Part shown: one piece after another, positions 1 to 64,000 of the stretch | Numbering within the stretch: the first letter of the stretch is position 1 | Layout of the letters: each line of letters opens with the position of its first letter | NCBI RefSeq assembly: GCF_001194135.2 | Contig: NC_068981.1 | Span: 126,989,097 to 127,053,096, forward strand | Length of the DNA stretch: 64,000 nucleotides | Direction: 5' to 3' | DNA from: Octopus bimaculoides | Taxonomy: Eukaryota | The notes under the pieces: generated by a model | The model's input: the letters and a program-made list of their open reading frames with translations, nothing else | The model's database searches: none | Told to the model about the DNA's origin: nothing | Program-made: the position numbers and the translations under genes

Positions 1-59
1 ACTAAAAATAAGAATAGGGGGAAAAAAAACAGCAAAAAAACGCACACATCGAGCAGAGG

Positions 60-532
60 TTGGCAATGCCAGTGCAGAGTTTTAGGTCCAATAAAGCTTC
101 TGCAACACCTCGTAGACCCTCTCCACTTTATTGACATTATCCAGAGACAAGCCGGAGCAAGATGTCTGGTGCCAATATAAGTCGCAGGCTCAGGGATGTG
201 GGAGCGCCTTGATCTCTAGCACAAACCAAAGATCGCCAAAATGTCCAATGCCATTCCCTGCATATCTGGTTTTATATCAGAGTGACCTTCTCCTAGAGAC
301 ATACTTCAACAAAAGCTGAGGGGCGCCTCACTCCCAGTGGTCGTTCAGCACGCCGGATACCATCCCGGAATTTCTGCGTACCCGTGCTATTGCTAGATAG
401 CCGTTGAGCCTGCATAAGGACCATCCGAGCTTTCAACAGGTCTTGTTTTTAATCCTGCTGGGTTTCTAGCAACCCTCCTCACCAGGGTAGCCTGGTGGGG
501 GTGCCAGTTTAGTCGCCAGCAACCCGACCATA
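60..532 (-). mobile_element. Probable 5' portion of a non-LTR retroelement (RTE-type), 3'-truncated
   Basis: GC/CpG-rich block unlike its flanks, starting GGTCGGGTTGCTGGCGACTAAACTGGCACC on - next to a (TA/CA)n tract. No protein motif recognised; the call rests on resemblance only. Confidence 0.3.
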
Positions 533-680
533 CGCGTACGTACATATATACATACATACATTGTGCGAGTGTTTCACTATTCAACTCATCGACATGAAAG
601 TCAATAGGCGCGGGTGTACGCGCGCGAGCGCTTGCAAGCGCGTGTTTCATTTTTCACTTCCCTCACCGACTTCAAAGCAA

Positions 681-707
681 ATGTCGGCTTCAACAGGATA
701 TGAAAAC
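681..707 (+). CDS. Candidate first coding exon (MSASTGYEN) of an unidentified gene
   Basis: CpG-rich block 608-643, Inr-like TCATTT near 647, CACTTCC at 655-661, caaATG at 681, 9 codons, then a consensus donor GTAAGT at 708-713. No downstream exon identified. Confidence 0.4.
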
Positions 708-1836
708 GTAAGTAAATAAATAAAAATTCTTTACGGAAATTGCCGAACAATCAGCTGGCTTGGATCAGTTGACTTCAAGACCAATAATGAAACAATGTCT
801 AAAATTGGAGTAGCTGAGAGGAAGCGTTCCGTAAAAAACAGAGCTGACCTACACAAGTGTGCCCCACCGATTTTGCTTCCTTATAGCTTTCGGGAAAATG
901 AATATTTTTTTAGTGAAATTTTCTACAAAAATCTTTCAGATGGCGGAGATTCCGATTATAGAGAAACATGTTGTGGAAACTACCCACCTCACACACATAA
1001 AATAGTTGTGTGTATACTCATTCGTATACACATATCACAATGTTTTCACAGTATGTGCGCGTCAACCAGTTTTGTTCTTTTTTCACATTACTTCCAATAC
1101 ACTCGTAATCTACTAAACCTTAAAGTTATTTGTAGAAAAATCGGTAGAGATGGGCTATATGTAATCTGAACCCCCCCCCCCNNNNNNNNNNNNNNNNNNN
1201 NNNNNNNNNNNNNNNNNNNNNNNNNNNNNNNNNNNNNNNNNNNNNNNNNNNNNNNNNNNNNNNNNNNNNNNNNNNNNNNNNNNNNNNNNNNNNNNNNNNN
1301 NNNNNNNNNNNNNNNNNNNNNNNNNNNNNNNNNNNNNNNNNNNNNNNNNNNNNNNNNNNNNNNNNNNNNNNNNNNNNNNNNNNNNNNNNNNNNNNNNNNN
1401 NNNNNNNNNNNNNNNNNNNNNNNNNNNNNNNNNNNNNNNNNNNNNNNNNNNNNNNNNNNNNNNNNNNNNNNNNNNNNNNNNNNNNNNNNNNNNNNNNNNN
1501 NNNNNNNNNNNNNNNNNNNNNNNNNNNNNNNNNNNNNNNNNNNNNNNNNNNNNNNNNNNNNNNNNNNNNNNNNNNNNNNNNNNNNNNNNNNNNNNNNNNN
1601 NNNNNNNNNNNNNNNNNNNNNNNNNNNNNNNNNNNNNNNNNNNNNNNNNNNNNNNNNNNNNNNNNNNNNNNNNNNNNNNNNNNNNNNNNNNNNNNNNNNN
1701 NNNNNNNNNNNNNNNNNNNNNNNNNNNNNNNNNNNNNNNNNNNNNNNNNNNNNNNNNNNNNNNNNNNNNNNNNNNNNNNNNNNNNNNNNNNNNNNNNNNN
1801 NNNNNNNNNNNNNNNNNNNNNNNNNNNNNNNNNNNA

Positions 1837-1874
<38 letters not shown>

Positions 1875-2131
1875 AATTATTGTATACAATGCTCAGAACA
1901 CAGACATTGCTAGAAATAAGAGCTTATTCGTAGCAATGTAAGTGTTCTAACACCCTAGTCATATTTAGTGACAATTATAGTTTTCCTTTTGGTAACACAT
2001 TGCATACAACTGTCTAAATTATATATATATATATATAATTTAGACAGTTGTATGCAATGTCATATATATATATATATAATTTCAGTATATCTATATATTC
2101 AACAGTGTTAGCGCCAAGCAGGTGATTAGGC

Positions 2132-2258
2132 ATATGCAAACTTTAGGTTAGTTAAAATATTTGTGACATATTTCAACTTCTAAAAGCAAATTCTCCGTAG
2201 TTACAAAAGTTGAAATAAGTCACAACCGTACTTTAACTAACCTAAAGTTCGCACATAT
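2132..2258. repeat. Imperfect ~125-bp hairpin (MITE-like) upstream of TMEM17
   Basis: ATATGCAAACTTTAGGTTAGTTAAAATATTTGTGACATATTTCAACTT (2132-2179) is an imperfect reverse complement of 2207-2258. Confidence 0.6.
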
Positions 2259-2380
2259 ATATATAATACATATTAAATTAAGTTCTAAGCGATAAGTATA
2301 TTTTTATTTTCACTCGTTAATTAATTAATTATTTATTTATTTATTTACTTTTTGCGAAACTATTGTTGTTTACAAATACA

Positions 2381-2431
2381 CTATGGCAACAAGCAACATG
2401 GAGTCAAACTAAAGTAGTTGTCACACGAAAC
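2381..2431. promoter_or_regulatory. Candidate RFX X-box elements of the TMEM17 promoter
   Basis: CTATGGCAAC (2381-2390; GTTGCCATAG on -) and GTTGTC-ACA-CGAAAC (2417-2431), about 160-200 bp upstream of the ATG. RFX control of transition-zone genes is established. Confidence 0.45.
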
Positions 2432-2587
2432 AGTTCTCCGTTGTTAGGATGATGTCTGTTCCCGATCGAAGAAGGGAAATGTAATGATTCGCTAATGAAA
2501 TGTGTTTTATTTCAATGCTGCGATTTATTTTAATATCGCTGCGAACTTATTCCTTTTGTTGAAACTCGCTACATTTTATTTTGCACA

Positions 2588-2702
2588 ATGGCTTCTAATG
2601 TGGAAGCCACGCTACGTAAGACTGTTAGCACTATGACGGATTTCTTATTCCCAGTTTCCAGAGAAGACATCAAAAAGAATCAACACAATATTTTACGTTC
2701 TG
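2588..2702 (+). CDS. TMEM17: TMEM17 exon 1 (MASNVEATLR...NILRS, phase-1 donor GTTGGT)
   Basis: 38 codons + 1 nt, phase compatible with exon 2. CpG-rich context; the donor is weak. Confidence 0.75.
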
Positions 2703-3234
2703 GTTGGTTGTTGTTTTTTCTTTCTCTCTCTTTTTTTCCTGTGTGTGTATATACGCACAATATTTTGCCCTTCCACCAGTCACACAAATTTACGTTATTG
2801 CATGTGTGTGTGTGTGTGTACACAGACGTCATATCGTATATATATGTGTGCGTAGGTGTGTTTCTGTCAGCTTGTCTTGAAATAGCGCGCTTATTTGCTA
2901 ACATATATTACCGTCATGAAGCGGTGCTGTTGGTTTAAGATCTCTTGTAATGAACATGTCCAGAGCAGAAGAAAAAGATTACCTTGCATGGGAACAGGTG
3001 AGGGTTGGCGATAGGAAGAGCATCAAGCTGTAGAAAATCTGTCTCCCAGTTGATCCATGATTATGTGCTTAAGAAGTTCACTTCTCAACCGTGTACAATT
3101 TCACAGCTCAGTACTTTGAGCAATTATTTTCTACAGTTGCCTCACAAGAAAGATTGCATCTGTGGTATCTTTTTTGTACATGAAGCCAAATTGTATCTCA
3201 TCTAACGCTACTCTGACATGGATAAGTTATGCTA

Positions 3235-3725
3235 TGACTCTCCCTATAACCTTCATAACCTGATCCAGTAGTTTGATTCATCTATAATTGCTTCTCTTTA
3301 AGAGACTTTCCTTTGTCTTTGTAGCAGTTTATGATGATATTGCTAACCAGTCATTGGGTATGACTTTTTTTCTATAATATGATTAATTATCCAGGCCATT
3401 GTCATGTATCCTACCTCATCAGATATTTTGAGTATCTTTGCAACTATCCCTGATGGACTCATAACTTTCATGTTTTTCATCACATTATCTACCATGCTCT
3501 GGTCAACTTGAAATCCTGGTTCTGCTCCAGATTTAGCATAAGGTAACTCCTCTTTATCCTATGTATTCTCCACATATAACAGCCTCTCATAATAGTATTT
3601 CCATGCTACTTTCTTGTCTTCCATACCGATGGTGACTATGCCTTCAACTTTCCAAATACACTTCTTATAATGATGTCCTGGTTCTCTCTCACATGTCTTG
3701 CAATCCTGAGCACTTCATGCCTCTG
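3235..3725 (-). mobile_element. RTE-clade LINE fragment (linker and start of RT), decayed
   Basis: Broken translation ..VRENQDI..WKYYYERLL..IPNDW..IINCYKDKG..NYR..KLLDQVMKV; same family as 8830-10062. Confidence 0.7.
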
Positions 3726-4356
3726 ATTGTCACATTGTAAAACATGTGCAAATCTCTTCCTTTCTGTCTCATTCTTAGCCAAGTGTACTTGTCATCTAAC
3801 TGCTCTCCCAGCCATTTGATAATGCCCCTTACTACTACCTCTCTTCCAAGTTTTCCAACCCTTTCTTTTAGTTTTTACAACCCTATCAGCCATGTCATTC
3901 CACCATCATATGACCATCAGTTTCGCTTGGAATTTGTCCAAGTCACTTGTCTGATTTGTTGTCTAAAGCAAATTGCCATTAATATACACATAAAGAAAGA
4001 TACCATTAGTTCATTCTCACTCTCTCTCCTAAATGCGAGCAACCATGTAGCTCTTTGACAAGAACCAGCTCTGCCCCCAATCCCTTCACTCGTATTTTAA
4101 ACTCCATCTAACATAAGGATGCAGAATCTCTTCAGGTTTGCAGATTTATGGACTACATGGTGACCTCAGTAGTTTTGGTGGCATGAAAAAAGCACCCAGT
4201 ACACACTGTAAAATGGTTGGGATTAGGAAAGGCATCGAGCTGTAGAAATCATGCCAGAGCAGCCAGTGGAGTATTATGCAGTACCTGAACTCATTGGATC
4301 TTTGTCAAACTGTCCAGCCCATGGCAACATAGACATTAAATGATGATGATATATAC

Positions 4357-4740
4357 AGGGTGTTCGGGCTAAATTTGATGATTTTTTTTTTATCACATTT
4401 TTTCAGGAACAGCTTGGTGTATTGGTGAACAGTCAATGGCATTGGAGAGTATAAAGATTAAAGTTGTAGTTGAGAATAAGTTAGATGAAATGGAGGACTG
4501 GAAGTCATCTGGTTATTGGAAAAGAGTTACTTGTATCCTGATGATTCACACCAGGTATCAAAATGCCAACATCAAGACTGCTTCTCCATGCAATGTGAAC
4601 ACTGTAAAGGCTGTAAGATATGACATGGACAGCTGCTACAGAAACTATAAAGCCATGGTCGGCAAGAAGGGACACAGTAAGCACTCTGTGTCTGCATGCC
4701 AGAATTCTTCCTCACATCTTTGAACAAGGTCTTAAGCTCA
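4357..4740 (+). mobile_element. maT/DD37D-like Tc1/mariner deletion derivative, left end
   Basis: TA-CAGGGTG terminus, transposase N-terminal relic (IKTASPCNVNTVKAVR); homologous to 24630-25440. Confidence 0.65.
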
Positions 4741-4802
4741 TTTCAGATGGTTATTCACAGATCTTGAATTCTGAAAGCACTGTGTGTGTGTATGTATGTA
4801 TG

Positions 4803-4851
<49 letters not shown>

Positions 4852-7327
4852 TACAAAAATAGGCCCTTCACCCTATCTATTCCTCTTATCACTCCCTCCA
4901 CCTGTCATCTCTATCACTCCAGCTCTCTCGATGCCCACATATTTTTCTTGTTACCTCCAATTATTTCACTTGTTGGCCATTCTTCACCCATTGTTCTCTC
5001 CACTCACATTGCATTGGTTACCCCTGTCTACTGAACCTTCAAATTATCTCATCATGCACTATACTTGCCTCTCCTTCTCCACTCCTGCAGCCTACTCAAC
5101 CAAACATAATTTCTCTCTTGTCTTCTCCCTGTAATCTGTATCATTACTATCAGTGTAACTATCCTACTGCTCTCCCCCACTCTCTTCTACATCTCTATCT
5201 TCCCCAACTGAACCATCATTGGTCATCCCCACTCCAGCCTTTATCCACTATTCCTTACATCCACCCTTCAACCTTACCCTATCTATACAGTTGTTACCTA
5301 CTTTTTATCCTTCGTTCATGTTCCCATGTACTCTTGCAGCCCCCCTCTCCCACATTTCTAGTTCCTCTGTCCCCATCCTTTTCTACTCACATTGTACTTT
5401 GAGGGGCCACCTAGACACTTTATCACCACTATGTATCTCTTTCCAGCTCACCTGATCATTCTCGCCCTCTCTTTTAAATGTAGTTCTTCTACAACATAAA
5501 AACCTGCTTTTCCTCCTTCCCTCATACTTTAACTCTCTCTCGTCTTTGAGCATAAAGCCATCCCCACTCTGGAATTCTTAGTCTTACATGCTGCATGGTG
5601 ATCTCAACTGAACTGGTGGCATGAAAAAAAACTCCCAGTATACCTTGTAAAGTGCATCCAGTTATAGAATCCATGCCAAAACAGACATTGGTGCATGATG
5701 CAGTCCTTGGATCTATTGGATTCTATCAAACCATCCATCCCATGCCAGCAGAGAACATAAATGTTTAATAATGACATGTATAATGTTAAAAGATATTCAC
5801 AATGAAATAGCATAGATAACATTAAAAATTTATAAGTCAAAATTAATATAAGCTTTATATCATATCATTTAAAATATGTATATAAGCAACAGAGGCTGTA
5901 CTGATGCCATAAGGTAATATTTATCCTCACTTAAATGTAGATGTTCTGTTAAAACAAACTATACTGCAGTAGATACCATGAAAGAAACTCTCATATTGGC
6001 TATTGGTGCAAAATACCCTCTTGTTTATAGCACTAGTGGGGAGATAAATCCCTGCCACCTCCAGCGACAAGACCACCAGATCACATAATTTTGACCTTTC
6101 TTGGTCTGGTCAATGATGGACGCTCAACTGCTAGAGATAGCAGCAATTCATCTCCTGGTTAGCGATATATAGAAAAACAGTGCCAGAACAGGTATTGGTG
6201 TCATGATTAGTCAGTGAGCTGGCTAAAATATTTCAATGGTAAAGAGAATTCTGAATCACCCTGCAGATTACACACACACAAGTGTATGCACATGCACTCA
6301 CATACATGTATATAGTTTACAAAGTCATTAGATCATCAGATAGAATGTATATGTTATTTGTTCTGGTTCACAATGCTATGAATTCAAATCCTGCCTTTCA
6401 TCCTTTTAGAGTTAATAAATGCAGTAACACTCTTGTACTGGAGTTGATTCTTTTCTCATGGTTCTCAGCCATACAGGGGGATAGGCTCTACTAAATTCAA
6501 AATGCCCAAAACATACTGATTCACAACAGTACATCTGTGAAAGGAAGAATGAATAAATACATACAACTCAAAAGGAGCAAGGGGAATAAGAGACAGATTG
6601 TTGGTCAGCATAAGAAGTCACAACATCATCATTATCATCACCATTTAGCATCCATTTTCCATGCCAGCATGGGGTGGATGGTTTGACAAGGCGCTGGCGA
6701 ACCAGAAGACTGTACCAAGCTTCACTGTCTGTTTTGGCATAGTTATTATTGGCTGGATGACCTTCCTAACACTAACCACCTTACATAGTGGGACAGTGCT
6801 TGTTACATGGCACCAACACCAGCAAGGTCTGTTTTGGCATGGTTTTTATAGCTGGATGCCCTTCCAAATGCCAACAACTTTACAGTGTGAACTGGATGCT
6901 TTTTATGTGGCACCAGCACTGATGGAGATGCTCGCAAGACAAAGATCATTTGAGTGGGGTGGGTTTATTGGAGGAGGTGGCCTTGTGTTAGGTGATGAGA
7001 GGTTAGTGTGTGACAGAGGACAAACAGGTGCCTTGCTGTTGACAGAAATTCAAAAGGCAGACAAAATATAAACACAAAACGATTTAACATAAAGAGTTGT
7101 GCACAGTGAATTGTACACTGTACAGAAAAGGAAAAGAACTAGACAGACATTTTGGGTGAACCCGTTATCAAAGTAGGGTAAGAAAGAAACAACAGGAAAC
7201 AATACCTGTTTAAAGTATATATGTCCTTTTCTCTCTGCCAGCATGGAAGGCAGATGTTAAGCGATGATGATGATGAAGAAAAATGGAGAGTCAGATCATG
7301 AATTATTGAATTCATGTTCGCTTGTGT

Positions 7328-7498
7328 CAGTGAAGATACTGGTTGGCAGAATTATGCAGTCTGGGCTGGGTTACTTTTCTGGGTCTTCACTTGTCAGAGA
7401 GTCATACTGCCATATTTGGTAGGAATCTGTGACACGTGAAAACCTAGAAAACTAACCTGACCGAGATTGCATAATTCAGCCAGTGTGTATCTTCACTG
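7328..7498. repeat. ~170-bp nearly fully palindromic element (CAGTG..CACTG)
   Basis: 7328-7394 is an imperfect reverse complement of 7428-7498. Confidence 0.7.
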
Positions 7499-7505
7499 AA
7501 ACATG

Positions 7506-7975
7506 TGTAGGAGCTCGCTTAGCTCTGCCTAACAGATTTGAAACCAAATCTACACCCTTGTTGCTTGTCAGACGACTGTCTGATTCCATTGTGCTTTGTC
7601 TCCATGCTGGGAGAAACGTTAGCATGCCGGGCGCAATGCTTTGTAGTATTTCATCTATCTTAATGTTCTGAGTTCAAATTCTGCCAAGGTCAACTTTGCC
7701 TTTCAGGGTCGATAAATTAAGTACCAGTTGTGTACTGGAGTCGATCTAATTGACTGGTCCCCCTCCCCAAAATTTTGAGCCTTGTGCCTAAAGTAGAAAA
7801 GAAACTCAATGGACTGACCCTTCAATGACCAGCAAAAGATCCTAGGAGGCCAGATGTTTCTCATTAATCTAGCATGGAAATAAAACACAATGGAATCAGA
7901 CAGTCATCTGACAAACAACAAGTGTGCAGACACAGTTTCAAATCTCAGTTAGGTAAGGCTAAGTGAGCTCCTACA
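7506..7975. mobile_element. TIR element with TGT..ACA ends and ~90-bp TIRs; contains a SINE insertion at 7608-7803
   Basis: 7506-7593 and 7886-7975 are inverted copies; 4-bp flanks CATG / AATG (3 of 4 match). Confidence 0.6.
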
Positions 7976-8829
7976 AATGTATTAGATGATGTAATTAAAT
8001 ATTTTATAAACCAATTTCCCAGTTTTTTGGGGTTATTTCAGAATTTTTTTTTTCATAGGAACAGGGAAAGCTGTGTGGTTAAGAAGCTTGCTTTGCTAAC
8101 ACATGGCTTCGGGTTTAAGTTCCACTGTGCAGCACCATGAGCAAGTAACTTCTGTAGCCCCAAGCTAATCAAAGCCATATGAGTGAATTCGGTTGTTAGA
8201 AACTGTATGAAGCCTTTCAGTTATTATGCATTAAAAAATACTCTACGTTTGTATTGAGTCCTGTAATTTCTGGTAAATCAACAGAGATTTGTGTGTGTGT
8301 GTGTGAAGGCATGTGACCTAGTGGTTAGAGGTGTTGCACTCTCGATCATGATATCATGATTTCAATTCTCAAACCAGTTGTGTGTTGTGTTCTTGATCAA
8401 AACAATTTATTTCATGTTGCTCTAGTACACTCAGCTGTAAATGGGTAACCCCTGTGATGCACTGACCTTCTGATCAGGTGCAATGTTGGCCTGCTCCTCA
8501 CCTAGTCAGCAGGGTAGCATCATACTGTCATACACACACACACACACACACATATATGTGTGTGTTTGTGTTTTTCCCTCCCCCTTCACAATGCTTGACA
8601 AACGGTGGTGGTTTGTTTACATCCTTGTAACTTAGCAATTTGGCACAAGGAGACCAACAGAATAAATACCAGACTTTAAAAAAAATGAAAAAAAATTAGT
8701 ACTGGGGTTGATTTAGTCGACTAAAGCCCTTCAAGGCAGCGCTCCAGTATGGCCACAGTCCATGACTGAAACAAGCAAAAGTAAAAGATAACAGATGTAT
8801 CCTGTGATCCTTTTAACTATTTAAACCAC

Positions 8830-10062
8830 TGAAAAAATACATGAGTTCTTTATTGATATATAATCTGTATCCTAAGCATCTCAGTGATTACTGCTGATGG
8901 ATAAGGGTCTTTCCTTGTCTTCATATCCTTAATTGCTTTATTTATCATACTGTTGTTGACATGAACACCCAGTCCTTCTGTTAGGTTCACTTTCATTCTC
9001 CACATTTAATAGTCTTTCATAATAGCACTTCCACACCTCTTTCTTTTCAGAGTCACTGAGTGCAAGCATACCATTATCTATCTGTACACACTTCTCTCCC
9101 ACAATATCTTGATTCTCTCTGACACACTGTCTAGAGAGCTGGAACACTTCAAGCCTCCGATCTTCACGTTGTGAAACATTGGCAAACCACCTCCTTTCTA
9201 CTTCTGCCCTTGCTAGATAAACCTGTTGCCTAACTTCCCTCTTGTATACCTGATATAGCTCTTTGCCACCTCCATTTTCTCCATTCTTTCCAAGTTTGTC
9301 TCTTCACTTTTATAACCTTATCTATCACACTGTTCTGCCACCAAGTTACTCTCTGTCTGGTAGAGACTTTGCCCCAACCATAGATTTGGTCTGCAGCCTT
9401 CAGTAGGTTGTCTTGTATGAACTTCCAGTTGTCCTCTATATTATATGTCACAACCTCCTCCTCTTTCTCATCAAACACATTAATCAGAATGTCTCTAAAT
9501 CTCTGATGGTTTAATGGATCTTTGAGCTTCCATAATTTCCTTTTCCAAACTGGTTTACATCTCTGTATCCATCTAGCCCTAAATCTGACGTTGCTAACTA
9601 CTAACTTGTGTTGAGCTGTACATTCCTCACTGGGAAAGGACTCTGTATTTATAAACATCTGTCTATTCCTGTTTCTGGTGAGAATACAGTTAATCTGGCT
9701 TGAGTGTCCACTAGACTGATAAGTGATAAGATGGTTGGCTGGTTTCCTGAAATTAGTGTTTCAAACCAAAAAGTTATTTGCATCACAGAACTTCAGGACT
9801 CTTGTCCTCTCCTCATTTCTAGTGCCAAAGCAGAAACTTTCATGTACACCATGAAATTCCATTGATTTGCTGCCTAACATGACCATTGAAGTCACCAGCT
9901 ACAATAATAAGGTAATTGTCCTTCGTTGTTGACGTAGTCTACAGAAGAGACTCACAGAAACAGTCCATCTGTTCATCTGCTATTCCAGCATATGGAGCAT
10001 ATGCAGAGATAAATGTCACTGTTATATTATACAAGACTATTCTTAACTTATTAATCCTATCA
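8830..10062 (-). mobile_element. RTE-clade LINE fragment (APE endonuclease C-terminus and linker), decayed
   Basis: ORF pieces ..HLITYQSSGHSSQINCILTR..E.CTAQHKLVV..WKLKD..NWKFIQDNLLKAADQIYGW..TWW..VRENQDIVGEKC. Confidence 0.8.
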
Positions 10063-10080
10063 CTCTGACTACCTCAATCA

Positions 10081-10122
<42 letters not shown>

Positions 10123-10680
10123 NNNNNNNNNNNNNNNNNNNNNNNNNNNNNNNNNNNNNNNNNNNNNNNNNNNNNNNNNNNNNNNNNGTACGCTAGGTAA
10201 GTGCTGTAACGGATTACTAGGGCTCCAAGGTTGTATCCAAGACGGTAGTTATAGAGCCATTGCAGACTTCTGATATAGCAGATACATAATTGTTAAAGAG
10301 GACAAACGTTAAACGTTTGTTGTCCTCTTTAACAATTATATATATGTATATCGGCATGGTGCTTTCTGTTTGTGTTTGTCCCCCATCCCTGCTTGACAAC
10401 TAGTGTTGGTTTGTTTATGTCCCCATAACTTAGTAGTTTGGCAAAAGAAACTGATAGAATAAGTACCAGGCTTAAAAAGTAAGTACTGAGATTGATTTGT
10501 TTGACTAAACCCTTCAAAATGGTGCTCTAACATGGTCGCAGTCCAAGGACTGTAAATGTAACATGCATGCATCCATCCATCCATGCATACATACATACAT
10601 ACACACACACATGCACATACATACATACGCACGTATCTGTGTGTGCGACCATAGAGATGTATACATTTTTTTTTTCTCAG

Positions 10681-10784
10681 GTCATGAATACGTAACCAGC
10701 TTACCTTTCCAGATGGAACTGTACTTCAATGTCTGGTTCTTCCCATTTTGGCTTGTTTCTGTTATTGCAGCTCTTACTTTCAAG
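10681..10784 (+). CDS. TMEM17: TMEM17 exon 2 (GHEYVTSLPFQMELYFNVWFFPFW...TFK)
   Basis: ttttctcAG acceptor, GTAGGT donor, 104 nt. Matches human TMEM17 SSLALQMSLYFNTYYFPLWW. Confidence 0.93.
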
Positions 10785-11394
10785 GTAGGTATTGTTCTCA
10801 GCATTGTACATTTTTTGCCAGATGTTCCTGAGGAAAGTAAACAGGAATTACTGAAATTTTTTTCTACAATTAAACATTAACGAGGAGTTTAGAATGCATA
10901 TTAATAAACATATATACATTATATATTATTATGTATTGATGAATATATATACATACATATGCATGAAAACAACAGATTGGCTGAATCATTGCATTGGAAT
11001 ATTGGGGGGAAATGCGTTGCAATATTTCTTCTGATTCTTTTTTTGTTCTGATTTCAAACTCCAATGAAGTCAATGTTGGCTTTCATCATTTTAGGGTTGA
11101 TAAAACAAAGTACCATGAAGTAATGGGGTCAATCCCTCCTCCCTTTGAAATAAATATATAAGTTTATCTATCTATCTATCTATCCATCCATCTAGACAGA
11201 CAGATATATGTATAATGAGACATAAATTATCATACATTTTGTGAAAAATAGCTTAGTTATAGTTGATTATAGATTTACAATAGCTAGCATGTATGTGTGT
11301 GTGTGCGTATATATATATATATATATATATATATGGAAAAAAAGCTGTTGTCTGTTGTCTACTTTGTTGCTAACAAAAGGTCTCTCTTTCTCTG

Positions 11395-12945
11395 AATGAA
11401 AGGTAAATTAGACTGTATGATGCCTGTGTACAAACTGCAATGCTACATGGTAGTAAGACATGGACCCTAAATGCAGAGGACATGGGAAGACTAGAAGGAA
11501 TGAAGCTTGTATGTTCTGCTGGATGTAATGTTAATGTAAAGTTAGTGTACATGTGCAACAGAGTGCTAGTGTATTGAGAGAAAAGTTAGGTATAAGTGGA
11601 ACTAGATGCAGTATAAAAGAAAGAAGACTGCACTGGTTTGGTCATGTGATGCATTTGGATGAGGACAGCTGCATAAAAGAAGTACTGGTTGCTTAAAGTA
11701 AATGGAACTTGTGGAAGAGGGAGGCCTAGGAAGACATGGGATGATGTAGTGCAGGCTGATCTAAAGACGCTGAGCCTTACAGAATAGGTGATATAGGACC
11801 AAGATGATGGGTGTTGTGCTGTTTTTGAGAAGACCTACCCACAACAGCAAACTGATATCCTAAAAGCATTCTGATTGGTTGTAATCCATTCTGTCCCACA
11901 TCTCATTCCCTAACATCCAGCTCTCCATCACTCCTCTATCCATGGCACTATTTGGTGGCTGTAATCACTTGAGGTGGGTATTGGCACATGTTATTCCTCC
12001 TCCTTTTTTTGCAACCCCAGTTACAGCCTCCTTGCTGGAGCCACTTCCATCCCTTATTCCCATTATCCTTGCTTCATCACTCACTATTTTTTTGCAGTCA
12101 CCTCCTACCTGTGCCTTCAGTTATCTTCTCTGCCATACTCATTGTAACATATCACACACTATCTTTCTCAGTACCCTCCCATATCTGTCATCACACTCCA
12201 CTCTCTCTAACCACCCTTCTGTACCCTATATCTCCCTCTACACCACTTCTTCACTTCAGCTCCTCTCTACCTTCAGATCTATCTTTATTGAGCCACTTCC
12301 ATCTCTCCCACATTACATCTCTCCATACTGATATTTCCCCATCAACATTACATCCACCTTTGTTCTTCACTCACTACATTCACCTCTATCCCCCACCCCC
12401 TCTCTAACCATCTGTTACTCTCCTTTCACACTCTTATGAAAGTATCCACTCTCTCTCTGCCCCTCCCATGTCCCACTGTCCTTAACCTCTCGTATGCTCA
12501 CCTTCTTGTATCTTGAGAGTTTTCTCTGGCTCTGCATCACAACTTTCTTTTACCTCCCTCTCTATTATTCCTACCCACCCCTATAAAATGTAGAGTAGCC
12601 ATGTATCTCCTTTATAGCAAGACATCTGTGCATGTCCTTTCTATCAACACCTGATATAAAGCCACCCCACCCTCTCAAATACTCACACCACCCACTCAGT
12701 AGGAAAAGTGTTTCCTTTTCTTTTTATCTTACAAGTTACTTAGCAACCTCACTAGTGGTGGTGGCATGGAAAAAAAGCACTCAGTACACACTGTAATGTA
12801 ATTGGCATTAGGAATGCAATCCAGCCACAGAAACCATACCAAAACTGACACTAGAATTTGGCACAACCGTGCAGCTTGCTGGATCCTGTCAAACCATCAA
12901 ACCCATGCCAGCATGGGAAACAGATGTTAAATGATAATGATGATA
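11395..12945 (+). mobile_element. RTE LINE 3' end: ORF C-terminus, pyrimidine-rich 3'UTR and (GAT)n tail
   Basis: ..MLHGSKTW..LREKLGI..RRLHWFGHVM..GRGRPRKTWDDVVQADL, then a C/T-rich tract and the same terminal module seen in many dispersed copies. Confidence 0.75.
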
Positions 12946-12964
12946 TACATGTGTGTGTGAGTGT

Positions 12965-13228
12965 ATAAATAGTTCAACCTACACAAGTAACTTATGGAGT
13001 CCATGCAAGCAAAATAGTAAATTGGGAATCCACAGTAATATTTGAAGGGTCCATGAAAAAAATGTTACTTTGGATGTATTTATGACAAAAAACAGTAATA
13101 ACAGGAATATCTAGAATGCCGATGGAAGTGAATTTAAATATCAAATGGCTATGAAGGTCCACCAGAATAAAATAGTAATCAAAGGAGTCCATAGATAAAA
13201 ATGGTTGAAAACCACTGATGTACAAGGA
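12965..13228. mobile_element. Decayed hAT-like MITE
   Basis: Right end GGTTGAAAACCACTG (reverse complement CAGTGGTTTTCAACC); left end degenerate. Confidence 0.4.
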
Positions 13229-13427
13229 TTTCACGTCCATGGTGAAGAGAGGTTATGTAGGTCCAGGATGGAATAAGAAAAAGAGGCGTGGGACATGCTT
13301 ACTGTGGTATGGTTAGGCAAAGCAAAGAGTGATAGCAGTAATAATAAACAATACGAAGAGTGTCATGCTCTCTGTATTGTCTATTTACCTTTGTGAAGAG
13401 TTACATCAATTCTTTTAAAATAATATA

Positions 13428-13652
13428 ATGATAATAATAATCCTTTCTACTATAGGCACAAGGCCTGAAATTTTGGTGGAGGGGGTAAGTTGATTACATC
13501 AACCCCAGTACTCAACTAGTACTTAATTTATCGACCCTGAAAGAATGACAGGTAAAGTCTACCTCAGCGGAATTTGAACTCAGAATGTGCAGACAGACGA
13601 AAAGCTGCTAAGCATTTCACCCAGCATACTAACGAGTCTTCAGCTCACCACC
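13428..13652 (-). mobile_element. tRNA-headed SINE, family D (other copies 7608-7803+, 15600-15745+, 30225-30355-, 43291-43465+, 54340-54597+, 60174-60362-)
   Basis: A-box TGGCAGAATC, B-box GTTCAAATTCC and a shared GCCTTTCATCCTTTCGGGGTCGATAAA core repeated across the window. Confidence 0.8.
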
Positions 13653-14939
13653 TTATTATTATTATTATTATTATTGTTAATAACAATGATAATAATTTCT
13701 TATATAGACATAAAATCAGAAATTTAGGAGATGATAATGATCAATTATATCAACCCCAGTATCTGAATGATGCTTTGACTCCCTAAACAGCCAAATGTAT
13801 CCAGAAAACATTTTGTCCAATGTTCTGATGATTCTGCTACCAATCGCCTTGATAGCGATTTCTATTATAATAAAATATAAAGTAGCATTAGCATTTATTA
13901 GTTTAGAGAGTAAGGAGGAAATTGGGAAATTGTGGCTTTGAATGTTAGTGTGCCTAATTTAAACACAACTACCTGTCTCTTGGGTGCCCTTCATCAGAGT
14001 CCACTCTTTTGCAAATTTTTAGAGTAGGTCTTCAGTCTGAGGATAACTTTCTCTCAGCACTCTTGTAGGTCCTATAAAATAAGCCATGGGCAATGCTCTT
14101 ATTCCTTCTCCTGGCTAAGTCATATGTTAAAAAGAAGAGGAATAGGTCTAGGGATTCAGATCAGGGGATTTTAAATATATAGAATGACAACCACAACTAC
14201 TGTGAAATATGGCAAATTATATGAAAATATTTTGAGGTTCTGTTGGACTAGTTTTTTTTTTTTTATTAATTAGTCCAAGAAAGTGAAACAGCCTTCCAGA
14301 CTTGTGAGGTTGATATTTGAACTTCTATAAGTTCATGCTTGTAAGGAAAATGTAGGTAGGGATGGAGTTCTAGAGGACACCATAGTTCTAGGGAGGGAAG
14401 ATTAAGTGAAATGTTTAATATAGGATTTGCAGGACAAAACATCATAGGGATGAAGAGAGAAGATGGAAGTAGACTGGGCAGGACTTGGTATTTTAGTTTA
14501 GCTATGAGCTCACAAAATAGAAGTAGAAATATTAAATTTCATTCAATACTGTACAAGACTATTTTTACAATAGAAATAATGAAGTTAAATGAATCAACTT
14601 GTCTATATTATTTCTCAATTTCAGAAGGTATTTGGTATAACATATCATTCTTTTAAATTTCTTGTTAATTCTTTCTTGACACGTCAAAAAAAGACTAAAC
14701 TTTTATGGGAAGACAATGGCAAAATTGAAAATTAAGATGAGCTCTAAAGATTTCTTTACATTCAGACGACATCAGTGCATACAAACAATTATAACACCTA
14801 GCAATTGCTGCAACATTTTCTGTCATGTTTTTTAGACTTGGTAATAATTTTTTCTGCATATTGATAATTTATGCATTATGGGGGTTGATTTGCTGCCCAA
14901 GCACAGATTGTTCTTAATCATTTGTTTTCCTATTTCCAG

Positions 14940-15053
14940 TTTTCCAAACTCAGTATTGTCTACCAGATCCTCCTGGTTGCTGCTTACATCATGTTTGGTA
15001 TTATTGAGATTATCCGGCTTTATTTGGGTTACATTGGAAACTTAATGGAAAGA
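14940..15053 (+). CDS. TMEM17: TMEM17 exon 3 (FSKLSIVY...IEIIRLYLGYIGNLMER)
   Basis: tttccAG acceptor, GTATGT donor, 114 nt. Contains the IE.IRLYLGY.GNL.E motif of the TMEM17/216 family. Confidence 0.95.
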
Positions 15054-15954
15054 GTATGTAATCACTACAGCAACAACAACAATGGTTCTGAGGATTCCTT
15101 GTTGTTTTGTTTTCTCTTTTTTCAATTTGCCTTTTACTTAGTTTTGCTTATCCTTCTTGATAGAGGGAAACCTTAGTGGCATGAGAATACTTACAGAGAG
15201 TGAGTAAAAGAGTCTACGTAAGATGAAGCTATTAAACTGTAAACAACACACATCTTTACCAAGCAATTTTGTCATTTTCACTGTTGGACTGACCAAAGCC
15301 TTGTGAGTGGATTTGGTAGATAGAAACTGAAAGAAGCCCATCATACATATATGTATATATCTATGTGTGTGTGTCTGTGTTTGTCCCCCACCACCACTTG
15401 ACAACCAGTGTTGATATGTCTAAGTTCTTGTAACTTAGTGGTTAGGCAAAAAGAGACCGATAGAATAAGTAATAAGCTTTTAAAAAATGAGCCCTGGAGT
15501 TGATTTGTTTGACTAAAACCCTTCAAGGTAGTTCCCCAGCATAGCTGCAGTCAAATGACTGAAACAAGTAAAAGATAAAAGATTATTTGTAAGAATCTCA
15601 GAAAAAATGCTTGGCATTATTTGTTCTCGCTTTTATGCTCAAAGTTCAGATCCTGCCAAGGTCTACTTTGCCTTTCATCCTTTTCAGTTCCATAAAATAA
15701 GGTACAAATCAAAGTCACAAACTGAGATCAATGTAATCAACTAAACCCNNNNNNNNNNNNNNNNNNNNNNNNNNNNNNNNNNNNNNNNNNNNNNNNNNNN
15801 NNNNAGTTTATAATTTTTAAAGTCTCTCTATTTATTAATTGCCACAGATTTCAATAAAAGAAATATCAATTGTATAACAAAGAACACAATTATTGTGAGT
15901 TCACAACTAGTGTATTTTTTCATGATTAAAGTTGGGATGTAGAGAGTGATGTTT

Positions 15955-16186
15955 TACACAACATCTCGTGGCTGTTGCCAGTTCCGCCTGACTGGCCTTC
16001 GTGCTGGTGGCACGTAAAAGCACTCACTACACTCTCAGAGTGGTTGGCGTTAGGAATGGCATCCAGCTGTAGAAACTCTGCCAAATCAGATTGGAGCCTG
16101 GTGTAGCCATCTGGTTTCACCAGTCCTCAGTCAAATCGTCCAACCCATGCTAGCATGGAAAGCGGACGTTAAACGATGATGATGAT
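15955..16186 (+). mobile_element. (GAT)n-tailed retroposon 3' module, family B (young copies 18585-18746+, 39485-39714+, 45491-45803-, 53604-54110-, 55245-55543+; older copies near 4160, 5590, 6630, 22545, 42740, 44560, 52420)
   Basis: Near-identical GGCGTTAGGAAGGGCATCCAGCTGTAGAAACTCTGCC...GCATGGAAAGCGGACGTTAAACGATGATGAT copies. Confidence 0.85.
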
Positions 16187-17295
16187 CTCATATGTCTTGT
16201 TAGGAAAAAAAAAAAAAGAAGATACTATTTATATATATTGAACATACATTTGTGACCTGTGCCATATGACATTTTTTGCTCATTTATTTAGTCCAAGAAG
16301 AACCAGACTAAAAACTTAGGTCCAATGGACTCTAATGGTTCATGAAAATATTTAATGTCTCACAAAACACCACGCACACTGGTACATCTATTTTTCTGAT
16401 TTTATTAATAGAAGTTGCAAAAGAAACTCACCAAAGAATAAATTCAAAATCTGCCTCAAAGCCAATCAAAAGAGAGTAGAAATTGAACCTTCTGTAGACT
16501 ATGGTTCCTTAAAAAAAACCTTCCATATGACCGTCATAACTTCACTTTCAACAAATCCTATTGTCACAGTGTCTTTTCTATCACTACCACAATCTGTGCA
16601 CCTCCACTATCAAAACATACACTAGCCACTCTACCTGTCATGGGAGTCCCCATACAGTCACTCAACCTATAAGAAATAACAGCCAAATCTCCTTCAGGTC
16701 ATACCCAGCCATCTTTAAAAAGAAAATATTGAATAATGTAGTCTGATATCTAAAAATGGAGAGATGATCAAGGATGAAATACCTTTGATCATAGATTTGT
16801 TTGATCAAAAGGCTGATATGAGACCTAATCCTTCCTAGTCATAACTGCACCCCTCTGAACTTGCTCTCTCCTCTTTAGAACACCATAGCATTTTTGACTC
16901 ATGAAATTCTGTATAGATTCCAATAGTATAAGGAAATATATGAGATATAGAATTACTCTTCACTATGCACAGGAACAGTAGTTTCTATTGTGGAAGTGCT
17001 GTAGTCAGTCAAATTAATCCTATTGTATTACTAATGCTTACTGACTTCCTATCAAAATTTTAACTCATACTGAATTGAAACATAATAAAATATATGCTCT
17101 AATATTCAGTTTAATCATCTTTACTAACCATGTACTGTCTTAAATAAGTGAAGTAATAATTAATGATTTGGTAATGACATGTATGTACTTTTGATTTACA
17201 TTAGAAGCAACCTATTTTTACAGGAGCTAAAACTATACATGCACAATTAGTAAAGGGCTTTATTTAGTATTTATTATTTATTTATCTATTTGCAG

Positions 17296-17538
17296 GTACC
17301 TGAGCTTTCCGGATCTTGGCTTTTGACGTTACTGATGCAGTTCCCTCTAATTATATTTCTGCTGTTCAATGAAAGCCAGACATTTCCTCTTGAAATAGCT
17401 CTTCATATAGTCATGTTTGGGTTTATTCTGATTGAAATATTTTCAGGTTATTTTGCTATTCGTACCATGATCAACTACCAGATGACACAGTTTCACTTGC
17501 GTCAGTTTTCTGACCTAGAGTTTATTACTCAAGACTAA
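17296..17538 (+). CDS. TMEM17: TMEM17 exon 4 (VPELSGSWLLTLLMQFP...FITQD*)
   Basis: ttgcAG acceptor, stop TAA at 17536-17538. Matches human VPELAGFWLLSLLLQLP...FHLQDF. Total CDS 576 nt = 191 aa. Candidate AATAAA at 17859-17864. Confidence 0.95.
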   Translation, partial: VPELSGSWLLTLLMQFPLIIFLLFNESQTFPLEIALHIVMFGFILIEIFSGYFAIRTMINYQMTQFHLRQFSDLEFITQD

Positions 17539-18128
17539 AGGAAAAGACAGGATAAAGAGATTGTTTCAATGTGTACAGACGAATTTTACACACCTCATTA
17601 AATTTAAATAGCCCTTATATATATGTGTATGTGTGTGTGTACAAACTAATACAATCCCTTTTTCTAACAGTTAACAGATCAAGACACAAGATACTTCTGA
17701 TACTTTAAGGTATAAAGTATAGCCATACCATAGTATCAGTGTGGATAGGAATAGAGTATCTTAGGCTTTTAATTGTTAGCTTCTATGTTATAATGCCATG
17801 ACAAGTGAAAGTTATTACTGTGAGCTCAACTCTACACTAGTGTCTATTTAATAGTTAAAATAAAGGAAGCATTCCAATGTAAGTCTTAAATGTTGCCGAG
17901 TGAAAGATATTTTTCAGATATTTAATGAAAAAAATCAACTATTTTGTCTGATTGTTTGATTTCATCAAAGACATATTGAAATGTTGAATATTATTCATCA
18001 AATAGCTCACTTTGTAACTGTGTGGAACCTTAAGCCAGTGTCTTTTACTATATTTACTATATTCCTTGGCTAACCAATGTCATGTGAATGGAAACTGTGT
18101 ACACATAAGCCCATTGTGTGTGTGTGTG

Positions 18129-18168
<40 letters not shown>

Positions 18169-20999
18169 AACACGCACACACATAGATATACACACATGTA
18201 CATACATGCATGTATGTCTTTGTGTGTGTTTTTATGACTGTGGTTGTCATTCCCGCCATCGTTTGACTACCATTGTTAGTTTGCTTACATACTTGTAACT
18301 TAGCAGTTTCACAAAAGTGACTGATAGAATAAGTACTAGACTTAAAATATATATATATAAGTACTAGGGGTGATGAATTTTGACAAAAACCCTTCAGGGC
18401 AATGCCCCAGTATGGCTGGTATCCAATGACTGAAACAAGTAAAAGATAAGAGATAATAGAAGTATGCAGTTACAAGATTCTGGTATAAAATCAAAAAGCT
18501 TGATTTTCTTGTTTTAATGCAATTTCAGCTTTATTAAATACATTACCAGCAGCTGAATGATTATACTTAAGCCCTGAGAATCTCTGAGTGGTTGGCGTTA
18601 GGAAGGGCATCCAGCTGTAGAAACTCTGCCAAATTAGATTGGAGCCTGGTGTAGCCATCCGGTTGCACGAGTCCTCAGTCAAATCGTCCAACCCATGCTA
18701 GCATGGAAAGCGGACGTTAAACGATGATGATGATGATGATGATGATATATATATATATATAGTTTCATTCATTAGACTGCGACCATGCTGGGGCACCACC
18801 TTGAGGGATTTTAGTCGAACTAATCAACCCCAGTACTTATCTCCTTTTAAACCTGGTACTTATTCTATTGGTTTTTTTTGCTGAACCACTAAGTTATGGG
18901 GATGTAAACACACCAACACTAGATGTCAAGCGGTGGTAGGGGTCAAACACAGACACAAAGATACACACACATATACATACGACAGGCTTTCTTCAGTTTC
19001 TATCTATCAAATCCACTCACAAGGTTTTGGTCAGCCCAAGGCTATAGTTGACAACACTTGCCCAGAGTACTGGTTTCAGGTTCAGTCCCATGTGGTTGGG
19101 AAGCAAACTTCTTTCTACACAGCCACACCTGCACCTATGTGTGTGTGTGTGTGATTTTGGTCCCAATCTAAAAAACATGTCAAACTGGTATTCTACAATT
19201 TCATCTTTAACCATTTCATTACCAACCTTCCTGACTGAGACTAACCTTGGCTTTATGAAACAAAATTACTCATATTTAAATCAAAATCTTCAATCATAAT
19301 TTTGTATAAAAATCATTTTGTTATACAACCAATGAGTCATTTTACTGAATCCCTCCAAATCCTTGATTAGTAGAAAAAGAAAAAAAAAGAAAAAAAAGGC
19401 ACAGGCAATGTGATTCATCAGAAATATGGTCTTGAAGAGGTTATGGGTTAATTAGGATATAAAATCACATTTTTATATATTGAAATCAAAATCTTTTTTA
19501 ATATATATAAAAGATATATAAAATCAATTCATAAAATATCAAACTTTGTTATTCTATTTAAAAAATAATAATTGGCTTGATCCTTTTCAGAATATATGCA
19601 ATAAGGCATTGAAGAAGTAAAATATTCATTCAGTATCACCACTTAATAAAAAGAATTTTAAATTTCCTTTATAATTGTATTTTTTCAGTATCTTATTGTT
19701 CACGACTCTGAACATCTAAAAAGGGGTTTCACCAAAGGTACTTTAGGTTTCACATAACTTCAATTTTTACAATAAAAAGGAGCTGGTAAGGCAGGTCCAA
19801 CAAGAGCAAAATATTGCAGCATCATTAAAAAAAAGTCCACAGAAAAACAATAAATTTTAATAGTTAGAATTTGACATTTAGATTGGTTTCATTTGGAGCC
19901 ATATGTCATATGTGTACACCTATAAGGTGTGCAAGATACAATACTTCACATCTGCATTCTGACTATTGCCTTTACATTCAACTATGTTATTGCATAAATG
20001 TGATAGCCAGAAGAATGTGAGAAACTGAGTATATATTTTGCATGCTTAATAGGTGTAAAGATATTGTGTATACACACTTATATGAAATGTGGCTGCAACT
20101 AAAACCAAAAGAAAAAAGCTTTGATGGAAAAGAGAGCTGTGAACATTGAAATCTGAGTAATAATCAAGATATTTAAATTATATTCATTTTAAAGAAATAA
20201 AATTGTTCAAGTATTTACATTTCAACTGACCCCTGTCTTTCAGTGAAGGTGAATTTCTTCAGAAACCACTTTGAGCAATGCTCAGATAATTTAGGCTTGA
20301 ACATTTTTGGATTTTCTAAGTTTAATTTTTCAGAATTGGATATATTTGTTGTTCAATTTCCTCAAAATCAAATGGTGTCACATTGAATGAATTAAAATGC
20401 AAAATCTTTATTACATATTTACTGGGTATGTAAAATAAATTTACTGAAACTGCTTTATAAAAAACAAAAAATTACAAGCAGTATATTTTCAAATATTTTA
20501 AAATAAGAAAGAAAAGATAAATAAAATAATCCAACACACCCACACTTTACAGGCACTGAGTTTAAGAAGCATGCTTCCCAACCACGTGGTTTTAAGGTTC
20601 AGTCCCACTGAATCCCATACATATATGAATAAATATATCTATATTCCACCGTCCTCTCTTCTGCAACCCCACTCTGTCAAGGTTCTTATCTTGGCCATTG
20701 TCATGAAAATATTACCCAATAAACTCTGTAAAGTGATTGGCACCAGGGAGGGCAGTACAACTCATGCCAGCATGGAAGACAACATTAAATGATGATGACA
20801 TACATACAGACAGACAGACACATATATCTAGATTTAGATATGTTTCAAGCCATGTCCAACTTAATAGCACCACCTGATAGAATCTGTTATGTCACTTTTA
20901 AGTCAAGATTTGTGGTATCATAGCCCATTCAAGTAAGCTGTTGATTGAAATGTATCCAGGTACTTTGGTTTGTTCAGTATTCTCTGACATAATTTGTCC

Positions 21000-22400
21000 A
21001 GATATCGTTTAATGGTTATAGGATCTTTTTCTTTGGTTTATTTTGTGATAACATTAAATAGAGCAGGACCTGTAAAGGACAAGTGATTGTACTGCAGTGT
21101 AGTTATGTCATGAGCCTGAATCATGTAAGAGGTCCATGGCACAGGGTCCCAGCCTGGAGTGAGTTGTGAACTTGATGTTAATCGTTTGGGCAATGACAGT
21201 GGTATATTCTTCACATGGTACAAATGATGTAGCACTCATGACTGCACTGGAGACAATAATTTCAAAGTTTTAAGCTGGTTCCAATAATGAAGATCTGTCA
21301 GAGCATTTATTAATTTTTTTTATTGCTTACTGTAGTGTCTCAATTCACATGTTTTGTTTGGTATGGGGAGACCACAGGGGGCAGCAGTATTCAAGGTATG
21401 GTTGTACAAAGGAGGGGGAAAGGAAATGATGACAACTAGTTTTCTGGTCTGGAAAATTCCGAGGACCAAGGAGCTCCCCTTGTAAGCCATACCAACCTTA
21501 TTGCTGATGTGAGCACCCCAGCTGAGATTGTCAACTAAGTCTGTGTTATTATTGGATGCCATGAGTGATTTTCCTGAAGGAAGAGAGTATGATTATTTTA
21601 AGTGCATGAGTTCAAATTTTCCATCATTTATTAGCATGCTGCTTCCGTCTCCCCATTGACTTACAGCATGCAGATCAGATTGGGGTTTTGTTTGGTTTTC
21701 TCCATTGGTAAGTTTTTGAAACTTGGAGTCATCTGCAAACATTTTTATTTCGCTGTGTTTGATGATATTTGAAATGTCATTTATACAAACTATGAAGAAA
21801 GTGGATCTAATACAGTCCTTGGGGGAACATCACTAGTGACTTTTGCTGGGCTTGAATGGACTCCAGTGATCACATGTTGGGTTCTGATCACCAGAAAATT
21901 GTTGATCCAGTCCAGCAGTTTATCACAGATTCCAATATCAGGCAATTGTAACAGAAGGATGTCATGGTAGGCTCTGCTGAGGAAAGATATATAACATCAG
22001 TGTTCAAGCTCACTCCCAAAACTTTAAGGATATCACTAAAGTGATGTAGAAGTTGTATTATGCTGTCTTTGCCACAACAAAAGCCATGTTGATTGGAATT
22101 TAGAAGGTCATCACTCTCCAGTAAGCCAGTTATTCTTGATCTGACCACCCTTTCAAACACTTTGATGAAATAGGAGGTGAGTAAAATTGGACAATAATTA
22201 ACTTAAAGGAATCTGTTCCTCTTTTTGAAGATCATGATGACAAGTTGTAATAAGAAGTGTTTGGATATACAGCTGGAGTTTTAAAGATTTTCTCCTGAGG
22301 TCAGTTAGAGGAGATACAAGTTGGTGTCAGCATTCCTTTAGGACACTAACAAGGCCTGCTGCAGAATATTTGGTTTCCTTTATTTCTGTAGTGATATCAG
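21000..22400 (-). mobile_element. CR1/L2-group LINE reverse-transcriptase relic
   Basis: FERVVRSRI..NQHGF..DVIYL..VPQGTVLDPL..KMFADDSK in frameshifted pieces. Confidence 0.85.
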
Positions 22401-22984
22401 AGACATTGAAAATTATAAGAAATAACATGTTGGGGGTTGAGTTTGTTGAAATATTTTATGTCAACGTCAGTAGAATCAGTAAAGATAGCAATATTGTTCC
22501 TGTAGATTCATTGTCATAAAAAGTCCTCATTACACTCTTGGTGTGGTCAGCATTAGGAAGGGCATCCAGCCGTAGAAACTGTGCCAAATCAGATTGGAGC
22601 CTGGTGCAGTTCTCCAGCTTACCAGTTCCAGTCAAACTATCTGACCCATGCCAGCATGGAAAGCAGACGCTAAATAATGATAATGATATATTTATTATAA
22701 TATAGGTGTGAGGGGTATTTGGAGTATTTCAGGCACTTAATTGTGCAATACTCTCTTCAAACCTACTAAAAGGTTTTTATTTCTTTCAGATCCCACTTGA
22801 CAGATAAATTACTTACACAAGAAGTGAAAAGACATATTATTGAAATTGCCAATTTCTAAATGTTGCAGGGTCTTTTGTATATAAAATTCAGATGGGAATG
22901 TTTCAATTGTATCAAAGAGAAAATTCTAAAGAGAACATTCTAAATATTTAAACATAAGGATATTGCAATTCATCCAATAAGTTC

Positions 22985-23745
22985 AAAACATTGTCAATGA
23001 TGATAGCCAAAAATCAATGATAGCCATCACCAAAGAACTTCAGATGTCAAAGGAGACTATTAGAACTGTGGTGCATGAGAACATCTGATGTATTGAAGAG
23101 AGTCCATTTCATGTCTGCAATGACACAGAAAGACTGATTCGAGTCAGGCAGTTACTTAACAAGGTGAACAAAGCATGCTTTCATTTTCTGATGAAAAACT
23201 TCAACCAAAACCAGAAGTCTAACAGGAGAAATGACAGATTATGTACAGATCCTTCTGGTATCACCTGAGTGATGTACACTAAGTTTCCAGCACTGATATG
23301 GTTTTAGGAGTAGTATGTAACAAAGTCATGCCATCTCACATTTTACCACAGGGTCTTAGAACTAATGCTGCTGGATGCATTGAGATGCTAGAAACAGCTG
23401 TTAAGCTCTAGATGGATGAAGTCTGCAGTGGAAGGCTTTATGTGTTTCAACAAAACTCAGTACCTTCTAAGAAAGCTCACATAACTCAAGAATGGATGTC
23501 AGACAATCCTCATGATCACATAACACCAAACTTGTGACATCCAAACATAGCAAACATTTTGAGCATTGTTGAAAGAGACTAATCAACTTCCTCACAATAT
23601 TATAGCTTCACTGAGGGCCACCATTGTCCAGATGATGTTGAAATGAATAAGAAGTGTTTAGTGCAGACATGTCAATGACTCCAGTCCTACATTAAAGCAG
23701 TCATCAAAGCTGAAAGCTTATCAAAAATGTATGCACAGATTTTTT
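22985..23745 (+). mobile_element. maT/DD37D-like transposase pseudogene
   Basis: Broken translation FSDEK..NRRNDR..TKFPA..MVLGVV..VFQQNS.PS.KAH.TQEWMS..DHITPN. Confidence 0.75.
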
Positions 23746-24419
23746 ACTAAAATGATTTGTGTTTATTAGATTAGAATTTTTTTTTATCAAGTTACCAAAT
23801 ACACACTCAAATCTCACACCCAATATATATATATATATATATATGTTTGTGTATGTGTATGTAGATATATGAATATAAAAATATATATCTATATATATAT
23901 GTGTACACATACACACACATACATTATATCGTGTGCACAAATACATGTGCGACTGCTATTGTTGAGTTTAGAGCTCCTTGAAAATTATAATCATCCAGTC
24001 TGCTTCTAGTATAGCAGTTTGGCTACTACTATACTTAGTGGCATAACTAGTCACATTATACAGAGCAAATATAGAACTTACAAGAAATACAAGTTCATAT
24101 CACTTGTTCATATGTATATGTTACCACTGGTTGTTTGGAACTCTGCATAGGATGTTCCAAGTGCAATTGCTTAATCACAACAGATCATCCAGGGAACATT
24201 TTATTGCATTATATTACAGAGAATTAAAGTTTACACACATAAGAACAAATGATATAAGCTTATGTTTATTGTAATTTCTCCAATATATGTATACACACAC
24301 ATACATAATATATGCATACACATATAAATGCATATATTTATACACACATATATAGATATCTATATATACATAGTTATATGTGTGTGTGTATATATATGTA
24401 TATCATGGACTCTCCCGTA

Positions 24420-24570
24420 GTTATATGATGCATAATGTGCCGAACAACCACACATGATTTGTTTATAGTGATCAAATGTTTATGAAATGATTGCAGAGCA
24501 ACTGGGAATCGAACCCACAATCTCGCAATTGTGAATGCAACACTCTAATCACTAAGCCATGCACCTTCAC
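24420..24570 (-). mobile_element. tRNA-derived SINE head (related copy 8305-8460+)
   Basis: TGGCTTAGTGATTAGAGTG A-box and GGTTCGATTCCC B-box on -. Confidence 0.55.
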
Positions 24571-24629
24571 ACACACACATATATACATACATACACAAAC
24601 ACACACATAAGGTGTTTGAGTTAAATTTG

Positions 24630-25440
24630 ACAGTTTGCATAAAAGTATTTTACAAATATATCAACTAGATTTTGGCTGGAAGATGACAGTTTACTCCAAG
24701 TGGTCCCACTCATCTTCCACCATAGCCTCAAGATGGCTTCAGAACCAGACACATGCATTCCTCACTGTGTCCCTGGAAAGATCTTCGAACACCTCCTTGA
24801 TCTTGGCCTTGATGTTGCAAGAAAAGTAGTTGGTATTTCTCAACTGCGTCCTACACATAGTAATCCATATGATTACAATTGGTGGGAATTAGGAAACCAG
24901 AAATTGGGGTTGGTGAAGTTGTAGAAATTCTCTGACAACCACTTCTGACTCTTTCCAGAGGTATAACAAGGAACCGAATCCTGCTGCTACACATATGGCC
25001 TTCCAGCAGCAACCCTCTCTAGGCAGAGATTGATCACAGGTTCCAGCAGCTTCATATAGCCATCTGAACTGAGCTTCAAAGATTTTGGGGTGAATTCTGG
25101 CATGCAGACACCTAGTGCCTACAGTGTCCCTTCCTGCTGGCCATGGGTTTATAGTTTCTGTTGCAGCTGCCCATGTCACATCTTACAGTCTTCACAATAT
25201 TCACAGAGCACTGAGCAGCAGTCGTGATGTCAGCATTTTGATACCTGGTGTGAATCATCACAATACAGGTAACTCTTTTCCAATATTCAGATGGCTTCTA
25301 GTCCTGCATGTCATCTAACTTTTCCCAACTACAACTTTAATCTTTATGCTCTCCAACACTGACGACTGTTCACTGATACCTCAAGGTGTTCCTGAAAAAG
25401 GAGACATAACAAAAAAAAATCATCAAATTTAACCCTAGCC
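24630..25440 (-). mobile_element. maT/DD37D-like internally deleted element
   Basis: Transposase N-terminal relic joined to a C-terminal relic (..GRPY..QQDS..SQKWLSENF..DYYV..); left end matches 4357-4440. Confidence 0.7.
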
Positions 25441-26404
25441 CCCCCCCCCCCGTGCATGTATGTATGTATGTGTGTATATATATATGTACACACACATGTA
25501 CATTTGTTTTCTCGTCAGTAAGTTGTAAATGNNNNNNNNNNGTATGTATGTGTATATATATATGTACACACACATGTACATTTGTTTTCTCGTCAGTAAG
25601 TTGTAAATGAGTGACAAGCGGTTTTGTTTACTGTCTTCCGTGAAAACATGCCCAGCCAGGAGGATATACTACCTTACTTGAAAACAAGTGAGGGTTGGTG
25701 ACAGAAAGGGTATCTGGTCATAGAGAATCCACCTCAATGACCTCTGTATGTCCTATGGAAGCATGAATGCTAAAAAAAAATTATTGCAGTTAAATTCTAA
25801 CTAAATAAATCCACCTGAAATGAACTTGGGAAAGGCTTTCATTTCTTTGCTATTAATAAACCCTACATAGGTATTCGGCAATGAGGAAGTATCCATGTAG
25901 TTACTCAAATTACTAGAAATATCTAAATCACCTTCAAACTACTCTTAAAAACTACATCGTAAAAAAGAAAGGCGATACTGGACAATGTAGCCTGCCCTAT
26001 GTACACTATGCCTGGAATGACTGATCATAGGTTTGCTCAATCACGTTGAACTTCGGGTTACAGATAGAAACAAGTCAATAAGTCTAATTAATACTCTACA
26101 CAGTCACTTGGACAGCAGGAAATAACAGCCAAATCTCATTCAAATGTCTTAAAGTAAAAAAAAAAAAGAAAAAGAGTACACACCTGACAATATAGCCCGA
26201 TACAAAAAACAAAAAAACATGGGATAGTCATAAGACCTTTTTGATTATAGATATGATAGAGCTTTGAAGCTAAATGACTTACACAAAGCAAAATGGAGAT
26301 TTAAGAACAATGAACATGTCATAATTATTACTCTTATATTCTCTGATTTAAGATCCAAACTGCAAGAATTAGATTGAGCTACCACATACCTTTATCATAT
26401 GCAA

Positions 26405-26480
26405 TTAACCCTTTGCCTGTCCTGTGTATCATATGTGATACACAGGACACACTTTCCCGGCAAGCATGCATCATGATATA
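26405..26480 (+). mobile_element. piggyBac-like terminus with subterminal hairpin
   Basis: TTAA-CCCTTT start; perfect 14-bp stem TGTCCTGTGTATCA / TGATACACAGGACA at 26418-26449. Confidence 0.5.
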
Positions 26481-28639
26481 CAATTCCAATTTTTTTTTCA
26501 CTCACTGGAATAGCCATTTAGGATAGACTTATGGAAAATGCTTTGCTGTGTGGTAAGTAGCTTGCTTACCAACCACATGGTTCCGAGTTCAGTCCCACTG
26601 TGTGGCACCTTGGGCATCTTCTACTACAGCCTCGGGCCGACCAAAGCCTTGAGTGGATTTGGTAGATGGAAACTGAAAAAAGCCCGTTGTATATATGTAT
26701 ATATATATATATATGTATGTGTCTGTGTTTATGTCCCCGTAACTTAGTGGTTCGGCAAAAAGAGACCGATAGAATAAGTACTAGGCTTACAAAGAATAAG
26801 TCCTGAGGTCGATTTGCTCGACTAAAGGCGGTGCTCCAGCATGGCCACAGTCAAATGACTGAAACAAGTAAAAGTTAAAGGAATCCGATTGTATAGGCTG
26901 GCAATTTTAAAGACAAATCTATATATCTATATATCTGTAAAGAATTCAATCTTCTTTATCAGTATAAAGTGCTAACAAATAATTTCAAATCAACAGATTT
27001 TACAGTTCATTGAATACACTACATAAATTTAAACTGTTGAGTAATTTCATATACCTTCAAGAAAGGATGCTTTATTCTAATTAAAGACATTATCAATTGG
27101 TCTAAATTAATCATATTTAGATACATTCTTTTGTTACCTATACAGCACAGTAAATACTTCAGACAATTTTCAGGCATTCTCACAATTGAAATATAGTGAT
27201 ACAATTATACTGAGCTTAAATTCACCATTTGAATCAAATGCTTTCTTGCTTTATCTTGATTCCTTACCACTTGATGTTCAGTCTAAATTTGTGCCCATGT
27301 TTACATCTCCATGTGTTTACCTATGCGTTTTATATGTTCCTTTCATTCTTGAGTGTGTATGAATAGTATATGAATTAAAACCCTAAACTAAAAGTATATA
27401 TAAAATAATTTATTATACATTGAAATTATTATTACATGATGAAGGCTGCGAAACAGCTGTAATCCTAAGGATGACAAGTGGTTAAATAAATATATTCACC
27501 TCTCACACTGCATGACGCTTTATGGCGCATATATATATATATATATATATATATTATTTTTTCATTTAATGTTTTTTTTATTTATTTTATAAATGGATAT
27601 TTCCCTTAATACATTCTTCTTTGTGTAGCAAAAGACCAGAGTATTTGTAAGGAAGAAATTATTCATTTATAAGCATGCTTTGAAGAGAGAGAGAGAGAGA
27701 GAGAGAGAAAAAAAAGATAAACAAATGTAAAAAATTCAATGTGGTATTTACTTCAAATCATAGAAATTTTTTAAAAATCAAGCAAAAATGATGGCTGACT
27801 TAAAGAAGACAGTTTTGACCATAAAAAAAGACTGCAAAATGTTAAGTATATAAGTATGTACAAAATATGTGGCTATACTGTTTATAAAGTAAATAGCATA
27901 CATATGTGTATTTGTGGTGAATAGAAAGTCATTGTAGCATTGATATTAAAAGACAAAGATAAGTTTCCAGGAAACTGAATCTCACAACAGGCTTCATTTC
28001 ATTAAAATTGTTCATAAATTGTATGAAGTAATAAACATCACAGCATCTCACTGTTGTTTCTTTACGTATCTTAAATAATCTTATGCTTGTATAAAAAATA
28101 AAAAATTACTTTGAAGCCTAATATCCATTTTAGAGACAACTTAGATAAGTAGCATTTTAAAAATAAAAAGAATTCAAACATTTGAATAATTTGTTGAAGT
28201 ATTTTTTACATTTGACATCCTTATTACAACACTTAAGAGGTAATAGTTGTATATATTTTGAGCAAAGTAGTTGTATACTTTTGCCTGGCTATTTCAAATA
28301 TAGGGTTTTGCCTCTCCTTACTATAAGTTGGCTGAATGTACAACACAAAATTTCTCTACATATCTTGGTTGTCATCTCATCTGTGTGTTCAAAGTGCTTG
28401 AAACTAACCAAACAACTTCACAAATATCTTCTTCACTATTGCTTTTATGGACATTGGTTGTTAGTGCATTGGAGAGAATACTTGTAGCATTTGTTTCAGC
28501 TTTGTCCTGATTTAAAACCTCACCTACGTTAGCTTTGTCTTTTATCATTTCAGGGTCAATTAATGTTATCAGTTCAGGTAAATAGATTTTGGTAATATCT
28601 GTTTTGTTCAATTCTATATTTAAGAGATGAGGAATTATG

Positions 28640-28928
28640 TACATTAGACAGATATTTGTCCTCATCTTGTTTGTTGTTAACACAACGTTTCGGTTGATAT
28701 ACCCTCCAGTGTCTTGGGGAAATTTCGAACCTGGGTTCTCATTCCTAAGGTATTTTTCGATATAATTATTATTATTGTTGTTAGTGTTCAGGTCACTGCC
28801 CAGGATTGAGAACCCAGGTTCGAAATTTCCCCAAGACACCTGAAGAAGGCTGGAGGGTATATCAGCCGAAACGTTGTGTTAACAACAAACAAGATGAGGA
28901 CAAATATCCGTCGAACGTAAATAATGTA
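28640..28928. mobile_element. Penelope-like pLTR fragments in inverted arrangement
   Basis: 28640-28747 is the reverse complement of 28801-28916 apart from an 11-nt deletion; contains the CCTGAAGAAGG..CCGAAACGTT motif typical of PLE termini. Confidence 0.7.
28835..28880 (+). ncRNA. Type I hammerhead ribozyme motif (minimal, palindromic stem III)
   Basis: Stem I GACAC/GTGTT; core CTGAAGA 28840-28846; extra A; stem II GGCTG/CAGCC; GAAA 28868-28871; ACGT palindrome; predicted cleavage after GTT at 28875. Confidence 0.65.
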
Positions 28929-31737
28929 TTTGTTTTGTTTCTGTGCATTCTGAATTCAAGTCCTGCCCTCTGTTACCAGCAAAAATGGTGAAAGGCCTGT
29001 GAAAGTCCTTAAGCAAATGCTTAAGTATTCCAGTTGGATCAATCTCGAGGAGAAAGCAAGGAAATGGTCGAGTCCTTGGGTACTCGATGAATAAACAATT
29101 TTCATTAGTTAATTGTGAAGACTAGCATTGTTAACAGTCTTCACAGACTCACCTAAACTGAAAGACATTTTGATAAGATTAATATAAGTGATATTTAGTT
29201 TGAATTTAGACCAAGAGAAGAAAACATAGGGAAGGAAGGAATTCAACAGGATAGAAATGAGTATCTGGAAAGAAGGGATTAAGCACTCATTAACAATAGA
29301 AGTTTGGGAAGAGGGATACAATAAAATTGGTGGAAAGCCTGCTGAATTAAGTGGGTTTATGTTGTGGTACAGAAATGATGAATCCACCAAATGAAATTAT
29401 GGTGATGATGATAAAAAAAAAGTGAAAAGATATTGGACAAGACTGTAGAGTATAACTTGCTAATTTGGGATATATTCATATTTTAACATTTTACATGTGG
29501 TCAAACAGTACCAGTACATGGCAGGTAACCAATCCAAGATGTGCAAGGTGAGAAGAATTCTGAATAACTGAGACTTCATTAAAACCAGCAGATAAAGTCA
29601 AGTGTTAAGCTATATCATGATTATGAATTGCAGCGAATTAAATACTGATACTTCAAAATCTTTAATTTCATTACTATTACTCATTGTGTAGTCAATCTTC
29701 AAAATTTTGGGGTTTATTTACTCAACTCTAATATTTGCAATATTATTTCAAACTCTCTTTCTTTTTTATTTAATTAGTACAGAAAGTCTGAAAAGTACTT
29801 GGTACAGGTCTACCATTTTTCAAAGACCATTTCCACGAACAAAATGGTAAACACTAAATATTTTAATACTTGCCAATAATTCCCAATAAAAATAGCGACA
29901 GAATTATAATTCTTATAAAAATACCAACCACTTATAAAATATAGTTACTTTATTTACACTATATTACATGCATATTTTTGTATTAGGTTTATGTGTATGT
30001 ATGTAGGTATGCATATACATATACATTACACATTTGAGAATATTCGCTAGTTTGGGCATATTTGTATATATGTTAGTGGATATATTATACATTTATACAA
30101 TATATATAATGTATGCAAGAATATATACCTGACTTACACATGCTACATGCACACATACGCACCATCACATATACATGTGTAAATATATTAAAGATTTTAA
30201 GAGTTATAATAATAGTCAAAATGACAATTTCTAACATAGGCACAGAATCAGAAATTTGTGGAGAGGGAACAATTGATTATATCAACTCCAGCACTCGATG
30301 GTACTTATTTCATCAACCCCAAAAGGATAACAGGCAAAGTCAACCTTGATATATTTGAACAATATTTAATAGAGTTAATAATTTCTAATATTGTACATTG
30401 TTGTAAGATAAAAATTAATGTTAGAAAGGAAACGATGGCTTATACATTCAGCCACATTACTCTATATCACTGGCAATAGCTATTTACTGATTAAAATAAT
30501 GTGACCTACACATATAGCACCATGTGAGTCAGAAGACATTGGTAACAGCATTCTTTGATAGAATCATATAAGCACAATTACTCTGGAATTTTCTGGCTAA
30601 TCTTCTCTCTCTTTCTCAGGAGCATTTAAACAACTATTTTCTCCAATCATTATTTATTACAAAAGAAAAATTTCTTCTCAAATAATATCACTAGAGTAAA
30701 TTAATAAATTAAATCTTTGATATAAAAATGTTGAAAAAAAGTAAATTATTAGTAAAAATTTCCTTTCATATTGTAATAAATATAATTTCAATATGTGTAC
30801 AAATTTGTGCATATATGTATATACAGCAGTGAGCTGGATATAGTCCACATGAAATGGCTAACAACCAGTTCTCATTAAAAAAAAAGTTTTGCTAGAAACT
30901 GAAGAGTGACTCAAAAAAGTTGATCAGTTATGCCACACAGTCAACTGACTCCACCTACCTACACTACAAAAATTCAGTTGGCCCTTTGATGCTTTGAAAG
31001 TTTTAAGTTACTGTATTTGTAGCATAAATATCTCTATTTTAATGTTCAATTGCGAAAACGTAGTTCAAAAGTTATTTATGGTGATGAGAGTAAGGATATG
31101 CGTCAGTGTATGAATGCATGTAACTATGTATTGGGGAGTAATTGTCTGTTTGCATATGTTCCCACTACCACTTCTGCCAGCATTCCTCAGCCTCTATACT
31201 TCTATCTCACTCTCCTCCCTGCAATATTTTAGCAGGTCATCTTAACTGTAACACTGTTGTTTGATGTATTGTACCTGTCTTCCTAAAAAAACTTTCATGT
31301 CACTTTAACTGCATCTCCTTTTCTGATTGTTTGAAGGATGAATTTATCAGCCTAATGTTCAGCTTTTTTCACCTTCCTCTTTCATCAGCATACTTCCATG
31401 GCATTTTGTACTCTCATACCATCCATCTCCCCACTGAATCAATCAAGTTCAGTTTAGTTCAAATTTCCTCACTTTCAGACAAAGGGTAATCAACAAAACA
31501 GTATTGCTACAGTCCACACAGCAAAGAATTTCATAAATCTCAACCATATACCAATTGATTTTTTTGCTGATACAGACTGTTACCACATTCACCTGACACT
31601 GGATTACATCTCAATTTAATATTATATTGCTGAATTCAGAATTTTTGCCTAAAATTTTGGCTACTAAGTAAACTGGTTGTTAAAGTTTTGACAGCTAAGC
31701 AAACAAGTTGTTAAAAGTTTAGTAGCTCACCATTACA

Positions 31738-31775
31738 TACATACACACACACACACATAAATACATAATACACAC

Positions 31776-31812
<37 letters not shown>

Positions 31813-31857
31813 ACATTTATATATATATGTATATTTATATATATATTATATATATAT

Positions 31858-31888
<31 letters not shown>

Positions 31889-32329
31889 NNNNNNNNNNNN
31901 NNNNNNNNNNNNNNNNNNNNNNNNNNNNNNNNNNNNNNNNNNNNNNNNNNNNNNNNNNNNNNNNNNNNNNNNNNNNNNNNNNNNNNNNNNNNNNNNNNNN
32001 NNNNNNNNNNNNNNNNNNNNNNNNNNNNNNNNNNNNNNNNNNNNNNNNNNNNNNNNNNNNNNNNNNNNNNNNNNNNNNNNNNNNNNNNNNNNNNNNNNNN
32101 NNNNNNNNNNNNNNNNNNNNNNNNNNNNNNNNNNNNNNNNNNNNNNNNNNNNNNNNNNNNNNNNNNNNNNNNNNNNNNNNNNNNNNNNNNNNNNNNNNNN
32201 NNNNNNNNNNNNNNNNNNNNNNNNNNNNNNNNNNNNNNNNNNNNNNNNNNNNNNNNNNNNNNNNNNNNNNNNNNNNNNNNNNNNNNNNNNNNNNTATATA
32301 TATATATATATAGACACACACACACACAT
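31738..32329. repeat. (TA)n/(CA)n microsatellite spanning a gap, representative of many such tracts
   Basis: Directly visible; similar tracts near 4805, 10085, 18130, 27530, 55730, 59350 and 61510. Confidence 0.9.
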
Positions 32330-32641
32330 GTATGGTCATGTAATTTTAAATTCTAAATTTTAGATTGTTTCAAAATTTGTTTACTTTATTCAAAGATATT
32401 CTAACACTTAAAAGTTTATCTAGTTTCTCAGAATTTCATTTCATACTTGACATACAGTGTTGTTTCCTTTCAATTTCACAGATCAAACAATTTTATTTCA
32501 ATTGGTCAAGACAAAGTAAAAAAATATTAAGAAACAGCTTTCTTCATCAAATTTTTTTGCTGTTGTAATTGCATTGTTTTCTGGGTGGTTGTTTTTTTTT
32601 TTTGTACAGAAAGAAATTTGCATTTAAAAGAGAAATAATAT

Positions 32642-35268
32642 TTAAGATTCAGAAACAGAAGCATTGCTAGATTGTTGCTGTTGTTGATCACTTTGAAAAG
32701 TGTTTTCTGAAAAGGCCACTGACTGATTAGCATCAATTTTAGGTCGGGGTTTGACTGCATGACCTGCAACAACAGTATTACTACTAGTTACAATAGTCAA
32801 AGGTTTCGAAGAAGTAATTGCTTTGCCAGCAGTAGTTACAACAGAAGAATAATTAGAAGCAGAAGCTATGCCTAAACTTTGTCCAAAATTTGAAATACCC
32901 GTGGAACCATCTGCTGAGATACCTGCCAAAGATAGTTTCCGTAATTCAGCTTGCGTCCGCTGCCCTGAATCTATGTTCAGTAAAGCAGCAATAGTGTTTA
33001 GACGTGGACGAGTGGGTGCTGTTGATGTTGATACTGCTGCTGCTGCTGAAATGTGGCTGGCAGCAGTAGAACTGTGGCTTGTTGACTGAGTTAAGGCAGT
33101 ACTGCTAGGAAGAGAAACACTACTCAAAGACAACTTGTGAAGATTAAGTTCTTGGGTGGGAAGTGATGGGAGTATTGATGCAGATGTTGCAGCTTCTGTT
33201 GCTGAAGACACTAGCATGTGCTGCAGTAAAGAGTTATTGGTTGCAACAGTGCTGACAACATCTGACTGCTGAGGTGTACTCATGGCACTACTTGAATTCT
33301 TCACAGAAGAAAATCCTAATAGCTTTTTATGAACTAACTGACTCTCTTTGCTGGTAGACTGAGAGATGGCAGCTCTAACTGCAGACAAAGAGGTGTTAAC
33401 TAAATCTAACGTTTGTTTATCATCTTTCTCATTGAGTTTTCTTTGTGCATCAAATTGCTGCACAGATTGCATCGGTGTCTTTTGGAGGAGAAGTTGTGAA
33501 ATTTGGTTGGTTGCCAGAGAGTTTACACCTGACTGCGGAGTAGTAATTGTATGTGTACTAGATACAATATTAGTTCCTGAATCAGTTGAAACAGTTTGTA
33601 AAGTATTCCAATTAACTCCAGAATTATAAGAAATGGATGAAGGCAATGACATTTCAGTCCCTTTAACAAATGCTACATTTGATTTATCAGTGACACCTGA
33701 TGAAAGATGACTTATTGCATTGGCATCTTTTCGTCCAGCGATGGAAGTTAAAATCATTTGTGCTTTCTCAGCAATAGCAACTGAATAAGGTGGAGGAGGC
33801 TTTCCAATTATTGCTGACTTTGGCATCATATATGATTGTGTAACAGCAGGATCACCTATTGACCCTGCATGGGATTGGGAGAAACCCACTGGAACAGATG
33901 ATTGGACTTTTGGGACACTGGAGTATTGCTGGGCAAGGGATACAATGTCTCCTTCTGAATGTTGAGAAAAACGTTCTTGGTTCTGAAGTGATGACAATTC
34001 TCTGGATTGTATTAAAGATGACAATGTTTGCTTTTCTTGTTGTGTCAGACTACTAAGGTCAAATGATCGCACCATAGACGACAATGTCAAACGTTCCCGA
34101 GTGGATGAAGGCGAAGGTTCATTTGCCTCAGATGCATTTTGATGAGGCACTTGTTTAGAGCTAGTTAAATTATTAACACCCTGAACCATAGAGCTTAGAG
34201 TGAATCGCTCTTGCTGAGCAACAGAAGTTTCACCACTGGTTTGCAATAAGTTCTGAGATAAAGTTCTGCTTTGTGGAGTTAGTAAAGTACCACCTTGACT
34301 GAGTGAAGTTGCTGTGGCGGTGGCACCACTGGAAGATTGACCAGACACAGCGACACTTCTTAACTGGTTTGCATTCAATTCCATAATTGTCTGTGATGAT
34401 AAATCTACTTCGCTACCGCTCGTTAGAGAAGACTTTCGGGTCAAAATTGGTCCTGACGATCCCGTTTGTGGAGTGGTGGCCTGTGTAAAAATGGAAAGTT
34501 TGTAATCTGGTGAGGAAATCTTATTTTGAGAAATTCCAAGAGTTTGTGCAGTGAGTACATCATCCTTGCGCAGAAGTGAAGATTGCTGTGTGCCAGCTGG
34601 AGGAGACTGTGATATAGAGGTGACAGGTGACAGGGCAATATTAGAAGGATTAGTTGAAGGAACATGGCTTCTTGAAGATAACTGATTGTGAAGAGTAGCA
34701 GCGTTAACCTGAGCAATATTTTGAGCTGAGCTGATAGGAATCTGAGTGTTGTGAAACAGAGTTTGGGTGGTGGGAGACTGAGTTGGCTGCGATTGAGATG
34801 TAAGCAATTGGTTAGCCTGTGTGGTCAGAGAAAGGGATTTTAATAACTGGGGGTGATTTGCTTGGTTTGCACGGGCTTTGGCTGCCTGAAAATACTGGCT
34901 AAGGCTGGCTCGGTTCATTTGTGACAAAGCTGCTTGTAAAGCTGAAGGAGCTCCTCTTGGCTTTGCTAACTGAACTGAGGCTGTGGCACTCAGCTGCAAC
35001 TTACTAGTGGGCTCTTGAGATGGTGACTGACTAACAGCTTGCTGGGGGATTGTCTGACCCATTAAGGCCTGTGGAGATGATTGACTAATGACAGCCTGGG
35101 GTGAAGCCTGACTAGATGGAGTCTGTGGAGATGCTTGACCTACTGATGCTTGTGGGGAGGGTTGGCTAAGGACTGACTGTGGGGAGGCCTGGCTTACTTG
35201 TGACTGGGGTGAACTTTGCCCTATTGGGGTTTGGTTTCCTATCTGAGCTTGCTGCTGTTGCTGTTGTT

Positions 35269-35299
<31 letters not shown>

Positions 35300-37803
35300 A
35301 AGAACTAACTGCTGAAGCTGTTGCAACTGCTGCTGCTGCTGCTGTTGCTGTAGCTGCTGTTGCTGCATTTGTTGTTGCTGTAGCTGCTGCTGTTGTAATT
35401 GCTGCAGTTGCTGCTGTTGTAGTGCCAGCTTCTGAGATGCTGCTTGATTTGCAAGCTGCTGGGCAACACGTTGCGGAGAGACAAACTGTCGTGTTTTCTG
35501 TTGTTTGATCAGTTGAGTAAGCTGTTGCGTTATCTGCTGCTGCATCACACTTTGCGACTGCTGCACACTGGACACCGGCTGACCAGCAACTTGAGATGTT
35601 TGTTGCTGCTGCTGCTGTTGTTGTTGTAATTGTTGTTGTAGCTGTTGTTGTTGCAGTTGTTGCTGCAATTGTTGTTGCTGTTGCAGTTGTTGTAGCTGCT
35701 GTAATTGATGTTGCTGCTGTTGTTGCTGCTGCTGTTGTTGCTGCTGCTGTTGTTGCTGTTGCTGCGACATTTGCTGCTGCGCTAAACTGAGTTTCAACTG
35801 TTGCTGACTGACAGTTTGTTGTTGATTTAAAGCTTGTATTAACTGTTGCTGCTGCTGTTGTTGCAATTGCTGCTGCTGTTGTTGCTGTTGTTGTTGTTGC
35901 TGTAATTGCTGCTGTTGCTGCAATTGCTGTTCCAATGAGGTCTGAGCCTGTAACTGGGAAGCCTGTATCACTTGTTGTGATGTCACTTGGGATCTTTGCT
36001 GCTGCTGCTGCTGCTGTTGCATTTGTTGCTGCTGCTGCTGTTGTTGTTGTTGTTGCTGTTGTTGTTGTTGTTGTTGAAGCAACTGGTTTATCTGCTGCTG
36101 AGTAGCCTGAGATAGTTGCTGTGGAGCAGACTGAGCCTTCTGTTGCAGCAGTCCCTGGCTAAGCTGGGCTTGTAGAGAACTAAAACTAGGCTGACTAGCT
36201 GCAGGTGATGCAGCATATGGAGAAGTTGGGGGAGCCCTTGGCTTACCTGAGGCTACATGTTTAGATTTGTCTGAACTTAACTTTGGTTTGCCTGAAGCAG
36301 CCTGGCGGGGTTTAGTAATCAAACCAGTCTGGGGTAGATTCTGTTGGACTACCCGGTGTGCAGAAGCCGTCTGAGCCATTGGATTGGACTGGAGTGTAAT
36401 TGGAGACAGAGCACCAGTTTGTAAAGGTGACGGAGCAGTTGAAGACAGTGGAGACTGGGCAGCAGTAGGGGATGGGACAGGTTGATTCATTGGGGACAGG
36501 GCCGGCTGCTGTAAAGGGGACATTGAGATTTGTGTCATGGGAGAATGTGTGTGCTGACTCATAGGGGACTGAGTGTGTTGACTCATTGGAGAGTGAATAG
36601 TTTGACTGATAGGTGACTGGGCAATAGGAGACATAACAGGATGAGCTATGGGTGATTGGACAGGTTTTGCCATGGGTGAATGAACAGGTTGAGGCATGGG
36701 TGAATGAACAGGCTGTGCCATAGGGGACTGTATGGATTGGATCAAAGGTGAGTGGGCAGGATGCATCATTGGTGATTGGACAGGTTGGTTCAAAGGTGAC
36801 TGAGCAGGAGATTGTACAGGTTGAGCCATAGGAGAATTAGCAAGATAGGATTGAGCTGCTCTGACCACAGAAGGCTGTTGTGCAACCTGGGCAGACTGAT
36901 GAGAGAAGAGGGAAATGCTAGATCGTGAAATACCTGCCACCGAATGAGCTGATTGAGTATTGCTGGCAAAGTGTGAAGCCTGAGTAGATACTGCAAGTGC
37001 AGTGGCAGAAAGAGGAGAGCTGGCAGGTGCACCAATAGGAGAAGTAGGAGCCAAAGTGGTGCTGGTGGTAGTAGTAATGCTGGTGGTAGTAGTAGTAGTA
37101 GAAGTAGTAGTAGTAGTAGTAGTGCTGTTACAGCTAGCATTAGCTGTAGTGGTACCAGATAGTGATTGTGGCACATTTTGTGGAAGAGAAACCCTTGGTT
37201 TATTAAAAAGAGTTATATTAGAGGGGTAAGAGCTTACCATTGGTTCAGTCATGAGAGCTTGGGTTAGAGGTGTGTACTTCGAGGGGCTGACGACAGCAGT
37301 GGTCATGGCTATAGACAAACCAGTGGATGACCCACTTGTCTTGATGGGGCTTTCCACTGATTCTGCTTGAGTCACTTCGGTCGCATTGAACTCAGCATCG
37401 CTTGGAAGTATGCTTTGAGGAACTTTAGTAACAGTGGATGTAGTCTGTGCAGCATTTTTCTCTGCACTCTGACCAGTTTGAGATTTGGGACTGGATAATG
37501 TACGAGGAGACGAGGAGGTGGAACGTAAAGGTGGAGTGTATTTAGAACTCAAGAGACGATTGTGTGAGCTCTTTGCTCCAACAGATCGAGGTGTACCTGG
37601 TGGTGTTATAGAAGGTGCATACTTTTCAGCAGACATTGGCGTTCGAGGTGATGAGAAAAAACGTCCACCTGCTGATCCTCGAGCAGACTTTGGGGTACCT
37701 TTCTTTCGCTGGTCCTTTGTAGCTTCAGTGGCTTTCCTTTGTCGATTAAGATCGTCAAGTACTTTATCCATTCTGGCAACTCTCTTTTTGCCTTTTGATG
37801 AAC
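32642..37803 (-). CDS. PAGR1: PAGR1-like exon 4: end of PAGR1 core (GSSKGKKRVARMDKVLDDLNRQRK) plus ~1700-aa S/T/P/Q-rich tail
   Basis: ttttctcaatccAG acceptor at 37805-37804, phase 1. 5162 nt open to TAA at 32644-32642. Matches human PAGR1 TPGSS..KREARLDKVLSDMKRHKK. AATAAA candidates on - at 32492-32497 and 32385-32390. Confidence 0.88.
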
Positions 37804-38362
37804 CTGGATTGAGAAAAAAAATACCCATGAGAAAATGATAAAGACAAAAAATATAATACAATTTATTTTTCTATTTTATTGTCAAGATATTCCAGAGATG
37901 AATGCTCACCACCTAATAAACTGAAAAAATTCTGAGCAATGTCCACAACCATTTGTTCTATTCTGCATGTATCACTACTAAACACTCCAACCTTACAGAC
38001 TACATATCAAAGTTTTCTTATGGTCACAATACATCCTAAAATCACCTTAGTATGACTAAATACAGAACGAGATCATAGCATAGGTGAGACCATTTCATAT
38101 ATTCAATGTATTTGGTTAATAATCTGCTTTCCAGACCATTATATTTATATTGCTGAGACTGTACGCCTTCACTTAAATTTTTCTTTTTGCTGCTACTTTG
38201 GATCTATAATGCCATGCGAGTGCAGGTGCAATAGTTTATTTGTTGAAGAAACTGTTTTTCTATTTGGATGTCTTTCCTACTACTAACCACAAATATCAGG
38301 TGAGTGTTAAAAGTATATTTTTAGCAGTCAGGGAAACCAGAGCAAGGAATTAAGTATCATAG

Positions 38363-38755
38363 TTGTTGTTGTTGCTGGCACTCCGTCACTTACGACGCCG
38401 AGGGTTCCAGTTGACCCGATCAACGGAACAGCCTGCTCGTGAAATTAACGTGCAAGTGGCTGAGCACTCCACAGACACGTGTACCCTTAACGTAGTTCTC
38501 GGGGATATTCAGTGTGACACAGTGTGACAAGGCTGACCCTTTGAATTACAGGCACAACAGAAACAGGAAGTAAGAGTGAGAGAAAGTTGTGGTGAAAGAG
38601 TACAGCAGGGTTCCCGACCATCCCCTGCCGGAGCCTCGTGGAGCTTTTAGGTGTTTTCGCTCAATAAACACTCACAACGCCTAGTCTGGGAATCGAAACC
38701 GCGATCCTATGCCCGCGAGTCCGCTGCCCTAACCACTGGGCCATTGCACCTCCAC
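38363..38755 (-). mobile_element. tRNA-headed SINE, family C (other copies 51131-51492+, 51690-52046+)
   Basis: GGAGGTGCAATGGCCCAGTGGTTAGGGCAGCGGACTCGC...GGTTTCGATTCCCAGAC head and (CAA)n tail. Confidence 0.85.
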
Positions 38756-39720
38756 GTATCATAGTTAAGAACACAACAAAATGACAATAGAAAGATTTGA
38801 ACCTCTGCCATGTAGTTAGAAGATCAACACGAACTTCTCAGCCACTGTGCTTCATATTCTACAAGAAGAAAAATCTACTTTTCCCTGTAAGGACCAACTA
38901 TACAGTCAAAAGCCTCAATAAAATTAAGAGTTTATTTATCAGAAATATAGCGCAAGCAAACCAAAAACTCTGTTATCAGTGGTGACAGTTTTAATAATAT
39001 GCAGCTAAGGATTACATCAATCTCTAATACTCAAGAAACCTATCATAACATAGCGTTCATTATATGTGACAATAACAGATAATAAGATATCTATCACAGT
39101 TCTATCATAGCTGAGGGTTGGCGACAGGAAGGGCATTCAAGCTGTAAAAAATTTGCCTCAACAAATTTTGTCCACCCCATACAGGTATTGAGAAGTGGAT
39201 GTTGAACAATGATAATGGTGATGATGATAACCAGATTTTATTGATATGCTCATGCAATGGAAAAAGTAAAATAGTCTGCCTTAATCTCCCCAGTGACTTA
39301 GTGGTGACAGAGAGAGAATCCATACAGTCAGTTTGACTGCTAAAGAATGAAACTTACCAAAACAACCAACATAAGTATATATTTTTTTAAACAACCGAAT
39401 TAAAATTGACTCCTAAGCAATGAAGTGATTTCCTGTAACCTTTCCTTTATTTCATATCGAATATCTCACGTAAAATACACCATTTCGAGCATGGTCGTTG
39501 TCAGTACCTCCTGACTGGCCTTTGTGCCGGTGGCACGTAAAAGCACCCACTATACTCTCTGAGTTGTTGGCGTTAGGAAGGGCATCCAGTTGTAGAAACT
39601 CTGCCAAATCAGATTGGAGCCTGGTGTAGCCATCTAGTTCACCAGTCCTCAGTCAAATCATCCAACCCATGCTAGCATGGAAAGCGGACGTTAAACGATG
39701 ATGATGATGATGATCTAGTA

Positions 39721-40038
39721 CAGGCCCGGTCAACTCGAATTACATTGTGGACCACTTTAATCACAGAAAGTTTTTTGAGGGCCGCTTATATACTGACAGA
39801 ATTGAAAGCATTTTGCTTTCTCAAGCTATTATTACAATAATGAATGAATGATCGTTGATTCAACACGAAATATCGTTGCAAAAACAGTATCTTTCTTTTT
39901 TACATTCCATTACAATCTTTAATCTTTGATAAAATTTTTAAAATGCTTGCTTAAATAAACCCATTTCAAGAAGGTATCAAGTGGGCCACAATATAAAAGT
40001 CTGCGGGCTGCATGCAGGCTTCAGGTTGGCCAGCCCTG
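39721..40038. mobile_element. hAT MITE with perfect 8-bp target-site duplication
   Basis: ATCTAGTA at 39713-39720 and 40039-40046; TIRs CAGGCCCGGTCAAC vs CAGGGCTGGCCAAC (11 of 14). Confidence 0.85.
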
Positions 40039-40452
40039 ATCTAGTATGTAGTCTTAACATTTAATTGAACTAATGTATGTAAAGCAGGCATGCATGGATA
40101 ACCAGTTTCAAAAAGTGAACTGCATGAGAAATAACTCATCATCAGACAGACTTCACTACTAAAATAATTCAAGGTAATTATTTTGTTAGACATTGCTTTC
40201 AGAAATTCCCGCTGGCTGCAGGTTGCCTATGTCTGAGGTAAAGTGTCCTGCCTAGAGACATGACAAAAAAATTTATAGCAGATACCAGTACATTATACAT
40301 AATTTCATCTCAACATTTAATGGATATTTCACTCCAATATCAAATAAGATATTAACAATGAGCCTAACAATATGGGAATCTCTCCCACTGCAACAAATAT
40401 TCAACAACTAAACAGATTGGAATGACATATATATATATATATATACACATAC

Positions 40453-40535
40453 CAGGTGTTTTTCTAGGAGTTAGTTTAGTGGTAGATTGCTCTAGGCTGC
40501 CATCATCAAAATCAAATTCTGTAGGTTGTGGCACC
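40453..40535 (-). CDS. PAGR1: PAGR1-like exon 3 (VPQPTEFDFDDGSLEQSTTKLTPRKTPG)
   Basis: tttttttcAG acceptor (phase 2), GTATGT donor (phase 1), 83 nt. PTEFDFDD is the PAGR1 signature. Confidence 0.93.
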
Positions 40536-41220
40536 CTGAAAAAAATAAAAAGTAAGCAAACAAAACCTTTATTAAGGAAAATATTCTTTACATCTTCAGT
40601 AACGAACAATGGCAAATTTGAGAAATTTCCATGTTTATTTATTTTGTTAGTTTGGCAATTATACATGAGAAAAAAAAAATTTTTTTTCATTCCTTGTAGG
40701 AAACATGCAATTATATTACATCAAGCTGCATTCCTAAACAAGGTACATAACTCTGCTTGCTCCAGTTCAACTCCTATATCAGTTGGGTGGTTAACAGTAA
40801 GAAAAAGCATCCAGCTGTAAAAAAACAAAAAAGACAACGGAAAAAAGAAAAAAAAAACCTATTTCTCTAACAACTAAACCAACCTACCATACAAGGATAG
40901 AAATAATGTGGTTCTATTGTTTCCATCCTTGTAAAAGAAAATGTTTCTCCTTTCTAATATCACATCCAATTCTAAGTTACAATTTCTTGGAAAAAAAAAA
41001 AATTATTGCCAATTTTGATACATAAATAATGAGTATCAAGAGTAAAACTTGCTTGACCCCTTCATTTTCTTTCAAAATTGTACTGAAAAGAATGAGAGGA
41101 AACAATATGTTCCACCATTATACAACAGTTTGTTAGCAGCAGCTTCTTAGTGTAAACTTTATTTACAAAGCAGGGACCTCTCTGGCCTTTATATCATGTA
41201 GCACAAAAAATAAATATTTA

Positions 41221-41603
41221 GGCACAGGAGTGGCTGTGTGGTAAGTAGCTTGCTTACCAACCACATGGTTCCGGGTTCATTCTCACTTCATGGCACCTTG
41301 GGCAAGTGTCTTCTACTATAGCCTCGGGCCGACCAAAGCCTTGTGAGTGGATTTGGTAGACGGAAACTGAAAGAAGCCCGTCGTATATATGTATGTGTGG
41401 TATGTGTGTCTGTGTCCTCCTAACATCGCTTGACAACCGATGGTGGTGTGTTTAGGTCCCCGTAACTTAGCGGTTCGGCAAAAGAGACCGATTGAATAAG
41501 TACTAGGCAGCCAAAGAATAAGTCCTGGGGTCGATTTGCTTGACTAAAAGGTGGTGCTCCAGCATGGCCGCAGTCAAATGGCTGAAATAAGTGAAAGAGT
41601 AAA
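41221..41603 (+). mobile_element. tRNA-headed SINE, family A, full length (other copies 8060-8800, 10340-10560, 15280-15580, 18060-18450, 18760-19135-, 26545-26880, 42290-42460-, 45980-46270-, 55050-55230-, 55785-55920-)
   Basis: TGGCTGTGTGGTAAGTAGCTTGCTT..GGTTC head, internal (TA/TG)n tract, conserved GCATGGCCGCAGTCAAATGACTGAAACAAGTAAAAG tail. Confidence 0.88.
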
Positions 41604-43454
41604 GTGTATTCAAGAGTCAATGCTTAGCTCTACTTTCAGAGAGTTAAGCAAATAATAAATATATCTTCCATGTATATAAGAGGAGTCCATTTCAAATAAT
41701 AATTCCAGATGACCTATTCCTGACAAGTGGGTCAACATGTGCACAGCAATGTCACCTAAAGTGGACTGAAGATTCTAGCCATTATCATCAACATCAATTT
41801 TCAATGTCCATTTTTTCATCTGTCAAACTATGTGACCATTGCCAGTTTCATGTGCCAATATACCCTTCGAACTTTGGGCCTCACAGAGGCAGTGAAAAGT
41901 GACAGACCTTTGGCAACATACCATGCTTGAGTTGTAGCCAATGCCGGTGTTTCTTAACTGGCACACATGCTGGTGGCACATAAAAAGCACCCACTACGCC
42001 AACATGGAAAGCAGGTGCTAAATGATGATGATGATGGCATGTGTTAGATGAAACTTTCTGAAAGTAGATTTCTGACAGCCAGATGCTCTTCCCGTCACCA
42101 AACCTTACCTGTTTTCCAAGTTAGATATTTTCCTACCACTGAACCTCACATATTAAAGCAACAAAGCCACTGAAACTACAGGGTGCCTGCTTACTAGAGA
42201 ATGTAAATAAAAGACTCTTTTGCTCAAATGGTGTTAATGAGGAAACATGGGAACATTCACATGCACATAAACATATCCACATGCATGCATGTGCGTAACA
42301 GGTTTCTTTTCAGTTTCCATCTGCCAATTCTATTCACAAGGTATAGGTCAGCTCAAAGCTGACATGGATGACACTGACCTGAGATGTAATGCAGGAGGAT
42401 TGAACCCAAGACCACATGGTTACAAAGCAAACTCTGCAACCATACAACCATACAAGTTACTATATATTTTACTCACACGCCAATGCTAATACTAAAATTT
42501 ACTTCAGTTATTAGCGACAGAAGTAGCCTTTGTCATGAATGCTAATTAGGCAGTTCAAACTAATTTGATGTTGTTTTGAATGCTATAGATGACAAATGCT
42601 AAAAAGATTTCATCAGTACCAGCAGGTAGCATGACTGTATTACGTAATTTCACAAGATGATTTCTTGGGAAATTTACTGTAGTCTACAGCGTTCAAGACA
42701 ATACATCCATGATAGGTGGGACATGCTCATTACTCATGATCATCATCATTTAGCATCAACTTTCCATGCTGTCATGGGCTAGATGGTTTGGTTGGAACTG
42801 ATAAGCTGGAGAGCTGCAAAAGGCTCCAGTCTGTTTTGGCTCAGTTTCTACGGATGGAAGCCCTAATGCCAACCATTCCATAGAGTGTACTGGATGTCTT
42901 ACACATGTCACCAGCACAGGTACCTTTTATGAGTCACTGGCACAGGTGCCTTTTTTACATTACCAATATGGGTGCCTTTTATACATCACCAGCGCAGGTG
43001 GGCTTCAGTCAGATTTTTGTGACTGTTTAGCCAGTGTTAAAATATAACAATTCAACTGATTTTTGATATGGTACTCTGTGTTGCTGATGAACTGTAAGCT
43101 ATGGTGAAATCACATGACACATCATTATCATCCACAAGTACTGACAAAGTTTCATCAACCAATATAATCTATGCTTTTTAACATTCGTCATTTACACAAG
43201 ATCATTTCTTGGGACATTTACCACAGTTTATAGCATTCTAGACAACACATCTGAGTTAGGTTAGATGTGCTAATTATTACTTACTATAATTAAGGCAGTG
43301 AGCTGGCAGAATCCTTAACACATCAAGCAAAATGCTTAGCAGCATTTCGTCTGTCCTTATGCTCTGAGTTAAAATTTTGCCAAGGTCAACTTTACCTTTC
43401 ATCCTTTTCGGGGGTCAGTAAAATAAGTACCAGTCAAGCACTGGGGGTTGATGT

Positions 43455-43995
43455 AATTGATTTACAAGGTGGTATCAAAAAGTTCCCAGGCTAGTTCTGT
43501 AGCACACCAAAAGATGGCAACACATGGTTGTGTGCACAGTGAGAGCTAGCAATGGCCTTCATGGGACAGTGCACCAAGTGACATCGCTGTGCTTGCTTCT
43601 CAAGTTTTTAAATTTGTGTTTTGTGATCATGTGTATGCTGTAGTCTGCGATTTTGTCAGAGACAGGAAGTTGGAACAAAGAGCCAATGTGAAATTTTGCA
43701 TTAATCTTAGCAAGTCTGCTACATAGACATTGAGCATGCTTCAGCAAGCTTATGGCAAAAATGCAATGGCTCATATGTAATGTTTTGAGTGGGACAGGCA
43801 CTTTAAGAGCCAAAGAGCATCTCTGGAAGATAATAATCTGAAAGACCTGCAACGAGCATCACTCCTGGAAATGTGGAGAAAATTCATCAGCTTGTGCATG
43901 AGGATCATCAGAGAGCAATCAATGACATTGCTGAGGTAGTTGATCTGTCGTATGGGTCAGTAAATGCAATCCTAATATCTGTATTGAACATGCAG
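43455..43995 (+). mobile_element. mariner transposon left end and transposase N-terminus, decayed
   Basis: TACAAGGTGGTATCAAAAAGTTCC terminus; EQRANVKFC..QQAYG..CFEW..VEKIHQLVHED..INDIAEVV.LSYGSV. Confidence 0.8.
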
Positions 43996-44936
43996 ATAGA
44001 CAGACGATCTTCACAAAAGTTTTGTAAAGAGAGTTGAATATGCTTTGCTGAGGAGATCTAATACCAGTGAAACATGTCTGTTGCTTTCACCAGTCGGCTT
44101 TAGTAACAAAATGTATTGCCATCTGCATTCGGGATCACATGTAAAATCAAGTCACATGAAGCAAACTTAACCACAGCCATAACTGTGCCTGCCATATAAA
44201 CATTGTAAAATAATTTATTATAATGTTTTACCACTTCTACCAACTCACTATGCTATTTAATTTTACAATAAAAATAAAGTGAAATAAAATTTAAAAAGAC
44301 AGCATAAGTCCACTACCAACCAACTGAATAGCAAAAGTCTGAAATTCAAGGAAACTAGTGATTGTCTGTGTTGGTGACAATTAGTCTGCAGGCGAGTTCT
44401 TGAAAGAGTTTGATAATTTCAATTGCTGTAAGGAATAAATTCCCAGATGAAACCATTCTGGAATTTACTTCAACTTAATCTGAGAAAGAGTCAATGAGGA
44501 AGTCTCTATGCCAGCCAGTAAAGGAACCTTTACACAATCACAGCTTTTAGAAATAAGAAATCATCATCATCATTATTAAACATGTTTTCCATACTGGTAT
44601 GGTTGTATGATTTAACAAGAGATGGTAAGCCAGAGGATTGTGCCAAGCTCCAATGTCTGCTTTGGCATGGTTTCAACCGCTGGAACATTTCCTAATGCCA
44701 ACCACTTTACAGAGTGTATGATGTTTTTTTACATAGCATTAGCACTAGGAAATCTACTTCAAATTACATGCCCATCTTAAAGAAAGGAAAAGAAAAGGAG
44801 AGGATGGTCACAGTTGGATAACCTTTGCTCATAAGTCTGCACAATCAGGCCTGACCTGGAGCTCAACAACAACTACTTACCTGATCCTACAAACACACAC
44901 ATATATACATTCATGCAGTAAAACTATCTTGCTTAC

Positions 44937-45249
44937 TTTTTTTCCTCTTTGTGTTCTTCTATTTTCTGTTCCACAACTAACTTCTGTTCTATGTCCATAT
45001 CTTCATCCTCTTTCTCCACCTCAGGTGGCCTGCGACCAGGACATTTCCATTTAAGAACTGGTAAGCCACCATTGTCCAGTTTCTCAAACATTTCAGCAAC
45101 TTGATCCGGATAAGGGATCCAGAGGCCCTGGAAGACATTATTTGCATTGTATTTCTCATCGTCACTCACATCAACATCAATAATGTCTTCTTCGTCCTCT
45201 ACACGAGAACTCATTTTCCTCACCATCTGGGAAGATTTGGGGGAATTAG
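44937..45249 (-). CDS. PAGR1: PAGR1-like exon 2 (ANSPKSSQMVRKMSSRVEDEED..LWIPYPDQVAEMFEKL..PGRRPP..EEK)
   Basis: Strong polypyrimidine/AG acceptor at 45251-45250, GTAAGC donor at 44936, 313 nt. W.P.P..I..LYE.L and RRP pattern of PAGR1. Alternative starts at ATG 45226 or 45214. Confidence 0.88.
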
Positions 45250-46447
45250 CTAAAAAGAATAAAAAGAAAAAGAAAATAAACAATAGTAAAATTCTAAGAG
45301 GACATTTCTGTGTATTTAAAACATTCATTTTGTTTCTTTTTACATTTAACAAATTAGTTTTAAGGTTAAGAATGTTGGAATACTATATTCACATTCTTCG
45401 CAGAGCATTGTGATCTGCCTTAAGGCAAAGCATGTAACTCAGCTTGCCTCAATTTGTTACTCTTAATTCACTGACAATAAGTTAGCGAATCATCATCATC
45501 ATCATCGTCATTTAACGTCCGCTTTCCATGCTAGCATGGGTTGGACGATTTAACAGAGGACTGGTGAAACCAGATGGCTACACCAGGCTCCAATCTGATT
45601 TGGCAGAGTTTCTACAGCTGGATGCCCTTCCTAACGCCAACTACTCCGAGAGTGTAGTGGGTGCTTTTACGTGCCACCGGCCCGAAGGCCAGTCAGGCGG
45701 TACTGGCAATGGCCATGCTCAAAATGGTGTATTTTACGTGCCACCTGCACAGGAACCAGTTCGGCAGCACTGGCAATGATCTCACTCGAATGTCTTTACA
45801 CGTGCCAGAAAAAGATATCCACTACAAAAATAATTTCATCAATGATATACAAATAATATTCAAATAAGAATAAAATATTCCATTCCCACTTTAGTATAGA
45901 TCAACAAAGGTAAAATTCAGTGCAAAAAAAAAGAAAAGAAAAAAAATCTTAAATCTTTTTTATCATCTATCTTTTATTTGTTTCAGTTATTGGACAGCAG
46001 CCATACAAGGACACCACCTTTCAAGGCAGTTTTTAGTCAATCAGTCTCTTTTGTGAAACTGATAAATTACAGGGACATAAACAAACCAACACCATTTATC
46101 TATCAGTTGGGGGACAGACAACAAAGACAGACATACATAGGTATGTACATACACACTCACAGATATGTACACATGCACACATATATATATTATATGACAG
46201 GCTTTTTCAGATTCCATCTAGCAAATCCATACGCAAGACCTTGGTTGGCTAGGAGCTACAGTAGAAAAAACTTGCACTGAACCTATGTATGTTGAAAAAT
46301 TCTATAAATTCAAACATTTGTTCAGTTGTTTGGATATTACTTATAGCTTGGATATAGGACTGATAATGGCAGCTAGATTATAAATAAATACAAAAAAGAA
46401 AAGAAAAGAAAAACATACTACAAGACACATTCCTGCTTGTGAGATAT

Positions 46448-46677
46448 TGTTACGATCAGACAAATTAATAATGTAAGAAAAAGGGGTAAACTTCTGATTG
46501 TAACAACAAAGTGTTCAAACAGGGAAGTAAATGTTCATATATGGAGATTGGTCTAGGGGTATGATTTTCGCTTGGGTTGCGAGAGGTCCCGGGTTCGTAT
46601 CCCGGACGAGCCCCCAATTTGTTACGATCAGACAAATTAATAATGTAAGAAAAAGGGGTAAACTTCTGATCGTAACA
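46448..46677 (-). mobile_element. 230-bp mini-LTR (TRIM-like) element with 58-bp terminal direct repeats and a tRNA-Pro PBS
   Basis: Repeats 46448-46505 and 46620-46677 (57 of 58 identical), each TG..CA with a 13-bp terminal inverted repeat. ATAT on both flanks (46444-46447, 46678-46681). On -: CA-AAT-TGGGGGCTCGTCCGGGAT. Confidence 0.85.
46548..46616 (+). pseudogene. Retro-copied mature tRNA-Pro (positions 7-76 including CCA); not a functional tRNA gene
   Basis: TTGGTCTAGGGGTATGATTTTCGCTTGGGTTGCGAGAGGTCCCGGGTTCGTATCCCGGACGAGCCCCCA. Lacks acceptor-stem bases 1-6, has an encoded CCA, and shows G34, T37 and T58. Confidence 0.88.
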
Positions 46678-47442
46678 ATATTTTAACCATGCCTAATACT
46701 GCCTTGATCCAATCACCTCTTTCTTGAGAAGGAACATTTGTATAGAAATTAGTTCAAAGCAAATTCAAAGTTATTCCCTGTTTTCCAAAATTTGCACCCA
46801 AAAGAAAACCTGTTCAGTAGCTAGAGAATATAATACTAAAACCAGAACTTGATAGCTGACAGAATAGTCAATTACTACAGCAGGTATGGCTATGTGAATA
46901 AGACATATAATTTCACAATCATATTGTTCTCATCAAGCTTTTCAATTTTGCATTAGAATGAACTCTCAAAATCATTTTCAAAGACCTACTGGAAATCTAA
47001 TTTCTAATCTATGATATAGAAATGGGCCAAAGTGCTAGAAAGTCATAGTGAAAACAAATTTCTTTATGGTGTTTAGCTACAAACTAGATCTGATCAAACA
47101 GATGTCCTAGTTGTGACCATCCAATTTTTTGCGTGTCAAGGATTACACAGTTGAATGTATCATTCAATACTGAAATCTATGGAGATATGAAGGGAGAATT
47201 GACTGCTATTTCTACCAAATCAAATGCCTGCATAAAGGCTCCCTTGTTGGCTACTACAGATAGTAAAAATAAAGTTGTCATTAGTAAATCTTTAAACAAA
47301 GTTTGGCAAGTAAACTTTCAAACTACCTGAGTATTCTAGGTCAACCGTTACATAGCAATAAACCCAAGGTTGGGAGCTACTAATAAAATGACTTGGAAAT
47401 ACTACACTGCAGATCCATGCCATAACATAAAAAAACGATGAT

Positions 47443-47881
47443 TTAACTCTTTAGCATTTTAACCAGCCATATCTGCCCAAATAATCTGGTCTTGTGTTCA
47501 AACTTCCCTGATCTGTATCTCACTCTTACCTAAAATGTCATTCTAAAAAGTGTAATCACATCATCGAAATTTTGAAACGATAAAATGATACATGATTAAC
47601 TCAAAACAATGTGGATAAATAAGAATTATATTTGATAGAATAATATGAATTTAGAAGGGTTAACTTTTTAGCATTTGGATTTCTGTCAAATGTAATGCTT
47701 ATTTATTCAGTTTTGAATTTACCCTGCATTATCTTGTAGCCTTGAGATTTCATGATGTGATTATTTATTTCTTAGACTGACATTATAGTGTAGGTGTGAG
47801 AGGCTGAACCTGGCCAGTTTGAACATAAAACAGGTAGAATATTTTGGCTGGATATGGCCAGTTTAAATGCAAAAGGGTTAA
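47443..47881. mobile_element. Two TTAA-flanked piggyBac-like MITEs in inverted orientation sharing a central TTAA (third copy 49972-50182)
   Basis: TTAA at 47443, 47660 and 47878; C(C/T)(C/T)TT..AAGGG ends; internal similarity among the three copies. Confidence 0.75.
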
Positions 47882-50205
47882 ACAATGATAATAATGACCA
47901 ACAGACATACCAACTAAATATTCCTTCAAAAAATGTCAACTATCTTTAAATCTCAAGATGAACTGTTTGACAGCTAAACTATTAAAGTAAAGTCACACAA
48001 TTAAAGCTTAATGCTACTATCTTCAATGTGAGAATCACATCTTTTAAACTCCTAACCCTATTTGCTAATGAGCTAAGACATATTTCAGGTATCCTATCTA
48101 AAACTTTTGATTAATTAGTTTTAATTACTAGAGTTGGCACCAAGATTGAAGGTCATCATTTAATTTATATACATTTTGTTGTATCTTGGGAGACACTGGT
48201 TCAATTTCACTTCTTTATTTGTCAATTGATTAGCTACTTAACCAATAAACTAATTGATTGTTTGATTAAATATTTGATTAATCAATCAATCAAGCTGTGT
48301 TAGCCAAAGTCCATTTGTCACCATTCATGACTTCCTGAATGACATGCCCTGTCTACTCCCTGTCAAGCTTCTGCATACGATTCTGAAATCTTTTTAAATG
48401 TTGCAGAAATCTTTATCTTTTGGAAAAATAATTGCTAAGACCATGCATTATTTTTGTAGTCTTAATACTTAACTCAAAATGCATTACAGAAAAAACAGGA
48501 TGGCTACTGTTAAAAAAGAAAAAAAAATAGTTAATGCAATAGTTGTATTCAAAGCTATGAATCTTGGTAATTTAATTTTTATCACAAACATTTTATACTG
48601 AAATTTTAACTGTTTCCCACATTGGAACATCTAGTTATCTTTAATGATGACTTGTGCAGCGACTTGCTCAAAGTGGAAAAGTGTTGCACATCATCAACCT
48701 CTCTCTCTCTCTCATCACTGATCATCTTCAATCCAGTGGCAAGACCAGGTCAAGATAGCAGAGAATGGAGATAGGAGCAGTAGATGACCACGATGTCTTA
48801 TATGCCCCATCTGGCTCTCTGTACTGCAGCCGCTTTCCTCTCTGTTGAACCATGAAGGTTTCTTCCACAGTCTGCTGGATCTAGTCTTCACATGCATAAG
48901 TAGGAAAGTGACTAAAAACCGAACACTACAGGAGGGATGATTCAGTTTCAAAAACTGACTATGATCATTAATGTCACTCACAGAGCTAAAAGCCTCCTCA
49001 GATAAGACATGATTGTTACTTCCCATTTTCCATTCCTTATAAATCTGAATTAATGAACAAATTGGAAGAAGTGGTAAAGAGATGAAGGATATCAAGGGTG
49101 TGTGTGTGTGTGTGTGCACACGCACACACACACGTGTATACAATCACTCAGCATGTTTTGTGCTAAAATTCTGTTCAGCCAAAAGTGACTTGAGTATTCA
49201 ATAGCAACCTATAGAAGGCATGTTGATCCACTATGTATAAAATAAGGAGTCAACAATGGATTCTGCACAATGGTTACAGTTGTCAGATAAATTTAATCAT
49301 CACGTTCAGGGCAAAAAAAAAAAGCAACACTAAAGAATAATGTCACATAACCCATCAGATCATTTGAACTCACTTGTTGACCTTGTAGTCAGCATTGTAT
49401 CCAAGGCCAGGTTTGCAGTCAATCAAGCTCCACTTATCAGAGAATTTGAGCACAGAATTAAGAAACTAATAGTGTGTAATGAAATCATTGAGAATTAGGA
49501 AAAAGCTAATATTGTTAGGTACCAAGAATGTTATTTACAATTAGATTAGTCTAACAAAAGAGAAATCTTTTTATCAGAGTTATAATATGGCACCAACAGT
49601 GGAATAACCAGCAAATCTTCAACAGGTAGGCTAACATCTTATCAACTATACTAGGCTGAGATGCACATTATGAATGATGAGGATAAAGAGACCGAAATTG
49701 TCAGTCTGACAAAGCCTTGATTAGCTTGCTTCTGTTGAGGACACCACCAGAATTGACATCAGACAGAAGTAGACAAAAGGAAGCATATAACTAGACTGTC
49801 ACACAACATGTCAACGTGATCTTCAGTCAGGTAGCAGAGGTCTAATATATGAGATCACAATTCTGTGAATTGCATCTAGTTGTCTGACTAACTCGCCCAT
49901 TTTAGATCTGTTTAAAACTGACCATGAGTTTCATAACATTAATATTTCATATAGATAATCCAAAGAATGCATTAACCCTTAAGCAACCAGATTATTCTGT
50001 CAAATGCAATGCTTATTCACATTGCTTTGATTTAATCCTATATTATCTTATAGCTTTGAGATTTAAATGATGTGATGGTTTATTTTTAGAATGACATTGT
50101 AAGAGAAGTGTGAGAGGTCAGATCTGGTCAATTTGAACCCAAAACAGGCCAGATATGGCCAATTTAAATACTAGAGGGTTAAACAGATTTTTTTCATATT
50201 GAAAA

Positions 50206-51031
50206 GTACCATAAAAACCCATTTGCGCACCTGTGTAATTTACGCAGGTGATTTTCAGGATAAAATTTGTTAAAAAAAGCTTCTACTCATGTAAAATTTA
50301 CACCCAAAAGTTTTCAGAATTGCTGATATGGCCAGGTGTAAAAGTTTTCAACTTAGCTGTATTTAGCATAATTTAACTTACTTAAGATTAGATTTTATTA
50401 AATTTTCTTTAAATAAAAACAATTTCTGTTTAACAGGTATCACATTAAAAGCTATTAAATTACGAAGTGTTTGTGTTGTTTATAATAAACTTTATTTTAC
50501 ATTTCTTGCCCACAAGAGATTATGTCCGATCTTTAGCATACTGTTGTATATCTTCTCAAATCACGATCACAGGAAAAGTTGTTGATAAGAATTATCAACA
50601 AAAACAAAGCTGATAATCAAACTGATTGTGTAAACAGAATTCTGATCAGTCGAATGCATCTTCTTGTCTCAAGCTCCGATTTTCTGCCTATTCTTCTCAG
50701 AACCTTTGATACATCAAACGCCAAAAAGTAGAAAAGTAGTTAACCATTTAATGGGTTTAGTAAATTTATACAGAAAAAGTAAGCATTATACCGTCCAGCA
50801 TAAATAAAAATCAACTTCATTATATTTAAACCCTTATTTTTTGCTGTAAAAACCTATTCTGACATTAAATGAGTCAACTTCCAGTATGAATGTTTATGTA
50901 TGTCTTTTTTCAACAAAAAAAATTTCTAAAAAAATTCTGTAAATGATCTACTCATGTAATTTACACACCCCTAAAGTTTATTTTTATTGTTTGCGAAAAA
51001 AAAGTGCATAAATTACATGAGTTTTTTACCA
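50206..51031. mobile_element. Decayed Tc2/pogo-like TIR element
   Basis: TACCATAAAAAC..GTAATTTACGCA start and TGCATAAATTACATGAGTTTTTTACCATA end; repeated CTACTCATGTAA subterminal motifs. Confidence 0.4.
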
Positions 51032-53169
51032 TAGTTAAAAAAGGAACAGAATTTACAATCTGCTTTGAACATGAATGTGAGAGCTAAGATTTGAGTTTAA
51101 GCATGTTTGTTTGAGAAGGGTTACTGTATACCGGAGGCGCAATGGCCCAGTGGTTAGGGCAGTGGACTCACGGTTTCGATTCCCAGACCGGGCATTGTGA
51201 GTGTTTATTGAGAGAAAACACCTAAAGCTCCACGAGGCTCCGGCAGGGGATGGTGGCGAACCCTGCTGTACTCTTCCACCACAACTTTCTCTCACTCTTA
51301 CTTCCTGTTTCTGTTGTGCCTGTAATTCAAGGCAGTGGACTCGCGGTTTCGATTCCCAGATCGGGCATTGTGAGTGTTTATTGAGAGAAAACACCTAAAG
51401 CTCCACGAGGCTCCAGCAGGGGATGGTGGCGAACCCTGCTGTACAACTTTCTCTCACTCTTACTTCCTGTTTCTGTTGTGCCTGTAATTCAANNNNNNNN
51501 NNNNNNNNNNNNNNNNNNNNNNNNNNNNNNNNNNNNNNNNNNNNNNNNNNNNNNNNNNNNNNNNNNNNNNNNNNNNNNNNNNNNNNNNNNNNNNNNNNNN
51601 NNNNNNNNNNNNNNNNNNNNNNNNNNNNNNNNNNNNNNNNNNNNNNNNNNNNNNNNNNNNNNNNNNNNNNNNNNNNNNNNNNNNNNNNNCGGAGGCGCAA
51701 TGGCCCAGTGGTTAGGGCAGTGGACTCACGGTTTCGATTCCCAGACCGGGCATTGTGAGTGTTTATTGAGAGAAAACACCTAAAGCTCCACGAGGCTCCA
51801 GCAGGGGATGGTGGCGAACCCTGCTGTACAACTTTCTCTCACTCTTACTTCCTGTTTCTGTTGTGCCTGTAATTCAAAGGATCAGTCTTGTCACACTGTG
51901 TCACGCTGAATATCTCCGAGAACTACGTTAAGGGTACACATGTCTGTGGAGTGCTCAGCCACTTGCATGTTAATTTCACAAGCAGGCTGTTCCGTTGATC
52001 GGATCGACTGGAACCCACAACATCGTAAGCGACGGAGTGCCAACAAACACTGTATACCATTCAGTACAACCAATAAAATTTATAGAGTGAAGACACACAA
52101 GGGTACATCCATACAATTGCTCAATCTGCTAAAAGTAACAGCCAAACTACCTTCAAATCACAATATACCAACTTACAAAAGGAAGAACAGATTAGACAAT
52201 GTAATCCCTGATATACAAAAAGTTGCCATGATATATGGAAGAAATGTTTTTCAACATGAGTCTGCTTGGTCAGGTTTTGACCAGAAGGATCAGCAGTAAT
52301 CTTTAGGTTTTAAAAGCACCATTCAAGCGTTGGACCTCATGGAGGCAGTGACAGGTGATCAAGACCTTTAGCAATATATCAAGCTTATGTAGATCTGTCA
52401 AGCCAAGTGATATCGTAGTCATGGTCGATGCTGGTGTCATGCCAGTGGTACGTAAAAAGCACCTACAACACTCTTGGAGTGGTTGGCATTAGGAAAGGCA
52501 TCTGGCCGTAGAAACCTTGCCAATTCAGATTGGAGCCTGTGCAGCTCCCTGGCTTACCAGTTTCCAGTCAAACTGTCCAAACTATGCTGGCATGGAAAAC
52601 AGATATTAAATGATGATGATGATATATCTAGAAGTGGGTGGAGCTGAATTATCAATTTAAGACAGAAAAAGATTTATGAAAACACTTCAAGAATACCTTT
52701 TTTCTTTTATTATTAAATGTACAAGACCTTTGTGAAATGTGGCTACAGAAAAGACAAAGACTTTTTCACTTATAGTGATAGCAACTGAACTCTCAATGAA
52801 TATATACTTGCTAAAATCCCCTATATTGTGTCCAAGAAGAATTTTCTAGTAGTGGTGACCACAATAGATACAACCTAATCTTTCGTTCAATTTTAGGTTC
52901 ATAAATTTAAAGCACTGCTCAATCAAAATCTTATTTTCCCCTTGTAAACCTTATATCAGATACAAAGGGATCTTCCAGTTTAAAGGGATCTAGAATGAAG
53001 CTACTCTTCACAAGTACACATATTGTTGATAAGGGTAGAGGAAAACCAAAGTGGTAGTTTATACAAATGCCAAATCAGAGATAAGATGCTATATGATCGA
53101 AGCACTACAAACAATATCTTACTGAACCAGTGGGCCTAATTTATCATCATTTAGCATGTTTTTCGATGC

Positions 53170-53570
53170 TTGCACAGATCTTCTCAACAGTGTTTTTTCC
53201 CTTGTTGTAGCTTTGTCATCTTCAGATTTAGCATCCCTAAGAATTCTTCACACCTTACTTTTCCACAGGTTTCTTTAACTTAGCACTTCTTTTCCTAACA
53301 TTCACCCTCCATATGTATCACATGTTCACACCAGTGCAGTCTTCTCTCTAGCATGCAACAACTGATTCTTCTTGTTGCAAACTTCTCTTTTAGTTCATGT
53401 GATCATTCATACATGCAGATTAATATATCCAGCAGAGTCTACTTGCTCTATTCATATTCACATCTTTTGCATTCAGTGCTCATGATTCACTATTATACAA
53501 AATCACATTTTGTACACAAGTAACATATAATCTGCCCTTCACTTTTTTATATTTCATTTTTACTCTGGCT
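53170..53570 (-). mobile_element. RTE LINE ORF C-terminal relic
   Basis: Homologous to 11395-11800. Confidence 0.55.
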
Positions 53571-55720
53571 ACTATGCTCTCTCCCCCTCTCTTCTATATA
53601 TATCATCATCATCATTGTTGTTTAACGTCCGCTTTCCATGCTAGCATGGGTTGGACGATTTGACTGAGGACTGGTGAAACCAGATGGCTACACCAGGCTC
53701 CAATCTGATTTGGCAGAGTTTCTACAGCTGGATGCCCTTCCTAACGCCAACCACTCCGAGAGTGTAGTGGGTGCTTTTACGTGCCACCGGCACAAAGGCC
53801 AGTCAGGCAGTACTGGCAACGGCCACACTCAAAATGGTGTATTTTACATGCCACCTGCACAGGAGCCAGTCCAGTGGCACTGGCAACGATCTCGCTCGAA
53901 TGTCTTTACACGTGCAACCGGCACAAGTGCCAGGAAGGCGACACTGGGCACAGGTGCCATCACAATTTCGCTTTCGCTAGCCCCAACAGGTCTTTGCAAG
54001 CCGAGTTTCGTGTCCAAAGAAGGAGACAACGTTGGCATGGGTCGAATTTAGTTTGATTTCGATTTCACTTGCCTTAACAGGTCTTCGCAAGCGAAATTTA
54101 GTGTCCAATGAAGGAAGGTACGCATACACACACTTCATCAAATGTCTAGGGTTTTTTTCCACACTAGCACAGGTTTGAACAGATTTATTTGGGCATAGGA
54201 CTGTATGGCCAAATTCTCTTCTCATTGCCAGGCCACAACCCTTGAGGTGAAAATAGTAGAACTAGTAAAACAATAAAAGTATCTCCTATATGATGTCCTT
54301 GGTCATCAATGACAAACAAACATTATATTATTATTATCATATGGTGGTTTAGCTGGCAGAATCATTAGCATGCCATGCAAAATGCTTAGCAGCATTTAAT
54401 CTGTCTTTACATTCATTCTGAGTTCAAATTCCACTGAGGTTGACTTTGCCTTTCATCCTTTCGGGGTTGATAAAATAACTCACTGTACTAAGTGACCTCA
54501 GTTACATACTGAAGTCACTGAGTACTAGGTTGATGTAATCGACTTCCCCATCCCCGAAATTGCTGGCCTTGGGGCAAAATTCGAAACCATTATTATTATC
54601 ATTAATATATGCACACATATGTATAAAAAATGTATCACTTAACATAAATTAATTATGAATAGTGACATAGAGTTAGATTAATGAATTCATGAATTCTGAG
54701 ACAAATGACAATCAGGAAAAGGAAGGTTGCTAATTAACTACTGTCAAAACTTTGGGTATGCAAGAGATAATATGGGAGCACCAGCAGGTCTTTGTAGTAG
54801 ATGTAGTGATTAGCAGTAACAGTGTCCTTGAAATGAATTCTTTTAAGTGTATGGAAAGACCCTTAAAACAGAAATTAATAGCATCAGTGATCTAATCAGC
54901 AGAGGAGGGATGGATGTTCTGAAAGCAAAATAACGAAAGTAAGAACAGAGCAGAAAAACTTCAAGAACCTATTACTTATGCTGACAACAAAAGGAATCTC
55001 ATCTGAGTAAAAATGCAGATTTTATGATACTTAACTTTTATTTGTTTCAGTCATTAGACTGTGGCCATGCTGGGGCATTGCCTTGAAGAATTTTAGTTGA
55101 ATAAATCGACCCCAGTACTTATTTTTTTGTAAAGCCTGGTACTTTTTATATCAATTTCTTTTGCTGGACTGCTAAGTTACAGGGACAATCACATCAATAC
55201 CAGTTATAAAGTGGTGGTAAGTGACAGACACAAAGACACTAAGAACTTTCGAGCGAGATCGTTGCCAGTGCTCCTGAAATGGCTCTTGTGCAGGTGGCAC
55301 ATAAAATACACCATTTTGAGCACGGCCGTTGCCAGTACCGCCTGACTGGCCTTCGTGCCGGTGGTCCGTAAAAGCACCCACTACACTCTCAGAGTGGTTG
55401 GCGTTAGGAAGGGCATCCAGCTGTAGAAACTCTGCCAAATCAGATTGGAGCCTGGTGTAGCCATCTGGTTTCACCAGTCCTCAGTCAAATTGTCCAACCC
55501 ATGCTAGCATGGAAAGCGGATGTTAAACGACGATGATGATGATATATATAAAGTAAATATATATACCGAAGTAAGCACATAAATGTGAAACAAGGTGGGG
55601 AAAAAATAGTACTCGAATACTATTTCACGTTCCCATTCGTCAGACAGACAAACAGGAATATGAAACTCTGAGTAGCAGTTTTTTGTGATATTCTTGCAGC
55701 TTTAATAATAATAAAGTGTG

Positions 55721-55774
<54 letters not shown>

Positions 55775-57184
55775 NNNNNNNNNNTGAGTTTCTGTCTACC
55801 AAATCCACTCACAAGGCTTTGGTCAGCCTGAGACTATAGTAGAAGACACTTGCCCAAAGTTCCATGCAGTGGGACTGAACGCAGAATCATGTGGTTGAGA
55901 AGCCAACTTCTTACCATGCAGCTACACCTAGTGCATGGTAGTGAAACATGGATATTGGATGCATAATGCTGATGTACATGAACAAACAGCACAAATAAGT
56001 TGATAATAAAAACTGAGTATATGAGAAATCAGCTATAGTGTGCAAAAGAAAAGACAGAGCTAGTATGGAGACATGATGCATATGGTTAATGACAGTTGGT
56101 AAAAAAGTGCCAAGTGGTCCCAATGGAAGGAATATGTGATAAAGAAACATTGAGAAAGATGTAGGAAGTAGTGAAGTTGATGTCAGAATGTTGAAGGTTG
56201 CAAAGGTGACAAGGTACCATAAATAGCAAGAAGCTGCACTGGAGAAGACCAAATCCAAGCATGGCAAAATAGATGTAAAATGATAATGACTATCAGTTTT
56301 ATATTTATTTTTCTAATGCCTGCATGGATTGGCTAGGTTTAGGAGAAAGCATTCAACCACATATCTTAATCTTCCATGATGACTGATATGCATAATGAGA
56401 AATAAGTTCAGTAAATATCAAACTTCAAAAGTCACTTCACTAATCTCATTTAAAATAAACATTAATGAACCAACATTTGAGCCTTTATGTGGTCATTTAA
56501 ATGGCTAGACATAGCAGCAAAATCTTCAAGTTACACTATATCAGCTTGAAAAAGAACCACATTGGATAATGGTGTTGTAGATTATGCAATGCTCAAAAGA
56601 ACAGACAAAATGGTAATACCTGAAACGTTTTGGATTATGAGTCTGTACAGTGACAGTTGACCTGAGATTAAACAACAAACGTCTACTTCACAGACAACAT
56701 ATAAGCAATCAGGTATTTATGTTGTTTTTGTAACTTCCTGTTTTCAATTTAAGTAAAAAAAACGAAACTTGATAGAATGTCATTTATAATACAGGAAGTG
56801 GCAGAAAAAAATTCCCATATTTTATTTGGTCATCGGTGTGTGGCACTAATGCTGCTCCAGCATGACCGCAGCCACTTGGCTGAAACCCATAAATAAATAA
56901 ATAAATATAGCTAATGTTTTTATCACTTTCCTTTTTTATTCCCCCACCCCACCAGCTATCCTCATGGTTTGGATTGATGCACACCATGCATTAACTGTTG
57001 AAATGTTTATCAAGAACAGGGAATCTGTAATTGCAACACAGATTTTTTCATATTCATTTTGGGTTAAATCAAAATGATGTTGCTCCAGACTGAAAATCTA
57101 TATTGCTATGGACTGAAAAATTCAGAGTTGCAGATTTAGGGCTAAAAAAAAAAAAAAAATTCTGGTAGACCTTAAGAGTGTTCA

Positions 57185-57725
57185 AACTCCAGTAAATATC
57201 CAACCTGTGAGATAGACAGTTTTGTAATCTCCTAAATGTTCAATACATAACCAACCTCTGCTTTGGGATTATCTGATTAAACTGTCTAGAGAATTTTACA
57301 CACTGATCTTAGGTTCCATACAAAATGATGGTGGTTTAGAAACTTCATGAACATGAGAGAACAACTGCAGGGTATGCTGCAAGGATATCCATCACAATGT
57401 TCCTGTAGATGTTCTCTTAAGCAATGAAGCCCGGTTTCATCTGTCTGATTTTGTCAATAAGTAGAATCTTCACTACTGAGCAAAAAGACAATCCTGATGT
57501 CTCATAAAAGAGCTCTACACAATAAACAAGTTACTGTGAAATGATTTGTAGTAAATTTTGGTGTTTGGAACCTCACATTTTTGACGAGGCCAAGCAATTA
57601 CAGTAACATCCAAACAACACATGGAAATGTTCCTTTACTTTCTGGAATCAAACCTCACATTCCTTAGAAACTTGCATGTAGCATCAACAGGATGGAGCCA
57701 ACAGCAGTGTATCACAATAGAGGCC
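57185..57725 (+). mobile_element. Tc1/mariner transposase relic resembling rosa/DD41D
   Basis: RILHTDL.F.PYKM..SNEARFHLS.FVNK.N..Y..QVTV..QQDGA pieces. Confidence 0.65.
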
Positions 57726-58559
57726 ACCATTTGGAAGATATTTCCGAAACCAAATGAAACAAACTGTATCCCTTCATGTTAATAAAATATTTTTTTGATA
57801 ACATTTACCTAGGCATTTTTGTTAACCTGTAAAATGTATTTTTCTCTCTTTTTTGCCTTACCCTGTATTAGGAAATCAAGATTTTTTCAAGCAACCAGAA
57901 ATCGATCACTTAGAGTAATAGAAGCATTTTATTATTCTAAAACAATCCAATTTTTCAAGTGGTGTTATCTGGAATATTATATATATATATATACTCTGAA
58001 GTATTGAGGATTACTTTTAAAGGAAATTATTTAATAAATGGCTCTCAAACAGGGAGTCATGAAAGAAATTTAATTTTATAGTTTCAATGATTATCCAAAA
58101 GTTAATAAGCAAACCGATGGCCAAAGAGTGAGGTTCAAATCGGAAGTTAGCCACAGCCAATTTAACAAAACGATAGCTTGTTATAAATTAGTCGTACGTA
58201 ACACTAACTTAGATTATGTTTCAAATAACTAATATACTGAAATTATATTTCTTTTATTTGAATTCGATTACTATAAATAAGCAGAATTTCTTATGAAAAC
58301 TACAGGTCACGGTTTTCGCTTTAACTACTACAATAGCTTTTGAAGCTTGCATCATAGATATAGTAAAGCTTTCTTGAAACTTCACACAGATTTATATATG
58401 TCAGTAATTATGATCATCATCATCACCATCTTAGTCGTAAGTTCTGTATATGTAGACAGGTTCCTTGAGCAAAGAATACGCAATAGAATTTCGTTCACCG
58501 ACTACAGTCATCTCATATTACCAACGTCGCTAACACCCTTGAGAAATAGATGAACATCA

Positions 58560-58720
58560 CAACTTTCCATCTGCTAGAAATAGCAAAATACCGTCATACT
58601 ATAATACCTCCACGGTCTTAAATATAGAAAAGAAAACACATTGAGCAATGTCGTATAGACAAGACAGTCACGGCTAGAATACTTTTGATCATAAGTCTGA
58701 CCGGATCTAAACAACCATCA
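58560..58720 (+). mobile_element. Additional dispersed retroposon module (copies near 16670, 25890, 26110, 44760, 52130, 56500)
   Basis: Recurrent CTGCTAGAAATAGCAGCCAAATCT..GACAATGTAGTC..TTTGATCATAGGTCTG-like sequence. Confidence 0.55.
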
Positions 58721-59368
58721 TTAGTCATTTTTCACTTTCCTTTGTGTAGTCGCACATCAGACTGAGTTTTATGTTAATGTTTAATATATACAAAGAACAT
58801 CGAAAAATAAATCCGAATTTGTCAAGGGCCGAAATAACAATTAATAAATAATAGTTTTTTGCAGAGACGCGATGCTTCTGAGTTTTCATTTGTGGGGATA
58901 AAATGCAAGGATTGTGACGTTTATGGTTTTCCCAAGGGCAACAGCGAGGGAAGCGAAGCGAAAAGATATGAATTAAAAATACTAACTACACACACGCAGT
59001 CTACAAGGAAAAACGATCTAATTTAGAATAGTATTGTCTGAGCAAGTGACCACGAGATAGAATATAGCTACTCCAGCCAAGCTGCATTCTAATGTCAATA
59101 TTTGGTTGTGGGGAGGTATTCAGAAAAGGGTATGTTGCACAGAGTGCGCCACTTCGATCGCTATAATAGTAGAATTGAGGTTTTCGCTGTTCTTATATCT
59201 CGAATTAGCATCGATTTATTAAGGGGGAACAGTAACAAAAAATATCTAAAAATTGGATATCAAAATAATACACACACCCACATATATATATATATATATT
59301 ATACAACATACACACGCATCGCTTCATTTCTTTCTTCACACACATACATATATATCTATATTTATATA

Positions 59369-59414
<46 letters not shown>

Positions 59415-59968
59415 GACGCTATACCCTACTCTACCACTATTTCGAGTGGGACACATAAAATCGCAGGACTTGAATGCTATCTGTTAATATTGTGATGCTT
59501 AACTAACTCGCTACACACCCACATGTTTGTAATATACTTCAATGTGCAAAAAGAAAATGAGGCTTTTTTTAAAAAATAGAACCATTGCGATCTGGCGAGC
59601 TTAGAAAAGATTTTCAGTAAAACAGTTTCTATTCAAAAGCAACACGATGATAAATTTGCTTAAATTACCGACGATAGAAATATTATCGATATTTGAAATG
59701 TATAAAAAAGCGTATTTAATAAAAAGTTTCGAGATGGAAATGCGACACAATTGTCAAAATGTCAACAAAAATAAAACAACGAAGTATAATCTAAAATAAC
59801 CTAAACAATAGTAAATATAAGTTCACCATGAAAAAAGCACATAAAAAGCATTAATAGCGAATAGCTTTAGCGATATATTGAAAATCACGAATGAAATATC
59901 TGAGCAGCTGTATAGAGTTAGTTCTAAAATAAATGGGGAAGCCATCGTGAGCAGGAGGAAAGACTCAC

Positions 59969-60038
59969 CTATGGCATCTGTCAATGAATAGGAGAAATAC
60001 TTCTTCACTTTACATGAAAACATGCTACTTCCCGCCAT
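59969..60038 (-). CDS. PAGR1: Predicted PAGR1-like exon 1 (MAGSSMFSCKVKKYFSYSLTDAI)
   Basis: ATGGCG at 60038, consensus AG|GTGAGT donor at 59968. 70 nt (phase 1) joins exon 2 in frame; total CDS 5628 nt = 1875 aa. May instead be a partly untranslated leader. Confidence 0.6.
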
Positions 60039-60065
60039 TACAAGGCACGTCGCTGTGTATGACAG

Positions 60066-60138
60066 TGCGCAGGCGCAGTACTAATACTAGTAACGTCACT
60101 TCCTATCAGTGACTTAAACTTCACTTTTCCATGGCAAC
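60066..60138. promoter_or_regulatory. Core promoter motif cluster: NRF1, ETS-CRE composite, X-box
   Basis: TGCGCAGGCGCA 60066-60077; AGGAAGTGACGTTA on - (60104-60091); TTTTCCATGGCAAC 60125-60138 (13 of 14 to GTTNCCATGGNAAC). Confidence 0.7.
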
Positions 60139-61202
60139 TGTTCTCGAGAGATAAATAAGTTAACGTTTAACAATTCTTTCTTCTATAGGCACAAGGCCGG
60201 GAATTTTGGAGGGAGTGGGGATAGTCGATCACAGCGAACCCCAGTGCTAAATTGGTATTTATTTTATCGTCCCTGAAAGAATGAAAGGCAAAGTCAACTG
60301 CGGCGGAATTTGAACTCCGAACATAAACAAAAATTTGCCTCTTAGCATTTAACGATTCTGTACGTTTTGTCATTGGAATAGTGTTCTCCTTTATAATCAT
60401 TTTACTTCACTAAAAGAGAGAGAGACAGAAAAAAAAAGCTAACTCAGAGGAGAAAGACCTCAGCTGATCTAAGAAAAAGTCTCAATGGGTAGTTGTCGAA
60501 CTGAAGATTGATTTGATAAATATTGTCTTTTAGCCATATAATAATAATAAGCAAGCACTAAAAAACTAGAGTTGAAAATATTAGTTAGTGAAAGCAAAAG
60601 TAATGAAGTATTCTCATGGTAATAATTAATTTTTAGCATAGTAGGGGAAAGGAAAAGTCGATTGAGATCGCCAGCGGATCCTGGCGTGTGGCAAAACATG
60701 ACGAAGATAGGGAACTACTGTGTTTACAAATTAGTATTCCAGTTAGCTGTGATCTAAAACAGTCTAGTGCGACCTGCTGTACTTTCTGAATTACATGCCT
60801 AACGAAAATTAACCTTGAATTTTTTTTTAGTAGTGCAACATGTCTCGTGCTCCGCTCCTTGAAAAAGGTTGCTCATGCCTGATCGAAAGCATTCCAGCAG
60901 GGCTATCTAGGACTGCATTATTCAATGGGTTATTTTCTTATTTTTAAGACAGTATTGTGTGATTTGAAGGAAATGTAACTACAGGTCCAACAACAGAGTA
61001 CCTTGTCCGAGTTGGCATCACATGTTTCGGTTGGTTTTAAGTAAAGCAACATTGGAACACATTGAAATATCTCACGCACACGAGGTGAACAAACGAAAGT
61101 AGCATTCTATTCGTTTAGTTGGAGTTGTGTATTTAACGGGTTAACTCTACTCCAATTCACTCAAGTTTCATGGATGCATACACCCCACCCCATCTCGCTT
61201 GT

Positions 61203-61234
<32 letters not shown>

Positions 61235-61500
61235 CACTATTGTGTAGACTGTTGAATGTAAGCATATATCGCTGGTTACAATGCGCTTCTTCGTGTTGTA
61301 GCCCTAATTGATGCCACCCCGCATGCAGGCGAGCCAACATTCGCTCTGAGTGAATTGGAGTGTTTTGCTGAAGAATAAACGCACAATCAAAACCACGATC
61401 TTGCCAATGTGACTGCAACTTTCTTAGGGATGGAGGAAATCAATAGCTACAAGCAAATAGTATTGAATGATCGTACAGTTTGTGCATCCAAACGTGTGTG

Positions 61501-61559
<59 letters not shown>

Positions 61560-63431
61560 ATACACGCGCGCACATACATATAATGGAGGGTGTGAGCTGG
61601 ATGGGGCGGGGAATAATGCTTATACTGGACCCACTGCACTTTGGTGTATTTAAAAATAAAATATCTTCCTCCATAGAATGAGCTATTGTGAGCGTGAAAA
61701 AAAACCAAAATCAATTTAGCAAAATAACTGTGGCATATGTTAAATTCTTGAATGATCCACACTAGTTGGAACCACGAACCAATGAGGGAGTTTCTATGTG
61801 GTCGCAGTCTGCTAAAAATAGCAGTCAAATCTCTCAAAGCATTTTCTAACGTCCTTAAAAATAACAAGATTGTATTTTGTAACATAATCTGAGACAAACA
61901 ACGTCTGAAAGAACTGGAAGGTCATTGCTAGAAAGTATTCGATCATAGGCTTGCTTGATTAAGGTTGATCGGGAGCAAAAACAATTCGTTGGAACAGGCC
62001 TCGAATTCCAATTTGAATCACTGTTTACTTCGTTCATGAATTAAGAAGCGGTGTTGATGTCGCAGATTTCTTCAAACACGTCTGTTCGTCGTCTTATCTA
62101 AGTAATATATCTAGGGCTTCGCACTATCGTAAAAACAGTTTTTAAAACAATGGGGGGGGGGGAATAATATTGACAATAATGTCTTTAGGTTACAAATCCA
62201 TGCGATAGAGGAGTAAAACCGTATGACATTAATGCCTTTCTCAGTACCACAAATGGTTAAAATGCAGTGAAATAGATTTGAGGCAGCGCGCCAAGCTGCC
62301 ATAACAAGAAGAAAAGGAAAAAGAGATCATCACAATGATTGATGTATGTAAATAATGCGCTTTCCCTAATTAAGATGTTGGCGCACCAATGAAGACTGGT
62401 TTTTCATATACTGATTCAAGGGAGAATATACACTGGAGTAATTTCCCGTGGCTTCTCCAGGCCCAAGGTAGGATTTCGAAGTTCAGCGCTGCAAGAAACA
62501 CATGTTATTCATATACATTGTTCCTCTGCACGACAAATTACAGAGCACAATGGGTGCTACAAGTGTGTTAATCCCTTGGACACCGAAATTTGCAATACTA
62601 AATACCACCGGCAACAGAAAATGTGAAATAATTATAGTAATAATTAAACTGTTTTGACACGAGTGCTTGTTTATTATTACATAACACTTCTAATTTTATA
62701 TTTCTTTTTTTGTCAGGAATCTAACGCGAAAAGACAATTTTTTCGGACAACATCAAGCGGTTTCTTCAGTAGAATCCAAGATAGCTTTCACTTACCTTCT
62801 TATATGTTAATTTCAGCATATAGTAAATAGGTTGTGTGAAAATGTTTTACTCGAGGTTTTTTTCTTTCGTAAATTAATACATCATCCGATTAACAAAAAG
62901 CGACTAAATCTATATACATTAAAAAAAAAGTAATAATTTTTAAAAAACGGCCGATCGGCCATCTAACAACTTAAGTACTATTTCTTTACAAACTTGAAAT
63001 AATTGTACGAAAGACAACTCTGCTATTAGTCAATTTCTAATCTAATCAAATCGGTCTACACGTTCAAAGCTTTGGTACAAAGGTGAAAATATTAACGGTG
63101 ATTACTATAGAAAACTGTCGATGTTTAGGCACCAAATTAAGGATTTTTTGAAATATTTTATTTAGGAAAAAGTAACAAATTTAGGGGAAGGGATATAGTT
63201 GATAAGATTACAACTTAGTTGCTCGCCCTTGAAGTTGGTCCTGGCAAGATTTGAACTCAGAAAGCAAAGTATTGTTTCAAGTGTTTATTGTTAGTTGGAA
63301 ATTAAAGGAGACAACAAGGTTATATTGGAGGAGCTGGACGACAGTCACCCTCCAGCTCCACCATTCTCCTCCCAAATTTGTTGCCTCATAACTTCCAGAA
63401 AAATGGATATTTTATAACAAAATTTTCTATG

Positions 63432-63998
63432 AATACGCTTCAGGTGGTGTAGATTCTGATTATATCGGAATTTTTTTTTTATGAAAAAATAAAGTTTTCC
63501 GACGGTGGGGCGAGAAGTTTCAGAAAATTCGCACGAGACTGCTTTCTTTACTCAACTGTCAGAAAATTGGGTAATTTTTTTTTTTTTTTTTTTTTTGTAA
63601 TCACCTTTCAGAGTATGTAGATTACGTTTACATCGGAATTTAATATGAAAAACAAAGAAAATTGGTGGGTTCGTACGCATACATACTAACACACGTCACA
63701 AAGTGAAACTTGAAATTCTGGAAAGATCAAATTCTGATATAATCGTAATTTACACACTATGAGAAGTATTTGGTGAAAATTTCATTAAAAACTATCCATT
63801 TTTTGGGGCTGAAAGTTGTGAGGAAAATTGTGTAGATTTTGTGAATCGTGTGAATTTTCTGAAACTCCTCACCCCACCGTCAGAAAAAATTTTCTCACAA
63901 CTCATATGAATTTCCCGAAGCTCCTCTTCCCACTCACCAAAAAATGTTTTCACAACAAATTCCGATAGAATCAGAATCTACACCATCTGAAGCGTATT
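63432..63998. mobile_element. Foldback/MITE-like element with long inverted repeats (may extend beyond the window)
   Basis: 63432-63474 vs 63957-63998 and 63495-63537 vs 63846-63887 are inverted copies; related motif at 935-960. Confidence 0.65.
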
Positions 63999-64000
63999 TG

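Follow-up and report, generated by a model that had tools for sequence, protein, structure and literature searches.

Octopus bimaculoides PAGR1 carries a long tail, predicted to be mostly disordered, and a candidate exitron in its terminal exon

The PAGR1 family and the octopus locus

PAGR1 (PA1), a protein of 254 aa in humans, is usually regarded as a small stabiliser of PTIP. The mammalian protein binds and stabilises PTIP in the KMT2C/D (MLL3/4) complexes, besides which a separate PTIP-PA1 pair exists (PMC6954584). The 124 non-cephalopod family members collected here reached at most 656 aa, the median being 207 aa; small size is typical of the family without being a defining criterion. Gastropod homologues (443–639 aa) and one from a freshwater mussel (635 aa) carried S/T-rich tails: in Aplysia (XP_005108215, 576 aa), Elysia (578 aa), Plakobranchus (639 aa), Physella (481–498 aa) and Potamilus (635 aa) the N-terminal core, which they have in common with the octopus, is followed by 300–450 aa of S/T/P/A-rich low-complexity sequence, so a variable disordered tail is not confined to cephalopods. 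The second described system of relevance is the exitron, an intron-like segment within a coding exon (Marquez et al., 2015, PMC4484396).

The window, a stretch of 64,000 nt of Octopus bimaculoides DNA, contains on its minus strand a reading frame of four exons with GT-AG junctions, which joined make 5,628 nt (70 + 313 + 83 + 5,162), i.e. 1,875 codons and a stop, with no internal stops; every number in the first-pass annotation of this in-frame splice was reproduced. Exon 1 (59969..60038, 70 nt) starts with ATG, codes for MAGSSMFSCKVKKYFSYSLTDAI plus one nucleotide and ends at the donor GTGAGT; its residues were identical (23/23) to the first exon of the O. vulgaris model P0029, and another O. 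vulgaris isoform, P0028, starts at a Met in exon 2. Exon 2 (44937..45249, 313 nt) offers the alternative start MVRKMS and encodes the bulk of the PAXIP1_C domain, and exon 3 (40453..40535, 83 nt) encodes its PQPTEFDFDD...TPRKTPG portion. The terminal exon 4 (32642..37803, 5,162 nt with the TAA stop included), entered through the acceptor TTTTTTTTCTCAATCCAG|GTTCAT, holds the last 26 codons of the core (37724..37803, up to residue 182 in the Pfam match), close to the 25 or so proposed earlier, and the entire extension.

The assignment as a PAGR1 homologue was upheld by the Pfam match to PAXIP1_C (PF15364), which covered profile positions 4–130 of 132 over residues 49–182 with 89.3 bits (E = 3e-25) against a gathering cut-off of 27 bits. 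All of the 27 matches found in a homologue search with the octopus protein contained PF15364, several of them being named PAGR1 or PA1, and the nearest relatives, annotated as PAGR1/PA1, came from bivalves, annelids and echinoderms; a HMMER scan gave 107 hits, and a PDB sequence search with the PAXIP1_C core gave no relative. The acidic N-terminal region usual for the family is present as well. Judged by these matches, the locus is the O. bimaculoides orthologue of PAGR1/PA1 and a variant of a known family. UniProt already holds the gene as an unnamed entry of 956 aa, A0A0L8FPE3, identical to the frame in the window apart from residues 345–1263.

With 1,875 aa, or 956 aa if spliced, the octopus protein exceeds the usual PAGR1 size of 130–350 aa. 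In contrast to the glutamate-rich trait in the family's name, its addition is neutral to slightly basic and rich in Q/S/T, and the long-tailed homologues of the gastropods and the mussel, at most one third as long, lack its glutamine block, Ser-Pro octads and conserved islands. In a BLASTP comparison of the octopus extension with the 124 non-cephalopod members nothing scored below E = 1 (best E = 1.4), and this lack of significant similarity, together with their maximum of 656 aa, agrees with the lineage-specific tail proposed in the first-pass annotation.

Layout and ancestry of the extension

Past the core the frame stays open through the repeat tracts, as had been noticed earlier, with no internal stop over exon 4: its 1,739 open codons, in a genome of ~35% G+C, are far above chance expectation. 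By composition count the Q/S/T/P-rich tail in frame with the core amounts to ~1,690 residues (20% Q, 17% S, 9% A, 9% T, 7% P), in line with what had been claimed; its hydrophobicity is low, and the underlying DNA repeats are CAG/CAA, ACN and 24-nt tandem arrays (period 24 in TRF). Pfam applied to the whole exon-4 product recovered the PAXIP1_C end alone and no known domain in the tail.

Three parts can be distinguished, all on the minus strand. The proximal tail (37238..37723, residues 183–344) is S/T/P-rich and present in all isoforms. It is followed by the in-frame candidate exitron (34481..37237, 2,757 nt; residues 345–1263, 919 codons) between the donor CCAATG|GTAAGC and the acceptor CTTTCCATTTTTACACAG|GC, within which a threonine run (37055..37123, residues 383–405), ~17 tandem 8-residue units of the form SP[MIL]xQxx[QH] (36380..36835, residues 479–630) and a glutamine-rich block (35240..36199, residues 691–1010; 30% glutamine, Q runs of up to 18) succeed each other. 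The distal tail (32645..34480, 612 residues, 1264–1875) is again common to all isoforms and ends in a conserved VSES. It contains the conserved islands RERLTLSSM...QQEKQTLSSL... (33980..34099; predicted helical, pLDDT 60–78), IGKPPPPYSVAIAEKA (33761..33808; invariant, with a PPxY motif inside), EKDDKQTLDLVNTSLSAVRAAIS (33362..33430; predicted helical, pLDDT ~71) and TRPRLNTIAALLNIDS (32966..33013; with IxxLL inside); the sequences of conserved islands include EKDDKQTLDLVNTSLSAVR and TRPRLxxIAALLNIDS. AlphaFold2 gave the distal tail a mean pLDDT of 34.6, with 549 of the 612 residues below 50 and two helical islands above 70, the low values being a weak sign of disorder since the run was based on a three-sequence alignment. 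The tail is predicted to be mostly disordered, with short, partly helical conserved islands in its distal part.

A related locus was found in contig L002 (ENA ERZ21867824), where the PAGR1 gene has a TMEM17-like neighbour arranged tail-to-tail; similarity and synteny point to a distant cephalopod as its source. Its exons 2 and 3 are of the same length (313 and 83 nt), its terminal exon has 4,640 nt with an in-frame exitron-like segment of 2,208 nt, and the SP[MLI] motifs recur there at the same 8-residue spacing, with shorter runs in the Q-rich block than in the octopus. The distal tails of octopus and L002 are ~48% identical. Because exon structure, splice-site letters and tail are retained to this degree, the extension is old.

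The first-pass annotation had interpreted the extension as a lineage-specific fusion of PA1 to a coactivator-like or condensate-forming disordered region. Either such a capture from another gene or a separate gene starting from an internal Met (MDKVLDD...) would agree with an ORF prediction for the ENA contig, in which the tail alone (1,535 aa) was called from this internal Met. However, the last 26 residues of PAXIP1_C lie in the same exon and frame and run directly into the tail, the exon-4 acceptor is conserved, and no tail-like protein apart from these PAGR1 loci appeared among 1.84 billion representatives, although for the exitron part the global search covered only a portion. We therefore regard both versions as highly improbable. 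The HMMER scan with core and tail matched the tail only in the octopus and L002 PAGR1 loci, leaving no donor gene visible, so the fusion claim was abandoned: elongation in place of an already variable tail, being more economical, fits the sequences better, because no relative of the tail was found outside these loci. Word-indexed searches with the octopus and the L002 tails returned the O. vulgaris models alone, without an annotated orthologue from squid, cuttlefish or nautilus. No paper linking PAGR1 to cephalopods was found in a literature search, and those combining PAGR1 with 'invertebrate' were unrelated as far as their titles and abstracts go.

Coding-type evolution and the candidate exitron

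Within the gene models P0030, P0028 and P0029 the 2,757-nt piece (37237..34481) is removed from exon 4; the published models that lack it are O. bimaculoides A0A0L8FPE3 and two of O. vulgaris. The single exon of the first-pass annotation is therefore correct for the reading frame, which is continuous, but not for the models of both octopuses, which splice out 919 codons. Splicing within exon 4 had been named at the outset as evidence against a long tail; it occurs in the models in part, and ~770 aa of tail are still left after it.

One possible explanation is that the piece is a constitutive intron, the true protein having 956 aa and the open frame being a by-product of the CAG/CAA repeats. 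The databases indeed carry the spliced form alone, and glutamine repeats, which have few stop codons in this frame, make up about one third of it. The comparison between O. bimaculoides and O. vulgaris, which split ~34 My ago (PMC10700109), argues strongly against it. The dN/dS values were 0.16 for exon 4, 0.11 for the exitron segment and 0.32 for the distal tail, and the substitutions in the segment were distributed over the three codon positions as 16/13/73; with the Q block removed the third-position bias persisted (8/5/21, p = 0.0017). The ~600 non-glutamine codons of the segment are open too, with dN/dS of 0.11–0.28. All 10 protein-level gaps in exon 4 between the two octopuses keep the frame, in contrast to the adjoining intron, which is rich in indels: intron 3 had 4–5% mismatches and 16 gap openings over ~2 kb, compared to 2.4% mismatches in exon 4. 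The segment also has a G+C of 0.46 against 0.32–0.39 in the introns. The exon-4 frame is uninterrupted both in O. vulgaris (5,126 nt) and in L002; in the latter, despite the divergence, many residue blocks persist along with the frame (LFNKPR, the SP octads, LQAALSQ, HPQL and DYKLSIFTQ). A constitutive intron is consequently very improbable, and by these sequence measures the tail is real coding sequence.

The bounds of the segment nevertheless resemble those of an intron. The signals ATG|GTAAGC and CTTTCCATTTTTACACAG|G have the same letters in the window and in contigs L001 and L002, and in all three genomes the segment between them has no stop and a length divisible by three, although the lengths are unequal (2,757, 2,727 and 2,208 nt). 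In the comparison of octopus with L002 the nine degenerate codons that span the donor, the pyrimidine tract and the AG were all identical, while all nine of the immediately flanking conserved residues had different codons; relative to a baseline codon identity of 0.43 the difference gave p = 4e-5 in a Fisher test, a value to be read with the small number of nine codons and the choice of windows after inspection in mind. The retained frame and the splice signals both seem to be conserved across distant cephalopods.

Exitron-retaining products (1,875, 1,844 and 1,709 aa, and 1,697 aa in O. vulgaris) had no exact match among ~15 billion proteins, the database forms being spliced gene models of 956, 954 and 923 aa. 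These models are not independent of each other, because the UniProt proteome of O. bimaculoides was among the evidence aligned by the O. vulgaris annotation pipeline (PMC10700109). Ab initio predictors can excise low-complexity stretches where splice sites are good.

The internal intron might accordingly be an annotation artefact, with exon 4 never spliced and the 1,875-aa protein as the sole product, as the first-pass annotation assumed. Two of the three observations of the intron may in fact be one, the O. vulgaris models having been built with O. bimaculoides proteins; gene predictors tend to jump over low-complexity sequence, and the well-matched pair is not unique, since exon 4 holds further GTAAG sites (one being CAG|GTAAGC at 36246) along with 10 acceptor-like ones. 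On the other hand, the donor and acceptor used in the models are near-consensus, they form an in-frame pair in three genomes of unequal segment length, and synonymous positions are frozen over both signals in L002 in a tail that is only ~48% identical. On balance an artefact seems unlikely. The strong donor at 36246 was also tried as the partner of the acceptor at 34481 and rejected, the resulting 1,766-nt piece being out of frame.

Compared to described exitrons (PMC4484396), the octopus segment has canonical splice sites, no stops and a multiple-of-three length; it likewise exceeds the introns in G+C, shows synonymous-biased substitution and encodes a product rich in short motifs that is probably disordered. 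It differs in being very long (2.2–2.8 kb) and is known here from sequence and gene models. Because strong, conserved GT...AG bounds and a length divisible by three coincide with coding-type evolution, the segment apparently behaves as a candidate exitron. The spliced entries probably cover just one isoform out of two, the retained form of 1,875 aa being suggested by selection only.

Possible function of the two products

In cephalopod PAGR1 the terminal exon has expanded to ~5 kb and encodes a three-part tail, predicted to be mostly disordered; taken together, we consider it fairly probable that the middle of this tail is an exitron acting by the following mechanism. Retention of the exitron would yield the 1,875-aa protein and its removal the annotated 956-aa protein, both products keeping the core and the distal tail. 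The PAXIP1_C core would tether either product to PTIP, and the distal islands may offer docking motifs to other nuclear proteins. Splicing of the exitron would then toggle a multivalent Q-rich module, probably phospho-regulated, and thereby might alter the valency or the activation strength of the complex; a coactivator or condensate role of the tail may be envisaged. The narrower proposal of an ancient regulated exitron, common to the octopuses and the distant cephalopod, which toggles a ~900-residue block of glutamines and Ser-Pro octads in a subunit of the PTIP-KMT2C/D machinery of enhancers, is conceivable but doubtful. If true, cephalopods would have gained a splice-controlled change in valency or activation of this complex, possibly a tissue-specific (e.g. 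neural) one.

In the octopus the tail is seven times as large as the PAGR1 core that bears it. Because so long a tail is retained under purifying selection in distant cephalopods, it suggests that in these animals the subunit has acquired additional roles, as a scaffold or in docking. The locus also presents a clean case, open to testing, of a conserved candidate exitron of very large size; its splicing would take out the polyglutamine and phospho-repeat module, with a bearing on alternative splicing as a tuner of disordered regions. As a counterweight, low-complexity tails commonly grow in a lineage-specific manner. The glutamine-rich disordered coactivator regions of KMT2D, Mediator subunits and NCOA6 are similar to the octopus tail in composition only, without homology; given the membership of PA1, those of the KMT2D type and the octopus tail likely share the KMT2C/D complex (PMC6954584).

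PAGR1 gene model and its relatives

On the minus strand, the region's longest open frame spans 37861-32642, with the start of exon 4 fixed at 37803 by a good acceptor (TTTTTTTTCTCAATCCAG|GTTCAT). Together with exon 1 (60038-59969, 70 nt, beginning with ATG), exon 2 (45249-44937, 313 nt) and exon 3 (40535-40453, 83 nt), all on the minus strand and all with GT donors and AG acceptors, it is spliced into 5,628 nt, or 1,875 codons and a single terminal stop, exactly matching the arithmetic of the first-pass annotation. Its identification of a PAGR1 homologue, with a core ending early in exon 4 and the frame remaining open thereafter, also held: a complete PAXIP1_C domain (PF15364) was detected by Pfam at residues 49-182 (score 89 bits, threshold 27; positions 4-130 of the 132-position profile), stopping at codon 26 of exon 4, while no Pfam match was found in the remainder of the exon-4 product. 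The extension consists of 20% Q, 17% S, 9% A, 9% T, 8% L and 7% P and contains a threonine run, 24-nt-period arrays and CAG/CAA arrays. Two starts are candidates, the exon 1 ATG (59969..60038, minus), which adds 31 residues (MAGSSMF...), and the conserved MVRKMS in exon 2 (45158..45226, minus); the O. vulgaris annotation has isoforms for both (954 and 923 aa). An assembly gap (31889..32294), lying between (TG)n and (TA)n microsatellites, begins about 350 nt past the stop codon, and part of the 3' UTR may therefore be missing; before the gap, a scan accepting either AATAAA or ATTAAA gave signals at 32497 and 32390.

The O. bimaculoides gene is already in databases minus residues 345-1263. With the non-repetitive tail as query, the O. 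vulgaris proteins CAI9715147 (954 aa) and CAI9715148 (923 aa) were retrieved, each with PF15364, and their 90% cluster includes the uncharacterised O. bimaculoides protein A0A0L8FPE3 (956 aa), which is identical to the first 344 and last 612 residues of the window product. This spliced form is known from gene models only, and the O. vulgaris annotation pipeline took O. bimaculoides proteins as evidence; exact look-up in the protein collection gave no product retaining the internal piece.

When 1.84 billion representative proteins were scanned by HMMER with the 954-aa O. vulgaris model (P0029, core plus tail without the internal piece), one further tail relative emerged, P0031 (1,535 aa, E=2e-114), an ORF predicted from a 142-kb contig in ENA assembly ERZ21867824. 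The PAGR1 locus on this contig (L002) has the exon structure of the window (exons of 313 and 83 nt before a terminal one of 4,640 nt; 1,670 aa from MVRKMS) and a tail about 48% identical to that of octopus. A TMEM17-like exon in the window (17275..17529, plus; Pfam Transmemb_17, 29.6 bits vs. a cut-off of 26) shares 66% identity with an ORF that follows PAGR1 in L002; it lies tail-to-tail with the gene in both, and therefore gene order is conserved. L002 appears to be the locus of a distant cephalopod.

An annotated in-frame intron, probably alternative, within exon 4

The internal piece omitted by the annotations (37237-34481, minus; 919 codons, 2,757 nt) is bounded by a donor (CCAATG|GTAAGC) and an acceptor (CTTTCCATTTTTACACAG|GC) that are both near consensus. 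In O. vulgaris (L001, OX597814.1), separated from O. bimaculoides by about 34 My (PMC10700109), the whole 5,126-nt terminal exon is open and the same two sites enclose 2,727 nt. An ordinary intron was rejected on the grounds of coding-type substitutions, in-frame gaps and G+C content. Between the two octopuses, dN/dS was 0.16 for exon 4, 0.11 for the internal piece (0.28 and 0.11 for its parts outside the glutamine block) and 0.32 for the distal tail; internal-piece substitutions at codon positions 1/2/3 numbered 16/13/73, or 8/5/21 without the glutamine block (p=0.0017). All ten alignment gaps kept the frame, while intron 3 had about twice the mismatch rate of exon 4, with 16 gap openings over roughly 2 kb. 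The G+C content of the internal piece was 0.46, compared to 0.32-0.39 in the surrounding introns. Taken together, the dN/dS, third-position bias, in-frame gaps and higher G+C indicate that the internal piece is translated often enough for purifying selection.

The corresponding piece of L002 measures 2,208 nt, which is also divisible by three, and its donor and acceptor letters are those of octopus. Where octopus and L002 share a residue, the degenerate codon was identical in 43% of cases overall and in 9 of 9 over the donor (P, V, S) and the pyrimidine tract/AG (L, S, I, F, T, Q), while all nine conserved residues directly flanking the signals had differing codons (Fisher p=4e-5, with windows picked post hoc). 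Such synonymous identity at both sites supports real, old splice signals overlying coding sequence. The "single exon" of the first-pass annotation was confirmed as an open frame, but existing models split it by a conserved in-frame intron, which is probably alternative. Judged from the genome sequence alone, the piece agrees with the sequence criteria for exitrons (Marquez et al. 2015, PMC4484396), and nothing else found here is as unusual as this conserved candidate exitron of 2.2-2.8 kb. Another donor-like site close to consensus (TCAG|GTAAGCC at 36246, minus) lies inside it in a conserved SGKP motif; its pairing with the 34481 acceptor was rejected, as removal of 1,766 nt shifts the frame.

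Lineage specificity and origin of the tail

The gene is a true PAGR1 homologue whose giant tail is specific to cephalopods. Of the 124 family members collected outside cephalopods, the longest has 656 aa, and the median length is 207 aa. S/T-rich tails of 300-450 aa do occur in gastropods (Aplysia 576, Elysia 578, Plakobranchus 639, Physella 481-498 and Bradybaena 443 aa) and in the mussel Potamilus (635 aa), which makes variable disordered tails a habit of molluscs. None of the 124 non-cephalopod members had a tail resembling that of octopus (best E=1.4), and the proposed lineage specificity stood. The proposed fusion of PA1 to a disordered region was not borne out: the HMMER scan of 1.84 billion representatives, with the query without the internal piece, gave no tail match outside cephalopod PAGR1 loci. 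Because neither a similar family tail nor such a match was found, in-place elongation of the terminal exon, probably via repeat growth, is preferred over fusion with another gene. A literature search found no paper tying PAGR1 to cephalopods.

Anatomy of the extension and other features

The proximal tail (residues 183-344) is S/T/P-rich and near-invariant between the two octopuses. The candidate exitron (residues 345-1263) comprises a threonine run (residues 383-405), about 17 tandem octads SP[MIL]xQxx[QH] (residues 479-630) whose 8-residue spacing is kept in L002, basic KPR/GKP motifs, a 320-residue glutamine block with Q runs up to 18, and a unique part whose end, DYKLSIFTQ, overlaps the acceptor. 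The distal tail (residues 1264-1875) is S/T-rich, with islands sharply conserved in the octopus/L002 alignment: QERFTL, RERLTLxSM...QQEKQTLSxL, VGFSQSH, IGKPPPPYSVAIAEKA (a PPxY motif), EKDDKQTLDLVNTSLSAVR, NNSLLQHML, TRPRLxxIAALLNIDS and the C-terminal VSES. AlphaFold2 with a shallow 3-sequence alignment gave it a mean pLDDT of 34.6 (549 of 612 residues below 50), with values above 70 only in two helical islands coinciding with two conserved blocks, which fits a disordered chain with short binding motifs.

Mammalian PA1 binds PTIP tightly and stabilises it, is a member of KMT2C/D complexes and has a further role in a separate PTIP-PA1 pair (PMC6954584). The octopus core would do the same job, while the distal-tail islands may recruit partners. 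The Ser-Pro octads would be substrates of proline-directed kinases and the glutamine block might add multivalent self-association or activation; exitron splicing would then set the presence or absence of both.

The DNA under the invariant IGKPPPPYSVAIAEKA island (33762..33818, minus) is 88% identical over 57 nt to L002 (13432..13488), compared to 69-78% in other exon-4 stretches, and includes nine consecutive identical codons, the longest such run in the exon. Its synonymous sites are conserved beyond the need of protein constraint alone and might reflect a signal in the RNA, for instance a splicing enhancer or a structure related to editing.

Further runs of N marking assembly gaps are located at 1182..1835, 10123..10187, 15749..15804, 25532..25541, 51493..51689 and 55775..55784. 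A 142-codon ORF (9230..9658, minus) resembles by eye a retroelement protein fragment but gave no Pfam match at E<=0.01. Introns and flanks carry copies of a short interspersed repeat (39452..39633, minus; 45528..45779, plus; 6661..7071, plus), and their chance ORFs have a common string, ...ATPGSNLIWQSFY(N/S)WMPFLTPTT.... The copy in intron 3 (40452..37804, bases 741-986 from its 5' end) matched many places of the O. vulgaris locus with 75-89% identity.

Follow-up and report, generated by a model that had tools for sequence, protein, structure and literature searches.

A 230-bp Octopus bimaculoides insert with a reverse-transcribed tRNA-Pro between two 58-bp terminal repeats

Layout of the insert and its terminal repeats

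Within the window, by which we mean the whole 64-kb stretch of Octopus bimaculoides DNA that was analysed, a 230-bp insert flanked by ATAT raises the question of how a copy of a tRNA came to lie between two short direct repeats and by which route the whole unit entered the chromosome. Re-reading of 46444-46681 returned, correct in every detail, the layout that an earlier note had proposed, namely ATAT, a 58-bp repeat, 42 bp, tRNA-Pro positions 7-76, ATT, a second 58-bp repeat and ATAT:

46444..46447, no strand: left copy (ATAT) of the 4-bp flanking duplication, from sequence reading and repeat search
46448..46505, minus strand: 58-bp terminal repeat copy 1, the downstream "3' LTR" in minus-strand sense, with TG..CA ends and the TG variant at 46500
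46506..46547, minus strand: 42-bp spacer at the place expected for a polypurine tract on the minus strand, not purine-rich
46548..46616, plus strand: reverse-transcribed copy of mature tRNA-Pro(IGG), positions 7-76 including CCA, from the Rfam match, an exact 18-mer and 64/69 identity
46617..46619, no strand: 3-nt linker joining the repeat to the CCA end of the tRNA, ATT on plus and AAT on minus
46620..46677, minus strand: 58-bp terminal repeat copy 2, the upstream "5' LTR" in minus-strand sense, with CG kept at both termini
46678..46681, no strand: right copy (ATAT) of the 4-bp flanking duplication

The two direct repeats are 57/58 identical and run from TGTTA to TAACA; a repeat search measures 60 nt at 98% identity, the 58 nt being extended by a coincident base at either side. 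Their sole difference is T at 46500 against C at 46672, the single CG-to-TG change that had been claimed before, and the tract that the same note had placed inside each repeat on the opposite strand is indeed found on the plus strand (AAGAAAAAGGGG at 46475-46486, repeated inside copy 2). Each copy has inverted termini of 13-14 nt (TGTTACGATCAGA / TCTGATYGTAACA) and a hairpin, with a 13-bp stem and z = -2.5 in copy 1 and z = -5.8 in copy 2. A 26-mer from the repeat occurs twice in the 64 kb, both times within these repeats (expected 0), and the window holds neither a second copy of the element nor a solo repeat. By eye, nothing recognisable as a promoter, a polyadenylation signal or another U3/R/U5 signature is present in the 58 bp, and the 42-bp spacer has no significant match elsewhere in the window and no Rfam family.

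The target, as reconstructed, would read CTTGTGAG-ATAT-TTTAACCATG, with the core GAG-ATAT-TTTAACC. Given the composition of the window, two 4-mers at the flanks would agree by chance with a probability of 0.0055-0.0073; ATAT being palindromic, this arrangement is indistinguishable from 60-bp units flanked by a TA duplication, or from an outer inverted repeat of 17 nt, and the exact boundary is ambiguous to that extent. The TG..CA ends, together with a 4-bp duplication around the pair and none around either copy, support the view that the repeat pair behaves as one inserted unit. Two independent MITE insertions were rejected, since no duplication of 2, 3 or 4 bp surrounds either copy by itself, and a tandem repeat or satellite with a 172-bp period was rejected with only 1.34 units present and boundaries that match the TG..CA unit.

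The tRNA copy and its position beside the repeat

The segment between the spacer and the linker resembles a proline tRNA that has lost its 5' end. The Rfam tRNA model matches 46548-46606 with 26.3 bits (E=0.0026), short of the gathering score of 29, and ARAGORN calls no tRNA, as expected for a copy without the tRNA 5' end. Aligned without gaps from position 7 to what we take to be the animal tRNA-Pro(AGG) sequence plus CCA, a reference with indirect support from the antisense-tRNA open reading frames described below, the segment agrees at 64/69 positions, with tRNA positions 1-6 unmatched. The changes lie at canonical positions 27, 34, 37, 57 and 58, with T and G standing in place of the canonical C27 and A57; the divergence between the repeats would lead one to expect ~0.6 changes over 69 nt, far fewer than these five, of which three coincide with the five classical reverse-transcription-signature positions (p=0.0018). 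The anticodon reads GGG, the invariant A58 is T, and the 3' terminal CCA is present, which, to our knowledge, eukaryotic tRNA genes do not encode. Pro-GGG genes are absent in eukaryotes, and inosine-34 of tRNA-Pro-AGG is converted to G in cDNA (PMC8062790); m1A58 is the usual stop of retroviral reverse transcriptase on tRNA-Pro (PMC8599865). Because the segment combines CCA, a GGG anticodon of the kind produced from inosine-34 and T58, its bases support an origin as a reverse transcript of mature tRNA-Pro rather than of a tRNA gene. The G37-to-T change is perhaps no modification scar, given that human tRNA-Pro-AGG shows no misincorporation at G37 (PMC8062790).

A tRNA gene or a SINE head was rejected because the segment ends in CCA, has GGG as its anticodon and T at 58, and lacks a 5' end; a Dada-type or other tRNA-gene-targeting insertion was likewise rejected, the tRNA part not being a gene. 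The copy also lies outside the definition of a tRNA-derived SINE, since it is 5'-truncated, CCA-ended and tailless, unlike the (GAT)n-tailed SINEs of the window, and it would be a poor polymerase III gene because its 5' end is missing and a T occupies box B position 58.

The 18-mer TGGGGGCTCGTCCGGGAT occurs once in the 64 kb (expected 0), on the minus strand at 46599-46616, where it forms an 18/18 complement of the tRNA-Pro 3' end (46616-46599) in the correct polarity, 3 nt inside the repeat end ...GTAACA. The minus-strand junction reads repeat-AAT-TGGGGGCTCG (CA-AAT-TGG), so the CCA end of the tRNA stands 3 nt from the inner end of the repeat, which is the exact geometry of a primer-binding site, and on this strand the tRNA copy amounts to a binding site extended to 69 nt. 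We thus confirm the earlier description of AAT followed by an 18-nt tRNA-Pro site with complementarity running on for 69 nt, and equally the claim that no polypurine tract precedes the 3' repeat on this strand, where the last 11 nt before the downstream repeat read GAACACTTTGT (context ...CCCTGTTTGAACACTTTGT). The plus strand was rejected as the sense of the element, since on it copy 1 is not followed by a binding site, nor is copy 2 preceded by a purine tract. A resemblance to a tRNA-Lys binding site in the spacer, of 8 nt, is within chance.

Routes to the insertion

The repeats, their ends, the flanking duplication and the junction geometry can be read from the DNA itself, as can, from its bases, the RNA origin of the tRNA copy. 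The account that we favour, and to which we give slightly better than even chances, holds that reverse transcription went astray, copying its primer tRNA-Pro(IGG) as far as position 7, and that an integrase-type reaction inserted the resulting DNA. We infer both the role of the tRNA as primer and the order of the steps. In this mechanism, a mature tRNA-Pro, from a gene with the anticodon AGG and carrying inosine at 34, would prime DNA synthesis on a template RNA with the order 58-nt unit, AAU and 18-nt tRNA-Pro binding site. The tRNA would remain joined to the new DNA and then serve as a template itself, with copying going past the usual stop at methylated A58 and reaching tRNA position 7. In the resulting double-stranded product, a 58-bp unit would stand at either end and the interior would consist solely of the tRNA copy and 42 bp, presumably filler, a layout that would correspond to the region around a two-LTR junction with the primer tRNA retained and not to a shrunken full-length element. 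The TG..CA ends would be joined to the chromosome at the ATAT site, probably by an LTR-retrotransposon-type integrase rather than a related transposase, creating the 4-bp duplication. Copying of the primer tRNA beyond position 58, an idea already raised in the earlier note, is the most economical reading because one inserted unit holds a mature tRNA-Pro reverse transcript exactly at the primer's place. We take the insert to be a one-off or very low-copy by-product and not a replicating family, as the polypurine tract needed to prime its own second strand is missing, and the 1/58 divergence between the repeats, against 8-16% between species, predicts an empty site in a relative. Several points weigh against this account. 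The simplest route, a template switch to the region just upstream of the parent 3' LTR, is contradicted by the absence of a polypurine tract; the two free, correctly ended termini of a junction-type product and the 42-bp spacer are left unexplained; the 58-bp repeats would be LTRs shorter than any described; and products of read-through are commonly regarded as incapable of finishing synthesis and integrating (PMC8599865).

Searches for relatives covered nucleotide and protein collections. The termini with a variable gap, the junction of repeat end and binding site, and the repeat core gave 0 matches in metagenome, viral and prokaryote contigs, which are collections without animal genomes. An exact look-up of 10 spurious reading frames across the element found none on record, a word-indexed protein search with a 56-aa frame gave no candidate, and a six-frame query of 45950-47450 returned 2239 word candidates, none with E<=10. 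A HMMER scan of a 75-aa open frame against 1.84 billion representatives gave 273 hits; in the 12 of these that were inspected, the match was confined to the antisense-tRNA stretch, the frames being spurious ones that cross ordinary tRNA-Pro genes or arrays, and repeat or spacer flanks were absent from all 12. Three Logan contigs (L001-L003) match the window piecewise at 84-92% identity and end at window position 45947; the 58-bp unit is absent from all relative loci retrieved, with these contigs ending ~500 bp before the insertion site.

It is unlikely, in our estimate, that the insert instead represents an undescribed, replicating family of the smallest LTR retroelements, non-autonomous units of 230 bp with 58-bp LTRs that would have been born when a primer tRNA-Pro entered the element, would keep the fossil tRNA as a 69-nt binding site, and would replicate without a canonical polypurine tract through mobilisation by a Gypsy-like partner. 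Such a family would account for the TG..CA direct repeats, the 4-bp flanking duplication and the exact binding site that lies inside the upstream repeat at a distance of 3 nt, and the near-identical repeats suggest a recent insertion. A polypurine tract inside the downstream repeat is missing, however, and the TRIM-like classification offered in the earlier note fails on this defining feature of LTR retrotransposons and TRIMs. Very small LTR elements that insert near genes do exist, the smallest reported being 292 bp with 85-bp LTRs (SMART, FRetro129; PMC3281118); the 58-bp repeats are shorter than any described LTR. SMART is similarly non-coding, with TGT..ACA terminal direct repeats, a short duplication, a tRNA-complementary site at the upstream repeat and a location near a gene, but it has a 122-bp interior, a 5-bp duplication and many copies (PMC3281118), whereas the insert of 230 bp, with its 58-bp repeats, has no polypurine tract and an interior that is mostly tRNA copy. 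Molluscs also possess tRNA-related TRIMs, in the form of Helenus (TRIMp3; Kojima 2024), small LTR-type elements with tRNA-like sequence that occur in bivalves, have 4-bp duplications in their animal members and use a tRNA-Pro primer in some (PMC10886601). In Helenus, the tRNA-like part lies within each LTR, is derived from a SINE or gene and keeps its polymerase III boxes as a promoter, and the elements, of 311-1263 bp, have both a binding site and a polypurine tract (PMC10886601); here, in contrast, the repeats hold no tRNA-like sequence and hence no A and B boxes, and the tRNA copy occupies the interior, where it runs antisense to the element, is unbroken with the binding site, ends in CCA and is truncated at its 5' end. 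That truncation, with raw copying scars such as T58, is what a fresh by-product would show, and the lack of a second copy or solo repeat within 64 kb and of evident regulatory signals in the 58-bp repeats also counts against a family.

The hallmarks that the earlier note had called Gypsy-type, TG..CA, the 4-bp duplication and CA-AAT-TGG, are all present but are not specific to Gypsy, since the ends and the duplication are shared with Ginger DNA transposons (PMC2836005), whose end motif is TGTNR (PMC2836005). It is conceivable, though improbable, that two miniature 58-bp elements of a Ginger2-like, integrase-related cut-and-paste transposon moved together and carried a captured tRNA cDNA. Ginger2/Tdd (Bao, Kapitonov and Jurka 2010, PMC2836005) resembles the insert in its TGTNR termini, its 4-bp duplication and an AT-rich palindromic target. 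Its preferred target is RTATAY, and the insert, with TGTTA ends, lies in G-ATAT-T; GAG-ATAT-TTT conforms to R-ATAT-Y, similar in kind though not TATA. The 13-nt inverted termini and MITE-like hairpin of each unit fit as well, and no polypurine tract would be required. True Ginger2 terminal repeats, however, are 50-180 bp long and inverted, not direct, and Ginger2/Tdd encodes a transposase and moves as DNA (PMC2836005), whereas the insert has long direct repeats, inverted sequence of only 13-17 nt and a reverse-transcript interior. Remnants of the units' own duplications are missing at both inner ends, and neither a transposase nor a further copy is known. A composite of this kind would also leave unexplained why a tRNA reverse transcript ending in CCA stands in primer polarity 3 nt from the unit end: the chance of this placement alone is ~0.13 once a tRNA piece is present, and capture of such a piece is a priori very improbable.

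We give still less credence to a LINE-dependent route, in which mature tRNA-Pro and 42 nt from a second template would have been copied into a pre-existing 58-bp unit, as in a "tailless" tRNA retropseudogene; nicks at the two borders of the unit would then duplicate the whole of it as an unusually long target-site duplication. Schmitz et al. in 2004 reportedly described mammalian tRNA retropseudogenes that are CCA-ended and truncated and have no poly(A), and these resemble the insert in that reverse transcription fixed a mature CCA-ended or truncated tRNA in the genome. The order of repeat, 5'-truncated RNA copy, 3' end and repeat is indeed that of a target-primed insertion, the window is rich in LINE-dependent SINEs with (GAT)n tails, and the direct repeat of 60 nt extends one base beyond the TG..CA unit on each side. 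The insert has the tailless, truncated tRNA copy, but the short duplication (about 7-20 bp) that would directly flank it is replaced by a repeat of 58-60 bp with structured TG..CA ends, far beyond the usual range, and the tRNA is preceded on its 5' side by 42 extra bp. The two nicks would need to match, within a base, the ends of a TG..CA unit with inverted termini, no tail or microsatellite is present, and the exact CA-N3-TGG geometry would be coincidental. The one SINE insertion in the window with a comparable empty site (n=1) shows no long or clear duplication, which argues against the LINE route. Least credible, in our judgement, is that the 172-bp duplication is an assembly artefact, produced, for example, by the presence of two haplotypes or by wrong joining of a repeat in a short-read assembly with many gaps. 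Several N runs in the window mark the assembly as fragmented and the one-base difference between the repeats is allele-like, but the interval between the copies is unique, the layout of CCA, linker and repeat is coherent, the nearest gaps are ~5 kb (51.4 kb) and ~14 kb (32.3 kb) away, and misassembly would not produce matching ATAT flanks and primer geometry.

Precedents and significance

If the insert is the by-product of primer-tRNA read-through that we favour, its closest precedent is a clone of circular retroviral DNA in which a tRNA copy lacking 4 nt at its 5' end separates the two LTRs (Colicelli and Goff 1986, as summarised in PMC12220202). A reverse-transcribed tRNA-Gly with CCA and 5 nt missing has been reported adjacent to a provirus (Gurgo and Franchini 2025, PMC12220202). 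As far as that source presents them, these cases share with the insert the order LTR, short linker, complement of mature tRNA from the CCA end and next LTR, the loss of 5' nucleotides (4 in the circle and 5 beside the provirus, against 6 here) and the interpretation that an unremoved primer tRNA was copied by reverse transcriptase (PMC12220202). They are, as described there, non-integrated circles, or somatic events with a non-cognate tRNA-Gly in infected cultured cells (PMC12220202), whereas the insert is chromosomal and duplication-flanked in an invertebrate-type genome, only 230 bp long with 58-bp repeats and an extra 42 bp, and has a tRNA that exactly matches the binding site. The earlier remark that no element of this architecture had been described needs qualification in this light: a tRNA between LTRs is on record for unintegrated circular retroviral DNA, as summarised in PMC12220202, and tRNA-bearing TRIMs are known, but with the tRNA inside the LTRs (Helenus, PMC10886601).

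Primer-tRNA copies that extend beyond methylated A58 have been described as dead ends that are not completed or integrated (PMC8599865), and until now, in the cases that PMC12220202 summarises, read-through products were known solely from circles that had not integrated or from infected cells in culture. An insert of LTR, tRNA and LTR that sits in the germline between flanking duplications would, if our reading is true, indicate that such products can reach chromosomes in nature and that ~58 bp of terminal sequence suffices for integrase-type insertion. The insert also preserves a readout of tRNA modification (inosine-34 and m1A58) in an invertebrate. A tRNA joined to LTR-end sequence in a genome further bears on an old idea about the origin of SINEs, the "strong-stop DNA" model that Ohshima, Koishi and Okada are said to have put forward in 1993, in which tRNA-derived SINEs arise from a primer tRNA joined to LTR-end sequence. 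The chimera reportedly envisaged in that model is exactly the tRNA-ATT-repeat junction of the insert, which could conceivably be a living example of the tRNA-plus-LTR-end chimeras proposed as a source of tRNA-derived SINEs; we know of no SINE family derived from such a copy. If the insert did belong to a family, this would be the smallest LTR retroelement known, and if it is single-copy, it would be instructive as a molecular fossil but matter little to the genome beyond its proximity to a gene. The insert lies ~1.1 kb upstream of the first coding exon of a PAGR1-like gene.

Layout of the insert and its repeats

The insert, a 230-bp interval inside ATAT flanks, is real and structurally unusual, and re-reading together with a repeat search bears out in full the repeats, flanks and tRNA-Pro piece that the earlier note had described. 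In the plus-strand reading it is composed as follows.

From 46444, plus-strand reading: left flank, ATAT
46448-46505, plus-strand reading: 58-bp unit, copy 1
46506-46547, plus-strand reading: 42-bp spacer, after copy 1
46548-46616, plus-strand reading: tRNA-Pro-like stretch
Between the tRNA-Pro-like stretch and copy 2, plus-strand reading: linker, ATT
46620-46677, plus-strand reading: 58-bp unit, copy 2
To 46681, plus-strand reading: right flank, ATAT

The units differ by a single CG-to-TG change (T at 46500, C at 46672), and each starts with TGTTACGATCAGA and ends in its complement, which gives it TG..CA ends and 13-nt inverted termini. Folded as single-stranded DNA, each unit forms a hairpin whose stem measures 13 bp (intact copy, z = -5.8). 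Because ATAT is palindromic, the outer inverted repeat stretches to 17 nt in the repeat search, and a 4-bp duplication with 58-bp units is formally inseparable from a TA duplication with 60-bp units. For window sequence, two 4-mers agree by chance with a probability of 0.0055-0.0073. Neither unit alone is bordered by a duplication of its own of 2, 3 or 4 bp; copy 1 lies between ATAT and ACAA and copy 2 between AATT and ATAT, with matching flanks only at the outer sides of the pair. The units were mobilised, or produced, jointly as a pair. The 64-kb window holds no further copy of the unit, even in a low-stringency search.

The minus-strand order is unit, AAT, complement of the tRNA-Pro 3' end, 42 nt and unit. 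This complement is exact over 18 nt and pairing extends to tRNA position 7, while the repeat-end CA, three bases and TGG are spaced as is usual for a primer-binding site behind an upstream LTR. The final 11 nt ahead of the downstream unit on this strand are GAACACTTTGT, and a polypurine tract is thus absent; the purine run placed by the earlier note within the repeats on the opposite strand, AAGAAAAAGGGG, is indeed there and has no role in the minus-strand orientation. As the plus-strand reading offers neither binding site nor purine tract, the sense strand of the element is the minus strand.

A reverse transcript of mature tRNA-Pro

The Rfam tRNA model matches 46548-46606 (model positions 7-64, 26.3 bits, E=0.0026) slightly below its gathering score, and ARAGORN predicts no tRNA in the stretch, as expected of a copy that lacks the 5' half of its acceptor stem. 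The known tRNA-Pro primer site independently establishes the 3' 18 nt of our reference, the animal cytoplasmic tRNA-Pro(AGG) with CCA, and the reference body agrees with antisense-tRNA reading frames recovered in protein searches. From position 7 up to and including the terminal A, 64 of the 69 nt in the stretch are identical to this reference; positions 1-6 find no match.

Four features demonstrate that the piece is a reverse transcript of the mature tRNA: its CCA, its GGG anticodon, the T at A58 and the non-random placement of its changes. CCA is present at the end of the piece and is not encoded by eukaryotic tRNA genes. Genes for tRNA-Pro-GGG are absent from eukaryotes, and the inosine-34 of tRNA-Pro-AGG, a gene-encoded A, gives G in cDNA (PMC8062790). 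The T replaces an invariant A58 that is N1-methylated in tRNA-Pro and is the usual halting point of retroviral reverse transcriptase (PMC8599865, PMC11251516). Of the five changes, those at 34, 37 and 58 hit three of the five classical cDNA-signature positions (p=0.0018), and the total of five against the 0.6 expected from repeat divergence, as a measure of insert age, represents an ~8-fold excess. Since G37 of human tRNA-Pro-AGG shows no misincorporation (PMC8062790), the T at 37 may have arisen by ordinary mutation rather than as a modification scar; the changes at 27 and 57 may be the host species' own tRNA sequence.

In the tRNA copy, box A is still close to consensus and box B has a single mismatch, the T at position 58 (region 46537-46684). 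The first downstream TTTT (46681-46684) lies immediately outside the element, so that a polymerase III transcript spanning the tRNA copy and repeat copy 2 is conceivable.

Origin of the insert

Primer tRNA still joined to the first DNA strand is a template for the second strand, which leaves a tRNA copy beside the LTR end; copying usually ends after 18 nt, at m1A58, and copying past this base adds tRNA sequence to give a product that reportedly neither completes strand transfer nor integrates (PMC8599865, PMC11251516). A closely similar layout is documented: cloned circular retroviral DNA has been found with an LTR, a reverse-transcribed tRNA without four 5' bases and the next LTR, ascribed to a primer retained and copied, and a provirus-adjoining retro-tRNA has CCA and misses five 5' bases (PMC12220202); the tRNA of the insert misses six. 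Based on these layouts, we take the insert to be a junction-type product of primer read-through, and an integrated by-product of tRNA-Pro-primed reverse transcription is, with moderate confidence, its best explanation. The insert itself shows its ends, its duplication and the junction, and that the tRNA copy derives from RNA. As we infer the primer use, order of events, enzyme and filler source, a retained tRNA-Pro primer would itself have been copied beyond m1A58, yielding on the minus strand repeat, linker, primer copy, 42 bp of filler and repeat, and integrase would have joined the TG..CA ends of this product to the chromosome, creating the 4-bp duplication. This leaves unexplained the two free correct ends, the origin of the 42 bp and a 58-bp repeat serving as LTR.

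A replicating mini-family of such elements would display hallmarks identical to those behind the by-product reading, but we consider it unlikely, as the purine tract and a second copy within the window are absent and the copying scars in the tRNA piece are still raw. Unlikely to the same degree is a composite in which two miniature elements derive from a cut-and-paste transposon with an integrase-related enzyme. In Ginger elements the ends carry a TGTNR motif, and Ginger2 inserts into AT-rich palindromes of the form RTATAY with a 4-bp duplication (PMC2836005); the insert has TGTTA ends and a G-ATAT-T target, similar in kind to RTATAY but without its TATA. The long terminal repeats, however, are inverted in Ginger2 and direct here, and the primer-like position of a CCA-ended tRNA cDNA would be left to chance (~0.13 for placement alone, times the small probability that such a piece was captured in the first place).

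That a LINE made a tailless tRNA retropseudogene and duplicated a pre-existing unit would require both nicks exactly at the unit borders and an atypical duplication of 58-60 bp, and the one SINE insertion whose empty site is known, at 45491-45808 in comparison with a related-species contig (L001), is itself without a clear duplication; we therefore hold this to be quite improbable, even though the polarity is consistent and the SINE load makes LINE activity obvious. Least credible is an assembly artefact, which we judge very improbable: the assembly is rich in gaps, but within this interval the sequence is unique and its layout coherent.

The insert works like an LTR-type insertion, with TG..CA-ended direct repeats, a short duplication and a binding site; because the polypurine tract is missing, we do not class it as a TRIM. 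Even the smallest LTR retrotransposon described so far (292 bp, 85-bp LTRs) is larger than the insert with its 230 bp and 58-bp repeats. We rejected a Helenus element, in which the tRNA-like part lies inside the LTRs, a purine tract is present and the length is 311-1263 bp.

Pattern scans of metagenome, viral and prokaryote contigs (collections without animal genomes), and exact and homology protein searches with the element's reading frames, returned nothing relevant; copies elsewhere in the genome would make the insert of much greater interest. The unit is not present in the related-species contigs, which stop ~500 bp short of the insert. With repeat divergence at 1/58 against 8-16% between the window and the related species, an empty site is predicted at this position in that species.

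Surroundings in the window

The window belongs to an animal genome, is rich in AT and contains assembly gaps and many (GAT)n-ended SINEs, a pattern that may resemble that of cephalopod genomes. The insert lies ~1.1 kb upstream of the first coding exon of a PAGR1-like gene.

44933-45352, minus strand: PAGR1-like gene, first coding exon, PAXIP1_C domain
32642-37861, minus strand: PAGR1-like gene, 1739-codon open exon, PAXIP1_C domain continuing at its start
45491-45808, minus strand: 318-bp SINE, (GAT)n tail, missing from colinear related-species contigs L001-L003 (L001 146-148)
15968-16193, 18518-18743, 22519-22687, 39467-39716 and, besides these, 52455-52632, 53602-53908, 55240-55547, among others: copies of the CCCATGCTAGCATGGAAAGCGGACGTTAAACGA-core SINE
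8569-8679, 10343-10477, 15372-15451, 18237-18347, 18845-18979, 41404-41514: copies of the TTGACAAC-core repeat
1182-1870, ~10124, 31870-32312, 51.4-51.7 kb, ~55775: N runs (assembly gaps)

The N runs are often edged by TA or CA microsatellites, and this fragmentary assembly bears on trust in any local duplication. Around one N gap a 162-bp segment occurs three times, 78-99% identical (51158-51877), with a related inverted copy at 38372-38647; here a repeat may have been collapsed or wrongly assembled. At the junctions of the 318-bp SINE the target-site duplication is not clear and a few empty-site bases are lost. The abundant SINE family (~220-300 bp) combines a conserved ...CCCATGCTAGCATGGAAAGCGGACGTTAAACGA core with a (GAT)n tail in at least 8 copies on both strands at 60-95% identity, which may point to a cephalopod-type genome. 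A second short interspersed family, with core TTGACAAC..GTAACTTAGCGGTTCGGCAAAAGAGACCGAT.GAATAAGTAC, occurs in both orientations. The 1739-codon exon encodes an extremely high proportion of glutamine, serine and proline and contains 24-bp periodic repeats at 36613-36844.

What the first reader, a model, noticed from the sequence alone, without database searches (positions are those of the whole stretch)
46548..46616. Genomic fossil of tRNA modifications: changes at I34, m1G37 and m1A58 plus encoded CCA
Seen: the anticodon loop reads TT-GGG-TT (G34 at 46574, T37 at 46577), the T-loop reads TTCGTAT (T58 at 46598), and the 3' end is CCA (46614-46616). Established: eukaryotic tRNA-Pro(AGG) has A34 edited to inosine (read as G), m1G37 and m1A58, both of which cause RT misincorporation. 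Eukaryotic tRNA genes do not encode CCA, GGG-anticodon Pro genes are essentially absent, and m1A58 normally stops plus-strand copying to give an 18-nt PBS. Inference: the RT read through all three modifications, leaving a record of tRNA modification in the genome. T27 and G57 differ from the human gene and may be species alleles.
Basis: partly seen in the sequence, partly recalled or inferred. Interest (0 to 1): 0.82.

Follow-up and report, generated by a model that had tools for sequence, protein, structure and literature searches.

The report
Octopus retroelement fossil preserving primer tRNA
A 230-base dead retroelement insertion in an octopus intron kept an almost complete DNA copy of the proline tRNA that primed its reverse transcription, with copying errors at the positions where that tRNA is expected to be chemically modified; the mechanism is already known from retroviruses, so this is a clean fossil and not a new kind of system.

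Summary
Window 46548-46616 (+) is a copy of tRNA-Pro nucleotides 7-76, including an encoded CCA. Compared with 141 natural tRNA-Pro genes, it differs from the closest allele at four positions: 27, 34, 37 and 58. G34, T37, T58 and an encoded CCA were seen in none of the 141.

The copy lies inside a 230-bp insertion (46448-46677). The insertion is bounded by two 58-bp direct repeats with TG...CA ends and a 4-bp target duplication (ATAT). The orthologous site in Octopus vulgaris is empty.

On the minus strand the order is LTR, AAT, then the complement of the tRNA 3' end. This is a primer-binding site stretched from 18 to 69 nt. The best reading is that plus-strand strong-stop synthesis ran past m1A58, m1G37 and I34 of the primer. 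It left the tRNA at nt 7 and rejoined 42 nt before the 3' LTR, and the product was integrated.

The same aberration is documented in defective HIV-1 proviruses (PMC12657518).

Two things remain unexplained: the very short LTRs and the missing polypurine tract. I could not test whether this is a one-off product or a member of a tiny non-autonomous family.

Interest is moderate. It is a new member of a known kind.

The parts
46444..46447 (.). Left copy of the 4-bp target-site duplication, ATAT.
   Evidence: The O. vulgaris orthologous site carries a single ATAT. The window has ATAT on both sides of the insert.
46448..46505 (-). 58-bp terminal direct repeat with TG...CA ends and 13-bp terminal inverted repeats. 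It is the 3' LTR in the element's sense orientation (window minus strand).
   Evidence: Direct repeat family D3 has 2 copies with 1 mismatch, and inverted repeats I7/I21 mark the termini. Exact 30-mer matches occur only at these two places in the window, with 0 expected by chance.
46506..46547 (-). 42-nt internal segment of unknown origin between the tRNA copy and the 3' LTR. A polypurine tract is expected here but is absent.
   Evidence: There is no purine run on the sense strand and no significant similarity to the LTR or the tRNA. No relatives were found in any held sequence.
46548..46598 (-). Read-through extension: complement of tRNA-Pro nt 7-58, which a normal primer-binding site does not contain. 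The deviating positions are 46598 (nt 58), 46597 (57), 46577 (37), 46574 (34) and 46567 (27).
46599..46616 (-). Canonical 18-nt primer-binding site, a perfect complement of tRNA-Pro nt 59-76 including CCA.
   Evidence: It is identical to the 3' end of the natural tRNA-Pro genes plus CCA. This is the only such site in the window and in L001.
46548..46616 (+). The finding as given: a tRNA-sense copy of tRNA-Pro nt 7-76 with GGG anticodon, T37, T58 and encoded CCA.
   Evidence: Rfam tRNA match at 26.3 bits, E 0.003. It is 62/66 identical to the nearest natural allele.
46617..46619 (-). 3-nt spacer (AAT on the minus strand) between the 5' LTR and the primer-binding site.
46620..46677 (-). 58-bp terminal direct repeat, the 5' LTR in the element's sense orientation.
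46678..46681 (.). Right copy of the target-site duplication, ATAT.

Best explanation
This is the integrated product of an aberrant round of LTR-retroelement reverse transcription that was primed by mature tRNA-Pro(IGG). Plus-strand strong-stop DNA normally copies only the last 18 nt of the primer and halts at m1A58. Here the reverse transcriptase ran on through m1A58, m1G37 and I34. It inserted dA opposite the two methylated bases (T58 and T37 in tRNA sense) and dC opposite inosine (G34). It left the tRNA at nt 7 and resumed on a template 42 nt upstream of the 3' LTR. The whole coding interior was therefore lost. The resulting 230-bp DNA still had both LTR ends and was inserted by an integrase into an intron, duplicating ATAT. 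It has no function now and is a fossil.

Shown: the insertion, the target duplication, the LTR pair, the orientation and length of the tRNA copy, and the non-random placement of the differences.

Inferred: which enzyme copied the tRNA, that the differences are misincorporations at modified bases, and the template switch at nt 7.
For: - **Structure.** Two 58-bp direct repeats have TG...CA ends and differ by 1 base. CCA lies 3 nt from the right-hand repeat, so the minus strand reads LTR-AAT-TGG..., a primer-binding site.
- **Empty site.** The O. vulgaris orthologous site is empty with a single ATAT. This makes the element one clean lineage-specific insertion with a 4-bp duplication.
- **tRNA copy.** It runs contiguously for 69 nt from CCA to nt 7.
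- **Comparison with natural genes.** 141 natural tRNA-Pro genes never show G34, T37, T58 or an encoded CCA.
- **Published RT signatures.** I34 reads as G. tRNA-Pro-AGG carries I34, and eukaryotes lack a Pro-GGG tRNA. A retroviral-type RT gives mostly T mismatches (PMC8062790). m1A causes dATP misincorporation (PMC4787781).
- **m1A58 in tRNA-Pro.** It is present and acts as the plus-strand stop (PMC11251516).
- **Direct precedent.** Defective HIV-1 proviruses carry primer-tRNA inserts of 7-54 nt at the deletion junction, and 5 of 44 have a change at position 58 (PMC12657518).
- **Stop at nt 7.** RTs often fall off at tRNA nt 4-7 (PMC5066629).
- **tRNA-Pro as primer in molluscs.** Mollusc TRIMs use tRNA-Pro primers and give 4-bp duplications (PMC10886601).
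Against: - No polypurine tract lies next to the 3' LTR on the sense strand.
- The LTRs are only 58 bp, too short for an ordinary U3-R-U5.
- No parent element or other copy was found, so the 42-nt segment cannot be shown to be the 3' end of a parent.
- The ATAT duplication is palindromic, so the junctions can also be read as a TA duplication with TTG...CAA ends.
- The octopus's own tRNA-Pro genes were not available.
- mim-tRNAseq found no G37 signal in human tRNA-Pro-AGG.
- T27 is unexplained.
- G9, often m1G9 in cytoplasmic tRNAs, is unchanged.
Confidence: 0.75

Rival explanations
1. The element is an ordinary copy of a very small non-autonomous LTR retrotransposon family (TRIM/SMART-like) with genuine 58-bp LTRs. 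The 69-nt tRNA complement is then an inherited feature. The read-through happened once in a founder, and this insertion was a normal transposition. The fossil-of-modifications reading still holds, but for the founder event.
For: Both LTR ends are intact, the duplication is clean and the two LTRs differ by only 1 of 58 bases. TRIMs occur in molluscs, use tRNA-Pro primers and give 4-bp duplications. A single normal transposition needs fewer unusual steps than several aberrations in one round.
Against: There is no polypurine tract, which is a defining part of TRIMs. No second copy was found in 64 kb of window, 45 kb of O. vulgaris, the metagenome or viral collections, or the protein database, although these searches cover very little octopus DNA. 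At 230 bp it would be shorter than the shortest reported group, SMART at 292 bp.
Confidence: 0.18
2. The element is a DNA-transposon-like composite. Two copies of a 60-bp unit with 14-bp terminal inverted repeats (TTGTTACGATCAGA...) moved together with a TA duplication. They carried between them an unrelated 5'-truncated tRNA retro-pseudogene.
For: The terminal inverted repeats are perfect and long for an LTR. The junctions are equally compatible with a TA duplication. There is no polypurine tract.
Against: Neither 60-bp unit has its own duplication. The two units are direct repeats, not inverted repeats. It would be a coincidence that the CCA end lies 3 nt from a repeat end in primer-binding-site orientation. 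No poly(A) or LINE-type tail follows the CCA.
Confidence: 0.04
3. The sequence is a decayed tRNA-Pro gene or pseudogene, or a faithful cDNA copy, and its five differences are ordinary mutations acquired after insertion. They have nothing to do with tRNA modifications.
For: One LTR difference shows that some post-insertion mutation has occurred. T27 and G57 are transitions.
Against: The CCA is encoded, nt 1-6 are missing, and the copy sits inside an insertion that O. vulgaris lacks. From the LTR divergence only about 0.6 changes are expected in 69 nt. The chance that three changes hit positions 34, 37 and 58 is about 1e-4. Two of those three changes are transversions to T, as expected for misincorporation.
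Confidence: 0.03

Closest known systems
Defective HIV-1 proviruses with tRNA(Lys3) inserts from deferred second-strand transfer (Hardy et al. 2025, PMC12657518)
   Same: Both have an intact LTR, then the primer-binding site, then contiguous further primer-tRNA sequence that ends at a large internal deletion junction. The HIV inserts reach up to 54 nt beyond the site; here the extension is 51 nt. Some HIV proviruses carry a change at position 58.
   Different: This case is in the germline of an invertebrate, not in somatic proviruses. The primer is tRNA-Pro, not tRNA-Lys3. The deletion removes essentially everything, the LTRs are only 58 bp, and three modification sites are recorded instead of one.
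Cloned circular murine leukaemia virus DNA with a tRNA sequence between the LTRs (Colicelli and Goff, J Virol 1986). This is cited from my own knowledge and was not retrieved here.
   Same: An LTR, then a copy of the tRNA-Pro primer beyond the primer-binding site, then an LTR.
   Different: That molecule was an unintegrated circle from cell culture carrying the full viral genome. This one is an integrated 230-bp unit with a target duplication.
TRIM / SMART non-autonomous LTR retrotransposons (PMC10886601)
   Same: Tiny and non-coding, with two LTRs, a tRNA primer-binding site next to the 5' LTR and a 4-bp duplication as in animal TRIMs. tRNA-Pro primers are known in molluscs.
   Different: There is no polypurine tract. 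The LTRs (58 bp) and the total length (230 bp) are below anything reported. The primer-binding site is 69 nt. No family was shown.
Helenus (TRIMp3), TRIMs with a tRNA-derived sequence (PMC10886601)
   Same: An LTR-bounded mini-element containing tRNA-like sequence. It is found in molluscs and gives 4-bp duplications.
   Different: In Helenus the tRNA-like part lies inside the LTRs, in sense orientation, as a polymerase III promoter, and has diverged from any tRNA. Here it is internal, antisense to the element, nearly identical to tRNA-Pro and includes CCA.
Genuine eukaryotic tRNA-Pro genes (141 copies)
   Same: 62/66 identity over nt 7-73 to the closest natural allele, with D, anticodon and T arms.
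   Different: The 5' acceptor strand is missing. It has an encoded CCA, a GGG anticodon, a pyrimidine at 37 and T58.

Membership tests
Functional tRNA-Pro gene | Complete cloverleaf with both acceptor strands, detected by tRNA finders | tested here: not met
   ARAGORN finds no gene. The Rfam tRNA match covers only model positions 7-64 and scores 26.3, below the gathering score of 29.
Functional tRNA-Pro gene | CCA not encoded, purine at 37, A58, and A, T or C at position 34 | tested here: not met
   The window copy has encoded CCA, T37, T58 and G34. None of these occurs in the 141 natural genes.
LTR retroelement (structural definition) | Two terminal direct repeats ending TG...CA | tested here: met
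   46448-46505 and 46620-46677 match at 57 of 58 bases.
LTR retroelement (structural definition) | Target-site duplication of 4-6 bp, confirmed by an empty site | tested here: met
   ATAT flanks the insert, and O. vulgaris has a single ATAT. A TA reading is also possible because ATAT is palindromic.
LTR retroelement (structural definition) | Primer-binding site complementary to a tRNA 3' end within a few nt of the 5' LTR | tested here: met
   On the minus strand the order is LTR, AAT, then an 18/18 complement of the tRNA-Pro 3' end, continuing to 69 nt.
LTR retroelement (structural definition) | Polypurine tract directly upstream of the 3' LTR | tested here: not met
   No window of 12 nt with at least 11 purines exists on the sense strand. 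The 46506-46547 segment is pyrimidine-rich there.
LTR retroelement (structural definition) | gag/pol coding region (autonomous element) | tested here: not met
   Only 114 nt lie between the LTRs, so no gene is present at all. The ORFs are at most 56 aa and have no homologues.
TRIM / SMART | Multi-copy family of short LTR-bounded elements | tested here: inconclusive
   No second copy was found in any sequence within reach. No octopus whole-genome search was possible.
Helenus / TRIMp3 | tRNA-derived promoter sequence inside the LTRs | tested here: not met
   The tRNA copy is internal (46548-46616). The 58-bp repeats have no tRNA similarity.
Product of deferred plus-strand transfer (primer read-through) | Primer-binding site followed without a gap by further primer-tRNA sequence that ends at a deletion junction | tested here: met
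   A contiguous tRNA copy runs from nt 76 to nt 7. It is followed by 42 unrelated nt and then the LTR.
Product of deferred plus-strand transfer (primer read-through) | The sequence beyond the junction is a downstream part of the same parent element | not testable with these tools
   The parent element was not found, and no octopus genome database is searchable by DNA.
tRNA-derived SINE or LINE-made tRNA retro-pseudogene | A-rich or LINE-like tail and a variable-length duplication made by target-primed reverse transcription | tested here: not met
   CCA is followed by ATT and the repeat, with no tail. The duplication flanks the whole LTR-bounded unit.

The most novel reading that the evidence does not exclude
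The 230-bp unit may be a member of an active or recently active family of minimal LTR retrotransposons, smaller than any described. Such a family would have 58-bp LTRs consisting of little more than the two integrase-recognition ends, no conventional polypurine tract, and a fixed primer-binding site complementary to almost the whole tRNA-Pro. This would imply an unusual way of capturing the primer and of priming the plus strand.
Probability: 0.15. Interest if true: 0.65.

Novelty: new member of a known kind. Interest (0 to 1): 0.5.

Why it matters
This locus shows that a germline genome can keep a readable imprint of tRNA modifications. For this octopus lineage it implies that the tRNA-Pro(AGG) which primed the element carried I34, a Watson-Crick-face modification at G37 and m1A58.

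It also shows that the primer read-through seen in HIV-1 reservoirs happens in invertebrate retroelements and can reach the germline.

If such fossils are common, mining LTR/primer-binding-site junctions across genomes could give a cheap, purely descriptive window on two things. One is which tRNA isodecoder primes which element. The other is which tRNA modifications exist in species where no tRNA chemistry has been done.

As a single locus explained by a known mechanism, it is a neat example and not a discovery of principle.

Tried and rejected
- **Other copies in held sequence.** I searched the window and the 45-kb O. vulgaris locus for the 58-bp repeat, the 42-nt segment and the LTR-plus-primer-site junction, by exact, mismatch-tolerant and short-word BLAST searches. 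Only chance hits came back.
- **Public collections.** The metagenome collection had no match to the repeat pattern. The viral collection had none to two patterns.
- **ORFs across the element.** Exact look-ups of the two ORFs spanning the element and a homology search with the 56-aa ORF found nothing.
- **Octopus tRNA-Pro alleles.** Searches of the literature for sequence strings carrying T27 or G57 found nothing useful. ARAGORN found no tRNA in the O. vulgaris locus.
- **Encoded CCA elsewhere.** No tRNA-Pro 3' end with encoded CCA occurs in the 121 held loci (546 kb).
- **Similarity within the element.** The 42-nt segment is not a degenerate copy of the LTR or the tRNA (shuffle p 0.4-0.9).
- **Folding.** The tRNA copy folded alone gives no cloverleaf and an unremarkable energy (z -0.96). 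This is uninformative because the acceptor strand is missing.
- **Rejected readings.** It is not a functional tRNA-Pro(GGG) gene, not a SINE, and not a Helenus-type element, whose tRNA-like part lies in the LTR. Polymerase III transcription from the A and B boxes would run antisense to the element and would not regenerate the LTRs.
- **Coding potential nearby.** Pfam scans of the larger ORFs in the window found no reverse transcriptase or integrase.

Full report
**1. The observation**

The anticodon loop TT-GGG-TT has G34 at 46574 and T37 at 46577. The T-loop TTCGTAT has T58 at 46598, and CCA is at 46614-46616.

Rfam's tRNA model aligns 46548-46606 to model positions 7-64 with the D, anticodon and T arms (26.3 bits, E 0.003, below the gathering score of 29). 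ARAGORN and the gathering-threshold Rfam scan find no tRNA in the window. The reason is that the first six nucleotides of the acceptor stem are missing, so the copy covers tRNA nt 7-76.

**2. Comparison with real tRNA-Pro genes**

Human tRNA-Pro sequences came from two papers, found by searching with a string taken from the window. A pattern made from the window sequence, with N at the five doubtful positions, recovered 141 natural tRNA-Pro gene copies from metagenome contigs.

| tRNA position | Window copy | 141 natural genes |
|---|---|---|
| 27 | T | C in all 141 |
| 34 | G | A 87, T 30, C 24, never G |
| 37 | T | G in all 141 |
| 57 | G | A 136, G 5 |
| 58 | T | A in all 141 |
| 3' CCA | encoded | encoded in none |

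The window copy differs from the closest allele (AGG anticodon, G57) at four positions: 27, 34, 37 and 58. The chance that three of four or five random changes land on 34, 37 and 58 is about 1e-4. The two flanking repeats differ at 1 of 58 bases, so only about 0.6 later mutations are expected in 69 nt. One unexplained change (T27) is therefore unremarkable. A thrips small RNA also carries T27.

**3. Context**

The tRNA copy is flanked by two 58-bp direct repeats, 46448-46505 and 46620-46677. They differ by one base, start with TG and end with CA, and have perfect 13-bp terminal inverted repeats.

The host is an Octopus. A large polyglutamine-rich exon in the window is 95% identical to an O. 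vulgaris protein. The orthologous O. vulgaris locus aligns with the window at about 85-92% identity on both sides of the element.

O. vulgaris lacks the 230 bp. It reads ...gagATATtttaacc..., where the window reads ...gagATAT[230 bp]ATATtttaacc.... The unit is therefore one clean, lineage-specific insertion with a 4-bp duplication. Because ATAT is palindromic, the junctions can also be read as a TA duplication with ends one base further out.

The insertion lies in an intron of a PAXIP1_C-domain gene and has the same orientation as the gene.

**4. What it is**

The CCA end is 3 nt from the right-hand repeat. Read on the minus strand, the order is LTR, AAT, and then the exact complement of the tRNA-Pro 3' end. 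That is the layout of an LTR-retroelement primer-binding site, except that the complementarity runs for 69 nt instead of 18.

After the tRNA copy come 42 unrelated nucleotides and the second LTR. No gene is present at all, so the entire coding interior is absent.

**5. How it most likely arose**

In normal replication the plus strand is started next to the 3' LTR. It copies the LTR and then the first 18 nt of the tRNA still attached to the minus strand, stopping at m1A58. tRNA-Pro carries m1A58, and without the stop the product contains extra tRNA sequence and transfer fails (PMC11251516).

Hardy et al. describe the outcome seen here in HIV-1 (PMC12657518). [quoted passage not shown] This leaves intact LTRs, a tRNA insert of 7-54 nt and a large deletion. 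Five of their 44 proviruses carry a change at position 58.

The octopus element has a 51-nt extension and a deletion of nearly everything. The extension ends at nt 7, within the zone (nt 4-7) where reverse transcriptases often fall off tRNA (PMC5066629).

The directions of the three changes fit published signatures:
- Inosine 34 of tRNA-Pro-AGG is read as G, and eukaryotes have no Pro-GGG tRNA (PMC8062790).
- A retroviral-type enzyme gives mostly T mismatches at methylated bases.
- m1A provokes dATP misincorporation (PMC4787781).

**6. What does not fit**

- *No polypurine tract.* The element's sense strand has none next to the 3' LTR. The only purine runs are on the other strand, inside the repeats.
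- *Very short LTRs.* A 58-bp LTR is too short for a normal U3-R-U5. One possibility is a genuinely minimal LTR. Another is an LTR shortened by an aberrant first-strand transfer in the same round, which both LTRs would inherit. I could not tell these apart because no parent or sibling was found anywhere I could search.
- *m1G37 on the AGG isoacceptor.* mim-tRNAseq saw no G37 signal in human tRNA-Pro-AGG, so m1G37 on this isoacceptor is an inference for octopus.
- *G9.* It is unchanged, although m1G9 is common in cytoplasmic tRNAs.

**7. Rivals**

- *A TRIM/SMART-like family with an inherited long primer-binding site.* This is the main rival (about 0.18). It would move the read-through event to a founder copy without changing the modification reading. 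At 230 bp the element would be shorter than the shortest reported group, SMART at 292 bp (PMC10886601).
- *A DNA-transposon composite with a TA duplication.* This is unlikely. The two units are direct repeats without duplications of their own, and the position of the CCA would be a coincidence.
- *Random decay of a tRNA gene.* The encoded CCA, the missing 5' strand, the empty site and the placement statistics all argue against it.
- *Helenus elements.* They carry their tRNA-like part inside the LTRs, which is not the case here.

**8. Verdict**

The locus is a germline fossil of primer-tRNA read-through that records I34, a modification at G37 and m1A58 of an octopus tRNA-Pro. The mechanism is known, so this is a new member of a known kind, of moderate interest (0.5). 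The open points are the very short LTRs, the missing polypurine tract, and whether a family exists.

Noticed in passing
window 45491-45807 (repeat 45494-45776); L001 22120-22398; further copies at window 15967-16186, 18581-18738, 39467-39712, 53604-53886, 55262-55541: A ~280-bp interspersed repeat family shows presence/absence differences between the window species and O. vulgaris in both directions, within 1 kb of the mini-element. It was therefore active after the species split. It gives no tRNA signal in Rfam, and its class is unknown.
   Followed up: partly
window 26545-26874, 41228-41601, 15284-15575, 18745-19064, 8552-8785: A second interspersed repeat family of about 370 bp has several copies in both the window and the O. 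vulgaris locus (L001 13933-14293 and 40264-40634).
   Followed up: no
window 32642-37861 (-) and 44933-45352 (-): The host gene has a 1739-aa open frame, extremely rich in glutamine and serine runs, that is 95% identical to an O. vulgaris hypothetical protein. An upstream exon carries a PAXIP1_C domain (E 2.5e-7). The mini-element lies in an intron of this gene, in the same orientation.
   Followed up: partly
window 46499 versus 46671: The single difference between the two 58-bp repeats is T versus C within a CG/TG context. This is the usual decay of a methylated CpG and is consistent with a young insertion.
   Followed up: no
window 46550-46605 and 46681-46684: On the plus strand the tRNA copy keeps sequences resembling the polymerase III A and B boxes, and a TTTT run lies just outside the element. 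A short antisense polymerase III transcript is conceivable but untested.
   Followed up: no
window 46473-46490 and 46645-46662 (+): Each 58-bp repeat contains a 12-nt all-purine run (AAGAAAAAGGGG) on the strand opposite to the element's sense strand. Its meaning, if any, is unknown.
   Followed up: partly
window 49093-49136; 46127-46188; 31719-32363: There is a GT/CA microsatellite, a 22-bp tandem repeat of 2.8 copies, and a stretch with overlapping ORFs on both strands that is probably low-complexity sequence.
   Followed up: no
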